Shown here piece after piece: positions 1-64,000 of a stretch of DNA of 64,000 nucleotides (positions are counted from its first letter, which is position 1; the number at the start of each line of letters is the position of its first letter). Below the pieces are notes generated by a model, which worked only from the letters and a program-made list of their open reading frames with translations, was not told the DNA's origin and did not search any database. Source of the DNA: Macrostomum lignano (taxonomy: Eukaryota); the NCBI GenBank assembly GCA_002269645.1, contig NIVC01003924.1, positions 5,407 through 69,406 on the forward strand, read 5' to 3'. Both the position numbers and the translations under genes were made by a program.

Positions 1-1621
1 CATAAGAGACTCGGCCACCCTCCCCTGCCGACACCGCTGCGTCCGACATGATTAAAGAGAGGCGTTTGCTGATACGGGAGTGCCGTCGTTTGGACAAGGA
101 GGAAAGCCGATTGAAAGGGGAGTGTCTGGTGGCAGCCCCCCCCCCATATATCCTTCCTTTTCCCCTTTCATTTCCCAGCTGCGGGACTCCACCTCTGCAG
201 AGTTCTTCAAGGATAAGAGAGAGAGAGAGAGAGGTTTTGGGCATTTTCTCCCACCGCTCTCCACCATCTCATTTCCCATGGGAGCGACCCCGCTGTGCTG
301 TTTAACCGAGAGAGAGAGGAGGGGAGATGGAGAGAAAAAAGAGAATGAAGAAGAGGTGAAAGCAGCAACAGGAATTGATCAGAGAGATGGCACCGCGACA
401 AGGTGGCCGGCCAAAAGGGGAGATCTTGGCAAGCGATAAACTCGGCCGTTGGGAGTTGAAACACGAGGCCAGGGTGCGGATGAGCAGCTGAGCAGTGCCT
501 GCAGCCGCTTCATCTTTCAGCTGTCCCGACCTCGCTTGCGTCCGCCGTGCAGCATGGAAGGGGTGCGGTGAATACAAGAGCGAGGTCGGGAAACGATGAA
601 GTCAGCTGACGGCATCGATGCATTTCCAAGAAACCCTGAGTCAGCATGCGTCACCTTCAAGCGCGGCGTGTTTTGTGTTTTTCTGTCACGAAACCATCGG
701 TCTCCTACGAGTCGGATTTTTTGAGCATCATTAATTTCTGGCCGTGCTGTCGAACGAGTTTCGACTGATACGAAAAAGTCAAACCTGTTCGACCTCAGCC
801 AGGTCTTGGTCTTGATAGTTGAGCCCTGTCAGTAAGCCAGCTCAAGCGTTAAACTTGAAGTCATTATTGAATACAGGCTTGTATCGCTAGTATAAAGCTG
901 CACAGTTCACCCTCAGCAAGTCATTTAGCAGCCCATTGTCGCGAGAGACAATGGCATAAGCTTTTTCCATTTCCGCTTAGCCAGGCCCCGGGCAGAAACT
1001 TCTCTGACCGTCGCCACGAGTCCGTAGTCAAAGCCTGGATTACGTAATCCACTCCCGAAGTTAATTTTGGATTAATGATTTTCTATCCGACACACAGCTA
1101 TACAGGCCCGAGAGAGACAACTAAAGGTGCGACTTCATCCATCGGTGTTTCCCATCTGCAATTTTATTATCTATGCCGATATATTTAATATCTAAGCCAG
1201 GGTGTCGCACAGATTCTGGGCGTTAAAGTTAGTGGCGCTAGAATGGCTTGGGCGCATGGCTCAGCAGAGTGCGAGTTAGAGAGCAAATATGCCACTGTCA
1301 AACACCAGCGAAGCCGCTACCCCCGCCGCTTTTATATCCAGTATGGACTATGGCGCAAATAGAAGTTGAGACCTCTCAAAAAAGTCAATAAATCAGAGCT
1401 TGAGTGGCCCGCCCCCTCCCCCTACTGACTCTCCCTCTTTCTTCTCCCAGGGTTGAGTGCTGGCAGATAGACATATGATTCAGCTGGGTGGGAGTAGCTG
1501 AAGTCACGTGATTTGAACATTTTGCGCCGTCCAAATAAAATTCGCCATATTGAAAATGGCGAATCAACAAAGTAACTTTATAACAATTTTAACATGAAAA
1601 TAAGCAGTCTCATTAGATAAA

Positions 1622-1917
1622 AGCTTCAGAATGGGACAACAGCTTCAGAATGGGACAGCAGCTTCAGAATGGGACAGCAGCTTCAGAATGAGACAACAGC
1701 TTCAGAATGGGACAACAGCTTCAGAATGGGACAGCAGCTTCAGAATGGGACAGCAGCTTCAGAATGGGACAGCAGCTTCAGAATGGGACAACAGCTTCAG
1801 AATGGGACAACAGCTTCAGAATGGGACAGCAGTTCAGAATGGGACAGCAGCTTCAGAATGGGACAGCAGCTTCAGAATGGGACAGCAGCTTCAGAATGGG
1901 ACAGCAGCTTCAGAATG
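1622..1917 (+). repeat. 19-bp minisatellite (CAGCTTCAGAATGGGACAR)
   Basis: About 15 copies, intronic. Confidence 0.95.
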
Positions 1918-1934
1918 GGGCAGTCGCAATTTAC

Positions 1935-2464
1935 CTTGGCGTCGGAGCGCGGGTGCACAGGGTCCCGGTCAGAGGCCTGCACCATCAGCTTGTGTCGAGT
2001 CATGTCAGACACGTCCAGCGCTCTGGCAACTTTGATCTCCCCGGTATTCGCGTCTATGCTAAACTTCGAGCCGCGGTCCTGTGTGAGGCTGTACGAAATC
2101 TGCCCGTTGACACCTTCGTCTCCGTCGACCGCGTGAACCTTCTGCACCAAAGCGCCCGGATGGTGCGTGTAGATGCTGATGGTGACAACCGCGCCGTTTC
2201 CACCTGTCGAGTTGCCGCCGCTTGCTGGCTGTATGATTCGCGGTGTCTCGTCGTTGACGTCCAGCACGCGGACCAGGACGAGTTGGTCGGTGGACTTGGA
2301 GTGCGGCGCCGCCGCTCTGTCGGACACGCGCACCGGGATGCTGTACTCGCTAATCTCCTCGCGGTCCAGCTTGGCTGTGACTACCAGACTGCCATTCATG
2401 TCAACGCGGAATCGGTCCATGTGGGCGTGCGACAGCTGCGTGAAAAACACCTGGCCGTTCAAGC
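1935..2464 (-). CDS. Protocadherin, third coding exon (EC6, EC7); the gene continues beyond position 1
   Basis: Phase-1 acceptor CCAG|GC gives DADVG-LNGQV. Contains LDRE, DVNDETP and AVDGDEG. Donor AAG|GTAAAT. Seven EC repeats in total suggest a delta-type protocadherin; the TM and cytoplasmic exons were not found in the window. Confidence 0.93.
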
Positions 2465-2951
2465 CTGGACGTTTTTCGTTGGAGGGTAGACGTAAGTAAC
2501 ACAAGTAATACTCATACGAGTAAGCAGTGAAACTGCTATAAACTTCAGTAAACTGGGACAGAGAACTCGAGAATCAATCAAAAACCAAATATAAACTGCA
2601 AGCAGAGCGGCTTCAGCCGTAAACACGTCTGAATCTCGGACCACAACGAGCCACCATCTCACGCTTTGATTCCATGCGCAGGCGCATTAATTCGGGGCTT
2701 GTGCACGATTGACCTTAATTGACCTAGGGGAGCTGTCGTGCGATTCACATCCAATAGGTCAATAGGGCCAACCAACCACCAAGGCACAGAGAGGGTACAT
2801 GTCTGTCAATTAGAAAGTCAGGGTCTCCATTCACCCTGTGTGAGCGTGTGTATGAGTGCGTGCCTGCGTACAGTATTGGCGCGCTTGTATGTTCTATCTT
2901 ACTTTACTTTAAATCAAGGCATCAAATAGAAGCACCGCCAGTCTCGCTTAC

Positions 2952-3936
2952 CAACATCAGCATCCGAAGCAGTCATAACTCCCAGCAGAACTGGCGGCGC
3001 GGTGTTCTCCGTCACCTGGAATGCGGTGACGCCCTTGAACTGCGGCGAATTGTCGTTCTCATCGGTGATGCTCACTCGAAGCTGCGCCGTGCCGGTGAGG
3101 GCCGGCTGGCCGGCGTCCGACACCTCAAGCTGAAGCCGGTAAGAGTCTTTCCTCTCCCGGTCGAAGCTTCGTCTAGCTGAGACTTCGCCGGTGACGCTGT
3201 CGATGTCGAAGAATTCCTCATCTCCGTTGCCAACCAGGCGGTAGGCTAGCCGAGCATTCTCTCCCTCGTCGGCGTCTTCGGCTTTCAAGGTGGTGACGAT
3301 GGCACCTGGCCGGTTGTTCTCCATCAGCTGGGCCTCGATGATTCCGGAAGCGTCCTTGCCCAGGAATCGTGGCGCGTTGTCATTCTTGTCCAATATAGCA
3401 ACTCGAGCGGTGTAGGTGCTGGTGAGGCTGGGCTGCCCGCGGTCCCAACACACCAGCGTGCCTGTGACAACCGAGTCGCGCTCCCTATCGAACGTCTTGG
3501 TCGAGTGGATGGAGAACATGTTTGGCGAGTCGAGCTGGGCAAACTTGACGCTAAGGAGCCGGTTGTTGTGCTGCGATCGAGTCTCGCATTCTACCTCGCC
3601 GCTCGTCCCGGAGTCCCGGTCGAAGACGCGTACGGAGCCGATCCTCTCTCCGGCTTCGCGTCCCTCCTGAATCTGCAGCTGACCGCTCTCCTCGTACTCT
3701 GGCGCGTTGTCGTTGGCGTCCTCAACGTTCACCTCTACGACGGTCTTGTCCTCGAAGCGGCCGTCGGACACTTTCACCTGCATAAAGAAAACGGCCTGGG
3801 TCTCGTAGTCTAGCGGCTCCTTGATTGACAGGCTGCCATCCGATAGAATGTCAAAGTGGCGACGCGACTCCTCGGGCGAGCTGGCGTCGATGGAGTACTC
3901 GAGCTCGTGGATCAGGTCTTTGTCCCTGGCTTTCAG
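2952..3936 (-). CDS. Protocadherin, second coding exon (EC3-EC5, start of EC6)
   Basis: Acceptor TTGCAG|CTG joins in phase 0 to give VIAK|LKARDKD. Contains LDYE, DANDNAP, FDRE, DKNDNAP, AEDADEG and DENDNSP. The donor G|GTAAGC is phase 1. Confidence 0.95.
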
Positions 3937-5887
3937 CTGCAATGGTGGCGGGGGATTGGAGTGATTTAAGTTGGCAAAAATCCACAAATGGTAACAAAAC
4001 TGGATCATATTGATGATGGATGTGCCTTTAAGATTGAATACGATCAGTAAAAAATCGCATTTAACTGCATAGCACAGCTCGAATTGATTACATTTAGTGA
4101 TTAAAAGATTTATAGCTGAACATCGTTACTCATTTATCGAATTCTTTCCACTGGCTAGTTGAGCTCTGTGACCAAACTGATCAGAAATTGTCCAGTCTTG
4201 TCGAATTCCCTCGGGAGAACTGGGAAGAATGCACGATTTGTGGCTATCATGCGACTGGGACGCTACTCTGGAGAGACACGGATACTGCATCTCGACGATG
4301 CGTCACGCAGACTGTCGCGCTCTCATTTGCATTCAGGATGCTGCCGTCCGTCTGTCTGTTCTATCGAGTTTGTTAGCACTCGACACCTCCCAGCGGAGGG
4401 TCGGCTCTCAAAAAAGCAGCCTCCGTTTTATTTACTACTACACGAGCCGTACTGGGGCTTCGCGCGCGACTCGCTAGCCAGCTGGCCCCATGTGGCGATT
4501 ACGCAACGACCCGGCTCTCATGAGCGGAGTCGCCTCACATACGCTGCAACAGGCATTTCTCACTTCATTTTTTATTTCGTCTATTCCTTTCCCTACGCTT
4601 GCCCCCGCGCCTCCCTGTCTCACTGCGTTTCAAATTGTCTTCCTCCATATGAGGAGTCGATTTGATTTGCGCCCAGTCCCAGTCTTGCACGCACGCCAAG
4701 AGCTGGAATTCCGGGACCGCATCGGCCGGGAGTGAATCCGTACTCGGGCCGGCCAAGCCAAGCCGGGGGGAATTAAAATACACAAAAAATCTGCATGCCG
4801 GTCGCGATGAAGCTGTCTCTGAAGAGAAAAAATAAAATTTCAACGGCTTCTACACCGAGGGGCGGAGAATTTAGCGGTCTTAATTATCTTCTCCGCACCC
4901 TGGCCACGGTCTCGGTTGCGCCTCCCAGGGGACCGCGGGGTAGCTGGCGTGCGCTGGCGAGGTGGCTGGCGAATGCAAAAAGACGGGACAAATTTGGGAA
5001 GTCTTCCCCCGCCTCATCCCCCTTTCCAGTCTCAATGGGGACCCGGGCTGTATCGGAGAGAGTCTAGACCCTGGTGAGCAGCCCCAAGAAGGCTGTGAGA
5101 GGTGGCAGATCAAATCCCCAATCAGACTCCATTTCCTCTGAACTCTGACGAGTGTGTGGGGGGATATATGGCCAGAGTCATTTTCTCTCCATCATTTAGG
5201 CCTCAGGCAACTCTCAGGCAAATTAACAAACGTGATTAAACTTCCCAACCGGGAGCCGAAACCGAATGCCGAGGAGCTGGAGGGTCAGACTGGGCTTGCT
5301 ATCAACAGATCCCTGAGCTGCACTGCCCTCATTTCCTCTTTGCTAGTTTGGGATCGCAAATTACCTCTGCTGGAGGGTGGGGAGAGACAGGTAGGTATCG
5401 TCTTTCCGTGACACTTCCTTAAATTGGATCTCCAGTTTGTCCGGCCCTCCAAATCTGTTGCGCAATAACTGTGTCAACAGGTTTTACAGTAAGCTGTCGA
5501 CGGGCGTTCAATGACTGGCAGTCCAAATTATCTTTTTCCCCTGGGTTTTTGCCCGTGACTCTTATAAAATCAAGTCAATATGTAAAGGTGGGCGGGAGGT
5601 GCAATATTGGCCTCCAGATTGGGAGCAACTGAGCAAATGAAGTCAGGTAGACTAGACGTAGGGGCTGACAGACAGTCAATATCCCAGTACTGCAGTGGCA
5701 GCTCTGCCCCAACCTTTAACAGTAACTCCGCATTTTCCAATATTCAAGCATAATGCCCCCGGCTAGACTGCCACTTGTTTGACACTTTCTCGCACGCCAG
5801 TATACGGTACCATCTGTTTTTTAGTTTGCAACTTGCATTTTCGTGAGCCAACCTTGCACTTTTTAATCCAAGTAGATTTTGGGTTTT

Positions 5888-7893
5888 GGACCTCAGGATC
5901 CGAGATTGCTAGAATCGGGATCTCAGGATCCAGGATTGCTACAATCGGGATCTCAGGATCCGGGATTGCTACAATCGGGATCTCAGGATCCGGGATTGCT
6001 AGAATCGGGACCTCAGGATCCAGGATTGCTACAATCGAGACCTCAGGATCCAGGATTGCTACAATCGGGACCTCAGGATCCAGGACTGCTACAATAGGGA
6101 CCTCAGGATCCGGGATTGCTACAATCGGGACCTCAGGATCCAGGACTGCTACAATAGGGACCTCAGGATCCGGGATTGCTACAATCGAGACCTCAGGATC
6201 CAGGATTGCTACAATCGGGACCTCAGGATCCAGGATTGCTACAATCGGGACCTCAGGATCCGGGATTGCTAGAATCGGGACCTCAGGATCCAGGACTGCT
6301 ACAATAGGGACCTCAGGATCCGGGATTGCTAGAATCGGGATCTCAGGATCCGGGATTGCTACAATCGGGACCTCAGGATCCAGGACTGCTACAATAGGGA
6401 CCTCAGGATCCGAGATTGCTAGAATCGGGACCTCAGGATCCAGGATTGCTACAATCGGGACCTCAGGATCCAGGACTGCTACAATAGGGACCTCAGGATC
6501 CGGGATTGCTACAATCGGGATCTCAGGATCCGGGATTGCTAGAATCGGGACCTCAGGATCCAGGACTGCTACAATAGGGACCTCAGGATCCACGATTGCT
6601 AGAATCGAGACCTCAGGATCCAGGATTGCTACAATCGAGACCTCAGGATCCAGGACTGCTACAATCGGGACCTCAGGATCCGGGATTGCTACAATCGGGA
6701 CCTCAGGATCCAGGACTGCTACAATAGGGACCTCAGGATCCAGGACTGCTACAATCGGGATCTCAGGATCCAGGATTGCTATAATCGGGACCTCAGGATC
6801 CACGATTGCTAGAATCGAGACCTCAGGATCCAGGATTGCTACAATCGAGACCTCAGGATCCAGGACTGCTACAATCGGGACCTCAGGATCCGGGATTGCT
6901 AGAATCGGGACCTCAGGATCCGGGATTGCTACAATCGGGACCTCAGGATCCAGGATTGCTACAATCGAGACCTCAGGAGCCAGGATTGCTACAATCGGGA
7001 CCTCAGGATCCAGGATTGCTACAATAGGGACCTCAGGATCCGGGATTGCTACAATCGGGATCTCAGGATCCGGGATTGCTAGAATCGGGACCTCAGGATC
7101 CAGGACTGCTACAATAGGGACCTCAGGATCCGGGATTGCTACAATCGGGATCTCAGGATCCGGGATTGCTACAATCGGGACCTCAGGATTCAGGACTGCT
7201 ACAATAGGGACCTCAGGATCCGAGATTGCTAGAATCGGGACCTCAGGATCCAGGATTGCTACAATCGGGACCTCAGGATCCAGGACTGCTACAATAGGGA
7301 CCTCAGGATCCGGGATTGCTACAATCGGGATCTCAGGATCCGGGATTGCTAGAATCGGGACCTCAGGATCCAGGACTGCTACAATAGGGACCTCAGGATC
7401 TAGGACTGCTACAATCGGGATCTCAGGATCCAGGATTGCTATAATCGGGACCTCAGGATCCACGATTGCTAGAATCGAGACCTCAGGATCCAGGATTGCT
7501 ACAATCGGGACCTCAGGATCCGGGATTGCTAGAATCGGGACCTCAGGATCCGGGATTGCTAGAATCGGGACCTCAGGATCCAGGATTGCTACAATCGAGA
7601 CCTCAGGAGCCAGGATTGCTACAATCGGGACCTCAGGATCCAGGATTGCTACAATAGGGACCTCAGGATCCGGGATTGCTACAATCGGGATCTCAGGATC
7701 CGGGATTGCTAGAATCGGGACCTCAGGATCCAGGATTGCTACAATCGAGACCTCAGGATCCGGGATTGCTACAATCGGGACCTCAGGATCCGGGATTGCT
7801 AGAATCGGGACCTCAGGATCCGGGATTGCTACAATCGGGACCTCAGGATCCGGGATTGCTACAATCGGGATCTCAGGATCCGGGACTGCTAGA
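5888..7893 (+). repeat. 30-bp minisatellite (GGGACCTCAGGATCCRGGATTGCTACAATC)
   Basis: About 67 copies in the 7-kb protocadherin intron. Confidence 0.97.
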
Positions 7894-10800
7894 ACGCAAG
7901 GAAGATGGTGATAAAAAATAATTTCAAGCCACTGCAAATCCCGTACAGTGCGACTATTAAATTTGAACCCGCTGTGCCCACCGCGCTCCTCACTGCCTGT
8001 CAGGGAGTCCCTCTGTTATTGACAGCCTGCGAAGCCACAGGTGAGCGGCTAAGCGGTGAAAACACGGGGGGGGGCAATGGTTGCCGGGGGCTGAAAATGA
8101 TGATGTCGAACTTTGGGTAGTTTTTAAGCGAGAAAAAAGTACGAAGAAAGCAGGGTTTTTTTAAATGATCCTCATTTTTTCGATCTTTCAAGCGAAGCTT
8201 GGCCCGCCCCCCTCCCCCCTGTAGTGCCAGTCAGTCAGTCAGTCGGGTTGAAAACTGAAGTTAAAAAAGGCATTTCTTTGCTAGATATTTTGTCTTTTCT
8301 CCATCTTTCCTGGTCTGAAATAATCACAGAGAAGTGAGCGGGCGGGCGCCCCACCGGCCCTCCGCGCGGCTTTTATCCCCAACGGGACTCACAGTCGGGA
8401 ATTCATCGGCTTTATGGGAAAAGACGGTCGCATTTCTGATGAACTCGAAAGGGGAAAGCCGGTAATAAAAGTGGCCGAACTTTGAGGGAAAAAATCCTTA
8501 GGAATTCGAGGCCCCAGTCGATCACACTCATTGGCTTTAGTCGGTTTTATAGCGAACTGAAGAGCGTCTCCTTCTGGGTTTATCTTCATCGGGAGGGTGG
8601 CGCACCGGCTGTCACGGAGTTTTGCTTGTCCCCAGCTGCTCACAGAGAGCGCACAGAAATGAAACTGGAAAATATTCAGTACTTTAAAACTACTCCCCGC
8701 CGCTCTGCACTCGTTAGCAATGCGGCGATTCGATCGGTTTAATCACCATTGAGTCTTGTTCACAAACTGCTATGAGCGCCTCATCATTGGGAGGGGTCAA
8801 CAGGCGTCCCCTCAGGGGGCGGGCGGAGGCTCTCTGATTAACCCTCCGGCCCGCCTCTAGTAGTAATCTCTTTGGGCTTGTTCTCCGCTTCTGCCCCCCT
8901 GGGCCGGGCCCATTATGCCCAAATCAGCTGTGCTGGTCGTGAATAGGGAGAGGGGGGGGCTTTTTTACGAGCTACTCGCGTCGGGCTTCGAACCTGCGAG
9001 CAGAGAGAGAGTGGAAATCTCTTTTCTCTTTCCATGTCGATTTTGCAAAGCCTTTTGGATCGGTAGCTGGTTGCTAAGTTAGGAGAGTCTTGGCGGTGCC
9101 AGACAGCCGTTCCCCAGCTGCCGCTTCCGCAATTTTCTGCTATTTTCTTTCTTAAAAAAGCAGTTAAGATCATCGTGGCTCCGTGCTCACTTTCAAGCGC
9201 TGCAATCACAGCATGACCCTCTCACGGATGCTGATGAGTTCATCTCAACAAAAGTAATCAGAGTATTGTGGAGTAGCGCTTCCGCTGGGTTCCATTGTGC
9301 GGCCGCCCGCAGCGTCAGCTCCTGAATTGCATCTCAGGACTTGGCTAACAATAAATGACATTTGTAAAATTTTTAACATAGCCAGATTCATGGTAACTTT
9401 CATTGCATCTATTGTTGCCTAAAGATGCGTACCAAGTACTGCCTTTTAATTCCCTTATGGGCCATGGGAACTCGCATGCCTAGATGGGAGATTTCACACT
9501 TGCCGCACTTGAAGACGGGAAAGAGAGAGAGAGGGGAGGGGCACAGAAAGCTTTGCTCAAGGCTCTCCAATGCTCAGCCGTTTATCCCATTAGTAGCTGG
9601 GTGAGAGAGGGAGGGGGAGGCTGCACGGCCGAGGCGGCCACTTGGATGAAGTGGGCGGACAAGGGGAGGTGGCAAAAGTAGGGGATAACCGCAGCCACAC
9701 TGGGAAATAGGATCAAATAGGATTGGAGGCGGGTGGGTCTGGCGGCACTGCGACAAGCACCTCACCAGCTGAGTGAAAGCGAGAGAGAGAGAGAAGTGGA
9801 CCTTTGAGTGCGCAAAGCAAAATTTTGTGTGTCTGGGAGGAGTTGGGTGATCAGCTCGCCGCCTTGCCGCCACAAGTTGAAAGTGTGTGAATGTGTGAAC
9901 ACTTTGGGTGCGCAGTAGTGGGCACAACACTGCTCAAGAGGTGCGCTCTCTTGAGCTGTGAGGCTAACGAGAGTGAGGAAGAGAGCGGAGACTTGGGACT
10001 CGCAGCAGAGTGAGCTCGAGAAAAGGTTAAACAAAAAACCCGGTCCAGTAAGAGTGCTACTCTCTTAGCTAAGACTCTATTACGGAATTGCATGCATACA
10101 CTGCTATATGACTAGAAATAATTAAGTGAAAAGCACGAGCCAAGCCACTGGCAGTTGTCGGGCAGCCAAGCGATAGATTTCAATGCAGTACGCGGGAATA
10201 GCAATTCATTATTTGGCATATTGTAACTTATAAGACGCCATCATCTTCTCAGCCTCTCCCTGTGCCCCATCAGACTAATGAGCAGTGTGGAGGCTGGGGG
10301 TGATTAGCGGCCAAGATAAGCCCCCCTGGCTTTGGGATATGCCTGTATGATTTGGGCTGACTGCAGCACCCGGCAGCCAACGCAGCCCCCCCCCCCCCCC
10401 CAGTCCGTTGGTGTTTTTTGGTCGGCGGGGTTGGCTTATTAATCATGCATTCGCTGGCTGCTGGCGCCGGCTCTGCAAGTGAGTCACAGCTGCTCCAACC
10501 CGGGGACCTCCTGAAGAAGCAGAGGACAGCACAGGACTCGCCTGGCCTGCTCTGCTCACATCCTTCCTTGACTTGCCGACAGAAGCTACCAGCAGCACCA
10601 GCCAGCCTCGCTGACCCTCCCGCTGATCCTTCCGACTCTGCCCTCTGAGACTTGAGAGATGGCGCCCTTCACTCTCTCGAGCCCATAAAGTTTTTTGCAC
10701 AAATCTCTGAATGAATTACTTCGGCTCCCTCTCTCCGTTGCCTGACTTTTGCCTCTCTTCCACTCTCTGTGTTTCCTTTTTCACCGATTCATCTACCCGA

Positions 10801-10945
10801 GTAAATAAAACTGAAGAAACATTCAAATGAAAATGACCGGAAGTTTCAACCAGTTGTCAAAACCAGCCGTCTTATCTGCTGTGCGACCCAAAAAATGATG
10901 AAGGAGCAAAATGTTTCTCCAGAAGTTTTAGCACCTCTGACTCAC

Positions 10946-11812
10946 CTTTGCAATCACGTAACCTTTGGCCTTGTCCTCGGACACTCGAACCGACGTGCGT
11001 TTAGACTCGAACTCCGGACTATTGTCGTTGACATCCTTGATGACCACGCGGACGGTGATGCGGCCCTTCCGACCGTGTCCGTCCTGGGCCACGAGGTCGA
11101 ACTGGTAGCTCTGCTGCCTCTCAGCGTCCAGGCCCTTCTTCATCAGCAGGTAGGGGTTGCCGTACTCGTCCACATTCAACTCGAAGGTCTCCAAGGTCTC
11201 CGGGCTGGCGCTGGCCGGGTCGATAGTGTACGTCACCCGGCTGAGTTCCGGCGAGAAGTCGTCGTCCTTGGCGATCGGCAGGTCGACCCGCGGGTTCGGA
11301 CAGGCGACCCCCGGCACCAGGCAGACGGACTCGTCCCGCTGGATCTCTTCGTAGGTTGACTGAAACCTCGGCGCGTGGTCGTTGATGTCGCGCACGATCA
11401 AGGTGAACCTGCCGCGCGCCAACCGCCGGCCCTGCAGCTGCGGCTGCGTCGGCGGTGGCAGCTCGCGGACCACCACAGAGAAGGCGTGCCGGCCGCCATG
11501 CGGGCACTTCGCAGTGGACCGGCAGATCGTCTCCAGATCGATGGACGCCTTCAAGCGAATTTCGCCCGAGGACGAGTCGACGCTCACGTAAGCGTCGTGC
11601 ATCTCGAGGGCGTAGGACAGCGGGCCGGCGGAGGTCAGGTGCCGGGACAGGTTGCCAAGGGCAGCGACATTGCCCAGCGCCTGCGGCTGACTTTCCTCTG
11701 ATATTTCGATCGCCTTCTCGAAGGTATACAGAGCGGCCACGCCGGAATGCGATGCGACGGTCGTCAAGGCGACCGCGAAGGTCAGAAGCTCGCGCCAGCT
11801 GCTTAGAGGCAT
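10946..11812 (-). CDS. Protocadherin, first coding exon (signal peptide, EC1, EC2, start of EC3)
   Basis: ORF has a hydrophobic signal peptide and cadherin motifs (IDLE, DINDHAPRF, AKDDD, LDAE, AQDGH, DVNDNSPEF). It ends AAG|GTGAG at 10946/10945. A splice acceptor TTTTTGCAG lies just upstream of the ATG (11823), implying an upstream UTR exon or trans-splicing. Confidence 0.93.
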
Positions 11813-13789
11813 TTGCTGGACAGCTGCAAAAACGAATAATGATGAGGGAGAGATTTTGGAGTTGGATTCAACAAACGGAGCTCAATTTTTTTATTAACTG
11901 AGGCTGCTTTGAGCAGTTTCGCAAGCAAGCCAATGCACTGGAAGAGCAGGTGCCTGGCCGCTAACTGTGGCCTGCAATTTTCAATTTTATTAGCAATGGC
12001 TCCTGACTCGATTTCGAGCCACACAAGCTGCTCAATCTCTGTCTCGTCCTAATAAATGCTATTTTTTGAAGTGCTTCTTCCGTTGGAGAGTAATCTGCAT
12101 AATCTGCAGACAGCGCGGGAAATTTGGTCTGCAAAATTAAAATAATGACCATTTCCATGCTCCCTGCTATCTCTCTCTCTGCGTGTGCAAGCGAAGTCGT
12201 TAGCACCCTTTTTTATCCCAACAACTGGGGGATAATTGTTCCGGAAGCAGAGCGTGTTGCAGATTCCCCCCTCCCCACCCCCATCCAGCCGCAGAGCCTC
12301 CCAGCTTATTTTGCATTTTTCGCATTCAGAAAAAATCCTGGCAGTAAAATTTGGGAGGCTGATTTCTTGTCAAAAATTGGAACACCAAATCCGCTGGCTG
12401 ATTCTCCCCCGAGCCTCATCAGGCAGTCCAGGCTCCCAACTAGCTGTTCGATTCGACCCAGAATTCAACCCGAAGTCACCTTTTCTTCGTTGTCCTTTGC
12501 AGCCAGCTCCTAGCGAGGGGTAAACTATTTAAGCTATTTATCGCATGGAGAGCACAAAGCGTCTTGTTATTCGCGACAAAAGAATTCGCGGCTGGCGAAA
12601 AGTCGAGAAGACGCATTCCAAAATGAAGCGAACTCGCACAGGAGTGGCCGCAGCTCCCCGAACAGCTGACTCCGACAGACACTGCCAGATTTTCAAAAAG
12701 TTGTTCTATGAAAATCTGGGCACACCCCCAACCCTGACCGGGCGCAGCTGACAGATGGGACCTCGGCGTGATGCAGACTCTCCGCCGCCTCATCATGCCT
12801 CTCCTAAGCCTGTCCCACCCTCGGGCTGTCCTGTTCCGCATTGGAAAGATTTTACTGTTGCGCAATGCTTTCGTACAGCTGATTGCATGCAATGGCGGCA
12901 TATACAGTTCTGCATAGACTGCTTGGTTAGAGGATTTTAACGATTTCGTTTAAACAAACAGACTACTGCTTCGTCCTGTAGGGTAGAGAATGCTAATTCT
13001 TATCGGGCAGTGGGGCCTAAGCTTTGTTTAAATTAATTACATACCTTTTATTAGGTTGGAACTCAGGGGCGGGGGACTCATCTGCATGGCTAGCCCCATC
13101 AGAAGTCACTCAGTTGTATTAGGCTAATCGAAATTTTTTTTCTCTTTTTTACCGATAGCTGCAGCTCTCAATGCGTTGGCTTATCAGCTCGTTCTCATCT
13201 GTCCGCTCCGCCTTGTGGCGCTTCTCATTCCAGTCCTTTGCTGGCAATATCTTCATCATCTCAAGCAGCCCTTGTCGTTTGAGAGCTCAGTTGCTATCAT
13301 TATCTCTATATAGATTTTTGCCTTCTATATTGGCACAGAGACTACACAGATGTCCACGCAGAGCTGATCTGCGGCAGCACTTGTTAGGCCCGAGACTCTC
13401 TGTGCCCGTGTTTTATCCGAATTCCACTTTTTCACTTTGGTACCCCATCAATCGTTAATGACATCCTCAGTGGGTTAGGAAAAACTGAAAAAAAATCGAT
13501 CAGAGATATTTGACTGGCTGATGAAGTCCGTTCGACAAACATATGCGGAATTTGTCAAAGGAAATGATTCTGCGTTGTCTTTGTCTTGGCATTGTTCTTT
13601 TTAGACTTGAAAGGAAATAGGATAGGGAGTGCAACTACAGACAGAGTCTGCTTGAGGAAAAGCAATTTCAGGTATTTCACATGGACAGCTGAAGCAGAAG
13701 GGACGCTACTCTCAATTTTCTTAGAAATGACTAGCAATCAGCGCCCCCGTTGGAGAGGCAACAAAGAATGGAATACAAATATTCTGATC

Positions 13790-14258
13790 TCTCAGCAATT
13801 TCCCCGTAAGCCTCGACATCTCAGCGATTCCCCCAGTAAGCCTTGAAATCTCAGCGATTCCCCCCTGTAAGCCTTGACATCTCAGCGATTCCCCCAGTAA
13901 GCCTTGACATCTCAGCGATTCCCCCCTGTAAGCCTTGTCATCTCAGCGATTCCCCCAGTAAGCCTTGACATCTCAGCAATCCCCCAGTAAGCCTTGACAT
14001 CTCAGCGATTCCCCCAGTAAGCCTTGACATCTCAGCAATTCCCCCAGTAAGCCTTGACATCTCAGCGATTCCCCCAGTAAGCCTTGACATCTCAGCAATT
14101 CCCCCAGTAAGCCTTGACATCTCAGCAATCCCCCAGTAAGCCTTGACATCTCAGCAATCCCCCGTAAGCCTCAACATCTCAGCTATTCCCCCCGTAAGCC
14201 TCAACATCTCAGCAATTCCCCCAGTAAGCCTTGACATCTCAGCAATTCCCCCGAAAGC
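13790..14258 (+). repeat. 30-bp minisatellite (CTCAGCRATTCCCCCAGTAAGCCTTGACAT)
   Basis: About 15 copies. Confidence 0.93.
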
Positions 14259-14808
14259 TCTACTGAGAAATCAGATTTTTGTCGACCGATTTTGTCTATG
14301 ACAAAACCTCATTCAGAGCTATGCATTCTCTAGAGCACACTAAATACACTAGCAATGCGAACAACATACGTTCTCTATCAGTCTCCAGCTTTCGAAGAAA
14401 ACCGAGTGTAGCGTTTTTATAAGAGTATCTCAGCTGTCTGTAGTACTTCTATGATTGGGACGATGAGTTATCACAATGTGTCTGCATTCATTCATTCCCT
14501 TTACGGCCATTGCAGCTCTGGCAGGGGTAGTGCAGTCAATCATTTATGAGCACTTGGTCAACCTACATGTTTCTCTTCCGATCTCTCACAGATCGCCGTA
14601 AGGACTGCCCAAGTTAAGGCTCTCAGAGCTGGGGGGGGGGTAAGACCACCTGGCTAAAACTTTTGATTTTCGCCGCCAAACTCCGGTGCGGAAGGGAAAG
14701 ACAAACAGGAGCGGCAGGGAGGCTGAGCGATGAAGAGCGTGCGGGGGAAGGCGTTTGTGCTGGACAAACTCTCTCTCAGTCCGGCTGAGATTTTTAAACC
14801 TGTGGAGA

Positions 14809-14853
<45 letters not shown>
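14809..14853 (+). repeat. (CTAA)n microsatellite, left flank of the Maverick
   Basis: About 11 tetranucleotide units. Confidence 0.95.
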
Positions 14854-14854
<1 letters not shown>

Positions 14855-14957
14855 GTAGTATACGTTTTTTTGACACAAAGCCGATTTCCTTATGGCGAAA
14901 TACATAGTAAGTACAGGCCCAAAAAAATGGCAGAGTCCGAAATTTCATGTGCACGCA
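14854..14957 (+). repeat. Left terminal inverted repeat of the Maverick
   Basis: 14854-14937 is the exact reverse complement of 29499-29582. The match extends imperfectly to about 104 bp. Confidence 0.97.
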
Positions 14958-15412
14958 GTCTGAAATTCCATGTGCACGCAGTCTGAAATTCCAAGTGCAC
15001 GCTAAATATCTTTTACGCAACGTGATTATTCAGACGAATTGCATATCCACCTGTCCAAAATACAAGTAACCGATTCTAGCAATGGTGACACAAACACACT
15101 TCAAAGGATTCCATTCAAGACAAATTTACTCCAAAGCTATTCACACATTTCAAGTGTTTTTGAAATATTGAAAACTTGTGAATATTATCACCCTTTTGAA
15201 GAAAGATAGTAAATGATCTATTCTTGAGTGCCTATAGAATTTTTGCACCAACTTGAGCAGATGGTTTACAGATACTATGTCAACAACTGCGTCAACATGC
15301 TTCTTCTTTATACTATATATATATACGAACACACTGACACAGAAAATATTAAATAACTTAAACCAAGTTTACATTATACTACTTGTTCAACTATACTTAC
15401 ATCTTAAGTGAA

Positions 15413-16274
15413 ATGAAGCGATCACGTCAGCAGGAATTGGCCGAGCGCTATGTTAAACAAGGTAAGATAATCACCTACTCTAGTTCAGTTTTCTTTTTTA
15501 GATTGACTGTTCGCTATAGTTTAGTTTCTAGATTGATTGTTAGTTCGGTTTCTGTTTAGACCGATCCTCTGTTTGTTCAGTCTCTAGATTGATTTTCTGC
15601 TAGTTCGGTTTCTGTTTAGACTAATACTCTGCTAGTTCAGAATTTCTAGATTGATTGTCTGCTAGTTCGGTTTCTGTTTAGACTGATTCTCTGCTAGTTC
15701 AGTTTCTATATACATTGTATACATGCACCTATACCAAATTTCCCTCATCTTATCCATTATTATAGCATTCAAGAATGGTTTCTTCACGCGGCCACCTCCA
15801 GATCAGTGCAAACGCATTTGCCACGACACCACCACATCCAATTCTGCTGCAAGAGCATCATATTCTACATCTCTCGCCAGAGTAACCTCGATTCATGTCG
15901 AGAGACAGACAACTGAGCTAGATCGCATTTACACAAGAACTGATGTTATTCAGTCAATTAGGCAGCAATCGAACCCACGACCAACTGACCAACTGCAGTA
16001 TGCACCACCACCACCATCACCAACCAGCTACAATGACCCAACAAAGCAAACTTGCAGTAAGCCTACAAGTACCAAACCAACGACAGCAACTGAAACACCA
16101 TCATCATCAATTGCTATTTCTACCCAAGTTCAACCGCTGCTAAACTCGCCAATTATTGTACAGAAGGACATCAAGTCTGTAAAAGTCTCTCAAATGAGCA
16201 CAGGCTTCTACCAAGTAGAATTACCAAAGACCTGTAATACAACTCAAGTATTTGAATATTGGGACCTATCTTAA
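15413..16274 (+). CDS. Maverick accessory gene 1, spliced (15413-15461 + 15766-16274), about 185 aa, unknown function, Thr/Ser/Pro-rich centre
   Basis: ATG exon MKRSRQQELAERYVKQ ends G|GTAAGA. The acceptor ...CCATTATTATAG|CA restores the frame of the 15723-16274 ORF (G+CA=Ala). Confidence 0.6.
15481..15710 (+). repeat. Degenerate ~30-bp tandem repeat inside the intron of accessory gene 1
   Basis: Alternating TAGTTCGGTTTCTGTTTAGA.. and TAGTTCAG..TCTAGATTGATT.. units. Confidence 0.75.
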
Positions 16275-16524
16275 AAAGACATTTTTTCTAACTCTTCATA
16301 AAATTTTGCCAGCAATGTGTCCAAGTAATTGCTCTTTTAGTATATATCAAACAAGTCTGTAATCAATAATATAATCTCTATAAATTCATTATTCTAAAAA
16401 ATTCTTTCAATTTTATTCGCCATTTATTGAAATTATTTAATTCAATATAAAGTCAATATCTTGTACAGTCATCATTAAACAAAAATTATTAATCCATGCA
16501 AATAATTTTTTTTTCATACGTTTC

Positions 16525-17215
16525 TTTAGCCATGGTCTGGCTTTTGCCTCAACAGTATGATTTAGCTGTGGTCCAGCTTTTGCCTCAACAGTATGATTTA
16601 GCTGTGGTCCAGCTTTTGCCTCAACAGTTTTTAGCCGTGGTCCGGCTTTTTTGCCTCAGCAGTATGATTTAGCTGTGGTCTAGCTTAAAACTGCATCAAC
16701 AGTGATTTAGCTATAGTCCAGGCTTAACTACCTCAACGATGATTTAGCTATAGTCAAGGCTTAACTGTCTCAACAGTAATTTTAGCTGTTGTCCAGACTT
16801 AACTGCCTCAACAGTGATTTTAGCTGTGGTCCAGGCAACTGTCTCAACAGGGATTTAGCTGTAGTCCGATTAGCTTAACTGTCCAGTTATTTAGCTGTGA
16901 GCCAAGCAGCAGCACCCGTCTCAACAGTGAGAATTAGCTATGGTCAGCTTTACCTCAACTGTGATTTGGCTGCTGTGGTCTAGCATAACTGACTCAACAG
17001 TAATTTTAGCTGTAGTCGTCCAGCTTAACCACCCGTCCAGTTTTATAACCATGGTCCAGCTTAACCACCGTCTCAACGTACAGCGATTTAGTCGTGGTCC
17101 AGCTTAACCGTCTCAACGTACAGTGATTTAGCCATGGGTCTAGTAGCAATTAACCGTATCAATAGTGATTTAGCCGTGGTCCAGCTTAACTGTCTCAACA
17201 CAGTAATTTAGCTTA
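16525..17215 (+). repeat. Internal array of about 18 degenerate ~36-bp palindrome-containing repeats
   Basis: Consensus TTTAGCTGTGGTCCAGCTTAACTGTCTCAACAGTGA. Indels between units rule out a continuous reading frame. Confidence 0.85.
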
Positions 17216-17750
17216 GTCCAAACAGCATTTGTGTGTCAACTGCACTGACTGCATGCGGTTATAGCAGCGGCAGTCATTATAGTCCCAACAAGCTGCGCGT
17301 CGCAGCATGATAGTGTAACTCTATATAGCTTCTGCTCAATATAGGACTGCAAAAGCTGAGTTACAACTATACCTTTTTCTGTTTGAAAAGTAACACTCTA
17401 TATATAGGTTACTCAAGCAATCTCTTGTCACCGTGCGAGCTAAAAAATTCCAACATGCAAGCAAAACTTTCAATAAATTAATTTCATAGCACCGCGTGCA
17501 GCTTATTTTTACTCTAAAATCCAAGATTGCTAATTTTTCAAGTCGCAAAATATTTTAATTACATTCTACTTGAGAACAAAACCAATCTAATGAAGCAGCA
17601 ACCAGCAGTCTTCTTATTAAACGCTTGCCATCGTGTTACTCTTGCAAATTTATAACTAGTGTGCCTAAGATTCATTAATTTTATTGTATAAAATATCAAC
17701 CTACATTTGCGTAAAATTAGACCTAATCATGCAACCCACCCTAGAAACTT

Positions 17751-19122
17751 ATGCCACCTTTGGCACGCAACAATGTCTTAATCAGCACGCAACAATTAAA
17801 TTTGTTTACTAGTTCACAAACAGCATGCAAAGCTTGCTATAAATACAAGACCCGAAATGGTCAATTTTTCATGAGCTCAATCATTACAGCAAAAGAAATA
17901 CTATATTCAATTGCTTGTAAGACATGGCAGCTTGCATCAAGACGGAGTCAATTGTACGCTCCGACTCGAGTCCGATTTTTTACGTTGGAGAGCAGTCTAC
18001 AACCACGACTGGTTCGTCCTGCCAGTTTCGATCTATTGCGTGGAAACCATCAATCGAGTGTACAAAATGGTACCCAATTATATTGCAAACCAAGGCTCCA
18101 ATGGAGCTTTTTCGTGGAATCGCAGAAAGGCCAGAGCTCGATCATCCGTCTTGCAGACACGACTCTCGCGACGCAGTAAGTGTCCAATTTCATCCAGACA
18201 GCTGCGATAAGGAACTCTTCCACTCTCTCCGGTGAGCACCATATTAAATTTATACAATTAATTTTAGGAAACTATATTCATAATTTATATAATGTTTTGC
18301 AGTCAAGTCGAAAAAGGTCTATCGGTCAAGTTGAACGAGATTCAAGATGCTCGACCCTTGGCACGACTAACAAAACCAGCTCATCAGCATGCTAACGACG
18401 TCCTCGAGTTTGTGCCTCAACAATGGCTGGCTATAAAGCCTGCTTACCCTTGTGCCACAATCAGGATCAGCAACGATCATCCACACGGGAAGGAGGTGTC
18501 CATTTCCGATTTCAAAGGTGTCAGCGGTACCTACCAAATGACAGTGCAAGCAACGAGCTTGTATTGTCCAAAAGGCTGCCTCGTCTGGCGCATTACATTC
18601 GCTGTGCGCTCTCTGACACTCATAGAATCTTCCGACAACATGTTGCAGCGCCTCGACATGTTCAAGGGAGTGCTTGCACACCTACCCGCGACCAAGTCAG
18701 CAATTAGAAGCAGGAGTCCGTCCCCAACATCTACCTGTGAGCAAGAAGAAGCAAATGAACAAAGCCTGCAGAATTCAAGCCAGGTGACACCTGCCAAGTC
18801 ACCTGCAAAGCGTCGGTCTACCACCACCGTATCGAAGAAGTCGACTACATCGAATGCAGCGCCAGCCTCTATTGAACCGCCGCCTAAAAAGCAAGTTCGA
18901 AAACGCAGCGGTGCAAAACAGCAAAACAATTCTGCCGAAGCTGGTGCAGATGGCACAGACTGGGTGGAGGCTCCACCAGCAAAGATCTTGGTGAGTACAC
19001 CTGCCTCTGGAACCAGGGTAGCGTCCAAGGAGACAGCATTTTTAAAGCGTGCTGCTGCGGACGCTACTACAGCTAGCGTGTCTTCATCGGACGACTCGTA
19101 CAGCAGCTCTGATGATGAGTAA
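17751..19122 (+). CDS. Maverick accessory gene 2, spliced (17751-18175 + 18303-19122), 414 aa; putative tandem OB-fold ssDNA-binding protein with NLS and acidic tail
   Basis: A perfect donor CA|GTAAGT and the acceptor TGTTTTGCAG|T join the two ORFs in frame (CAT). Shows internal repeat-like segments, PPPKKQVRKR and a terminal SSSDDSYSSSDDE. The function is inferred. Confidence 0.6.
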
Positions 19123-19332
19123 CAAAATTTTTGACTAATTTTATCCAAGTTTTAACTAACTTATTCCACTATATTTATCAAATTTTTGGCTAGGGAAATA
19201 TTATTTTTTAGGGAAAAGCTCAAAACATTTTTTGCTACTCCTTGTACGCTAACCAGGTTTTGTAATTTAATATTAGAATTTACGATAGTATAGTCATGTT
19301 TAACTTTTCTTATTATTTATTTTCCGTTTTAG

Positions 19333-19890
19333 CGACTTGTCCTATTAATAGTTACTGCGAGTCTGAAGCTGCACCCGTTTGAAAAATTTGATTTAAAGCA
19401 GACCAAACAGAAGCTACAGACCAGAAACCGGTTTTGCAAACTATTCCTAAGCCGACCAACAATGCTAAAGACAATTTATTCAAATGCTAAAATCCAACTT
19501 TATCCAGCAGGAAAACTAACTATATATGGCTGTAAATCAAATTCTCAGATAGTCTCAGTTTTACGATTTATCAACGACACTATTAATTGTGTAGATTTTG
19601 ATTCAGTAAAAATTCAGAGCAGTACCTATGTCGGCTTTATTGGTCATCTTTGGCCAAAATTCGGTTTCTCTAGTCTAAAAAGATATGCAGGCTACTATTC
19701 GAATTATCTGGTTGGATACGATGCAGAAAATTTCCCACAAGCAGTTTCTGTTAGATCAGCATCAAAACCAAGGCTTTTTTGTAACATATTTTTTTCGAAA
19801 AAGTTTGTTATTATGGGCGTTCAAAACACTCATGAATTGAATAATATTCTTAACCATGTCAAGGATTTTTTAATCTCTGTTAATAACTAA
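19333..19890 (+). CDS. Divergent TATA-binding protein (TBP)-like protein
   Basis: Open frame from the acceptor TTTTAG|CGA (19333) to the stop. KFDLKQT, IQLYPAGKLTIYGCKS, FDSVKIQS and YDAENFP...KPRLFCNIFFSKKFVIMG align by eye with both TBP core repeats (KLDLKTI, ALIFSSGKMVCTGAKS, FLDFKIQN, YEPELFP...KPRIVLLIFVSGKVVLTG). Confidence 0.8.
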   Translation, partial: RLVLLIVTASLKLHPFEKFDLKQTKQKLQTRNRFCKLFLSRPTMLKTIYSNAKIQLYPAGKLTIYGCKSNSQIVSVLRFINDTINCVDFDSVKIQSSTYVGFIGHLWPKFGFSSLKRYAGYYSNYLVGYDAENFPQAVSVRSASKPRLFCNIFFSKKFVIMGVQNTHELNNILNHVKDFLISVNN

Positions 19891-20113
19891 ACTTAACAAG
19901 TAAACAATTGCTGTCAAATCGCAGTTGCGATGCATTCTTTTACAAACATTTTGTCTTTTTTTATTTATTTACCAATTGTTTTCTCTAATAGTAAACGTGT
20001 CAGCTATACCTATAACTAACCAAATCATCATTTTTCTTACAGCCGCAAATGACAAACCGGATCATCTATTAATATTATGCTCGATACGCTCGTTGTCGAG
20101 CTAGGTGCACACA

Positions 20114-20827
20114 ATGCCGCGTGCACAATGCCAAATCTGCAGAAAAAAGTTCAGTAATCAAGCCGAGCTGCATGCTCACTCGCATGGTGCTTGTTTTTCA
20201 CCGCAACGATTACTGACCGGATCGCTGCAAAACCTGATCGAAAACCCACCAGATGGGTGGTCCATCGCTTTGCGCGAGTCAGCTCATCGTGGTCGGGTAA
20301 ATTTTGTCGAATTTACTCCCACTCTTGAACAACAAGGCAACAGCTCTGGCGAGTTACTTCCTGGCGAGTTGATTGCGTCTTTAAGAGAACCAATATTTAA
20401 AATATTGGAAAAAATTGGCTCACCCAGTTTATTAATAAGAGTCTGCTTTCACTTGAAAGTGACACTATTTCGACCGAAAACAGCAGCAGACGACAACGAT
20501 GGCTCGAGCAGCGAAGAGATCATTTCGGTCTATTTTAATACCAACATTGCGACAATATCATTTGATGAGACGATTGCAAACAGTGACATGCTGTTATCTC
20601 CCGAGGCCTACAATGACTGGTTCGCACGCGTTATTAATCAGTTGTTAATAAAAATTGACAATTTTCAATCTCGAGGTAGTAATTGGCAATATAGAGCAAT
20701 CGAGCAGCTAGACTTGATGCTCTGCGTTTATCGCAAAAGCCATGCAAGCACACTGTCAACAAATACGTCCCACGGTGGTGTGGGGGCGGGCGGCGGCAGT
20801 GGTGGTGGTGGCGGCGGTGGTGGTGGT

Positions 20828-20859
<32 letters not shown>

Positions 20860-21190
20860 GCGCGGGGAGTCCGGTCCAGTCCGGTCCGGTCCAGTCCGGT
20901 CCGGTCTGGTTAAGCAGCAATCGTTTAAAGTTCCAGTCTCAATCGGTCGCAAAGCTGGAGCAGTACTGCTTCTAAAGCCGCACAGAGCAGTTTAAAGCAT
21001 CAAGACTATTTAAGAGTCTTACACAAGCGACAACTTGTGTTTTCGCGCATACAGTCCATTCGTTCTCGAAAACAGAAAGTTTTTTTTGATGCAACAAAGA
21101 AAACTTGCACTAAGCTTCTTCGATACGAAGCGATCCTGGACAAGTTCAATTAATTCGCTACCCTTTGGACACTGGCACTTGGCTAATTAA
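20114..21190 (+). pseudogene. Protein-primed DNA polymerase B (pPolB) remnant with internal deletion of the exonuclease/polymerase core
   Basis: The N-part has a C2H2-like finger and the Maverick pPolB N-terminal motif IDNFQSRGSNWQY..I..LDL...Y, then SFKVPVSI.RK..V. From about 20974, in another frame, come pPolB C-terminal motifs LKHQDYLRVL..IQSIRSRKQKVF, a 1-nt shift in a T8 run, and MQQRKLALSFFDTKR...INSLPFGHW*. Confidence 0.82.
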
Positions 21191-21482
21191 TTAACAATAT
21201 GCTCTGATCTCTTTTGTTGTACAAAGTAATAGCATGCTATAGAAGACTGTAACCCATCATTAATTTTTTCATTGATCATTATTTACAATAAATAAATGAT
21301 ACCGGCATTCGTTTAAATTATAATTTTAGCACTTTTTTGTGTTTAATTATTTGAAAAAGTATATTTTTTATAGTTAGATTCTCAAGACTAAGCTTGTGTT
21401 TGTAGTAGACGTAAATGTAGTGCTATCGTTCATGTTTCAAGAAAAAAAACTTTTTTTTAAACTTTCAGCTACAAGAATCGAC

Positions 21483-21965
21483 ATGAATCCCGAGCAGCAG
21501 CAGCAACAACAACTAACTGATCGTAAGCTTTTAGTTGAACGTCTATACGATTCGGCAACGATTCCGACCCGAAAAACTGTCGGGTCGATCGGGTATGATC
21601 TTTGCGCTGGCGTCGATGGTACCATTCCGGCCTACGAGTCCCGGAGTGTGCGAACCGGACTCAAAATTCGCTTACCGCCTGGTACCTATGGCAGGATAGC
21701 GGGACGTTCCAGCATGGCTCTGCACAGCTTATTTGTTGGCGGTGGCGTAATCGACCCCGACTATACTGGTGAAATCTGTATAGTCTTGTTTAATTACAGT
21801 CCGGAAGACTTTGAGTACTATGCCGGGCTCAGTATTGCACAACTGGTTCTGGAGCAGGCCGTGCTTGCTTCAGTCTATGTGACTGAAGCAGACAATTCGA
21901 TTCGGATGATTGAGCCGCCGACCAAGCGGCGCGGCTTTGGCGGCTTTGGCAGCACTGGCCAATAA
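21483..21965 (+). CDS. dut: dUTPase
   Basis: All five motifs are present: GYDL, GRSS, GVIDPDYTGEI, IAQLV and RRGFGGFGSTG. Confidence 0.96.
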   Translation: MNPEQQQQQQLTDRKLLVERLYDSATIPTRKTVGSIGYDLCAGVDGTIPAYESRSVRTGLKIRLPPGTYGRIAGRSSMALHSLFVGGGVIDPDYTGEICIVLFNYSPEDFEYYAGLSIAQLVLEQAVLASVYVTEADNSIRMIEPPTKRRGFGGFGSTGQ

Positions 21966-22056
21966 GTATAATAATAATAATAAACTGATTTTTTTCTTTG
22001 GTGATTGGTGCACTATGCGAGAGCTTTGTAAATACTATAAGCAATTTTAAAAATTT

Positions 22057-22500
22057 ATGCCTAAAATATATGTTGTAAAAATGTCTCCAGCGAAAGATCG
22101 AGGTTTTAAAAAGAAAAAGAAGAGCATTCGTAAAAAGAAGAAATCTATTAGAAAGATTAATAAAAAGCAACAAGGTTATGGTGTCGTAAATTGGTTAATT
22201 AATCATTTACCATTTGAAGCACATTTACCCGGCGGATATCAGTTTTGTGGTCCAGGTACGCAACTGCAAGCTAGGCTAGCAAAAGGACAACGAGGAATTA
22301 ATCGGCTTGACAATTTGTGCATGCTTCACGACGTGGCCTATGATAAAAATTCTGACGTGCAAGAGAGGTTAAAAGCTGATAAGCTATTAGAATCTGGTGC
22401 ACGAGAGATTGCCCACGATCCGTCTACTGGTTGGAAAGAAAAACTAGCTGCGAAGTTGGTTACCAAGGTTATGCAAGTTAAGCAACGCTTTGGTGCTTGA
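22057..22500 (+). CDS. Parvovirus-type phospholipase A2 virion protein (PLA2X) with basic N-terminus; probable start 22081
   Basis: Ca-binding loop YQFCGPG and catalytic N.LD..C..HD..Y are present. This protein is typical of adintoviruses/Mavericks. Confidence 0.9.
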   Translation: MPKIYVVKMSPAKDRGFKKKKKSIRKKKKSIRKINKKQQGYGVVNWLINHLPFEAHLPGGYQFCGPGTQLQARLAKGQRGINRLDNLCMLHDVAYDKNSDVQERLKADKLLESGAREIAHDPSTGWKEKLAAKLVTKVMQVKQRFGA

Positions 22501-22502
22501 AA

Positions 22503-23192
22503 ATGCAGCAGCCATACAATATGCAACTAGCTCACGATTCTACATTTATTATTGCTGGACCTTCAAACTCGGGTAAAACTGAATGGACGTTGCGTTTGTT
22601 GACTGAACGAAAAGAATTATTTGATAAAAAACCGTGCCGTCTTGTTTGGTGCCATGGATCAAGTTTGAAACCAGACGATCAACAACGAATTAGAACATGC
22701 TGGCAAAAAAGCGGTCTTGACCCTATTGTTTTTGTACCCGAATTCACACCACAGATGATTAATCGTTTTTTACCACACGATTTGGTTGTTGTTGACGACT
22801 TGCAAAGCGAGATTGCTAAGTTGCCAGAATTTACTAGTATGTTTACAAAGCATGCGCATCATATCCCTTTGACTTGTCTGTACCTTTGTCAAGGTCTTTT
22901 TAACAAGTCTGATCCAGAAGCACGCATGCGAAGTTTATCAGCTAGTTATATTTGTCTAACTCGTAGTGTGCGCGATCGAACCACAGTTGAACATCTCGGT
23001 CGACAAATGTATCCGCGTAATAGTAGGTTTCTAGTGAATGTGTATGAAGACGCAACAAATAACAAACCTTTTTCATATTTATTCATTGACCTGCGGCAAG
23101 TGACACCAGATTTTTTACGATTGAGAACAGGAATATTTTCTGGTGATGAACAAGTTGTCTATACTCGTGAATGTGATGCAAAGTTTGTGTAA
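22503..23192 (+). CDS. FtsK-HerA/A32-like DNA packaging ATPase
   Basis: Walker A GPSNSGKT, Walker B VVVDD, HAHH..T..YLCQ and R..SLSASY. Confidence 0.93.
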   Translation: MQQPYNMQLAHDSTFIIAGPSNSGKTEWTLRLLTERKELFDKKPCRLVWCHGSSLKPDDQQRIRTCWQKSGLDPIVFVPEFTPQMINRFLPHDLVVVDDLQSEIAKLPEFTSMFTKHAHHIPLTCLYLCQGLFNKSDPEARMRSLSASYICLTRSVRDRTTVEHLGRQMYPRNSRFLVNVYEDATNNKPFSYLFIDLRQVTPDFLRLRTGIFSGDEQVVYTRECDAKFV

Positions 23193-23249
23193 TATTATTA
23201 TAAGCAAATTATAAACTGTTGTCAATATTAGTTTGTGTTTTATTTCAAA

Positions 23250-24239
23250 ATGAGTTTTTACGTTTTTTTGCCGTCAAACGATATCAGTTACGAAACCAAC
23301 TCGCCTAATGAATTTCGAGTGCGACTAACTGAACCAATAAATTTATTGAACGGATTCTTCGAGGTTGCACTAGTTGAATTACTGTGCCATGGAGCAATTA
23401 CGACGCCAAATGCTCATCGTGAGCGTCGATTTGAAGTTCCATATTTTGCGGACATTGACTCAATAATACGATTAAAGAAAAACTATTGGGGTCGTGTTTG
23501 GGCAGAGGCAGACTTGGATGCTTACGTTTCCTGGCAACCGTCTGGTACAGATGAAAAATTTGCCTGGCTTTTACGAAATTCAGGCGAAAAAACTATTGGA
23601 TTAGAACTACCAGTTACATTTATGGACGCTTTCAAATTTGACTCTTGGAAGAAACTTTCTGGACTTGTCTCGGAAAAATTATCAAAACCTGCCGCTGGTA
23701 GTGTACAACCACCGGATGGTTCATACTTGGATTTGATAAAAAGTCTCGACAATACTCTAGCGCTAGTACCTGAGAACTATTATGTTTTTTATTGTGTTCT
23801 ATCGCCTGGTGAAGCTATACGACTTGTTTCGCATGGAGACTATCTTCGAAAAACGGAAGGAGAAGTGTACATCAAAGTACACCAATATTGGTTGAGAAAT
23901 CGTGTTTGGCGCATTAACAAAACCTACTTGGATGCTGTGCTACCTTCTCCGATGCCTAGTAAAACGGTTTACATGTACTGTTACACAGATATAATCGAGT
24001 ATCAAGCAGTGGGAAGTACATCAGTACCGTTGCTTCGAGTTGTGGAACTCCAACAAAAGAAAAACGGAGAACTTATACGCGATAGCAGTGCATTGCAAAC
24101 ACCCTACTACTTGAAAACAAATCGACAACAAATTCACGAGATTTCGATTCGACTATCGGACCAGCGCGGAAAACCGTTTAATTTTGATCCGGGAGCACAC
24201 GTTGTTGTCGTACTGCATTTTAAACATAGGTCGGACTAA
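23250..24239 (+). CDS. Minor capsid protein (penton, single jelly roll)
   Basis: The Maverick-typical N-terminus FYVFLPSN...F.V.L...I.L.G.FEVALVE and C-terminus MYCYTDIIE...VG....PLLRVV...PYY....I..ISIRL.DQ.G are both present. Confidence 0.85.
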   Translation: MSFYVFLPSNDISYETNSPNEFRVRLTEPINLLNGFFEVALVELLCHGAITTPNAHRERRFEVPYFADIDSIIRLKKNYWGRVWAEADLDAYVSWQPSGTDEKFAWLLRNSGEKTIGLELPVTFMDAFKFDSWKKLSGLVSEKLSKPAAGSVQPPDGSYLDLIKSLDNTLALVPENYYVFYCVLSPGEAIRLVSHGDYLRKTEGEVYIKVHQYWLRNRVWRINKTYLDAVLPSPMPSKTVYMYCYTDIIEYQAVGSTSVPLLRVVELQQKKNGELIRDSSALQTPYYLKTNRQQIHEISIRLSDQRGKPFNFDPGAHVVVVLHFKHRSD

Positions 24240-24295
24240 TTTATAAGCAAAGATTAATTGTGTAATAGAAAATTTTGTGAATTTGTTTTGTAAGA

Positions 24296-24724
24296 ATGAG
24301 CGAACTAACAGAAAAAGGAAAACAAAATGCTCGCTCATTGTGTCAGTGTGCTTTTTTACTACAAATTGTTTATCGGCTAAAGCATCCAAAGCAGAGAAAA
24401 AGTTTTTTACAAACACTTTCAGAGTCGGAGATACGATGTCTAGTAGACTTTCTGTTTAATATTATTAGTGGACGTATTAAAATTAGTAACTGTAACAAAA
24501 GACGACTTGAGAAGCATCGCAGATATATACGCCAGCTTTTGGAACAGAAGACTCCAATTACTGCAAAAAGGAAAATACTTGTCCAACACGGAGGATTTTT
24601 ACCTTTTTTGGCTCCAATTATTGCCGCTCTACCTGCTATAAGCACTGCGCTTGGGATAACGTCTGGAGTAGTTGGTACCGCCGCGGGAGCAGCGAATTTA
24701 ATACGATCAATTCAACGAAAGTAG
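24296..24724 (+). CDS. Conserved Maverick small virion protein with QHGG|FLP site and hydrophobic C-terminal helix
   Basis: The pattern L...K.RK.LL......I.CL....NI..G.I.I....K.RL.K....IR.L......KRK.L.Q.GGFLP recurs in Polintons. A protein VI-like role is an inference. Confidence 0.7.
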   Translation: MSELTEKGKQNARSLCQCAFLLQIVYRLKHPKQRKSFLQTLSESEIRCLVDFLFNIISGRIKISNCNKRRLEKHRRYIRQLLEQKTPITAKRKILVQHGGFLPFLAPIIAALPAISTALGITSGVVGTAAGAANLIRSIQRK

Positions 24725-24734
24725 TAGGAATATA

Positions 24735-25424
24735 ATGCGAACTAACGAGAGTAGTAGTTTTCAACGAATGTATCTAGTACCTGAATCTGTGTATCAATCT
24801 GCATGTCAAGGTGCAGAGCAAGGATCGTCACCAACTGCTGAGACACCTCGAAAAACTGAAGTTTTAGACGCACCGCAAGATGCTCTGGCAAAAAATATGG
24901 TGGAAATGAGAGACCAAATGGATAACTTGGACAAGGAAATGGAAAAGGAGCCAAATTACACAGCTCAATTGAAACGAAGCAGATTGGAAGACAAACTTTT
25001 AAAATTGCGCAAAGTCTATCGCACTGGAGACGAGGACAATCTGTCACTTGTTCGCAAAGGGACTACTGTAAGAAGTTCATATGCCAGCGAATCAAGGGAA
25101 ATTCCTAAAGTTTTTTTACCACGTTTCGAAGCTCTCGCTCAAAACCTATTTTCGGACATGGACAAGAATGCAGAACCAATGCTGGCTAATTTGACTGATG
25201 CCGAGATACAAGATCTCATGGAATATGTTGTTCGAGACAGACCGCTTAAGCGACACGAGACTCAACCGCCTAGTGGACTAAAAACATTTTTAGACTTTCT
25301 TCGAAAACGTGGAATCGCAGCAAACCAAATCGGGCGTCATGTACGAAACGAGCTAATGTCTGCTCCAAAAACTGTTGCAAAGGAGGATCTTAGTCTGTTT
25401 GAAAATTATCAAACACTGAATTAA
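24735..25424 (+). CDS. Maverick hypothetical helical/coiled-coil protein
   Basis: 229-aa intact ORF with an RMYLVP N-terminal motif, in its usual position upstream of the integrase. Confidence 0.7.
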   Translation: MRTNESSSFQRMYLVPESVYQSACQGAEQGSSPTAETPRKTEVLDAPQDALAKNMVEMRDQMDNLDKEMEKEPNYTAQLKRSRLEDKLLKLRKVYRTGDEDNLSLVRKGTTVRSSYASESREIPKVFLPRFEALAQNLFSDMDKNAEPMLANLTDAEIQDLMEYVVRDRPLKRHETQPPSGLKTFLDFLRKRGIAANQIGRHVRNELMSAPKTVAKEDLSLFENYQTLN

Positions 25425-25536
25425 GTTGTTTTAAAATTACAGATTACGTTTTAACAAAATTGATTCGAGCACTATAAGCTTTTTAAAAAGGTTAATTTTT
25501 TGTTTATGAAAAATATATAGTTTAATAAGACAAACC

Positions 25537-25725
25537 ATGTCATCTATCTTCCAAAAACTTTTGATTCGTCTCTGTGAGTTTTTTTGCATAAAATCTGAAT
25601 GTGTGCCGTTTCTGGGAAAGGAGCACAACGAGGATACTGACGGAGATTCGATCGAGGCTTCGTTCTTTTGTTGCAACTGTCAAACGACTAGCATCAATCT
25701 AACTGATGATGAAGCGAGTGCGTAA
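25537..25725 (+). CDS. Small Cys-rich/acidic ORF (62 aa) overlapping the integrase start
   Basis: Its ATG is 64 bp after a TATAAGC motif. There is no homology evidence. Confidence 0.35.
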   Translation: MSSIFQKLLIRLCEFFCIKSECVPFLGKEHNEDTDGDSIEASFFCCNCQTTSINLTDDEASA

Positions 25726-26866
25726 GGAAATTGAAGAATTTTTGACGGATGCTTTTTTTAACTTGAACAGGCCTACTTCATTTAGTGGTAACAAGACTAT
25801 ACTTGTTCGTGAAGTACGTAAAAAGTTTCCACAGATTACGAACAAAGTTGCAAAGCGCGAAGTTGATAATTGGGTGCGATCAACAAATGAGCATCATTTA
25901 TTTCGAAAAACACGACGAAACTTTCCAACTCCAAAAATTAGTGTGCCACCAGTTGCAAAGTTTCAGTTTCAAATCGATTTGGCAGATTTACCTCAATACA
26001 AGACGGAAAATCGAGGTTATCGTTACATACTTGTTCTTATCGACTGTTTTACTAGAGTTGTACGACTAAGACCATTGCGTACAAAGAAGCCTTCAGAAGT
26101 TAGTCAAGTATTACTAGAGATTTTTCGAAGTGGTTTTAAGCCTGTTTATTTACAAGGTGATGCTGGTATGGAGTTTCTCGGAAGAGCTACACGTCAAATG
26201 CTGAAACAGGAAGGAGTTCGATTTTTTGTTAGCCAAAGCAATTACAAGGCAAGCATGGCTGAACGATTTATCCGCTCGTTAAAGGAACGTCTATTACGAT
26301 ACTTTCGAGCAAAAAATTTACCTCGATGGTTTGACATTTTACCGCAATTGGAAGATAATTTCAACTCTAGTCCTCATCGATCCTTGAGTGGAGAAACACC
26401 AAAACGGGTAGAGACAGACCCGCATTTACAAGGAATTTTGTGGGACAAAATGTTTGCGAAGTCGTACACTAAAAAGAATGAGAATAAATTTAAAGTTGGT
26501 GATTGGGTTAGAATTACACGACGTCGAGGAACATTTGAAAAAGGATACACTACGACTTGGAGTAATTCAAAATATCGCATTCATCGTGTACACTTGACAG
26601 ACCCGCCAATGTACGAATTAGTGGACCCTGAAGATGGATTTGAAGTGCTGAAAGGAAGGTTTAACCAAGCGGAACTAATGTTGGTAAACGAGACAGATGA
26701 AACACCTAATGAAATTGAAAAAGTTATTGAAACTGATCGAGCGAAAAATGGAAGTCGTCTGTATCTAGTAAAATGGAAAGGTATGCCAATCTCAAGAAGT
26801 CAGTGGTTAAACGAAAATGATCTTGACGCAAAGACTGCTAAACTATTTTCTAAAGTGTATAAGTAA
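25706..26866 (+). CDS. Retroviral-like (rve) DDE integrase with C-terminal chromodomain
   Basis: Catalytic QIDLAD, LQGDAGMEF and AERFIRSLK are present. The chromodomain reads IEKVI.....NG.RLYLVKWKG.P.S..QW. Confidence 0.96.
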   Translation: MMKRVRKEIEEFLTDAFFNLNRPTSFSGNKTILVREVRKKFPQITNKVAKREVDNWVRSTNEHHLFRKTRRNFPTPKISVPPVAKFQFQIDLADLPQYKTENRGYRYILVLIDCFTRVVRLRPLRTKKPSEVSQVLLEIFRSGFKPVYLQGDAGMEFLGRATRQMLKQEGVRFFVSQSNYKASMAERFIRSLKERLLRYFRAKNLPRWFDILPQLEDNFNSSPHRSLSGETPKRVETDPHLQGILWDKMFAKSYTKKNENKFKVGDWVRITRRRGTFEKGYTTTWSNSKYRIHRVHLTDPPMYELVDPEDGFEVLKGRFNQAELMLVNETDETPNEIEKVIETDRAKNGSRLYLVKWKGMPISRSQWLNENDLDAKTAKLFSKVYK

Positions 26867-26907
26867 CACATGAATTGGGATTGCATGACGAAGAGAAGAC
26901 TGTTGAA

Positions 26908-27366
26908 ATGGATCCTATTTTTGCTTTTTATTCTGGTCCGAATAGATCTGCTGAAGGTGGAGGTGGATATGGCATTCCTGTTTACGAAGGTTACGGTTTT
27001 TTGTCAAATTTGGCGGACAGATTGGTGTATCCTGTACTACGCAACGCAAAGAAAGATTTCTTGGATCGTGGTCTGGAGTATTTGAAAAGTGCGACAGCAA
27101 AAATTGGTATGGGTCGGAAGCGTCACTTGGACACAGAATCGAGCGAAGAGATGTTTAATACAACTGCAGTTTCGAGACCAAAGCGAAGGAAAAGAACCAG
27201 TGGAGTGGCTATAAGCTTAGGAAAGAAGAAACGGCAAAAGAAACGACGAACAAGACAGTGTGGAAAGGGACGCGTGAACAAAAGAAAACGCAAGAAGACC
27301 GGTGGTATAGGAAAACGTCGAACTGCTACTGCAAGCAAGAAACTTTTTAGTCTGTTTGAAAAGTAG
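26908..27366 (+). CDS. Basic core/DNA-condensing protein (adenovirus pVII-like role inferred)
   Basis: MDPI..Y..GGGGYGIPVYEGYGFL N-terminus with GxG sites, and a very Lys/Arg-rich C-terminus. Confidence 0.7.
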   Translation: MDPIFAFYSGPNRSAEGGGGYGIPVYEGYGFLSNLADRLVYPVLRNAKKDFLDRGLEYLKSATAKIGMGRKRHLDTESSEEMFNTTAVSRPKRRKRTSGVAISLGKKKRQKKRRTRQCGKGRVNKRKRKKTGGIGKRRTATASKKLFSLFEK

Positions 27367-27367
27367 C

Positions 27368-28690
27368 ATGAACCATTTGCTTGGACCTGATATTGCTGCT
27401 CTTAAAAGTGAATTGTCGCTATTTGATCAAAGTCCTGTTCAGTTTAGTGTTTTGGATAATCGATATACTAACATTCAACCGCAACATGGTATTACAAAAG
27501 GATCACCTATCGAATTTGAAGTTGTGCCTGCAGGCGATTTGTATTTGGATCTACAAGAAACTGTGCTCACGGTATGCTTCAGCGTTAGTGATAGTGAAGG
27601 TGAACCTATAGATGCAACGAAAAATTTTGTTTGTTTGAATAATTTGGTTATTGGAACATTGTTTGAGGACGTTCAATTTACTATTGGCGATACTGTAGTT
27701 GAAGGTGGTAGTTTTATGTATCCATACAAGGCTATGCTTCTTACATTACTGGAATATGGACATACAGCTCAGAAGGCTGGTTTACTGCCGTGGGGGTTTT
27801 ACAAGGATACAGCTGGTAAAATGAATGCAACAAGTGAAAACGATGGACGAACAAAGAGGCAGGCGCTCATTGCTAACAATAGGCGGTGCACTGTATCGGG
27901 GCCGTTATTCTTGGATTTGTTTCGTCAGCCTCGGTATCTACTATCAAAGACACCACTACGGATCAAGCTCATACCGGCAAAAAGTAAATTTGTCCTGAGC
28001 GGGTCAACATTAGAAGCTGGTGCGGTTTTAAAAGACTATGAGATCAAGTTTTTGCGTGCAGAACTACGATTGCGGTTTGTTCAACCCTCGCCGAGTGTTA
28101 TCAGTGCACATGCTCATGGACTTAAAAGTCACAATGCATTATATCCGCACCGAAGTCTAAGCCTTGGTACGTTTACTATACCCCGAGGATCGTCTAGCCA
28201 TACGCATGAAAATTTGTTTCCTAGTGGGGTACCACGGCTTTTATTGATGGCAATCGTAAGCAACAAGGCATTCAATGGAAGCATGGACACAAATCCGTTC
28301 AACTTTGAGCATGCAAATGTGAGCAGCATTGGTGTGTTTGTGAATGGAGACTCGGTACCATCGCGTCCGCTGCAGACAAACTTTGGAGATGATTGTGTGA
28401 CAGAGTATAATTTTTTGCTACAACAGCTTGGAATCTATCTACAGGGACGAGATATTGGATTTAATATGCTGGATTACGCCAATGGTTACTCAATTTTTGC
28501 ATTCAGTCTTGGAAGTGAACCTGGTGTCGGACGGGGAGTGCAACTGTATAAGGAAGGAAATGTAAAACTAGAGTTACGCTTCAATGCTGCAACTAGTACC
28601 GTGTACAACGTCATATTTGGAGGTATATTTGACAAGCAACTGCAACTGACTGAACTTCGCGACATTGTTCCTGGCACAGTATGGAAGTAA
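27368..28690 (+). CDS. Major capsid protein (double jelly roll)
   Basis: 440 aa with KSELSLF..P.Q.S, PIEF......YLDL..T, YPYKA.L..LL.Y, GPL.LDLF.Q.RYL, N.FNGS...NPFNF and G.SIFAF.L, characteristic of Polinton MCP. Confidence 0.93.
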   Translation: MNHLLGPDIAALKSELSLFDQSPVQFSVLDNRYTNIQPQHGITKGSPIEFEVVPAGDLYLDLQETVLTVCFSVSDSEGEPIDATKNFVCLNNLVIGTLFEDVQFTIGDTVVEGGSFMYPYKAMLLTLLEYGHTAQKAGLLPWGFYKDTAGKMNATSENDGRTKRQALIANNRRCTVSGPLFLDLFRQPRYLLSKTPLRIKLIPAKSKFVLSGSTLEAGAVLKDYEIKFLRAELRLRFVQPSPSVISAHAHGLKSHNALYPHRSLSLGTFTIPRGSSSHTHENLFPSGVPRLLLMAIVSNKAFNGSMDTNPFNFEHANVSSIGVFVNGDSVPSRPLQTNFGDDCVTEYNFLLQQLGIYLQGRDIGFNMLDYANGYSIFAFSLGSEPGVGRGVQLYKEGNVKLELRFNAATSTVYNVIFGGIFDKQLQLTELRDIVPGTVWK

Positions 28691-29244
28691 TTGATTCTAT
28701 CCTAGATCGTGGTGTAACAGATCGCTTCCTTCGCAATGTTGTATCGAAATTGTGCGCACATTTTTTAAATGTTGTATTTCTTGGTGTTTTTCCTCAAAAC
28801 TTTGTTGGTGGACTTAGACGCTTACCTTTAGACGGTAAAGACTATTTTTTTATCGTTAATACTGACGTCTCCAACCTGCCCGGAAAACATTGGGTATGCG
28901 TTTGGGTTTATGGTCATCGAGCAGGTCGCGGTAGCAAACGACTTGGTGAATATTTTGATTCTCTTGGTCTAGTACCATTGCCAAGAATAGCAAAATGGCT
29001 AGGAAAAGAATGTGGAAATTCGAAAAATTGGTGTTATAGTCGCTTTGCTATCCAAGACCCACAGAGTGGAAGTTGTGGATTTTGGGTAATTTTTTATATT
29101 TTTCATAAGTTGACTACCAGAGGAAACCTAGAGTGTTTTATTCGAAGCGTTTTTAAACGGAATATAATTCGCACTGGTTCGTTTCGATACTTGTATGCTA
29201 AATTACGCAATTTTGTTTTACGAGTGCTGCCTCAATATTTGTAA
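28681..29244 (+). CDS. Adenain-like cysteine maturation protease
   Basis: FLGVFP, IVNTD....PGKHW, EYFDS.G and IQ......CG.W give the His/Asp/Gln/Cys catalytic set. Confidence 0.94.
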   Translation: MEVIDSILDRGVTDRFLRNVVSKLCAHFLNVVFLGVFPQNFVGGLRRLPLDGKDYFFIVNTDVSNLPGKHWVCVWVYGHRAGRGSKRLGEYFDSLGLVPLPRIAKWLGKECGNSKNWCYSRFAIQDPQSGSCGFWVIFYIFHKLTTRGNLECFIRSVFKRNIIRTGSFRYLYAKLRNFVLRVLPQYL

Positions 29245-29478
29245 ACTCGCTAATTTGTGCGTCAAATTGTGTTTGTATCTAGTTGAAATATACAATACTG
29301 CTTGAAAAGAAGAATTTAAATGCGTTAAGTTATACGCGAAATAAGCTTTGTGTCAAATTGAATTTTGGTTGGGCTTGTAATTAGCTGCATTCATTGCGGA
29401 TAGAATTTAGGTGGATAGACAGGTGTTTGCGTAAAAGTGATTCAGCTAATTGGTTAATTCATTGCGTAAAAGCTAGTT

Positions 29479-29582
29479 TGCGTGCACGGCAAATTTCAGA
29501 CTCTGCCATTTTTTTGGGCCTGTACTTACTATGTATTTCGCCATAAGGAAATCGGCTTTGTGTCAAAAAAACGTATACTACT
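29479..29582 (-). repeat. Right terminal inverted repeat of the Maverick
   Basis: Reverse complement of the left end, ending ...CGTATACTACT. Confidence 0.97.
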
Positions 29583-29648
<66 letters not shown>

Positions 29649-29653
29649 GACTG

Positions 29654-29748
<95 letters not shown>

Positions 29749-29775
29749 GACTAACTAACTAACTAACTAACTAAA

Positions 29776-29819
<44 letters not shown>

Positions 29820-29863
29820 AAACAAACAAACAAACAAACAAACAAACAAACAAACAAACAAAC

Positions 29864-29948
<85 letters not shown>

Positions 29949-29949
29949 G

Positions 29950-30008
<59 letters not shown>

Positions 30009-30009
30009 G

Positions 30010-30055
<46 letters not shown>

Positions 30056-30127
30056 CAACTAACTAGTTAACTAACTAAGTAACTGACTAACTAACTAACA
30101 AACAAACAAACAAACTAACAAACTAAC

Positions 30128-30212
<85 letters not shown>

Positions 30213-30213
30213 G

Positions 30214-30247
<34 letters not shown>

Positions 30248-30290
30248 CAACTAACTAGTTAACTAACTAAGTAACTAACAAACTAACTCA
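29583..30290 (+). repeat. (CTAA)n microsatellite with (CAAA)n and CTGA variants, right flank of the Maverick
   Basis: About 700 bp, read directly. Confidence 0.97.
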
Positions 30291-30821
30291 TTGAAGGACT
30301 GACTGACTGAAAATAGTTAGTGCTTGCAGTCAGTCACACTTATTCTATAATATCTGCATCTATTTAGCGAGAAAAGAAGTGCACAGACATGAACTCCCAG
30401 CCGGAGAGCCAAACCTGAACAGCTTGACTGAGGGGTCGGAAGGCAATAAAAGCTGCCAATATACAATAAATATCGCTCGCATCCGCACGGGGATGGCTGC
30501 TCCCCATTTGTTGGTGAATGCAATCGCAAGGCGGGGGAGGCCGGCAGCTCAGCTCACTGTAACTAATACCTGCACAATGGGGAGTTCTGTAGGTGAGCAG
30601 TCTAGCGTGATCCCAGCCTCACTGACTTCCACTGCTGCTCCACTGCCTCACCTGGCTGTATAGGACAGGGACATGGAGAAAGGAGGGAGAAGACAGATTG
30701 CTGTCAGGTTGATTTTAATTTTTAAGCAACGATCGGAACTAAATTGCGAATTTCAGTGCACTTTAACTTTGTTTACTCCATTGTGTCTAACAGATATGAA
30801 AACTTGTAGAATTACAGCTGA

Positions 30822-31830
30822 GAGAAACCCAGCCAGGGGAATCCAGCCAGAAGGAATCCAACCAGGCGGAATCCAGCCAGGGGGAATCCAGCCAGGGGGA
30901 ATCCAGCCAGGGGGAATCCAACCAGGGGGGAATCCAGCCAGAAGGAATCCAACCAGGGGGAATCCAGCCAGGGGAATCCAGCCAGGGGGAATCCAGCCAG
31001 GGGAAATCCAGCCAGGGGAATCCAGCCAGGGGGAATCCAGCCAGGGGGAATCCAGCCAGGGGGAATCCAGCCAGGGGGAATCCAGCCAGGGGGAATCCAG
31101 CCAGGGGGAATCCAGCCAGGGGGAATCCAGCCAGGGGGAATCCAGCCAGGGGGAATCCAGCCAGGGGGAATCCAGCCAGGGGGAATCCAGCCTGAAGGAA
31201 TCCAACCAGGGGAATCCAGCCAGAAGGAATCCAACCAGGGGGAATCCAGCCAGGGGGGAATCCAACCAGGGGAATCCAGCCAGAAGGAATCCAACCAGGG
31301 GGGAATCCAGCCAGGGGGAATCCAGCCATGGGGAATCCAGTCACAAGAAACGCAGCCACAAGAAACGCAGCCACAAGAAACCCAGCCACAAGAAACCCAG
31401 CCACAAGAAACCCAGCCACAAGAAACCCAGCCACAAGAAACCCAGCCACAAGAAACCCAGCCACAAGAAACCCAGCCACAAGAAACCCAGCCACAAGAAA
31501 CCCAGCCACAAGAAACCCAGCCACAAGAAACCCAGCCACAAGAAACCCAGCCACAAGAAACCCAGCCACAAGAAACCCAGCCACAAGAAACCCAGCCACA
31601 AGAAACCCAGCCACAAGAAACCCAGCCACAAGAAACCCAGCCACAAGAAACCCAGCCACAAGAAACCCAGCCACAAGAAACCCAGCCACAAGAAACCCAG
31701 CCACAAGAAACCCAGCCACAAGAAACCCAGCCACAAGAAACCCAGCCACAAGAAACCCAGCCACAAGAAACCCAGCCACAAGAAACCCAGCCACAAGAAA
31801 CCCAGCCACAAGAAACTCAGTCACAAGAAG
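30822..31830 (+). repeat. Bipartite 15-bp minisatellite (GAATCCAGCCAGGGG then GAAACCCAGCCACAA)
   Basis: Two adjoining arrays with related units. Confidence 0.95.
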
Positions 31831-33416
31831 CGCAGAGCAGTGCAGTTTCAAAGCTATGATTAACACACAGTAGAAGTGAGAACTGGACAAAGATGGAATG
31901 CAGAAAGCCACAGATTTTTATCGAGGGTCTCTGGCAGCGATCGCTGACTCAATTGGGCGTTGCAGCTTCTTCAACTACTACGCTATAATACTTCATCACC
32001 CGGGCAAGCTGCGAAATGATTACGTCACCACCGCTTGCTTCTGCTAGTAGATGGAGAAGAAATCTCGGCAGCAATTCATAGCTAGCTTGAGTTCTGCTCC
32101 GGGCTCGAACCCCAACCGCGATCAGACAAGCGATTTGATTGATCGCTGCGAGTTTTATTTGCTGTTCCTCACTTTCAACCCTAGTGGGAGTTTATCCCAA
32201 TAATTCCCAACAAGTGCCTGTAGTCGGCCCAGAACTGCAGAACTGCGGAAATTATAAAAATATAGAATTCTGCGAGGTCAACTAACCGACTGCTCGCTAT
32301 AACCTTTGACCTGCCGCAATCTTTTGTCTTCCAGAAGCAAGACGGATGAAAGGATGAATTAAAATTTCCACCAAGATAATTATTGCTTGATTGAAAGGGT
32401 CTATTTTTAGTTTTGCCTTGCGTGAAAAGTCAAATCAATAATAATTGTTACCTGCCAGCGACCGCATGTCAAAGCGAGTCAGGGGGGAGGGGGGTCGCCT
32501 TTTTCCGCCGAAAGAATTCACTATTTTAATATAATAAGATTGCAGGGTGAACCTCCGGGCTTTTGCCTCGTAAAACTTGATGAAGGAGAAAATTTGAGCA
32601 GGCAATGAAGGGTTGAGCAGTTAGGCAGGGAGACTGTCTGAGGGCAACATGCTTGAGGGCTCACCGATCCGCTTTGACATGAGAGGCGGACAGGACAGCG
32701 ATCAGGAAGTCAATCAGGACTGCCTCCCAGGCTCTCCCCCATCCAGCAATACCTTTTTTGGCCCCCCACCCATGCCTTCTTCCTTCTTGTCCCCTTTGTG
32801 CAGACCAGTTTCAACGCCAGGGGATCTGATCAAATTCTCCATGGTGTTTAACATCGGAGGGGACGGCTTTGGCTCAGCAAAATGCAGCCGTTCATTCATA
32901 TCAAAAAGCATGTTAACAAATATGTACGCGAACCACAAGCCATTATCCTCGCGCTAGAGCATCAATCTGCTGAACCCTCGAGGCCTCTGATAATCATCTG
33001 CCGATATCGCGAAGGAAATAAAAAAATGAAGCAAGAAAAAGCTGGTATTTGGAGGAAACTGCTGTTGTAGAATAATAGTGCAGCAATGCATCGTGTCTGG
33101 AGGGAATTGGGATTGGGAAAGCTGTTTCGTCGCGTCTCATTAACAGGAGAACTGCGTCTTTTTTTTAATTGGCTTTCTGCCGCTCGGCGCAGCTGGGAAC
33201 TTCTTCTGCAGAGGCCAGATTAAATTCAGCTTAGCGATTTGGGGCAGCGAAATCCCAGCGTCACGCTCCGGGATGAGAAGGGAAGGGAAAAGGGAAATTG
33301 GACTGACTAGGAAAATCAGGTGTTGTTTTTGTGTTTTCGGAGTAATTAATTCCTGGGGAAAATGAGGCTGTTGGAACCTGCCGAATGTTTCCCAATTTAC
33401 AGAAGCAAAATCCACT

Positions 33417-34625
33417 CGGGAACCAATCTATAGATGCGGGAACCAATCTATAGATGCGGGAACCAATCTATAGATGCGGGAACCAATCTATAGATGCGGG
33501 AACCAATCTATAGATGCGGGAACCAATCTATAGATGCGGGAATCAATCTATAGATGCGGGAACCAATCTATAGATGCGGGAACCAATCTATAGATGCGGG
33601 AACCAATCTATAGATGCGGGAACCAATCTATAGATGCGGGAATCAATCTATAGATGCGGGAACCAATCTATAGATGCGGGAACCAATCTATAGATGCGGG
33701 AACCAATCTATAGATGCGGGAACCAATCTATAGATGCGGGAACCAATCTCTAGATGCGGGAACCAATCTATAGATGCGGGAACCAATCTCTAGATGCGGG
33801 AACCAATCTATAGATGCGGGAACCAATCTATAGATGCGGGAACCAATCTATAGATGCGGGAACCAATCTATAGATGCGGGAACCAATCTATAGATGCGGG
33901 AACCAATCTATAGATGCGGGAACCAATCTATAGATGCGGGAACCAATCTATAGATGCGGGAACCAATCTATAGATGCGGGAACCAATCTATAGATGCGGG
34001 AACCAATCTCTAGATGCGGGAACCAATCTATAGATGCGGGAACCAATCTCTAGATGCGGGAACCAATCTATAGATGCGGGAACCAATCTATAGATTCGGA
34101 AACCAATCTATATATGTGGGAACCAATCTATAGATGCTGGAACCAATATATAGATGCGGGAACCAATCTATAGAAGCGTGAACCAATCTATGAATGTTAC
34201 AACCAATCTATAGATGCGGGAACCAATCTATAGATGCGGGAACCAATCTATAGATGCGGGAACCAATCTATAGATGCGGGAACCAATCTATAGATGCGGG
34301 AACCAATCTATAGATGCGGGAACCAATCTATAGATGCGGGAACCAATCTATAGATGCGGGAACCAATCTATAGATTCGGAAACCAATTTATAGATGCGGG
34401 AACCAATCTATAGATGCTGGAACCAATCTATAGATGCGGGAACCAATCTATAGAAGCGTGAACCAATCTATGAATGTTACAACCAATCTATAGACGCGGG
34501 AACCAATCTATAAATGTTAGAACCAATCTATAGATGCGGGAACCAATCTATAGATACGGGAACCAATCTATAGATGCGTGAAACAATCTATAGATGCATC
34601 TATAGATGTTGGAACCAATCTATTA
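33417..34625 (+). repeat. 20-bp minisatellite (GGGAACCAATCTATAGATGC)
   Basis: About 60 copies; the unit contains the palindrome ATCTATAGAT. Confidence 0.97.
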
Positions 34626-35759
34626 ACGCGGGAACCAATCTGGAACTAATATATAGACGCTGTAGCCATCCCATATACCATTCAATACTAGAATATCCAT
34701 TAAATTCTCTGCTTCGGTTAACTAATAGCCCCAAAAAAGCATTCTCCGCAACCACCATCCCTCACCACCACCCACTGCGAACCGCGAGCCGTTCTCTTTG
34801 AAATTCATTCTGATATAGAAATTATTTTCTCAACCGAAAAAAAGTTTTTTTTTCTCCCACGACTCACTTGAACCCGTGGCAAATAGAAATTGAGAAGTAA
34901 AGAGGAAAAACGTCCTCTCCAAAGCTCCCTGGCTTTGTACAGTTACGTCATAATTTGCTCTGCCCAGAAATAATTATATCCTACACGCCAGTTTTACCCC
35001 CCCCCCGTTTGCCCGACTGGCTCTTCTCATCTTGATTGCCACAGTGTTATCCTACGGATTTTGCTCAGGCTCTTGGTGGCCTGGCAAGGGATAATTCTCC
35101 CACGAAGAGAGTTAATCGAAGCGGCTCAGGGTTCGAAGGTTTCTCCTCCACCCCCCCTGCTGCTTCATCATTCAAGCTTTCAAAATTCCCTCCCCCCTGC
35201 GTAAACATGCCGATTCCACAGCGCCGATATGTCTCAACTCAGCACTGACCGGGCCCCAACCTGAGCAGCCACATCTGAGCAAACTTATCCAGCTATTGGC
35301 CGCTGACAAACAGAACCTGAGACATTGGCCAATTAACGCAGCTGCTCATTCACTGCAGTTGCTCAATCCCTGCTGAGAGGCTGTGGAGGCGGGGACGCGG
35401 GTGATAGAGACACTTGCCCTAAGATAGACGAGAGTTGCCAGCTTAAAATTCGTGCCTCAGAAACTGCGGGAGATCGGCCTTAGCAACGCTGCACAATCAG
35501 AATGGCGAATCAACTCTCTCCGACAAGTTGATGGACCTCTGGGTTCTCCAACGCAGGGCCCGCGGGCGAAAGCTAATGGACCGCATTTATGATAGATATT
35601 TTTTCAACAAGCCGACTGGGGATTTCCGCTTCAAAGTGCAGGAATAATGCAGCGAAGATTAAAGCGCCTAAAGGCCCTAGCAACTGGCAAAGTTGAGTAG
35701 CCCGCACTTCTCTTAAGCCGATGTCAGTTAGAGAGTACTCCGAAATGGGTAAGCGACGC

Positions 35760-36212
<453 letters not shown>

Positions 36213-38019
36213 AGGGGCAAGCGTAGACATGAGAAGTGCATGCTAGGCTAAAAGTGGCTGGTTAAAATCTACTGCGTTCAACTGTTAGCGAATATTCGAT
36301 GGCTTCGAAGTAGCAAAGGTGAGTATTTGATACACAGTTCTACTGTTTAGTATACTGACTCAGCTGAGCAGAAACAATTTTTTGACTAAAATATATTCAA
36401 AAGTGAGTCGGTGGGCCCGATCCACCTGCGTCATGAAAATGAGAGTTGAGAATCAAAATGAAAACCGAAAACAAGGCTTACACGATCCACGTGTTTCAAA
36501 GCCAATATTATAACCCAAAATCTGCTTCTAGGAGTTGACTGACAGTTGCTCGTAGGAAATTGCGCAACTGTTATTGTTGCGGTTATGGTGAGGAGGAAAC
36601 GCATACGACCAGCAGAAGAATTTCCCCCCAGCTTCCCCTCCCCATCCCAGTCCAGCTCCATCCGCGAAAGTCATTCAATATTTATGCGTTTTTTCCTGGT
36701 TGAGAAGTGGAAGGTGGAGCTGGAGGACTCCAGGCCTTATAGCTCACATTAGAGCTGGCGCCCTGTGGCGGTAGTGCGATGAGAGGCCGATATGAGGCAG
36801 TTCAGGCAGCTCATTGCTACTCAATTCAGACTTTGTAGCCAGTAAAAACAATTCTTTACACTCACACACACACACACACACACCGCCCAAACACCCACAG
36901 AGAACAGTTCCCCAAAGCGGGCGCAGGCTCCGGTTTATCTGGCTGCGGGATCGGAACCCCTGCAACGGCCCAGGCCGGTGACTTCCACCAGCAGCAGCCC
37001 CTCCCTCACCATACCAAACAGCAGCGGGGGGCACCTTGGCAACTATGGAAGCTGCAAAGCTCAGGCTGCATGTATTTGTTAAAACCAGTGCCTTTCCCTA
37101 CCAGCTAGAATAAAATCATTCTATCATTGCTATTGAATTTTACTATTTTTTATTACAAGTTTCAGTATGAGCTTGCTGATTGAGACTCACCTCACAGATG
37201 CTACTTTTTAATTTGACGGTCGTGTGGATCTTGCAGTCGAAAGTCGAACTCACTCTGTAAGCTGAGCTGTCGCAAATGGATTGCTAGACTAGTCGATCTA
37301 ACTGGTTTTTGTTCAAACCAAGGTCCACCAGTGTCCCTAATAAGCCTCGCTTATTCCAGCGACACTTCTCCAATCTACAGCGTATATCTGCGTCGATGGA
37401 GGGAGCTTCTGATTGGTCAAGCCTGTCAACCAATGAGAAACGATCTAGGGGCATTTCGCTCCTTCCACTTCTCATCTCTTTACCTGACGATCGTTGATAG
37501 ACCTATTAGTTTAAGCTGTTTACAAGCTGTATTCTCGCCTTCGTATTCTTTTCTTTGTCTTCGTGTACACCACTTCTGCATCGGAATCGAATGCATGAAT
37601 TCTGCTCATTATGCAAAGTCACCGCTGCGGCAATTTGCTTTCTATGAACTGAGTATAAAGAGAATATATTTAGGCATAGAAAAGCATTTAGAAGGATGTG
37701 CGTTTAAATAGGGCGCAAGCGGTGGCACGTGACCGAATGCCCACAGACATGCAATGCCGTCTCTGGGTGTCCCGTCTCGTGTTCCTCCAGTTCCAAGTTT
37801 GCATTGGAATTGAACCCCCGGTTCCTCAGGCAGTTTGGGCGGGCGGAGACGTCTGCAGAGGGTGTCCGATGTCTTTTCTCTTCTGCTCGCTCTTCCACTA
37901 TCCCTCTCTGTTTCTAGGGTCCCTTTCTATGTCTGCGACCCCGCTACTCACTTATTATTCCAGTTGCGCAACTCCATTTTCTCCACTGGAGTCACCTAGT
38001 CTATCCCCTCAGAAAACTC

Positions 38020-38815
38020 TCCACTCCCAATCTCTTCCCTCCCAATCTCTTCCCTCCCAATCTCTTCCCTCCCAATCTCTTCCCTCCCAATCTCTCCCCT
38101 CCCAATCTCTCCCCTCCCAATCTCTCCACTCCCAATCTCTCCCCTCCCAATCTCTTCCATCCCAATCTCTCCCCTCCCAATCTCTCCCCTCCCAATCTCT
38201 CCCCTCCCAATCTCTCCACTCCCAATCTCTCCCCTCCCAATCTCTCCCCTCCCAATCTCTCCACTCCCAATCTCTTCCCTCCCAATCTCTCCCCTCCCAA
38301 TATCTCCCCTCCCAATCTCTCCACTCCCAATCTCTTCCCTCCCAATCTCTCCCCTCCCAATCTCTCCACTCCCAATCTCTCCCCTCCCAATCTCTTCCCT
38401 CCCAATCTCTTCCCTCCCAATCTCTCCCCTCCCAATCTCTCCCCTCCCAATCTCTCCCCTCCCAATCTCTTCCCTCCCAATCTCTTCCCTCCCAATCTCT
38501 CCCCTCCCAATCTCTCCATTCCCAATCTCTCCACTCCCAATCTCTCCCCTCCCAATCTCTTCCCTCCCAATCTCTTCCCTCCCAATCTCTCCCCTCCCAA
38601 TCTCTCCCCTCCCAATCTCTCCCCTCCCAATCTCTTCCCTCCCAATCTCTTCCCTCCCAATCTCTCCCCTCCCAATCTCTCCCCTCCCAATCTCTTCCCT
38701 CCCAATCTCTTCCCTCCCAATCTCTCCCCTCTCAATCTCTTCCCTCCCAATCTCTCCCCTCCCAATCTCTTCCCTCCCAATCTCTTCCCTCCCAATCTCT
38801 CCCCTACCAATCTTT
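38020..38815 (+). repeat. 15-bp pyrimidine-rich minisatellite (CCCTCCCAATCTCTY)
   Basis: About 53 copies. Confidence 0.96.
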
Positions 38816-39636
38816 ACCCCTCCTTCTCTCTCTCCACTCCTCTCTCTCCTCCTCTCTCTCCCCTTCTTCTCTCTCCCCCTCCTTCTCTCATCTCTCCTTC
38901 TTTCTCCCTCCTCCTCATCTCTCCCCTCCTCATCTCTCACCTTCTTCTCTACCTCTCTCCCCTCTCCACTCCTCCGCCTTCAGTCAATTCACCCCATGGC
39001 TCCCTGCCTCCCCAGTACCGGAGCTACCGTCCTCTACACAGTTCCAATTCTCCAATGCTTTTGCCCACATTCAGTGAATTGAGAATATCAACCTCTAGAA
39101 CGCGGAGACCCACAGCGCGTCCCCTGTCGCTCATCACAGTATGATAATAATTGCAGCTGATATTCAGAGCGATTGTACCGAAATAGATTTTCTCATTTCA
39201 TCGTTTTGTTTTGTTGTTTTTCATCGTCTCTCTCTCTCTCTCTCTCTCCGCAACAATTGCAGTTGAGCTCCGCCTCGGCGCTCCCGCAGGTGCTGTTTTT
39301 TGGCTTCTTCTTCTGCAGGGCGAATTGAATAATGATACGAGCTGCATGCCTAGGTTGATATGCAGTCAGATATACAGTAAGCTCACTACTCGCTTTCACT
39401 CGCGTTCTCGGTCCGCCAGTCACGCAAGAAACTTATTCACGGCGTAACTATGAAGGTGTGTAACTATTAAATTGCTGTCTCTGGAGAAAGTGCGCCAGGG
39501 CATATCAGATATCTTCGCATGAGTTAAACCGCGTGCAGCTATTGAATGCGAACTGTCTCACACCTGGAACACAAACCCTCATTGCTCATATATCTATATT
39601 GGCAAGTCAGTTTGCTTCAATGCAAGTTCCCTAGAA

Positions 39637-40564
39637 CAGGGTACGGCAAACTCCGGCCCGCGAAGCGTCTCTATGCGGCCCTCGGTCCTTTGAAACTTCA
39701 CAATAGCAATCCGGCCCGCTCAAGGTTTGTCTGTTCTCAGCCCTCTTCTCTCTAATCTCCCCTATTTTTTCTCTCCTCTCTCCCCTCTCCTCTCTCCTCT
39801 CTCCTCTCTCCCCTCTCCTCTCCTCCCTTCTCCGCTCCTCCTCTCTCCTCTCTCCCCTCTCCTGTCTCCCCTCTCCTCTCCTCCCCTCTCCTCTCTCCCC
39901 TCTCCTCTCTCCCCTCTCCTCTCCTCCCCTCTCCGCTCCTCCCCTCCTCTCTCCTCTCCTCTCCTCTCCTCCCCTCTCCTCTCTCCCCTCTCCTCTCCTC
40001 CCCTCTCCGCTCCTCCCCTCCTCTCTCCTCTCCTCTCCTCCCCTCTCCGCTCCTCTCCTCTCCTCTCCTCTCCTCTCCTCTCCTCTCCTCTCCTCTCTCC
40101 TCTCTCCTCTCTCCCCTCTCCTCTCCTCCCTTCTCCGCTCCTCCTCTCTCCTCTCTCCCCTCTCCTGTCTCCCCTCTCCTCTCCTCCCCTCTCCTCTCCT
40201 CCCCTCTCCTCTCTCCCCTCTCCTCTCTCCCCTCTCCTCTCCTCCCCTCTCCGCTCCTCCCCTCCTCTCTCCTCTCCTCTCCTCCCCTCTCCGCTCCTCT
40301 CCTCTCCTCTCTCTCCTCTCCTCTCCTCTCCTCTCCTCTCCTCTCCTCTCCTCTCCTCTCCTCTCCTCTCCTCTCCTCTCCTCTCCTCTCCTCTCCTCTC
40401 CTCTCCTCTCCTCTCCTCTCCTCTCCTCTCCTCTCTCCTCTCCTCTCCTCTCCTCTCCTCTCCTCTCCTCTCCTCTCCTCTCCTCTCCTCTCCTCTCCTC
40501 TCCTCTCCTCTGGTCACTCCTATTCTCTATCTGGGCCTTGAGGTAAAAAAGTTTGCCGACCCTG
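39637..40564 (+). mobile_element. Non-autonomous hAT (Charlie-like) element containing a CCTCT microsatellite
   Basis: TIRs CAGGGTACGGCAAACT and AGTTTGCCGACCCTG, with subterminal CCGGCCCGC motifs. Degenerate 8-bp TSD CCCTAGAA/TCTTAGAA. Confidence 0.7.
39740..40511 (+). repeat. (CCTCT)n-rich microsatellite
   Basis: Read directly. Confidence 0.95.
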
Positions 40565-41444
40565 TCTTAGAAGAAGACGCTGTGTAGATACTGCAGCCAG
40601 GCCACTCCTATTTTGTCGCAATAAGGCTGACCTCTCACCATCCGCATCTCCACCCTCTGAATCTCTACTCCAACCCGCTCTTTTGTCTTATACATCATCC
40701 ATCCGTCTCCCCTCGAGTGGGTATGAATTATTGAGTAGATAGAAACATTTTTAGAGCCCCCCCCACCGAATGGCCGGCCGCAGAATGCGGCTTTCAATTT
40801 CACGCTAACTATTTTCCCAGAGACAGACAGTGAGAGAGTTGATGAAGAAGACAAAACGCTAAGGGAGGAAGCTGGATAGATAGTAAAATCCTGTCCACTG
40901 GGGACTGGTGGGGGGAGGCAGGCTGATTCCCTCCTGTGGATTTGCACCGCAGGTTCAGGCATTAAAACTGAGCACCGAAGCTCTGCATCGTAAAAAGACA
41001 GGCGGAGTCGGACGAAAGGCGAGTCTGCATTGGAGCTCAGGGGATGATCAGGAAGGAATGGGGAGCTGGGTGCAAAATTCAATGACGCTAATCTGACACT
41101 GGGCTGAAAGCTGCTTTCTAAGCCGGCCGCTCACGTGGCTGCTCTCTTCTTCCCGCCCTACATCTGGGATAATGGAGCAACTTGAGATGGGGATCTGCGA
41201 CGACATTAGCACCTGTACAGGCAAATTACTAAATGAGCAATATTTTATCCAATGCCGATAAAGGCTCAGCAGGATTAACGATAATTATTAAATTAACCAC
41301 TGCCGTCTGTTTTGCGTTGGTTTTGCTATGTTTAGTTTTCACTTTTAACCCAACACGTGCTCAGCAACTTGCCTAAGGATTAGCCTCGCCGATGAGCCCC
41401 AGAATTAAGATAATCCGTTCGGGAAAAATCCCAAGTTTCTAAAG

Positions 41445-42295
41445 CTCGAAGCTTTACAATTCCAAAACTTCATAACTCTTCACAACTCTAAAGCTTCACA
41501 ATTCCGAAACTTCACAATTCTTCACAACTCCGAATCTTCACAACTCCGAATCTTCACAACTCCGAAACTTCACAACTCCGAAGCTTCACAATTCCGAAAA
41601 TACAAAAATCCGAAACTTTACAACCCAAAGCTTCCCAACTCCGAAGCTTCACAACTCCAAAGCTTCACAACTCCGAAGCTTCACAACTCCGAAGCTTCAC
41701 AACTCCGAAGCTTCACAACTCCGAAGCTTCAAATAACTTTGAAGCTTCACAATCCGAAGCTTCACAACTCCGAAGCTTCACAACTCCGAAACTTCACAAC
41801 TCCAAAGCTTCACAACTCCGAAACTTCACAACTCCGAAGCTTCACAAATCCGAAGCTTCACAACTCCAAAGCTTCACAACTCCGAAGCTTCACAAATCCG
41901 AAGCTTCACAAATCCGAAGCTTCAAACAACTTTGAAGCTTCACAATCCGAAGCTTCACAACTCCGAAGCTTCACAACTCCAAAGCTTCACAACTCCGAAG
42001 CTTCACAACTCAAAAGCTTCACAACTCCGAAGCTTCACAAATCCGAAGCTTCACAAATCCGAAGCTTCAAACAACTTTGAAGCTTCACAATCCGAAGCTT
42101 CACAACTCCGAAGCTTCACAACTCCGAAACTTCACAACTCCAAAGCTTCACAACTCCGAAACTTCACAACTCCGAAGCTTCACAACTCCGAAGCTTCACA
42201 ACTCCAAAGCTTCACAACTCCGAAGCTTCACAACTCCAAAGCTTCACAACTCCGAAGCTTCACAACTCCAAAGCTTCACAACTCCGAAACTTCAC
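41445..42295 (+). repeat. 16-bp minisatellite (CACAACTCCGAAGCTT)
   Basis: About 50 copies. Confidence 0.95.
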
Positions 42296-44184
42296 GGCTT
42301 CTACCTGGTTCACAATCAGATGTTATAGCAAATTTGTTGTACGCTCGTATTACTGCGATAATATTGTTAAAATTGAATCTAACACTAAATTTTCTGGTAA
42401 TAATTTAATTTTGTCTCCTTGGGTGCCAAAATCGATCGATCAGCCTGTGCGTTTGCCCGAGCAATTATCGAGCTGAGCATACTCAAGGTTTAAGTGTGAA
42501 ATTGAGTGCTCACCGTGCTCTCGGACTTAACAATGGAATGGGAAAAGTTTCCCACCACTTTTCAGGCTAAGCGGGTGATGGTGTCATTAAAAATTTAACT
42601 AAGGGAGGGTGGGTGGGTGGGTAGCGGTCCTTAGGCTTACCTGGCAATATCCGGAATCCTGATGCGGCCCTCTGTTTCTGAGCTCGGTGTAACTATTGGC
42701 CTCTGTTACTGAAGCTCCTGTTTGGAGTTGGAATTGATGGTGCAGTTTCCCCATTTTCGAGTAAGTTTAGTACGCTTCACCTGCTCCAGAGCCAAAGGTT
42801 TCAGTGAGAGATTACTGGCCTTTTATGTCATCCCTTCAGCGAGTCCTGCAGTGGGGCATTGTTATCAGTTTATCTATTCCACATTTAGTACCTCAGATTG
42901 TTTATTTTAAGTTTGGCAACAATGCTTCAATGCTGCAGTCCTGAAATCTAAGTAACTCAGTGTGTCATAAATTTCGGATCCTCAGATCGAGAGGAAATTG
43001 GGCAAGATGGCAAAATCCGCAGATTTAATGTTTATCAGCCAGCAAGCACAAATTTTGTTGGAATTTGCCAAATTGGTAGAATTAATTACGGACTTAATGG
43101 AACTCGCAAGGCCTTCCAATGCGGCTTCTTTAACGACGGCACCTTGCCTAATATAATCAGTGTTTTACAACCTCCAATAATTTACGCATGCAAGAGGAAG
43201 GAAAAAGCGCATAAAAGGTGCGTGAGCATTTGGGAGCGGCAGAGAGAGGGGAGTTGGACTGAGTCGACAGGAAATGATTGCCGCATGCTAGCAGCCTCAG
43301 AAGCGGCAGAAATCGAGAAACGACTGACACGCGCACACGACGACTGAGAGAGTTTCTTTGTATCTATCTCAGAGTAATTTTCTCTCCTCATTTTTTGCTG
43401 AGTTCTTCCGGACGCACAGATTTGAGGAGGTGCTCAGAGTTTTTGTGTGTGTGTATGAGCGAGGTGTTGAGCACTATGAGCCACTTTTTTACACTCCGAT
43501 TTCGAGGCCTTTTGCCTATTGATGGCTACCTAAACGCTGGCCCCGCCCACCGCCACACCCCACACCCATGTCTCTCTCTCTCTGCTCAAGCTGCTCAAAA
43601 AGTCAGCCCCCCCCCCTGCAACCACCGGATATTAAAATGCGTGTCTGACGGAGGATGGGGCGGCTTCTTCGGGGCTTTGGCAAGGCCCGGCTCTGCTGCC
43701 CCTTTGCCAAAGATTGAAAAGGGTAGCGGCGTCTCTTACGGCCGACCCGCTCCTGTTCCCTCTCAACTACAGCAAGGTGGAACCGTCTTTGCCAAGCAAA
43801 ATCCCTTCCTTTCCTTGCGAGCTCCCTCTCTTTCTCCAGCCTCACTTTGGCCTCTTCATCCTCGGAAAATAGAGAATAAAAGAATCCCAAAGCAAGTGAA
43901 ATAGTGGGGCTTCCAATCCCATTTTTTGGCTATTGAGTTCTCTATGATTCTTACGGCTCATGTTTTTCAGAGCTTTTGTCGGCTGCTCGTGCTCTCCATA
44001 ATTTACAACTTTCCGACTTCCTGCAAGCAGGACTCTGGCTTTCAGAGAGCACTGCAAGCTGTTCCCCATCACTCATCGAGATGCAGATCTGAATTCGCAG
44101 ACTTAAAAAAATTGAAATTTGCCTAACTGAGCAAAAAATTATCCATCAATTATAAAATAGCTTATTATAAATAACTCATAAATT

Positions 44185-45195
44185 TTTTTAGCAATTCCCT
44201 TCTTCAGTCATTGGTCATCTGAATAATTCCCCTTTTGAGTCATTGGTCATCTGAGTAATTCCCCTTTTGAGTCATTGGCCATCTTAGCAATTTCCTTCTT
44301 CAGTCATTGGCCATCTTAGCAATTCCCTTCTTCAGTCATTGGCCATCTGAGCAATTCCCCTCTTGATTATATAAAGATAACTGAGATCCCCTCTTGAGTC
44401 ATTTGGCATCTGAGCGATTCCCCTCTTGAGTCATTGGCCATCTGAGCAATTCCCCTCTTGATTCATTTGGCATCTGAGCAATTCCCCTCTTGAGTCATAG
44501 GTCATCTGAGCAGTTCCCCTCTTGAGTCATTGGCCATTTGAGCAATTCCCCTCTTGAGTCATTTGGCATCTGAGCAATTCCACGCTTGAGTCATAGGTCA
44601 TCTGAGCAATTCCCCTCTTGAGTCATAGGTCATCTGAGCAATTCCCCTCTTGAGCCATAGGTCATCTGAGCAATTCCCCTCTTGAGTCATAGGTCATCTG
44701 AGCAATTCCCTTCTTGAGTCATCAAGTTATCTGAGCAATTCCCCTCCTGAGTCATCGGCCATCTGAGCAATTCCCCTCCTGAGTCATCGGCCATCTGAGC
44801 AATTCCCCTCTTGAGTCATTTGGCATCCGAGCAATTCCCTCTTGAGTCATAGGTCATCTGAGCAATTCCCCTCTTGAGTCATCAGCCATCTGAGCAATTC
44901 CCCTCTTGAGTCATAGGTCATCTGAGCAATTCCCTTCCTGAGTCATCGGCCATCTGAGCAATTCCCCTCCTGAGTCATCGGCCATCTGAGCAATTCCTCT
45001 CTTGAGTCATCGGCCATCTGAGCAATTCCCCTCTTGAGTCATCGGCCATCTGAGCAATTCCCCTCCTGAGTCATAGGTCATCTGAGCCATTCCCCTCTTG
45101 AGTCATCGGCCATCTGAGCAATTCCCCTCCTGAGTCATCGGCCATCTGAGCAATTCCCCTCCTGAGTCATAGGTCATCTGAGCCATTCCCCTCTT
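44185..45195 (+). repeat. 32-bp minisatellite (GAGCAATTCCCCTCTTGAGTCATNGGYCATCT)
   Basis: About 31 copies. Confidence 0.95.
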
Positions 45196-46291
45196 GAGTC
45201 ATCGGCCATCTGAGCAATTCCCATTGAGCTCATATTCATAATCAGCACAACATTAGCCAACTCACAAGAAAATCTTCCAGAATCGATTTTTTGGTCAACC
45301 CTGAAACAAACGCGCCGCCCACATGACCCGAGACTGTCGAACCAATTAGCGATCAGCAATTAACCTCTCCGAGTGTTGATTGACTTTCGCATGCGGAAGG
45401 GCGTGTCCCAAGAAAATTAGCCATCGAGATAATGACAAGAAAATATTCAGCATGGCTGGCAACCCCTTGCTGGACACATCACAGTACGCTCATACGGAGG
45501 TCGCTTTAAAATTGAACGACAATGGGCCGTCCCAAAGGGACTCAGGATTCGAGCCCGCGACTGTCCTGCACAACTCTCTCTCTCCTCTCTCTCTAATTAG
45601 CCGACAGGACCAAGCCAGCTCGCAAGCATAATTAGGTTTTATCGAGGCTAAAATTCTCTCAACTGAAAAAGGCGATTGGACTTGGGACTTGGGGATAATT
45701 TCATAAGCTCGGGTGGAGCGAGCTCTGGGGAAGGGGGGGGGGGTTGGCCATCCATACTGAGAACAGGATGCAGTTTCTGGGTCAGGACTTGAGTCAGAAC
45801 AGAAGGAACCCCAGACAAGACTGCTCTTGCTGGTCAGCCAAAGTTGCTGACGTAAAACTACGCTCGTAGCTTGTAGGCAGAGAATAAAAGAAAGAGAATG
45901 CTCAGTTGTATTCTCGGAAATGCTTAGGAAGTACTTCATCAAGAAACAGCATTGAGTTGACAAAAGATGTGATAATGACAAAGTCAGAATGTCAGTTTCA
46001 GTGTCTGGAGCCTGTAAATTATTGATGATAGCAAAGTTGCCTGTGGACTCCATTAGTCTTTCTCAGTTTTTTACTAAAGATCATTTTGGGGACAAGAGGA
46101 ACACGAAATTCACACGTTAAATTATGCACAATGAAACAGTAGCAAGTGGACCGCAGGGAAGCGGGCGACATCAACTGCTACTCACGATTGAGAAGTTTGT
46201 TTTATTGGTTAGAGTTTCAGTTAAACAGGCAGATACAGACGTAGCACTGAAAAGTAGTCAGTTAGCCATAAATATTTATCGGCTATTAGGC

Positions 46292-46850
46292 CATTAGACA
46301 GATCATAGACAATTAGCCCATTAGACAGATCATAGACAATTAGCCCATTGGACAGATCATAGACAATTAGCCCATTAGACAGATCATAGACAATTAGCCC
46401 ATTAGACAGATCATAGACAATTAGCCCATTAGACAGATCATAGACAATTAGCCCATTGGACAGATCATAGACAATTAGCCCATTAGATAGATCATAGACA
46501 ATTAGCCCATTAGACAGATCATAGACAATTAGCCCATTAGACAGATCATAGACAATTAGCCCATTAGACAGATCATAGACAATTAGCCCATTAGACAGAT
46601 CATAGACAATTAGCCCATTAGACAGATCATAGACAATTAGCCCATTAGCTAATTACCCATTGGACGTATCATAATCAATTAGCTCATTAGAAATCATAGG
46701 CAATTAGCCCATTAGACAAATCATAGGTAATTAGCCCATTAGACACATCATAGGCAATTAGTCCATTAGAAACTATAGGCAATTAGCTGATTAGACATCA
46801 TAGACAATTAGCTCATTAGACAAATCATAGGCAATTAGCCCATTAGACAT
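46292..46850 (+). repeat. 27-bp minisatellite (TTAGACAGATCATAGACAATTAGCCCA)
   Basis: About 20 copies, decaying at the 3' end. Confidence 0.94.
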
Positions 46851-47716
46851 CTACGCAATTAGCTAGCAGTTAGCCATAGATAAAGCAGTCAAACCCAAAC
46901 AACCTAAACCCAAATGCACCTCAATAACAAAACTGCAGTTCATCAAACGGACAGACTGAATGAATCACAAAAAGCGTGAAGTTTTCCATGACTCATGTTC
47001 TATTGAAATTGTTTCCATATGCTCCATAGAAAATTCTAACAAGCTAGAAAATTACCAACTAGCACCGAACTGATGGATATACACTTAATCATTTGGCAAC
47101 GCTCTTGATGATTATGTTTAAAAAAAGATGACTTCATGCTCGCATCTGTGCGATTGTGCGTGTTGAAAAACTGCAAGAACCAGCATCAGGTGCGCTGGTC
47201 AATCCGCGGCTGCAGTTCTGCTGTGGGCGCGCATCGCTCTGCAAGGATTACGCAATCCTTTGGTCCGGGTGGGTGTTCGCAAATAGGATTAGCAAGCCCC
47301 ACTACTGCGGGTTGTGGGAGAGGAGCTGCGACGCAGACAGAATTATCCCAACATGTGGGAAGAGATGAGGTCATAGCTGGGGATACTTGAAGAGGCTTTG
47401 CAATGCTTAGAGGAACGATGTAGAATTCTATGCTAGGTCTATTATCACTCTGTCCCCAGCATCCTTGACAACTTCAGCTTGACAGACAATGATGCCAACC
47501 CGCATTTTCAATCTCATATTAATTGTCGATTTTGACGGTACTCGATTGACAACTTCAAGGTGTACAGCGGACCTTTGACTTTCTAATCGTAAGGCATGTA
47601 TACTCTCTGTGATTGGAGGTCGGCTATCATGGGTTTGAATTGCACGACAACCCACGATTTTCAATTGAGATACAGAGATTTTATTGAGCTTTTAAAACGA
47701 AGTTTATAAAATCTGA

Positions 47717-48003
47717 TCAAGGACTACTCAAGTAGATCAGGACGAGAAACTACATTTCTAAGAAAATGTTTATGAGGCTGGTTTTCGACGAAAAATACAC
47801 CGCTGAGATAGGAAGCTTTCATCTTTTTCAGCACAAGAATTTTTATTGCTTTCGATAGGAGGCAGATCCAATGTTCATCTTTTGATATTTTGTGCCTTTC
47901 TTTTAGCTCTATCGATATTCATATCGATTTTATTTCATCATCGGCCTCAAAAACATTTTCTAAGAAACGTAGTTTCCCGTCCTTCTACTTGAGTAGTCCT
48001 TGA
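47717..48003. mobile_element. MITE-like element (~285 bp) with ~63-bp inverted termini
   Basis: TCAAGGACTACTCAAGTAGA..GGACG.GAAACTAC.TTTCT.AGAAAATGTTT.TGAGGC occurs at the left end and its reverse complement at the right end. No clear TSD. Confidence 0.65.
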
Positions 48004-48459
48004 GTCTGGTTCAAATTAACAGAAATTGAAATGACTTTAGTGACTCCAGCTGCTGGTTCAAGGCCTCCCATGTGGCAGCTCGTAGATCGAGCTGATTTTG
48101 GCAGCGGATGTTTAGCGATGCACGTCGGCTTGTTTAGTTCCAAACCATGCAGGGCCACCTGGGAACAAACTTGAGGCCAAGGGATAACGATCTTCACGCC
48201 AATGTGTTTTTTCTTGCGTCAGGTTTTTTCACAGGTTAGGGGGGGGGAGGCGAAACAAACAATTTCTCGGAATGCGGCTGGCAAGCGAGCTTGTCATGGA
48301 CACCTCTGGTCAGACAACATCTGGACTGGAAACGGAGCAAAACTTGGGGAAAACAAATGGAGTTTGTAGAGAGTCATAAAAAACTCAATTTGAGAAAAGG
48401 ATGCGGGCGCCATGACCCAACGCTTTCGGCAACATCATCCCACAACCGGAGTTGTGATC

Positions 48460-48720
48460 ACAAACCCGAAATATCATAACTCCGAAAGTTCTAGCAATGT
48501 CCAACACTATTTTGGTTTTCGGAGTATTTCGGGTTTATGATAGGCGTTGCTATTAATTTCGGAGTTTTGATTTTTCTAGGGTTTATGATATTTCGGGTTT
48601 ATGATGGGAAGTGCTTTCAGAGTTGTGAGTTTTCGGGTTTATGATATTTCGGGTTTGTGATATTTCGGGTTTATGATGGGAAGTGCTTTCGGAGTTGTGA
48701 GTTTTCGGGTTTATGATGGC
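48460..48720. repeat. Degenerate TTTCGGGTTTATGAT repeats with one inverted copy
   Basis: ACAAACCCGAAATATCATAACTCCGAAA is inverted relative to the downstream units. Confidence 0.6.
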
Positions 48721-49519
48721 GACCCGTGGAGACAGAGTCAGTAAACTCCGCTCCACAGAGTGAAAAGAGAGAGGAACGACAGAAAAGTTGCTAAAACTTG
48801 TTCGGTAGCATTTCCTGCGAATTAACCTTCGAGATTTGTTTCTTTTTAAAATTTCCATCTTTAGCCTCCCGTCCAGATATTTGACTAAGAGACGTCCATG
48901 GCGGTCCCTCCGGCCACCGGCTGCTTGGGCGGGGCAGATATCCCATGGGGGGGGGCTATGCCTTGCGGCAACTGCCGCCGGCTCTGGCGGGGGGCTGGGT
49001 GGCATAGTGATCGTAAATCACCTGAACTGGCCGAACTGACCAGTGGGAGCAGCACTGGACTGGGAGGGAATATTTTTGACGACTTTCGTTAGAGTAATTG
49101 AAAATAAGCTTCAGTCCGGCAGCACTGCCAGGGGACCGGGGGGTTGCAATAATTCATGACAGGTATTCATAATTAATGAAGCATATTTCATACGGCCTGG
49201 GGCCTGAGTGGGATAAGGTTGGCAAGAGTTACGGGGTCCCAGCTGGCCCTCCGGTGCCAAACCTGTGCTCCAACAGCAGGCTGCACCGATGCATCCGTTT
49301 CAAGATGCTATCTCGACTTGCTCATGATTCAAATTACATTACCGTAGCAACGAGTAGAGTCCGTAGTTGCTAAATCAATTTTTTAATTTGAATTTTTTAA
49401 TTGAGTTTTAAATTATTTAAAATATGGTTCCAATCGAGTCTAGGAATTCAAAACAGTCCCGTGACTTGCCCCTTAGTGCGGTCACCTCAGGGAGACACTT
49501 TAATTTCAATGAGATTGGA

Positions 49520-51112
49520 CACCATAACACCATAACACCATAACACCATAACACCATAACACCATAGTACCATAACACCATAACACCATAATACTACAGC
49601 ACCATAACACTATAACACAATAACACCATAACACCTTAACACCATAACACCATAACATCATAACACCATAGTACCATAACACCATAACACCATAACACCA
49701 TAGTACCATAACACCATAACACCATAACACCATAATACTACAGCACCATAACACCATAACACCATAACACCATAACACCATAACACCATAACACCATAAC
49801 ACCATAATACAATAGTACCATAACACCATAACACCATAACACCATAACACCATAACACCATAACACCATAACACCATAATACTACAGCACCATAACACCA
49901 TAGTACCATAACACCAAAACACCATAACACCAAAACACCATAACACCATAACACCATAGCACCATAACACCATAACACCATAACACCATAACACCATAGT
50001 ACCATAACACCAAAACACCATAACACCATAACACCATAACACCATAGCACCATAACACCATAACACCATAACACCATAACACTATATCACCATAACACCA
50101 TAGCACCATAACACCATAACACCATAACACCATAGCACCATAACACCATAACACCATAACACCATAACACCATAACACCATAACACCATAGCACCATAAC
50201 ACCATAACACCATAACACCATAACACCATAACACCATAGTACCATAACACCAAAACACCATAACACCATAACACCATAACACCAAAACACCATAACACCA
50301 TAACACCATAACACCATAACACTATATCACCATAACACCATAGCACCATAACACCATAACACCATAACACCATAGCACCATAACACCATAACACCATAAC
50401 ACCATAACACCATAACACCATAACACCATAACACCATAACACCATAACACCAAAACACCATAACACCATAACACCATAACACCATAGCACCATAACACCA
50501 TAACACCATAACACCATAACACTATATCACCATAACACCATAGCACCATAACACCATAACACCATAACACCATAGCACCATAACACCATAACACCATAAC
50601 ACCATAACACCATAACACCATAACACCATAACACCATAACACCATAACACCATAACACCATAACACCATAGTACCATAACACCATAACACCATAACACCA
50701 TAGTACCATAACACCATAACACCATAACACCATAATACTACAGCACCATAACACCATAACACCATAACACCATAACACCATAACACCATAAAACCATAAC
50801 ACCATAACACCATAACACCATAACACCATAACACCATAACACCATAGTACCATAACACCATAACACCATAACACCATAGTACCATAACACCATAACACCA
50901 TAACACCATAATACTACAGCACCATAACACCATAACACCATAACACCATAACACCATAACACCATAACACCATAACACCATAACACCATAACACCATAAC
51001 ACCATAACACCATAACACCATAACACCATAACACCATAACACCATAACACCATAACACCATTATACCATAAAACCATAACACCATAACACCATAACACCA
51101 TAACACCATAAC
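49520..51112 (+). repeat. 8-bp satellite (ACCATAAC)n
   Basis: About 200 copies. Confidence 0.97.
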
Positions 51113-52888
51113 AATAGAAACAGAGTGAAAAATGAGATTGACATTATTGGTTTGATCTGTCAACAATGCTAGCTACGTACATGATTTAATCTGAGCGACT
51201 TCGAGTTCTTCAGTCAAAGATTGAATGCACATCGCAAGTCTGTTTCCCCTCTACGGAGTTACGCGGCTGACATTCTATCCTGAAATGTTTTTTGTCACCT
51301 TTGGTGGCGTCTCCGCATTGCTGCATCCAGTTTATCCCGGCTAGCAGCTATGCTTCTTTACAATTCTTCATCAATGAAGGAAGCTGGAGGGGGGCTGATT
51401 GTTTTTCTTTTCGCACGACTGTCCCTCCCTGTAGACAGCAGAAGCTGGAGCAGAAGCTGGCAGAAGCTGGCATATTTCTGTCGAAAGTTTTTTCTCTCTT
51501 ACTGCTTTATCTTCTAGGAGAAGAAGATGGAAAGGAAGCAAGACTTGACGCCGCCAGAAGAGAGGCGCAAAAAGTCTATCTGTATATAAAGGAGGGCCTC
51601 TCTCGCTTTGTTGGCACAACAGGGGATCGTGTTTCGAATATATCGGACCCGTTAGTAACATCTGGGGGCGGCTGAAAAGGACCAGGGAGCCTGACCTAGG
51701 GGGAGAACCCACCCAGATTCAACTCTCGTGTAGAATTTTTTGCACCCTCTCTTGTGAATGCGAATATTGCGGTCATTCCGATGCATGGGAAAGAGCATCT
51801 ATAGACAGTTGCTTGCAGCTTGCTCAATGTAATTCTCTCAGCCTCCGCTGTCTCTTGTTTTCCCACACTACTGATTGCATTTCAAGCCCGACTTTCTTGT
51901 TGTCAGGAGAAACCACACGAACGATTAGAAAGTCAGGGCCACTGTACATGCACCCTGAGTGAGCCTGTGTACAGTATTGGTGCGCTTGCAGGTGCTCAGG
52001 AGTCAGGCGGAATGGGCAGAATCGCTGTCAGCGCTGCTTGTGGGCTGATGTCCCCGAAGACGTTGTGTCAGGGTGCCCGCAGCCGTGTTGCGAGTATTAA
52101 TTGCATATAATTATTTTTAAAGTAGGACAAGCTTCCATGTTAAAGTCATTCGGGAGTCTGGATTGCTTTGTCCACGTCAACTTGCTTGGGGAAATTTTCA
52201 GAAAAGGTCGCCGAAACGGGTACCGAGGTGCAGAAATATCGCCTGCGGCGCAAAAAACATTGGGCTTAATGGTTGTAAGAATTTTATTATTTTATTTTCC
52301 TCTGTTCTCCCAGTGTAGGAAAGTCGGATCCTAAGCGACGCCCACCAAAACCGACTGGCTTTCTTATTGTCCGGCAGTGTACACTCAGTGTGATTTGGGG
52401 CTTGACTGCCTTATAAGGGCGATACGCTTTGACATTCGCTAATGTCTACTATTAAGAGTGGCTCAGTAGTATTCTGGGAGTGAAACAACTATTTTATTAA
52501 CGACACTAGACTACGTTTTCACAAGATTTTGAAGTATTACGTAGATTTCGCGAATCAGGCAGATTCATCCATATTTATTTATTTATAGCTCGTAGTTTTC
52601 ATTTGAAGTAATTTTAATGTTAAATAATTCTGTGCACTAAAACTCACAAAAATGAAAACAGACGATATGCACGCTGCTTGCAAACAAGCGCATGCAAATA
52701 ACTGGAAGTGCGAGGCGGCGGGCGAGATGAGGCAAATGGGGTGTCATGACTTCCTAGTACAATTGGAATTAAAGCCAGTGAAAAGCGATTATTAGCATAG
52801 ATAATTGAAAGCAATGTGACTCTAATGAAGACATTGAATAACCATTAAGGTTGCAAGCGCATCTGCATGCATCTCTGCCTTCCGAAGT

Positions 52889-53795
52889 AAAATGCACTGG
52901 CGAGATGGGAAGTTTCCAGTTATTCAGCACTGAATCCCCAATATCTCACCTGCTGGACTTCCGAATTGCAGATGCAGCCAGCACGTGTTTTGTCCGAGCT
53001 GCGCTCACAAGTTTATCAAGCTGCTTTTTCATGAACTGCTGCCGGAGACCGGCAAGCAAGCAAGCAAAGTTGCGGCGAAATTGCAGCTGCTCCTGTCTCT
53101 GCAGTGTTTTGTCTGGACGGATTTGTCTATGGCCAAACCCCACTCAAAGCAAAACTGCAAAATCCCTTTAGAAAACACAAGTGTCTCTGATCTTTGCCGC
53201 TCTCTAAAAATACTTTTTCAAATTTTTCACGACGAACTTGTGAGCGCAGCTCGGACAAAACACCTGCTGGCTGCATCTGAAATTCGGAAATCCAGCAGGT
53301 GAGGCATTGGGAATTCAGTGCTGAGAAACTAAAAAACTTCCCATCTCACCAATGCATTTCGCTGCGAAATCTGCGAGTGCAGCGTCCTTCTGCATTTGTC
53401 CTCCATTGGATGAGGACAGGAAATGAGTAGCAAAAATGAAATCAAATTCAATCAATGCTTTACGTTTGCATTGGCGGGAGAGAAAATGCCAGTTTTGCCG
53501 GGCTAACTTTGCACGGAACTCTCCTGGTTCTTCTCTAATCGGATTTTTCAAAACGGATATTTGTTGGCTTTTGACCGAGAAAAAAATACCATTTTGAGAA
53601 ATCCTTGAAAGGTACTTTTCTGTAAGTTTGCTAGAGACAGTTCTGGCACTATGGGGGCCTGATTATTTGAGTACTAACCATGGTCAACTCTGCTTAACTA
53701 GCAGCCCTAGAGGTGAATGCGCTAACCTCGGACAATAAAACAATAATTTACTGTTAAAAAATACTGGAACTTCCTATCTCGCCAATGCATTTTGC
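52889..53795. mobile_element. Foldback/MITE-like dispersed repeat, copy 1
   Basis: Has terminal and internal inverted arms. About 760 bp is nearly identical to 61035-61790. Confidence 0.7.
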
Positions 53796-53839
53796 AACTG
53801 AGTCGATTTGTTACACTTGAGCTGTCTGATGGCTCAGCT

Positions 53840-54069
53840 TCACAGCTGCACCTCGGCCGTATTCTCGGACAGGAAGTAAATTCTCCTGCCCGTGCCGGGC
53901 TCCGTCATCAGCTCGTCGGGCGACTGGAAGCTGGTCTGGGTGACGCAGTCGTTCTGGTAGACGTTGTTAGTCTGCGTTGAACACTGAGACCTTACTGGAC
54001 TTTCGGCTGGGCCAGAGGCAGGTTGTACCAGCTCCTGCGATGGCGTCTGCAGCAGCCCGACCAGCTCAA
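53840..54069 (-). CDS. mtt: mGluR-like probable last exon (C-terminal tail ending EVQL*)
   Basis: Phase-1 acceptor TTCACTCCAG|TT is compatible with the previous donor. Confidence 0.65.
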
Positions 54070-54263
54070 CTGGAGTGAAATGGTTGTTGGAATGTCGAAT
54101 AGCAGTCAGCAAGCCAAAGGGTAAGAGACTTACTGAATTCCTAAATAGTTGAGATTTTAAACAATTTTTTGCTGACCTGCAGACCCTTTAGCTAAGATCA
54201 CAGTGTGTTGCTACCTGCCCTTCACACCTGTTTTCCAAAGGCGTATACAGTATATGCACTCAC

Positions 54264-54879
54264 CATCCGCCTGAGTGCTGATGTCTGCAGTGTGCTGCAC
54301 CTGCCGTGCGCTGCCACTGCCGCCGGCTCCTTCGCCGCTCTCGTCCATTCGTCCGGAGCAGTGGTTCACGCTGCCGGCTACGCTACCGTCTCTGGTTGTG
54401 GATGCCAGAGGCTGCATGCTGAGCTGCTGCGGCTGTTGCGGCTGCCGCTTGTTGGCCGTCGTCATCATGGACTGGCGGACATTCTGCTCCGGCCTGAGCA
54501 GTATAATGTAGAGTTTCGGGCCGAACAGGCAGGCCAGAGAGACTGTAGCCGACAAAGATATGGAGAAGCACAGGGTTGCTATGCGGATGTGGATAAACGC
54601 GGCTGTGGAGAAATAACAGGGCAGGAAGCCCAGCCAGATGACGCAGGTGCTGTACATTGTGAAGCCGATGTGCTTGCTCTCGTTGAACGATTCCGGTATG
54701 TTGCGAGTCAGACAGGCATAGAATGTGCAGACTACTATTAGTAGCATCGGGTGCGCCAGGCCAACCAAGTACAGAGAGCCGACCAGAGACGCGCACACCA
54801 GCTGGTGCTTGTCACGCGACGGGTAGTGGCTGACGGCCTTCGGAGCTTCGATTTGCATCCAAACTATGAGGACGGCGGC
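54264..54879 (-). CDS. mtt: mGluR-like exon, TM4-TM7 and proximal tail
   Basis: Contains TRNIPESFNESKHIGFTMYSTCVIWLGFLP and LACLFGPKLYIILLRPEQN. Donor G|GTGAGT. Confidence 0.95.
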
Positions 54880-54930
54880 CTGTGGATTGTGGGTGGGAGA
54901 CTCTCGTGAGCAAAGGTTGCTTTGAAGGGC

Positions 54931-55300
54931 AGGGCAGCTCGGTGGTAAAAGCGCGTCTGGACTCTCGCGCCACGACCCCTGGTTCGAGTCCGTGCTAGGC
55001 CGCATTCATTTGGGGTTTGTGTGTGCACGAAAATTGGCCAGGGGGATGCTGTGCGATTCACACCCATGAGGGCCAAACCCCAAGGCACCGAGAGTGTACA
55101 TGCCTGACGATTAGAACGTCAAAGGGCCGCTGTGCACCCTGTGTGAGCGTGTGCCCGCGTGCACTGTGACGAAACTCTTTCGACGACATCGTCCCACAAC
55201 CAGCGCTGAGTCAATTCGATCTCTGAGCACATGCAAGTGCGCCAATACTGTACGCAGACACGCACTCAGTCACACGGTCACACAGGGCTTGGTGACGTTT
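54931..55300 (+). mobile_element. tRNA-derived SINE-like element (most complete copy)
   Basis: A-box-like CAGCTCGGTGG and B-box GGTTCGAGTCC (54981). The body GACGATTAGAA.GTCAAAGGGCC..CACCCTGTGTGAGCG is shared with copies at ~2735-2890, ~51925-52100, ~58765-59010 (+) and ~60500-60660 (-). Confidence 0.65.
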
Positions 55301-55909
55301 TTCTTTAAAGACCTTCCTAATCGTGTGTTTTTGTTGCTGTTCAGTCGAGGACATGATGTTTTTCCTGCAGAAAACTCCACCTTAACGAGTGAACGAACGA
55401 AGGATGGAAATCCTGACTCGCCGCGCTCCGCACAAAAAATGAGTGGAAAATTGGATCAAAGTTCGTATTGTTAATTAGCAAGTTGATTTCCTGATAGCAG
55501 CTGTCTGGTAAGTTGCGATGTAAGCACGTTGGTTAATTATTTTCCTTCTTGTGAAGATGCTAAAAGTACAAATCCTTATTTAGACCTCGCAGTCCAAGGC
55601 AAAGCAGGCTGCTCTACCGGGCTTTTGAATCGATCTCATAGATTTTTCGATTCACACCTGTCTAATAGACTCACTTGGACAACTCAAGCAGAAGGACGCT
55701 GCACTCTCATAAAGTCTGTAAAGACCTGAAGAATTGGTTGCATTAATAACAGAGCTCGCTGAGCACTGAGGTAGGTGTAAATAATATATTGAGTGCAAAA
55801 GCATTGGTGATAAGTTGAATTGAGCTTCGAACAGATGATCGGCACTGGTCTGTCGAGAAAATTTGTAAATTCTGACTCAAGCTCGCACATAGAATGAGCT
55901 GCTTCTTAC

Positions 55910-56679
55910 CTGAACGGCCATCACCAGGCAGAACATGACCACCTGCGACAGCGGCGAGATGAACATCGGCCGTTTAATAGTCTTCCTGCCCGCGCGGAAG
56001 ATTCTCTCGATCCGGTTGGTCTTGATCAGCAGGGCGGAGTAGCAGACTGAGAAGGCAAAGCCGACTCCGAACTGCTGCATGCCGCACAGCCAGCCAGTGG
56101 GCTTAGCGCACAGCACGAAGGTCATGGCGTAGCAGAGCAGGATGCCCAGCAGCAGCAGGAACGACAGCTCCTTGCCGGACGCCTTAACCACGGCGGTCTC
56201 CCTGAAGCGGACGAACACGGCCAAGGCGAAGCACGTGACCAGCACGCCGATGGAGGCGAACGCCAGGGCCGCGGCCGCGATCGGGTGGTCGTAGGTCAGG
56301 TACTCCAAGGCGATGTCCTCGCAGCGTGATCGATCCAATGACGGGCGTTGGCCTTCTTTACAGTCGACGCACTGCTCGCGGTCGGCGCTGACGATGGCGT
56401 ACTCGCCGCACTCGACGCAGACCCAGCAGCGGCACTCGCCCGGGTTGATCTGCCGCTTGGCGCCGACCTGGCAGGCCGGCTGGCAGGCTGACAATGGTGG
56501 AGCGGCGGCGCCGCCGCGAAACCTCAGCAGGTCGGGCTCCAGACGCAGCCGCTCGTTGTCGTACAGGCCGACCTGGACCCACTCGTAGCCGGAGGGGCTC
56601 TTCTGAAAATTGAGCACCCTGTAGCGAGGCGGGCCGTCCGAGTTGAACTGAGTGAACTCGAAGTTCATGCCAGTCAGGC
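55910..56679 (-). CDS. mtt: mGluR-like exon, Cys-rich domain and TM1-TM4
   Basis: Phase-1 acceptor GACAG|GC. Contains SACQPAC, CRCWVCVEC, TAVVKASGKELS and ALLIKTNRIERIF. Donor CAG|GTAAGA. Confidence 0.95.
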
Positions 56680-57011
56680 CTGTCAATGGGGCATTGTAGA
56701 GTTTTTCTAGTAGTATATTATCTAGACTAGAAGGACGCAGCACTTTCAAATCGTGGAAAAAAATCCAAGGCCGATTATTAGAATGTCTGTATCTCCGAAT
56801 CGATTCCTTGCAGGTTACTTTTCTCGTCAGATTGTTCAGATATTTGTCCCCTACCAAGCAAGTCATTAATTTATTTTCAAACTAGATGTAGGTGCAAGAA
56901 AAATCCTGAACAATGGAGACACTCTATATTTAGGTGCGTTTGGTAGTCAAGTCTTTAATTTTAAGGAAGCAATAAAGTAGCCGAAAACATAGACTCAATT
57001 TTTTGTTAATA

Positions 57012-58005
57012 TACCTTTTCAACTTCGGAGTCGTCAAAAGTGAGTTCAAATTCGTCAGCGTATGCAAAACTGTATAGCGCTCAAGGGGAAGAGAATGAGT
57101 GTCTATGGTAAATTTTTAGAGAAAGTGACTTCGAATTTGTCTAAGTAAGTGAAATTCGTCAGTGCAAATACAGCCTGATCAGAAAAAGTGTTTGCTTTGT
57201 CCATGGTAAGAAAAGAAGATTTCTATGGTAAATTTAAGTAAGAAAAAGAGTGAAGTTCGTCTGTGGAAAAGTATCCGAATTTCTTGAAATCTTCATGTCA
57301 TGCTTTGATTGGTGTCAGAGATGCTCTACATGAGAATTTCGTCTGTGGATCGCTCTAGATTCGTGCGATGTTTTCAACAAGGACGAGACTGGAGACAACT
57401 CGCAATTGAACTGGATATGAAGAGGACAACTGCCAGTGACATCATCAGGAGATATGTATATGAGGGTAGGATTGATCTTAACGCGTGTGGCGGTGCAGTG
57501 AGACCAAAGTTTTCTGAGGAGATGCTCGGGGCGTTGACGAGGTATGTGGAAGAGAAGCCGACTGTGACCCTCAAGAAATGCAGCAAAAAGCTTGTTGGAG
57601 ATTTTCCTGCTGCTCCTGCTGTGACAACACAGGCAATCAGTCGTCGGCTTGACGGGACTTTGTGCGTTACATTGGCTGTTTGTTGTCATGTAGGGCATCT
57701 CTGACAACAATCAAAGCATGAAATGAAGATTTCAGGAAATTGGGCTACTTTTCCACAGACGAACTTCAACTCACTTTCTTACTTAAATTTACCATAAACA
57801 CCTTTTCTTACCATGGACAAAGCAAACACTTTTTCTGATCAGGCTGTATTTGCACTGACGAATTTCACTTACTTAGACGAATTCGAAGTCACTTTCTCTA
57901 AAAACTTACCATAGACACTCCTTCTCTTCCCCTTGAGCGCTATATAGTTTTGCATACGCTGACGAATTTGAACTCACTTTTGACGACTCCGAAGTTGAAA
58001 AGGTA
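57012..58005 (+). mobile_element. IS630/Tc1/mariner-type deletion derivative with ~312-bp TIRs and TA TSD
   Basis: 57012-57324 is the reverse complement of 57695-58005, and TA flanks both ends. The internal ORF encodes only the N-terminal HTH region. Confidence 0.85.
57321..57704 (+). pseudogene. Truncated Tc1/IS630-like transposase (paired HTH only)
   Basis: R..F...FQQG.DWRQLA.ELDMKRTTASDIIRRY..EG....GG..RPK...YVEEKPTVTL......ISRRL; there is no DDE domain. Confidence 0.75.
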
Positions 58006-59327
58006 TATAATAGTACGCTCGTAGTCTCATTACCAGAGACGTGTTTCTGAAAATATTTGAAGCCTAGAGACCATATACAGGAGCCGAACACATTGGTCCA
58101 TTTCCTTGAAAATCTGTCTCACAAGATGCCCAGTCATTCTAAAAAATGAGTGAGCAAAAAAAGTCAATAAACACTTTTAAAACAATAAAGACTTCTCTTC
58201 TGATTCTGACACGAATCCAGAGTGTAACGTCCTTCTGTAACCAAGTGTTCCTAGTGGTCTTTGTACCTACTATGGCAGCTCAAGATGTACTTGAATAGTT
58301 CCTCAGTTGAGTGCTAGCAGTGCAAGGCCATAACTCTCGTACTCGTATCTCGCAGCTCTTCAGATAGCACTCGTATTTCTTCGATCGGGGGGGGGGCGGC
58401 TATTCATTCTTTTATCAGCTGCTCTGCATCAATTTTCAGCAATCTGGACTTGCAGGCCTCTATTCAGCTATTGTAGAGATAATCTGCATCAAGCAGCAAC
58501 TATGGGGATTACTAAGGGAATTGCGATCGAGTCCCTCTGCTAGCCGTTGCTATTTGTTTCGTTAGGCGCGCGCTCTGGAGAAACAGAATTAGATAATTAA
58601 GCCGATATGTTGCTAGCGATCTGTGTGCTGTCAGCCAGAAATCTATTTTAGTCAAACAGACAAATAAATAACCTGCAGAAAGTCAACCAAATCGAAAAAA
58701 ACCCTCATTTAGGAGACGACAAAAACATCTATTGAAATAGATGATTTATTTGGGTTCGTCGTGCGATTCAAACCCTGAGGACCAACCCCCATGACACTTA
58801 GAGTGTACATGCCTGACGATTAGAAAGTCAAAGGGCCGCTGTACACCCTGTGTGAGCGTGTGTATCATTGCGTGCCTGCGCACAGTATTGGTGCGCTTGT
58901 ATGTTGCTCAGGAGTCAGCGGAATGAGCAGAACTGCCGTCAGCGCTGGTTATGGGGCCATTTCAGGGTGCCCGTAGGCCTTCTGCGAATATTATTATTGA
59001 TCCGACTCTCAACACCGACACACAAGCGTGGACTTCGTGCATGTTTTCCCTTGTTCTTGCTCTGAAGAAATCGGATTTTTCTCGCCCCGATTTGTCTATG
59101 GCAAATCCTCATCCAGCGCTATGCGCTCTCTGGAGTACACTAAGATACGAAAAACAGGCGTTCCCTATCAGTCTCCAGCCATTTCTAAGAATATCAAGTG
59201 TAGCGACGTTCTGCTTCAGCTGACTATGGTTTACTAGTGCGTCTGATGCTAACCCTCTCCTCTCTTTGCTTCTTTGCTATAATACGCAATTCCTAGAACA
59301 GTAAGTATCACAGCAAGTCTAACTCAC

Positions 59328-59439
59328 CCGTGAAGGTGACCGTCTTCAGCTCCTGCAACAATTCGGCCCCATTCGTAGCCAGATGCTCAATGCATTGCTC
59401 TCTGCTCAGGCCTTTAGTGCAGACCTTCTGACGCATGTT
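59328..59439 (-). CDS. mtt: mGluR-like exon, NMRQKVC..NGAELLQELKTVTFTG
   Basis: Not in the ORF track; found by reading the minus strand. Acceptor TGTAG|AAC and phase-1 donor G|GTGAG. Confidence 0.88.
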
Positions 59440-59519
59440 CTACAATGCATTGCGGATTGATGCTTAAATATCTAGTATTGTTACAAGTGAGTCTGTGAGA
59501 TTTGTCCGCCGAGCTTTGC

Positions 59520-59870
59520 CAGCCACAGATGGGACGCCAGCTACAGATGGGACGCCAGCTACAGATGGGACGCCAGCTACAGATGGGACGCCAGCTACAG
59601 AGAAGGCGCCAGCTACAGAGAAGGCGCCAGCTACAGAGGAGGCGCCAGCTACAGAGAAGACACCAGCTACAGAGAAGGCACCAGCTACAGAGAAGGCACC
59701 AGCTACAGAGAAGGCACCAGCTACAGAGAAGGCGCCAGCTACAGAGGAGGCGCCAGCTACAGAGAAGACACCAGCTACAGAGAAGGCACCAGCTACAGAG
59801 AAGGCGCCAGCTACAGAGGAGGCGCCAGCTACAGAGAAGGCACCAGCTACAGAGGGGGCGCCAGCTACAT
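59520..59870 (+). repeat. 18-bp minisatellite (CCAGCTACAGAKRRGRCR)
   Basis: About 20 copies, intronic. Confidence 0.93.
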
Positions 59871-60107
59871 AAGGGGCGTTAGCTACAGGGACACAGACTA
59901 TAAAGGACTCTGTGACTGCTGCTGGAAGCGGGCTGCATCGAGCTGCTTGACAGCGAGTTCACCAATAGGCTTGCTGACTGTCCTCGTCTCAGAAGATACT
60001 GTAGGCGGGAAAATCCCCAGGAGCCAAAATTCACGGCAGCCATTTCTCGTGCTCCCACCACGGATTCCAACTAATTGCTATACGCTAGCCAGAGCGCTAA
60101 AGCTCAC

Positions 60108-60398
60108 CTTCAGAGCCACGGCGAAAGCCATGACGGCATCGCTGACGAACTGCAGCTGCTGCTCGAGCAGGAACTTGCTATCGGTCTCGGCCATGCGCAG
60201 GTGTGGCGAGCAGCTGCTGTAGTACTGCTGGTTGTAGGGCGTCTCCGTGGCCCAGGGCAGTCGGCATTCGAAGTAGTCTTCCCAGAACTCGGTGAACCAC
60301 GGGTTTCGAGTGTTGTCAGCCGGCGTGAGGCCGAGAAAGTAGCGCTTGAACCCTTCGACCTCTTTGGCCAGCGGCTGCACCGTGACGGCGCCTTCTAC
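60108..60398 (-). CDS. mtt: mGluR-like exon, VEGAVTVQP..RNPWFTEFWE..LQFVSDAVMAFA
   Basis: Acceptor TTCCAG|GTA and donor AAG|GTGAGC; 97 codons. Confidence 0.93.
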
Positions 60399-61029
60399 CT
60401 GGAATTGTGGGGTGTTTGTTTCTTTCGATAGCAGTCTTCACTTGCAGTTTCTGGTTTATCTACTGTAAAACTATGCAGGTATATATAAATATATTCGCAG
60501 TAGGGCTGCGGGCACCATCGTCCCACAACCAATTCCGCTGACACGTGAGCTCATACTCACACAACTCAAGCGCTCATACAGGGTGTAGAGCTGCCCTTCG
60601 ACTTTCCAATCGTCAGCCAAATGAATGCGGCCGCGCACGGAGTCGAAGTAAGGGACGCTTGCCGCTTAGCTGGTTTCTTTCCTATAAATGACTCTACGCT
60701 GGCAGTTTCAAAGCTCACATTTCTTTCCCATTAATAGTGCATCAGTTGTCATGCGAGCTGTCTTGAATCGATAAATCGCAGCCATTCAGAGAAATTTGTA
60801 GAGCTTTCTATGCTTTACGAAATCGGACGCTAGCTAGCGGGAACATCGCAATGAGTTTCGGTTGAATCAAATCCATCGATCTAAGGGATTTCTGCCAGGA
60901 ATCAATTTTAGCTCGTAAGACGAAGAGAGTCCGTATCGAATTACCTGAGTACCGTCTGTCAGGCCTGACTTACTTGGACAGATGAAGCAGAAGGACGCTG
61001 CTCGTGAAAATCGTGCAACTTTCGCATGC

Positions 61030-62000
61030 GAAATGAGATGGGACGTTTCCGTTTTTCAGCACTGAATTCCCAATGCTCACCTGCTGGACTTCCGAATTGC
61101 AAATGCAGCCAGCAGGTGTTTTGTCCGAGCTGCGCTCACAAGTTTATCAAGCTGCTTTTTCATGAACTGCTGCCGGAGACCGGCAAGCAAGCAAGCAGTT
61201 GCGGCGAATTGCAGCTGCTCCTGTCTCTGCAGTGTTTTGTCTGGACGGATTTGTCTATGGCCAAACCCCACTCAAAGCAAAACTGCAAAATCCCTTTAGA
61301 AAACACAAGTGTCCCTGATCTTTGCCGCTCTCTAAAAATACTTTTTCAAATTTTTCACGACGAACTTGTGAGCGCAGCTCGGACAAAACACCTGCTGGCT
61401 GCATCTGAAATTCGGAAATCCAGCAGGTGAGGCATTGGGAATTCAGTGCTGAGAAACTAAAAAACTTCCCATCTCACCAATGCAGTTCGCTGCGAAATCT
61501 GCGAGTGCAGCGTCCTTCTGCATTTGTCCTCCATTGGATGAGGACAGGAAATGAGTAGCAAAAATGAAATCAAATTCAATCACTGCTTTACGCTTGCATT
61601 GGCGGGAGAGAAAATGCCAGTTTTGCCGGGCTAAATTTGCACGGAACTGTCCTGCTTCTTCTCTAATCGGATTTCGCAAAACGGATATTTGTTGGCTTTT
61701 GACCGAGAAAAAAATACCATTTTGAGAAGTCCTTGAAAGGTACTTTTCTGTAAGTTTGCTAGAGACAGTTCGGGCACTGTGGGGGCCTGAAACAAAAATG
61801 TCTCTTATCTTCGCCGCGCTATAATAATACTTTTTAAAAACATTTTTAAAACGAAATTGTCTACGCAGCTCGGGCAAAACACCTGCTGGCTGCATTTGCA
61901 ATTCAGAAGTCCAGCAGGTGAGATGTTGGGAATTCAGCACTGCTAAAAACTGAAAGCTTCCCATCTCGACAATGCTTTTCGCAAGGAGATCTGCATGGTT
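61030..62000. mobile_element. Foldback/MITE-like dispersed repeat, copy 2
   Basis: Same orientation as copy 1, with three arms of the CTCACCTGCTGGACTTCCGAATTGC..GTGTTTTGTCCGAGCTGCG motif. Confidence 0.7.
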
Positions 62001-62396
62001 TGCGAGTCCAGCGGCTTTCAGCTTCAGCTGTCCATGGTGATCCACAAAATTCTCTCTTGCGCTCATAGTTTATAAGAACTAAGAGACATTTTTCTGCTTT
62101 ATTACTAAATATACTGATGGCATCAACTAAGACCAAGCCTTAATAGTTTTGCTTCCGGTGCTCTTGGGGGTTTTGAATAGATAATTAAACCCTTAATAAA
62201 ATAGATTCTGTACTGCAGTTGAACTAATAAATCTTTCAAAATTTATCTACTTTTCATTTCCCATATCTTTTACAGCTGAAGCATACTTCAATTTTTGTTT
62301 TTATGCGTTGAAGGCCTTGAAGAAGCTTCGATAAAAATCTCAGCAGCACATCCGGGAAGTACAGCATGCATGGCCCTGGCTTCACCCAGGACTCAC

Positions 62397-62578
62397 CACT
62401 CGCTCCGTGTTGTCCTTGTAGACCAGCGGCCGGGCGCCCCAGCCGTCCGAGCCGATCCAGCTGAACTTGTCCGTGTAGTTCAGGTCGCGCACTGCCGACA
62501 TGAAGTCGCCAACTTCCTGGTCTGAGCCGAATACAACCACGCCTGCGATTTGTCGGTTGGGTGTGCACAGCTGCTGGA
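62397..62578 (-). CDS. mtt: mGluR-like exon, GVVVFGSDQEV..WIGSDGW (5' boundary uncertain)
   Basis: Venus flytrap motif FSWIGSDGW; donor GTG|GTGAGT. Confidence 0.85.
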
Positions 62579-62594
62579 CTCCGGGCTTAGATTC

Positions 62595-63022
62595 ACCCAC
62601 TCTCCGATGCTTCACCCACCCCACTCCTCCGATGCTTCACCCACCCACTCCTCCGATGCTTCACCCACCCCACTCCTCCGATGCTTCACCCACTCCAGTC
62701 CCGCGATGCTTCACCCACCCCACTCCTCCGATGCTTCACCCACCCACTCCTCCGATGCTTCACCCACCCCACTCCTCCGATGCTTCACCCACTCCAGTCC
62801 CGCGATGCTTCACCCACCCACTCCTCCGATGCTTCACCCACCCCACTCCTCCGATGCTTCACCCACTCCAGTCCCGCGATGCTTCACCCACCCCCCCTCC
62901 AATGCTTCACCCACCCCACTCCTCCGATGCTTCACCCACCCCACTCCTCCGATACTTCACCCACCCCACTCCTCCGATGCTTCACCCACCCCACTCCTCC
63001 GATGCTTCACCCACCCCACTCC
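62595..63022 (+). repeat. ~21-25-bp minisatellite (CACCCACCCCACTCCTCCGATGCTT)
   Basis: Fills almost the whole intron. Confidence 0.93.
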
Positions 63023-63041
63023 ACAGATCCCATGCTCTCAC

Positions 63042-63204
63042 CCGAAGCACCAATTCCCTCGAAAGAGCTCTGGTGCTTAACCAGTCGGTGAATTTTGGTA
63101 TAATATTCTTCAATTTTAGCCAGCTTGGAGTCCCTGGGCAGAGTCTCAACCAGAGCTGCGCAGATTCTGTTGCTTCTAAACAGCTTCTCGATCTCTTCGA
63201 ACGC
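63042..63204 (-). CDS. mtt: mGluR-like exon, AFEEIEKLF..ICAALVE (3' boundary uncertain)
   Basis: Acceptor TCTCAG|GCG. AFEE.E.L...ICxA.ExL..DS resembles mXR. The donor G|GTGAG is tentative. Confidence 0.75.
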
Positions 63205-63295
63205 CTGAGATTGATAGAAAAAAATAAAAACGAAATCTTATTCTTCTACTCTTCGATTCATTTAGCGACTGTAAGTGAATTTGCTAGTTGCTTAC

Positions 63296-63466
63296 CTCTC
63301 TGCCGTATTTGGAATCCTCGTACACAATAGACACATAAGACCAATTGAATGCCATGATGAGGTCCACAATAACAATGGCTTGGTACTTGTCCGACGGTAT
63401 GGTTCGCAGGAAGTAGGGAAACCGGTTCTTGTCCGACAGCTGAGGCGCTGTCGAGAAGAAGCTGAT
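63296..63466 (-). CDS. mtt: mGluR-like (mXR/class IV) receptor exon, ISFFST..YGRE
   Basis: Acceptor CGCAG|ATC and donor GAG|GTAAGC. Sequence ISFFSTAPQLSDKNRFPYFLRTIPSD...WSYVSIVYE..YG. Confidence 0.9.
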
Positions 63467-63524
63467 CTGCGAGCGGGCAGATATGGTTGGATGTGAAAGA
63501 ATGGCGGGTGAGTGAGCGACAAAT

Positions 63525-64000
63525 AGGAGGAGAGTGAGAGACAAATGGCAGAGATCGTGAAAGACAAATGGCAGAGATCGTGAGAGACAAATGGCAGAGA
63601 TCGTGAGAGACAAATAGCAGGAGGTGAGAGACAAATGGCAGAGATCGTGAGAGACAAATAGCAGGAGGGTGAAAGACAAATGGCAGAGATGGTGAGAGAC
63701 AAATGGCAGAGATCGTGAAAGACAAATGGCAGAGATGGTGAGAGACAATTAAATGGCAGAGATGGTGAGAGACAAATAGCAGGAGGGTGAGAGACAAATG
63801 GCAGAGATCGTGAGAGACAAATGGCAGAGATGGTGAGAGACAAATGGCAGAGATGGTGAGAGACAAATAGCAGGAGGGTGAGAGACAAATGGCAGAGATG
63901 GTGAGAGACAAATGGCAGAGATGGTGAGAGACAAATGGCAGAGATGGTGAGAGACAAATGGCAGAGATGGTGAGAGACAAATAGCAGGAGGGTGAGAGAC
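63525..64000 (+). repeat. ~23-bp minisatellite (GTGAGAGACAAATGGCAGAGATG)
   Basis: Intronic; runs off the window edge. Confidence 0.93.

Follow-up and report, generated by a model that had tools for sequence, protein, structure and literature searches.

Mavericks are defined by a polymerase that is thought to copy their own genome, and to our knowledge nobody has shown the mechanism by which they replicate in animals. A locus of Macrostomum lignano raises the question of whether such an element can multiply once that polymerase is gone. We analysed a window of 64,000 nucleotides (assembly GCA_002269645.1, contig NIVC01003924.1, forward strand, positions 5,407 to 69,406; coordinates below count from the window's first letter), in which the original prediction had described a recently inserted Maverick lacking the core of its polymerase, pPolB, and had left two readings, a helper-dependent lineage or a deletion after insertion. 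One precise deletion shared at many independent sites would show that pPolB acts in trans and that Mavericks give rise to defective lineages dependent on a helper; this would supply a mechanism for amplifications of polymerase-defective copies that are so far unexplained. Polymerase-less copies may be undercounted in surveys that ask for matches to both integrase and pPolB (PMC8097293). A junction found at one locus would mark an ordinary broken copy.

Ends and Insertion Site of the Element

Paired terminal inverted repeats (TIRs) delimit a Maverick derivative of 14,729 bp at 14854-29582, flanked by a candidate target site duplication (TSD):

14854..14957, plus strand: left TIR, 104 nt, 96% like the right TIR, starting with (AGT)2
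29479..29582, minus strand: right TIR, inverted-repeat partner of 14854-14957
14848..14853: left TSD copy, 6 bp, within a (CTAA)n microsatellite
29583..29588: right TSD copy, 6 bp, opening a 706-bp (CTAA)n run
14934..15002, plus strand: subterminal 23-bp repeat, three copies, at the left end only
16525..17212: degenerate tandem array with a unit of 36-40 bp

Maverick TIRs end in (AGT)2 or (AG)3, and the element carries (AGT)2, the most frequent end motif (PMC8097293). The two TIRs, previously described as identical, agree over their first 84 nt and differ at TIR positions 85 and 93-95. The mismatch at position 85 (29498 in the window) is common to the left-end contigs of all four sequencing runs described below and is thus a family trait rather than decay, so we dropped TIR mismatches as a clock. 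A 6-bp duplication is present, as predicted, but it was overrated as a perfect TSD: it lies inside (CTAA)n, which occupies both flanks, so that a duplication of 2, 6 or 10 bp would leave the same 2-nt phase shift that is observed. Hence both TIRs and TSD are weaker signs of a recent insertion than had been supposed. A target preference of the element for the (CTAA)n microsatellite is possible.

The microsatellite is short on the left of the element (14809-14853) and 706 bp long on the right (29583-30288). Host genes on the minus strand comprise cadherin-domain exons and a family-3 GPCR (2914-4008, 10928-11812, 54211-56866), and the element may lie inside or next to a cadherin gene. Further downstream, a 1-kb MITE- or foldback-like element (57009-58008) has inverted repeats of 207 nt at 98%.

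Gene Content Outside pPolB

Apart from pPolB, the element carries the following open reading frames (ORFs), all on the plus strand:

15723..16274: accessory ORF, 183 aa, no family; an upstream exon is possible
18292..19122: accessory ORF of 276 aa without a family; a donor-like site lies at 18991
19333..19890: TBP-like frame, open for 185 aa between stops (Pfam PF00352, E 2.2e-07)
21432..21965: dUTPase (PF00692, E 1.5e-29; motifs)
22057..22500: parvovirus-type phospholipase A2-like protein (PF08398, E 3.4e-09; His-Asp motif)
22503..23192: packaging ATPase (Walker A and B motifs; relatives in 30 of 80 loci)
23250..24239: candidate minor capsid protein, 329 aa (relatives in 46 of 80 loci; without a Pfam family)
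24296..24724: adenovirus pX-like core protein (PF05829, E 2.3e-06)
24735..25424: ORF of 229 aa, no name
25706..26866: rve integrase with chromodomain (PF00665, E 4.5e-08; PF00385, E 1e-06; D-D-E motifs kept)
26908..27366: basic ORF of 152 aa, no name
27368..28690: presumed major capsid protein, 440 aa, full length (113 relatives, the best 67% identical over 100%)
28681..29244: adenain-like cysteine protease (His-Asp-Gln-Cys motifs kept; relatives in 63 of 80 loci)

The prediction that the virion and integrase ORFs downstream of pPolB are open holds for all of them, with catalytic motifs kept, and every ORF examined in the element lies on one strand. The rve integrase, packaging ATPase, cysteine protease and major capsid protein, recognised from motifs and relatives, are those of a Maverick/Polinton. 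We take the ORF at 27368-28690 to be the major capsid protein from the annotation of its family, while the 329-aa ORF is probably the minor capsid protein, judging from its size and position. The 80 related loci were obtained by a locus search with a distant capsid protein as query; none contained relatives of the dUTPase or the TBP-like frame. Locus searches gave no match in viral contigs and, with the element's own capsid protein, none in metagenomes, and an exact look-up of eight window proteins found none of them.

Splice-like donors and acceptors occur at 15462, 18991, 19332, 20042 and 21468 (19332 and 21468 picked by eye), in the left accessory region and before the terminal-protein (TP) and dUTPase ORFs. 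Maverick genes are usually described as intronless; some genes of this element may be spliced. A variant of the dUTPase stretch (21528-21955) differs at 60 of 428 letters and makes up about a quarter of depth while sharing the downstream genes, which suggests recombination between families.

What Remains of pPolB

The pPolB gene is reduced to two adjoining parts:

20114..20995, plus strand: truncated pPolB ORF, 293 aa (zinc finger, TP domain, Gly-rich linker, vOTU start, stop)
20775..20910, plus strand: GC-rich (GGY)n and 5-bp repeats that encode the Gly-rich linker
20989..20990, plus strand: deletion junction, at most 1 nt fitting both sides, out of frame
20990..21190, plus strand: pPolB C-terminal remnant, ~66 codons in two frames (tblastn with P0004)

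The N-terminal ORF, 293 aa long rather than the ~294 estimated earlier, comprises a C2H2-like zinc finger (residues 6-24), a TP domain (residues ~49-207) and, at its end, the first ~25 residues of the vOTU domain. A single-sequence AlphaFold model of it (mean pLDDT 56.9, with 94 residues at 70-90) shows a beta-sheet and two long helices over residues 49-207, followed by a disordered tail. Foldseek returned four matches to the model at E ≤ 0.001, including an adintovirus C2H2 protein (8e-07), a MELD-virus PolB (1.9e-04) and a densovirus-labelled polymerase (9.4e-04). In a fold search of 48,161 solved (PDB) chains, Y-family polymerases took ranks 1-7, the best with a middling Z of 6.8 (rmsd 3.6, 115 residues aligned). 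No adenovirus terminal protein was among the 50 matches listed in either fold search, and ESM Atlas yielded no match at ≥ 0.9. The TP (D1) domain has been described as a little-finger/PAD-like alpha/beta fold in which a Ser or Tyr beside Gly or Pro, between helix 2 and strand 4, primes synthesis (PMC11161782); in our model, Ser189, which follows Gly188, sits in the helix 2-strand 4 loop and is the candidate priming residue. Judged by its predicted fold, the 293-aa ORF retains a complete TP domain, and the earlier view that a terminal-protein-like part stays translatable is supported by the fold prediction and the searches.

Sequence searches with the 293-aa protein gave no match among 5071 candidates of similar length and two among 962 longer ones; against 50% representatives there were four matches, one of them spurious (the bacterial repeat protein P0003). 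The M. lignano gene models P0002 and P0004 are among its nearest relatives. P0002 stops early in vOTU and P0004 skips from TP to motif C, so that both are without the core; their core loss may reflect real deletions or gene-model artefacts of splicing or assembly. The linker between TP and vOTU is ~60 residues longer in the window than in three relatives, and its tract is longer still in the gene model P0001.

The remnant behind the junction was recognised with P0004, residues 191-271 of which match it in two frames (tblastn, E 1.5e-13); P0004 in turn matches the C-termini of all four related pPolBs (E 2e-09 to 2e-14). The original prediction had the N-terminal region joined to the last ~70 codons of pPolB, and the ORF does lie directly before a remnant of nearly that length. 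However, an in-frame TP-tail fusion protein is ruled out, as the two frames differ at the join, and the prediction had missed a frameshift at the T-run 21080-21087 that breaks the remnant itself. This is the only frameshift in the 9,750 coding nt examined, and it falls in the 201-nt remnant, a coincidence with a chance of ~1 in 50 by length or ~1 in 6 by long homopolymer runs (an estimate that omits two runs at the doubtful dUTPase start). A frameshift in a useless tail fits, weakly, with selection on the other genes after the deletion.

In agreement with the prediction that no exonuclease or palm motifs lie between the two parts, a profile of four natural pPolBs run on all 1775 six-frame fragments found neither domain anywhere in the window. 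Its matches were the N-terminal ORF (E 0.0012), the remnant (E 0.11) and an unrelated fragment outside the element (E 0.98); together with wide motif patterns, this rules out a polymerase hidden elsewhere in the window. A complete pPolB (TP-vOTU-exonuclease-palm) is thus absent and TP and tail alone remain, which makes the element a derivative of Mavericks and not one of their autonomous members. Measured against all three complete relatives (1154-1265 aa), the missing part amounts to ~916-1023 aa or 2.7-3.1 kb, and adding it back gives an element of 17.5-17.8 kb, close to the forecast of ~3 kb and a typical size once restored.

Among the 80 related loci, a complete pPolB frame was found in three and a partial one in one. 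Pfam, PHROGs and PDB sequence searches gave these polymerases no name; they count as pPolB by their motifs (exonuclease II, A, B and C), matched to the patterns usual for these. The relatives' polymerases lack a PF03175 match, which points to the Beta class of Mavericks, as judged from sequence; Alpha and Beta classes, as well as PLA2 genes, are described in PMC8502044. In one related pPolB (L046:1616-5410) there is an insertion resembling endonuclease VII (PF02945, E 0.0003, a match that falls short of the curated threshold).

One Deletion Removed the Polymerase Core

Of 24 listed sequencing runs, 20 (seven studies) contain at least half of the words sampled from 19900-24200. None of the 24 is listed as an RNA source of this sequence, a result that has no bearing on expression. 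We aligned the contigs of four runs from four studies (X1, X3, X13 and X11) to 17300-29582, a stretch that begins 2.4 kb inside the element's left end; X11, labelled 'RNA?' by guess, serves as DNA-like contig evidence only. A contig of X1 covering 20916-21761 runs across the junction without a gap or a single differing letter, matching 74 letters on one side and 772 on the other. Such a bridging contig appears for one of the four runs among the 32 of 576 pieces listed, and the window itself may derive from X1.

Sister contigs part from the window sequence exactly at 20989 on both sides, which places the junction there and not at 20960-20980 as first located. Loose ends behind 20989 come from X3 and X13 and extend for at least 255 nt; those before it come from X3 (among the 24 of 126 entries listed). 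Read by eye, the sister letters behind the break form ten stop-free codons that include a Cys-Phe pair like the one at the relatives' vOTU catalytic cysteine, which puts the break just before the vOTU active site; those before the break resemble P0004 immediately upstream of its tail. The sister ends show undeleted sequence at the break, not a whole working polymerase. The deletion is therefore real: a single event took vOTU, exonuclease and palm but spared both ends, the TP domain and every other gene.

A second, rearranged derivative is present as a low-depth sister contig (depth 3.5 in X1, 17.8 in X3) that joins the TP region at 20754 to TIR sequence at 29559 on the opposite strand.

Abundance of the Deleted Form

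In X1, the bridging contig has a depth of 14.5, against 20.7 upstream and 21.5 downstream, that is, 67-70% of the family. The window's T-run allele, linked to the junction on the X1 contig, accounts for 82% (X3), 84% (X13) and 94% (X11) of summed depth; these shares rest on the linked marker and not on the junction itself, and that of X11 is inflated by overlapping contigs. With the further proviso that contig depth is not copy number, the data suggest that the deleted form outnumbers its undeleted sisters by roughly 2:1 to 5:1 by depth. The family as a whole reaches depths of ~176 in X3 and ~900 in X13, compared with 11.5-25.6 and 53-146 for variant contigs. Against the low-depth variants (11.5-25.6 in X3, 53-130 in X13) the ratio is 7-17, which exceeds one hexaploid locus if these variants are single chromosomal copies. 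The corresponding figures are lower, 21.5 vs 3-10 (~5-7 times) in X1 and 55 vs 6-25 (~2-9 times) in X11.

Contigs that cross the ends of the aligned stretch number one in X1, six in X3, 23 in X13 and five in X11; one each in X1, X3 and X11 marks the internal left edge of the stretch, and such contigs may come from relatives down to 85% identity. The gene model P0001 is 100% identical to the window over 342 residues and then continues into Gypsy sequence absent from the window, while being silent on whether its locus carries the deletion. At 17831 the window is unlike most contigs in all four runs, and at 21051 it is unlike all X3 and X13 contigs. Among the contigs of the four runs, the junction is never seen in two flanking contexts, and none of the flanks could be tied to it.

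Helper-Dependent Spread and Its Alternatives

We favour the reading that the element is a non-autonomous Maverick derivative amplified with polymerase borrowed from rarer sisters, to which we give a probability of roughly 0.55, since the form seen in the window accounts for the larger part of the contig depth of its family. In helper-dependent linear replicons, the polymerase is supplied by relatives that share the ends. As in a trans-mobilised element, the cis-acting ends are intact here, and undeleted sister contigs are present at the break; the depth shares and the end-crossing contigs hint that the lesion recurs at independent insertion sites. The observed steps are a single deletion, with at most 1 nt of microhomology, that stripped vOTU, exonuclease and palm from pPolB, and the survival of the particle and integration genes and the ends. 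With an undeleted sister active in the same cell, the sister's polymerase would begin synthesis at the TIR ends that both have in common; the shorter genome copied in this way would then integrate by its own or the sister's integrase, and, being ~16% shorter, it could outgrow its helper in the manner of defective genomes. The 293-aa ORF comes near to the fragment that vOTU cleavage would set free and could act as a free priming protein, should such a role be needed. Whether the family has settled into a division of labour, with a majority that keeps capsid, protease, integrase and free TP outnumbering a rare polymerase-supplying lineage by ~5 to 1 in a laboratory animal model, is an attractive but doubtful extension.

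The reading that competes most seriously, though we hold it to be less probable, is that of a dead copy multiplied passively: one deletion after insertion, followed by copying of the locus with its flanks in whole-genome or segmental duplication, or spread of the junction by gene conversion, with no borrowed polymerase. M. lignano is a neopolyploid with three subgenomes in four to six chromosomal copies, in which 85% of the genome is threefold paralogous and the lines have the constitution SSL1L2 or SSL1L1L2L2 (PMC10733133). Its subgenomes differ by 1.4-2.4% SNPs (PMC10733133), within the upper bound of 3.5% set by the 84 identical TIR bases, and the X1 depths of 14.5 vs 3-4.3 fit 4-5 chromosomal copies; in vertebrates, moreover, 96% of Maverick loci are decayed (PMC8097293). 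Yet the family in X3 and X13 stands at 7-17 times many variant contigs, over the six copies of one hexaploid locus, and the T-run allele not found in the window makes up 16-18% (X3, X13 and, by a neighbouring marker, X1), where whole subgenomes would give 1/3 or 1/2. Passive copying also sits poorly with the several contigs that cross the TIR end, with P0001 in another context and with the fact that no other ORF is broken. We thus rank helper-dependent spread above passive multiplication, as the somewhat more likely course.

Two other accounts carry less weight. The TP-only form may have been selected, its free TP priming the element's ends for a borrowed polymerase, like split adenovirus genes, or interfering with complete elements to the benefit of the host. 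The whole TP fold appears to be kept in the model together with the Ser-Gly loop between helix 2 and strand 4, the ORF ends near the proposed natural cleavage region (PMC11161782), split TP genes have more than one origin in polintons (PMC11161782), and P0004 and P0002 are two more Macrostomum gene models without the vOTU-to-palm core or ending early in vOTU. These, however, are automatic models open to splicing or assembly artefacts, a helper's pPolB carries its own TP, an open 0.9-kb frame is expected anyway in a young element, and divergence is too small for a selection test on the ORF; we regard this account as improbable. An assembly artefact, with a full polymerase hidden by collapse at a GC-rich repeat, was what the original prediction named as its refuting condition, and a GC-rich low-complexity tract does lie 80-200 bp upstream of the junction, where reads seem to be cut. 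The junction nevertheless lies clear of that tract and is crossed, without a difference, by a contig that was assembled independently; sister contigs diverge exactly there, and depth shows no rise of the kind that a collapse needs. An artefact is therefore refuted, except in the case that the window derives from X1 and both carry one chimeric library artefact. Of the two readings left by the original prediction, helper dependence is thus favoured, as the more probable one, by the depth shares.

Comparison with Known Systems

Defective-interfering genomes and helper-dependent adenoviral vectors keep their ends in cis, receive the replication enzyme in trans and have a shorter genome, usually with loss of structural genes. 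The M. lignano element, by contrast, keeps all of its structural genes. Non-autonomous Polintons were reportedly noted by Kapitonov and Jurka in 2006, and Tlr1 elements are sometimes regarded as such (PMC5499653). The accessible text of PMC3014272, PMC6431247, PMC11131425, PMC4405056 and bioRxiv 10.1101/2023.08.22.554363 adds no further case. In the open literature we found no Macrostomum Mavericks and no clean deletion that spares TP; subscription papers, Repbase and preprint supplements may hold such cases.

With the Mavericks/Polintons (adintoviruses) of animals (PMC8097293, PMC8502044) the element has in common TIRs with (AGT)2, an apparent 6-bp TSD (here within the microsatellite), rve integrase, ATPase, capsid protein, protease, and PLA2-like and pX-like proteins, and its restored length of 17.5-17.8 kb falls inside the 12.7-24.6 kb of intact vertebrate Mavericks (PMC8097293). 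It is unlike them in having no functional pPolB, ORFs on one strand, and dUTPase and TBP-like genes. In adenovirids and a Stylophora polinton, stand-alone TPs likewise place the TP domain apart from the polymerase domain (PMC11161782), but these systems retain a separate, complete polymerase gene and the element does not. Axolotl, tuatara and pike contain hundreds of polymerase-defective Maverick copies whose amplification is unexplained (PMC8097293); these are old copies with pPolB fragmented by stops and frameshifts, whereas M. lignano has one shared deletion in a near-identical, young family.

A close parallel is Pieris mannii, in which, according to a preprint (bioRxiv 10.1101/2025.02.07.637071), polintons lacking polB have been amplified beside complete relatives, their mobilisation being left open by the authors. 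Like the M. lignano element, they have lost polB and kept their TIRs, show signs of amplification after the loss and have complete close relatives in the same species. In P. mannii the loss goes together with the insertion of a LINE or a Gypsy element, whereas the deletion described here is clean and internal, brings no cargo and spares the TP domain; moreover, the deleted form seems to predominate within its family, unlike the P. mannii case. Thus, an amplified polinton without polB is of a kind already reported in that preprint, and the clean, TP-sparing deletion in M. lignano is a variant of it.

Follow-up and report, generated by a model that had tools for sequence, protein, structure and literature searches.

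An 8-base sequence box, TATA(A/T)G(C/T)(A/T), precedes the virion and integrase genes of a Maverick/Polinton element in Macrostomum lignano, and probably represents a TATA-type core promoter of non-standard sequence, likely recognised by the altered TBP that the element itself encodes, in the manner of the virion promoters that herpesviruses control through a viral TBP. The window analysed here is a stretch of 64,000 nt (contig NIVC01003924.1, positions 5,407 to 69,406), in which positions are counted from the first letter, and its main features are as follows.

14854..29582, forward strand: Maverick/Polinton element of 14.7 kb, with 104-nt terminal inverted repeats starting AGTAGT
17838..17845, forward strand: ordinary TATA box TATAAATA, upstream of the leftmost conserved gene
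17924..19122, forward strand: putative early gene of two exons, with a 71-nt GT..AG intron at 18232-18302
19333..19890, forward strand: TBP-like exon of 185 aa (PF00352, E 2e-7 in two stretches)
20114..20995, forward strand: N-terminal remnant of the DNA polymerase frame, with ~3.2 kb gone at ~20989 relative to a sibling
21432..21965, forward strand: dUTPase, with a spliced-leader acceptor at 21468
22081-22500, forward strand: PLA2X gene
22503-23192, forward strand: packaging-ATPase-like gene, after PLA2X and without a box of its own
23250-24239, forward strand: gene which we take to be penton-like
24296-24724, forward strand: pX-domain gene
25537-25725, forward strand: 62-aa ORF overlapping the integrase start
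25706-26866, forward strand: integrase, likewise downstream of a box
26908-27366, forward strand: basic core-like gene
27368-28690, forward strand: major capsid gene
28681-29244, forward strand: protease gene, after the TATAAGG at 28547

The element is flanked by a 6-nt target duplication (CTAACT on both sides), though this lies inside a CTAA microsatellite. Its integrase matched both rve (PF00665) and the chromodomain (PF00385), and it carries capsid, ATPase and protease genes together, as expected of a Maverick/Polinton. The double-jelly-roll capsid reached 0.98 in the Atlas to PF21738-bearing clusters (share 14-30%), the protease match to PF00770 was weak (E 0.038), the ATPase-like gene was assigned from its P-loop and position, and several ORFs received no family assignment. 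The polymerase frame, which exceeds 1200 aa in sister lineages, was named from its size and position, and left-arm RNA contigs place a spliced-leader acceptor upstream of its remnant, at 20042. The available text of Starrett et al. (PMC8502044) describes a common set for Mavericks, Polintons and adintoviruses, made up of TIRs, the rve integrase with chromodomain, PLA2X, pX, ATPase, protease, the double-jelly-roll capsid and a polymerase frame, most of which, unlike in those elements, is missing from the window copy. In that text, “TBP” occurs only in one figure legend and “promoter” 0 times in the main text, and no description of such a Maverick promoter was found in print.

The earlier note had listed eight sites (six TATAAGC, TATAAGT at 26858 and TATAAGG at 28547) as boxes at a fixed distance before virion genes, and all of their positions and ATG distances were reproduced, as given below.

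22036..22043, forward strand: box TATAAGCA, 45 nt upstream of PLA2X
23199..23206, forward strand: box TATAAGCA, 51 nt upstream of the penton-like gene, strict in 5/5 lineages
24242..24249, forward strand: box TATAAGCA, 54 nt upstream of the pX-domain gene, in 5/5 lineages
24637..24644, forward strand: doubtful box within the pX gene, 98 nt upstream of the ORF at 24735, in its own lineage only
25473..25480, forward strand: box TATAAGCT, 64 nt upstream of the 62-aa ORF, strict in 4/5 lineages and TATATGCA in the fifth
26858..26865, forward strand: box TATAAGTA, which overlaps the stop of the integrase and lies 50 nt upstream of the core-like gene, strict in 4/5 lineages and TTTAAGTA in the fifth
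27210..27217, forward strand: box TATAAGCT within the core-like gene (nnT ATA AGC), 158 nt upstream of the capsid gene, in 5/5 lineages
28547..28553, forward strand: TATAAGG within the capsid gene, rejected as a box

Six of these sites are supported as boxes, and the tight spacing of 45-64 nt holds at five of the eight but not at the remainder. The site at 24637 is doubted, since a 98%-identical sibling has TATTAGC there and the four other lineages lack it, while the TATAAGG at 28547 arises from the Tyr-Lys codons of a conserved capsid motif and is found in 3/5 lineages, with TATAAAG taking its place in a fourth. Nor is the box confined to virion genes, given that the integrase also has one upstream. 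In the whole 64 kb, TATAAGC occurs six times on the forward strand, all within 22036-27210, and 0 times on the reverse strand, and the extended box has 0 matches on either strand of 14855-21900, in keeping with its proposed absence from the left half. The expectation of fewer than one copy was borne out by dinucleotide shuffles of 21900-29300 (n=1000; mean 0.37, maximum 3), none of which reached six, but the excess is marginal once the choice of motif is counted: TATAAGC is the highest-ranked 7-mer of the block (p 4e-6), which becomes ~0.07 after correction for the 16,384 possible 7-mers, so that the count in the window would not by itself settle the case.

What decides the question is the conservation of the box across five lineages with 65-80% capsid identity. 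The box was kept at 27/30 homologous positions, with near-variants in the other three, while the flanks are 23-33% identical, which is the chance level, and contain no second conserved motif where aligned. The G at position 6 and the C/T at position 7 were retained at 30/30 virion-box positions, and the interchange of A and T at position 5, together with A/T at position 8, was seen at 27/27 sites, which fits the reading of 8 bp through the minor groove. Within the core gene, the capsid box forces the codons nnT-ATA-AGC in 5/5 lineages, at a codon-usage product of 0.011-0.025 in each.

The type of promoter is indicated by the ATGs upstream of 18 homology-defined starts: 13 ATGs fall in +8..+35 and 0 between +36 and the start, where 13.0 were expected, although short leaders provide only 2.9 of this 13.0 and the remainder comes from leaders within coding sequence. 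The ATGs end at +35, which argues for a TATA-like box rather than a start site of the baculovirus TAAG type. Together with conservation and spacing, this pattern lends good support to the promoter proposed in the earlier note, whose comparison with baculovirus TAAG is not supported, in view of the same ATG pattern and the TATATGCA variants. In baculovirus late promoters, TAAG is the start site for the viral polymerase. It is also found inside the Maverick box, in groups A, B and D, and a TAAG initiator used by a helper virus's RNA polymerase could be imagined by analogy with virophages and one polinton-like virus, which use helper promoters (available text of 10.1101/2022.07.28.501842). This is very improbable, however, as TATATGCA breaks TAAG at homologous sites, leaving no invariant start site, out-of-frame ATGs are tolerated to +35, TAAG is absent from group C, and both splicing and trans-splicing are seen in the left-arm RNAs, as expected of nuclear Pol II. 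No LEF-8 match was found in genome G000, where the control likewise matched nowhere. Slighter still is the chance that the box serves the upstream gene as a signal for its 3' end or for termination: four boxes do lie at or immediately after a stop codon, but the capsid box is within the upstream coding sequence in 5/5 lineages, in some lineages the penton box comes before the upstream stop and yet stays 43-54 nt from the next ATG, and the dUTPase is provided with a separate AATAAA at 21979. The RNA-contig ends at 26884/26893 and 28712 (three runs) were considered as transcript ends and rejected, the pattern of overlaps, together with a variant known at 26892, pointing to breaks caused by variants.

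The left arm presents a different arrangement. The leftmost gene has a canonical but variable TATA box in 5/5 lineages, the four sisters of the window lineage having TATAAAAG, TATAAAAT and, in two cases, TATATAAG. The left-arm RNA contigs contain one intron and two spliced-leader junctions, and the intron joint of the early gene was present in 2/4 RNA runs. At the virion genes no spliced leader was listed, an absence that carries no weight as evidence. The early gene has a conserved phase-0 splice donor at 18991, and its fold gave a weak lead to single-strand-DNA-binding proteins, all Atlas leads being <0.9. The TBP-like exon has no ATG of its own at the start of the fold and has a conserved phase-0 acceptor; a splice joining it to the early gene was not among the joints listed in the four RNA runs.

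The predicted product of this exon is a divergent TBP-like protein and not a canonical TBP. The structural model is the two-lobed saddle of the TBP family (pLDDT 94.8), with a Foldseek TM of ~0.7 to solved TBPs, which led the 44 PDB matches at E<=0.001, and fold matches were also present in BFVD. Its dN/dS of ~0.15 comes from the sole unsaturated pair in the group of the window element. Among 10 relatives of ~40% identity, the invariant columns include Q55, Y57, T63, F134, P135, N151 and F153 of the DNA face, as well as E132 of the stirrup, the predicted acidic contact for TFIIB, which has D/E plus an invariant E in every viral group. The canonical set, with four Phe that intercalate and two Asn at the centre, is incomplete: the C-lobe keeps both Phe, while the N-lobe has one Tyr and has lost one Phe, and the Asn pair is replaced, in a mapping that relies on an alignment of 15-28% identity. 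A homologue search queried with this TBP retained 0/36 candidates, and scans for related loci with capsid and TBP alignments returned nothing in viral contigs or metagenomes, the lone further match being a bacterial false positive. The host genome has TBP and a TRF2-like gene, and where a box can be recognised at the host H3 genes, it is of the TATAAA type. No multi-copy TFIIB was seen among 15 matches, of which six were fetched and one was read; this locus was host-like, its core interrupted by an intron.

In three further Maverick groups of the same genome, both the TBP clade and the box (YTTAAGAA, YWTAAGAR and TATAAATA) are different. Counted over 16 elements in three groups, each with a distinct TBP clade, the boxes form a block-diagonal pattern; the copies C860, C620, C859, C393, C3264, C1135 and C1769 were too broken for motif discovery and are outside these counts. 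The fourth group, D, in which 4/13 stretches were examined site by site, is sister to B and has in common with it the 3' half AGAA and the N-lobe residues; both groups have lost the proline that fixes T1, both permit C at position 1, and in both the TBP gene itself lies downstream of a box, unlike in the window element. A TBP-like gene is present in group C too, although the box there is the canonical TATAAATA, with T1 kept in spite of the missing proline. No TBP-less Maverick was found, as a TBP-like gene occurs in all four of the groups whose virion block could be read. Given that box and TBP are inherited together, descent by itself would lead one to expect their pairing in three to four groups, which does not prove recognition independently. 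The proposed link between the box and the encoded TBP is supported by the group-wise pairing and the altered DNA-face residues, and it is recognition itself that we infer.

Descent is also the basis of an unlikely alternative, in which a real promoter is read by the TBP or TRF2 of the host, both of which exist, the group variants are fixed by common ancestry, and the viral TBP does other work, such as repressing early promoters or acting as a decoy for host factors. Both traits are common to kin, group C uses a canonical box, and TBP structures accommodate a single G or C at these positions, as in the wild-type TBP crystal entries with G(-26) and C(-25) (1qn5 and 1qn3, among the fold-search matches). 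Against this, the early box varies from one canonical form to another whereas the virion box holds positions 6 and 7 throughout, the boxes of groups B and D begin with neither TA nor necessarily T, the recognisable host H3 boxes depart from the virion type, and the conserved residues of the viral TBP lie on the DNA face and differ between groups. In the available text of PMC1636458, wild-type TBP does not select G at positions 6-7. Distinctly less probable is the binding of the box by some other sequence-specific factor, coded by element or host, alone or as a partner of the viral TBP, comparable to the six-protein complex of herpesviruses. Several ORFs of the element are without a family, and the herpes viral TBP alone does not separate TATA from TATT in vitro (PMC4893493, available text), but the ~30 nt to the inferred start, the 8-bp length and the A/T interchange are all TBP-like, and the aligned flanks offer no second conserved motif.

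If the box is read by the viral TBP, the leftmost gene would be started by host TBP and Pol II from its ordinary TATA box, and the TBP exon would enter the message by alternative splicing or through the host spliced leader, whose AUG would likewise fit the frame. The viral TBP would then bind the box in the minor groove, with its C-lobe at TATA and its remodelled N-lobe at the G-C half, and recruit host TFIIB through the acidic stirrup, so that Pol II would start ~30-36 nt downstream. The outcome would be a switch from early to late expression in which the capsid genes of each Maverick group are largely private to their own TBP. The start sites, binding, splice to the TBP exon, TFIIB contact and timing are the inferred parts of this scheme, the “late” class of the virion genes being suggested by gene content. 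For animal Mavericks at large, the chances are about even that a one-domain viral TBP, produced as an alternatively spliced or trans-spliced exon, drives the change from early to late expression autonomously, and that co-resident lineages have evolved TBP/box pairs orthogonal to one another (TATAWGYW, YTTAAGAA, YWTAAGAR and TATAAATA), which insulate their capsid programmes from the host and from each other.

One closely comparable system is found in beta- and gamma-herpesviruses, where a TATT box of late promoters is read by a viral TBP (EBV BcRF1, KSHV ORF24, HCMV UL87; PMC4893493, available text). The analogy is supported, since both have a TATA variant at structural genes, a canonical TATA at early genes, a virus-coded TBP fold and host Pol II. 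They differ in that the Maverick is an integrating element of 15-18 kb, known here from sequence alone, its TBP is a bare 185-aa exon where the herpesviruses have a large protein belonging to a complex of six subunits, the box is changed in its 3' half (G-C) instead of at position 4, and several box/TBP pairs are found in one genome. The TBPs of large DNA viruses are likewise divergent and two-lobed with DNA-binding positions kept, but most are accompanied by a viral TFIIB and their stirrup has diverged, whereas the Maverick TBP keeps the stirrup acids (Ravarani et al., PMC7221094, available text). Changes of the concave face also let the yeast TBPm3 accept a G:C pair (PMC1636458, available text). 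TBPm3 is a laboratory mutant of the C-lobe that acts at position 2, while the Maverick has a natural Leu-to-Gln change in the N-lobe, matching the C at position 7. This N-lobe position is presumably symmetric to the TBPm3 site.

Activation by a helper has been raised as a possibility for Mavericks (PMC8097293, available text). If the reading proposed here is true, the capsid genes would be switched on by a self-coded TBP and its own box, making a helper unnecessary, and late transcription by viral TBPs would reach from large viruses down to a 15-kb element. The box would serve as a sequence marker of expressed virion programmes, and the Mavericks of this genome would provide a natural collection of TBPs of altered DNA specificity, apparently still fit for host TFIIB, which would give each group a private on-switch for its particle genes.

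All genes of the Maverick/Polinton in the window are carried on the forward strand, including that of a TBP:

14854-29582, forward strand: Maverick/Polinton with 104-nt inverted repeats at its ends, a CTAA microsatellite being the insertion site
19333-19890, forward strand: TBP, by family match

Family matches were also obtained for a dUTPase, a PLA2-like protein, pX and an rve integrase with a chromodomain, that for the adenoviral protease being weak, and a double-jelly-roll capsid was found; the penton and core genes had no family match and are labelled by their sequence features and their place in the gene order. Of the polymerase frame, this copy retains just the beginning, and given that ~3.2 kb are missing at about 20989 in comparison with the sibling copy C84, the family is probably non-autonomous; its capsid protein is identical at 12 places, i.e., the family is highly amplified. 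RNA contigs from two runs (RNA by guess) extend from the ~20989 region into the undeleted polymerase form. Within the left arm, the stretch 15440-17300 contains a low-complexity ORF without assignment (15723-16274), which likely has an upstream exon, and degenerate tandem repeats. The element is flanked by host exons on the minus strand (cadherin-domain and class C GPCR, 2914-11812 and 54211-56866).

The eight TATAAG-type sites reported in the earlier note (22036, 23199, 24242, 24637, 25473, 26858, 27210 and 28547) were all found at these positions. TATAAGC occurs six times on the forward strand of the 64-kb window and never on the reverse, always inside the virion block, an excess that none of 1000 shuffled sequences reached (mean 0.37). 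As the motif was chosen after the fact, the single 7-mer p of 4e-6 shrinks to about 0.07 once all 7-mers are allowed for, and the weight therefore rests on the comparative test. The left arm is indeed free of the extended box (0 matches), and the forward strand of the virion block contains no canonical TATAWAWR. The site at 24637 is present in the window's lineage but is mutated in the copy C105 and missing from the other lineages, which leaves it doubtful rather than dismissed, because another Maverick group of this genome, group C, carries a box at a similar place. TATAAGG at 28547 was rejected, as it encodes Tyr-Lys.

A capsid search of the genome returned 97 matches from the 96 of 475 candidates scored, in many Maverick lineages, and five of these (the window, C889, C297, C4948 and C1680; capsid identity to the window 65-80%) were compared at six homologous positions, before PLA2X, penton, pX, the small ORF/integrase, core and capsid. 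Strict TATAAG(C/T) was found at 27 of the 30 positions, the remainder having TATATGCA (two) or TTTAAGTA (one), with flanking sequence only 23-33% identical, the level expected by chance. The box is thus a real feature, and since its eighth position is A or T in 27/27 sites, its full form is TATA(A/T)G(C/T)(A/T). In the core gene, the low-complexity tail contains the capsid box, which reads nnT-ATA-AGC in all five lineages with a first residue that differs (A, S, G, T, T) and a codon-usage product of 0.011-0.025 for each lineage. No conserved box precedes the ATPase, ORF 24735 or the protease in these lineages, and these genes are presumably reached via read-through or weaker starts. Three sister lineages also have a box near the dUTPase, so the early/late border differs between lineages. 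In L046, a locus of the C4948 lineage, the box before PLA2X lies within a tandem 111-nt unit, giving four to six copies before one gene.

The type of signal is suggested by the ATGs that follow it, counted from the first T of the box at 18 homology-defined starts. From +8 to +35, 13 ATGs were observed against 9.5 expected, and from +36 to the true start there were none against 13.0, of which short leaders would explain an expectation of only 2.9. As ATGs stop at +35, the pattern fits a Pol II TATA-type start some 30-36 nt downstream of the box and not within TAAG. The baculovirus TAAG analogy of the earlier note is not supported by this placement or by the TATATGCA variants, which disrupt TAAG; the same variants, and the tolerance of ATGs up to +35, make a helper-virus TAAG initiator very improbable. 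Ordinary TATA boxes precede the leftmost conserved gene and vary among the five lineages, whereas the virion box shows no drift. Conservation and the ATG pattern together make it highly likely that the box is a promoter, and a 3'-end signal is the most remote of the readings considered.

The preferred reading, which we regard as probable, is that the viral TBP would bind the box before the virion and integrase genes and recruit host TFIIB and Pol II, which would result in a second wave of transcription of these genes. Reading by host TBP or TRF2 is unlikely, and by another factor more unlikely still. The 185-aa TBP exon has a predicted two-lobed TBP fold (pLDDT 94.8, Foldseek TM ~0.7), ~20% identity to host TBP, and is under purifying selection where measurable. 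In yeast numbering, positioned via host TBP in a low-identity alignment, the TBP of the window's group (A) retains the acidic stirrup as well as F190, P191 and F207, and is altered in the lobe contacting the 3' half (L114Q, V122T, F116Y, F99 lost, N69 replaced). In an alignment with 10 relatives of ~40% identity, these residues are among those that do not vary. L205 occupies the position symmetric to L114, and L114Q would match the C at box position 7. According to PMC1636458, the 5' half is contacted by the C-lobe and the 3' half by the N-lobe, the requirement for T at position 1 is imposed by P191, L205V helps to admit G at position 2, and wild-type TBP did not select G at positions 6-7.

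Apart from host TBP and genes resembling TRF2, a Pfam search gave more than 100 further TBP-like matches; the ones inspected come from Maverick groups, with one more, broken type (C860, C620, C859, C393). Every group carries a TBP, each of its own clade (weakly supported for A, 72/67). In the nine elements of group B, whose capsid is 28% identical, TTAAGAA occurs 7-9 times in each block, and group C (capsid 31%) has TATAAATA six times in the two elements counted, with cross-counts on the coding strand of 0-1. In an unbiased 7-mer ranking of hand-picked blocks, the group's box came first or second in 4/5 A, 6/6 C and 9/9 B blocks, and the position and spacing of the boxes are similar between groups, the box of the capsid gene again falling within the core gene. 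Group D, the sister group of B, has (C/T)(A/T)TAAGA(A/G) and shares with it N-lobe residues, the 3' half AGAA, the lack of P191 and C allowed at position 1; group C has no proline yet retains T, and its box is canonical. Three or four box/TBP states that are inherited in this way cannot prove co-evolution. The leftmost gene of a group B copy (L160:7588-8316) encodes a domain resembling the PC4 coactivator (PF02229, E 8e-5, under the cut-off) and lies behind a canonical TATATAAG, and a group C copy has a Fic-domain ORF at its left (L081:2044-2535, PF02661, E 8e-14).

The fold start of the TBP exon has no ATG, and given that a phase-0 acceptor before TBP (19333) and a phase-0 donor inside the early gene (18991) are kept in all five lineages, an early-protein/TBP fusion isoform is predicted; this junction was not among the joints listed in the contigs of four runs, taken as RNA by guess and supported as such by spliced joints. 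A group C copy (L086, around 3660-3800) has the same layout. The first intron of the early gene is spliced in contigs of two of the four runs, and those of one run join a leader at 20042 (polymerase frame) and 21468 (dUTPase), one contig each. This leader is 22-23 nt long, precedes an AG acceptor at both places and matches the M. lignano spliced leader published in PMC8629364; in the genome, a GTAAG donor comes directly after the leader's source. To express its replication genes, the virus-like element apparently draws on trans-splicing by the host.

As far as the accessible text of PMC4893493 describes it, the herpesvirus TATT/viral-TBP system works alike, but it differs in virus class, box and protein size, and the element is not a member of it. 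A literature search, covering main texts and few subscription journals, found no Maverick promoter box or TBP described, though the supplementary gene maps of Starrett et al., the viral TBP list of Ravarani et al. or Repbase may include such TBPs; the accessible text of Starrett et al. names TBP in a figure legend only, and for the terms searched, PMC11071296, PMC8097293 and 10.64898/2026.06.19.733378 gave no passage on TBP or TATA. The contribution of this genome lies in four coexisting box/TBP pairs, the residue pattern, the ATG-based estimate of the start and the splice layout.
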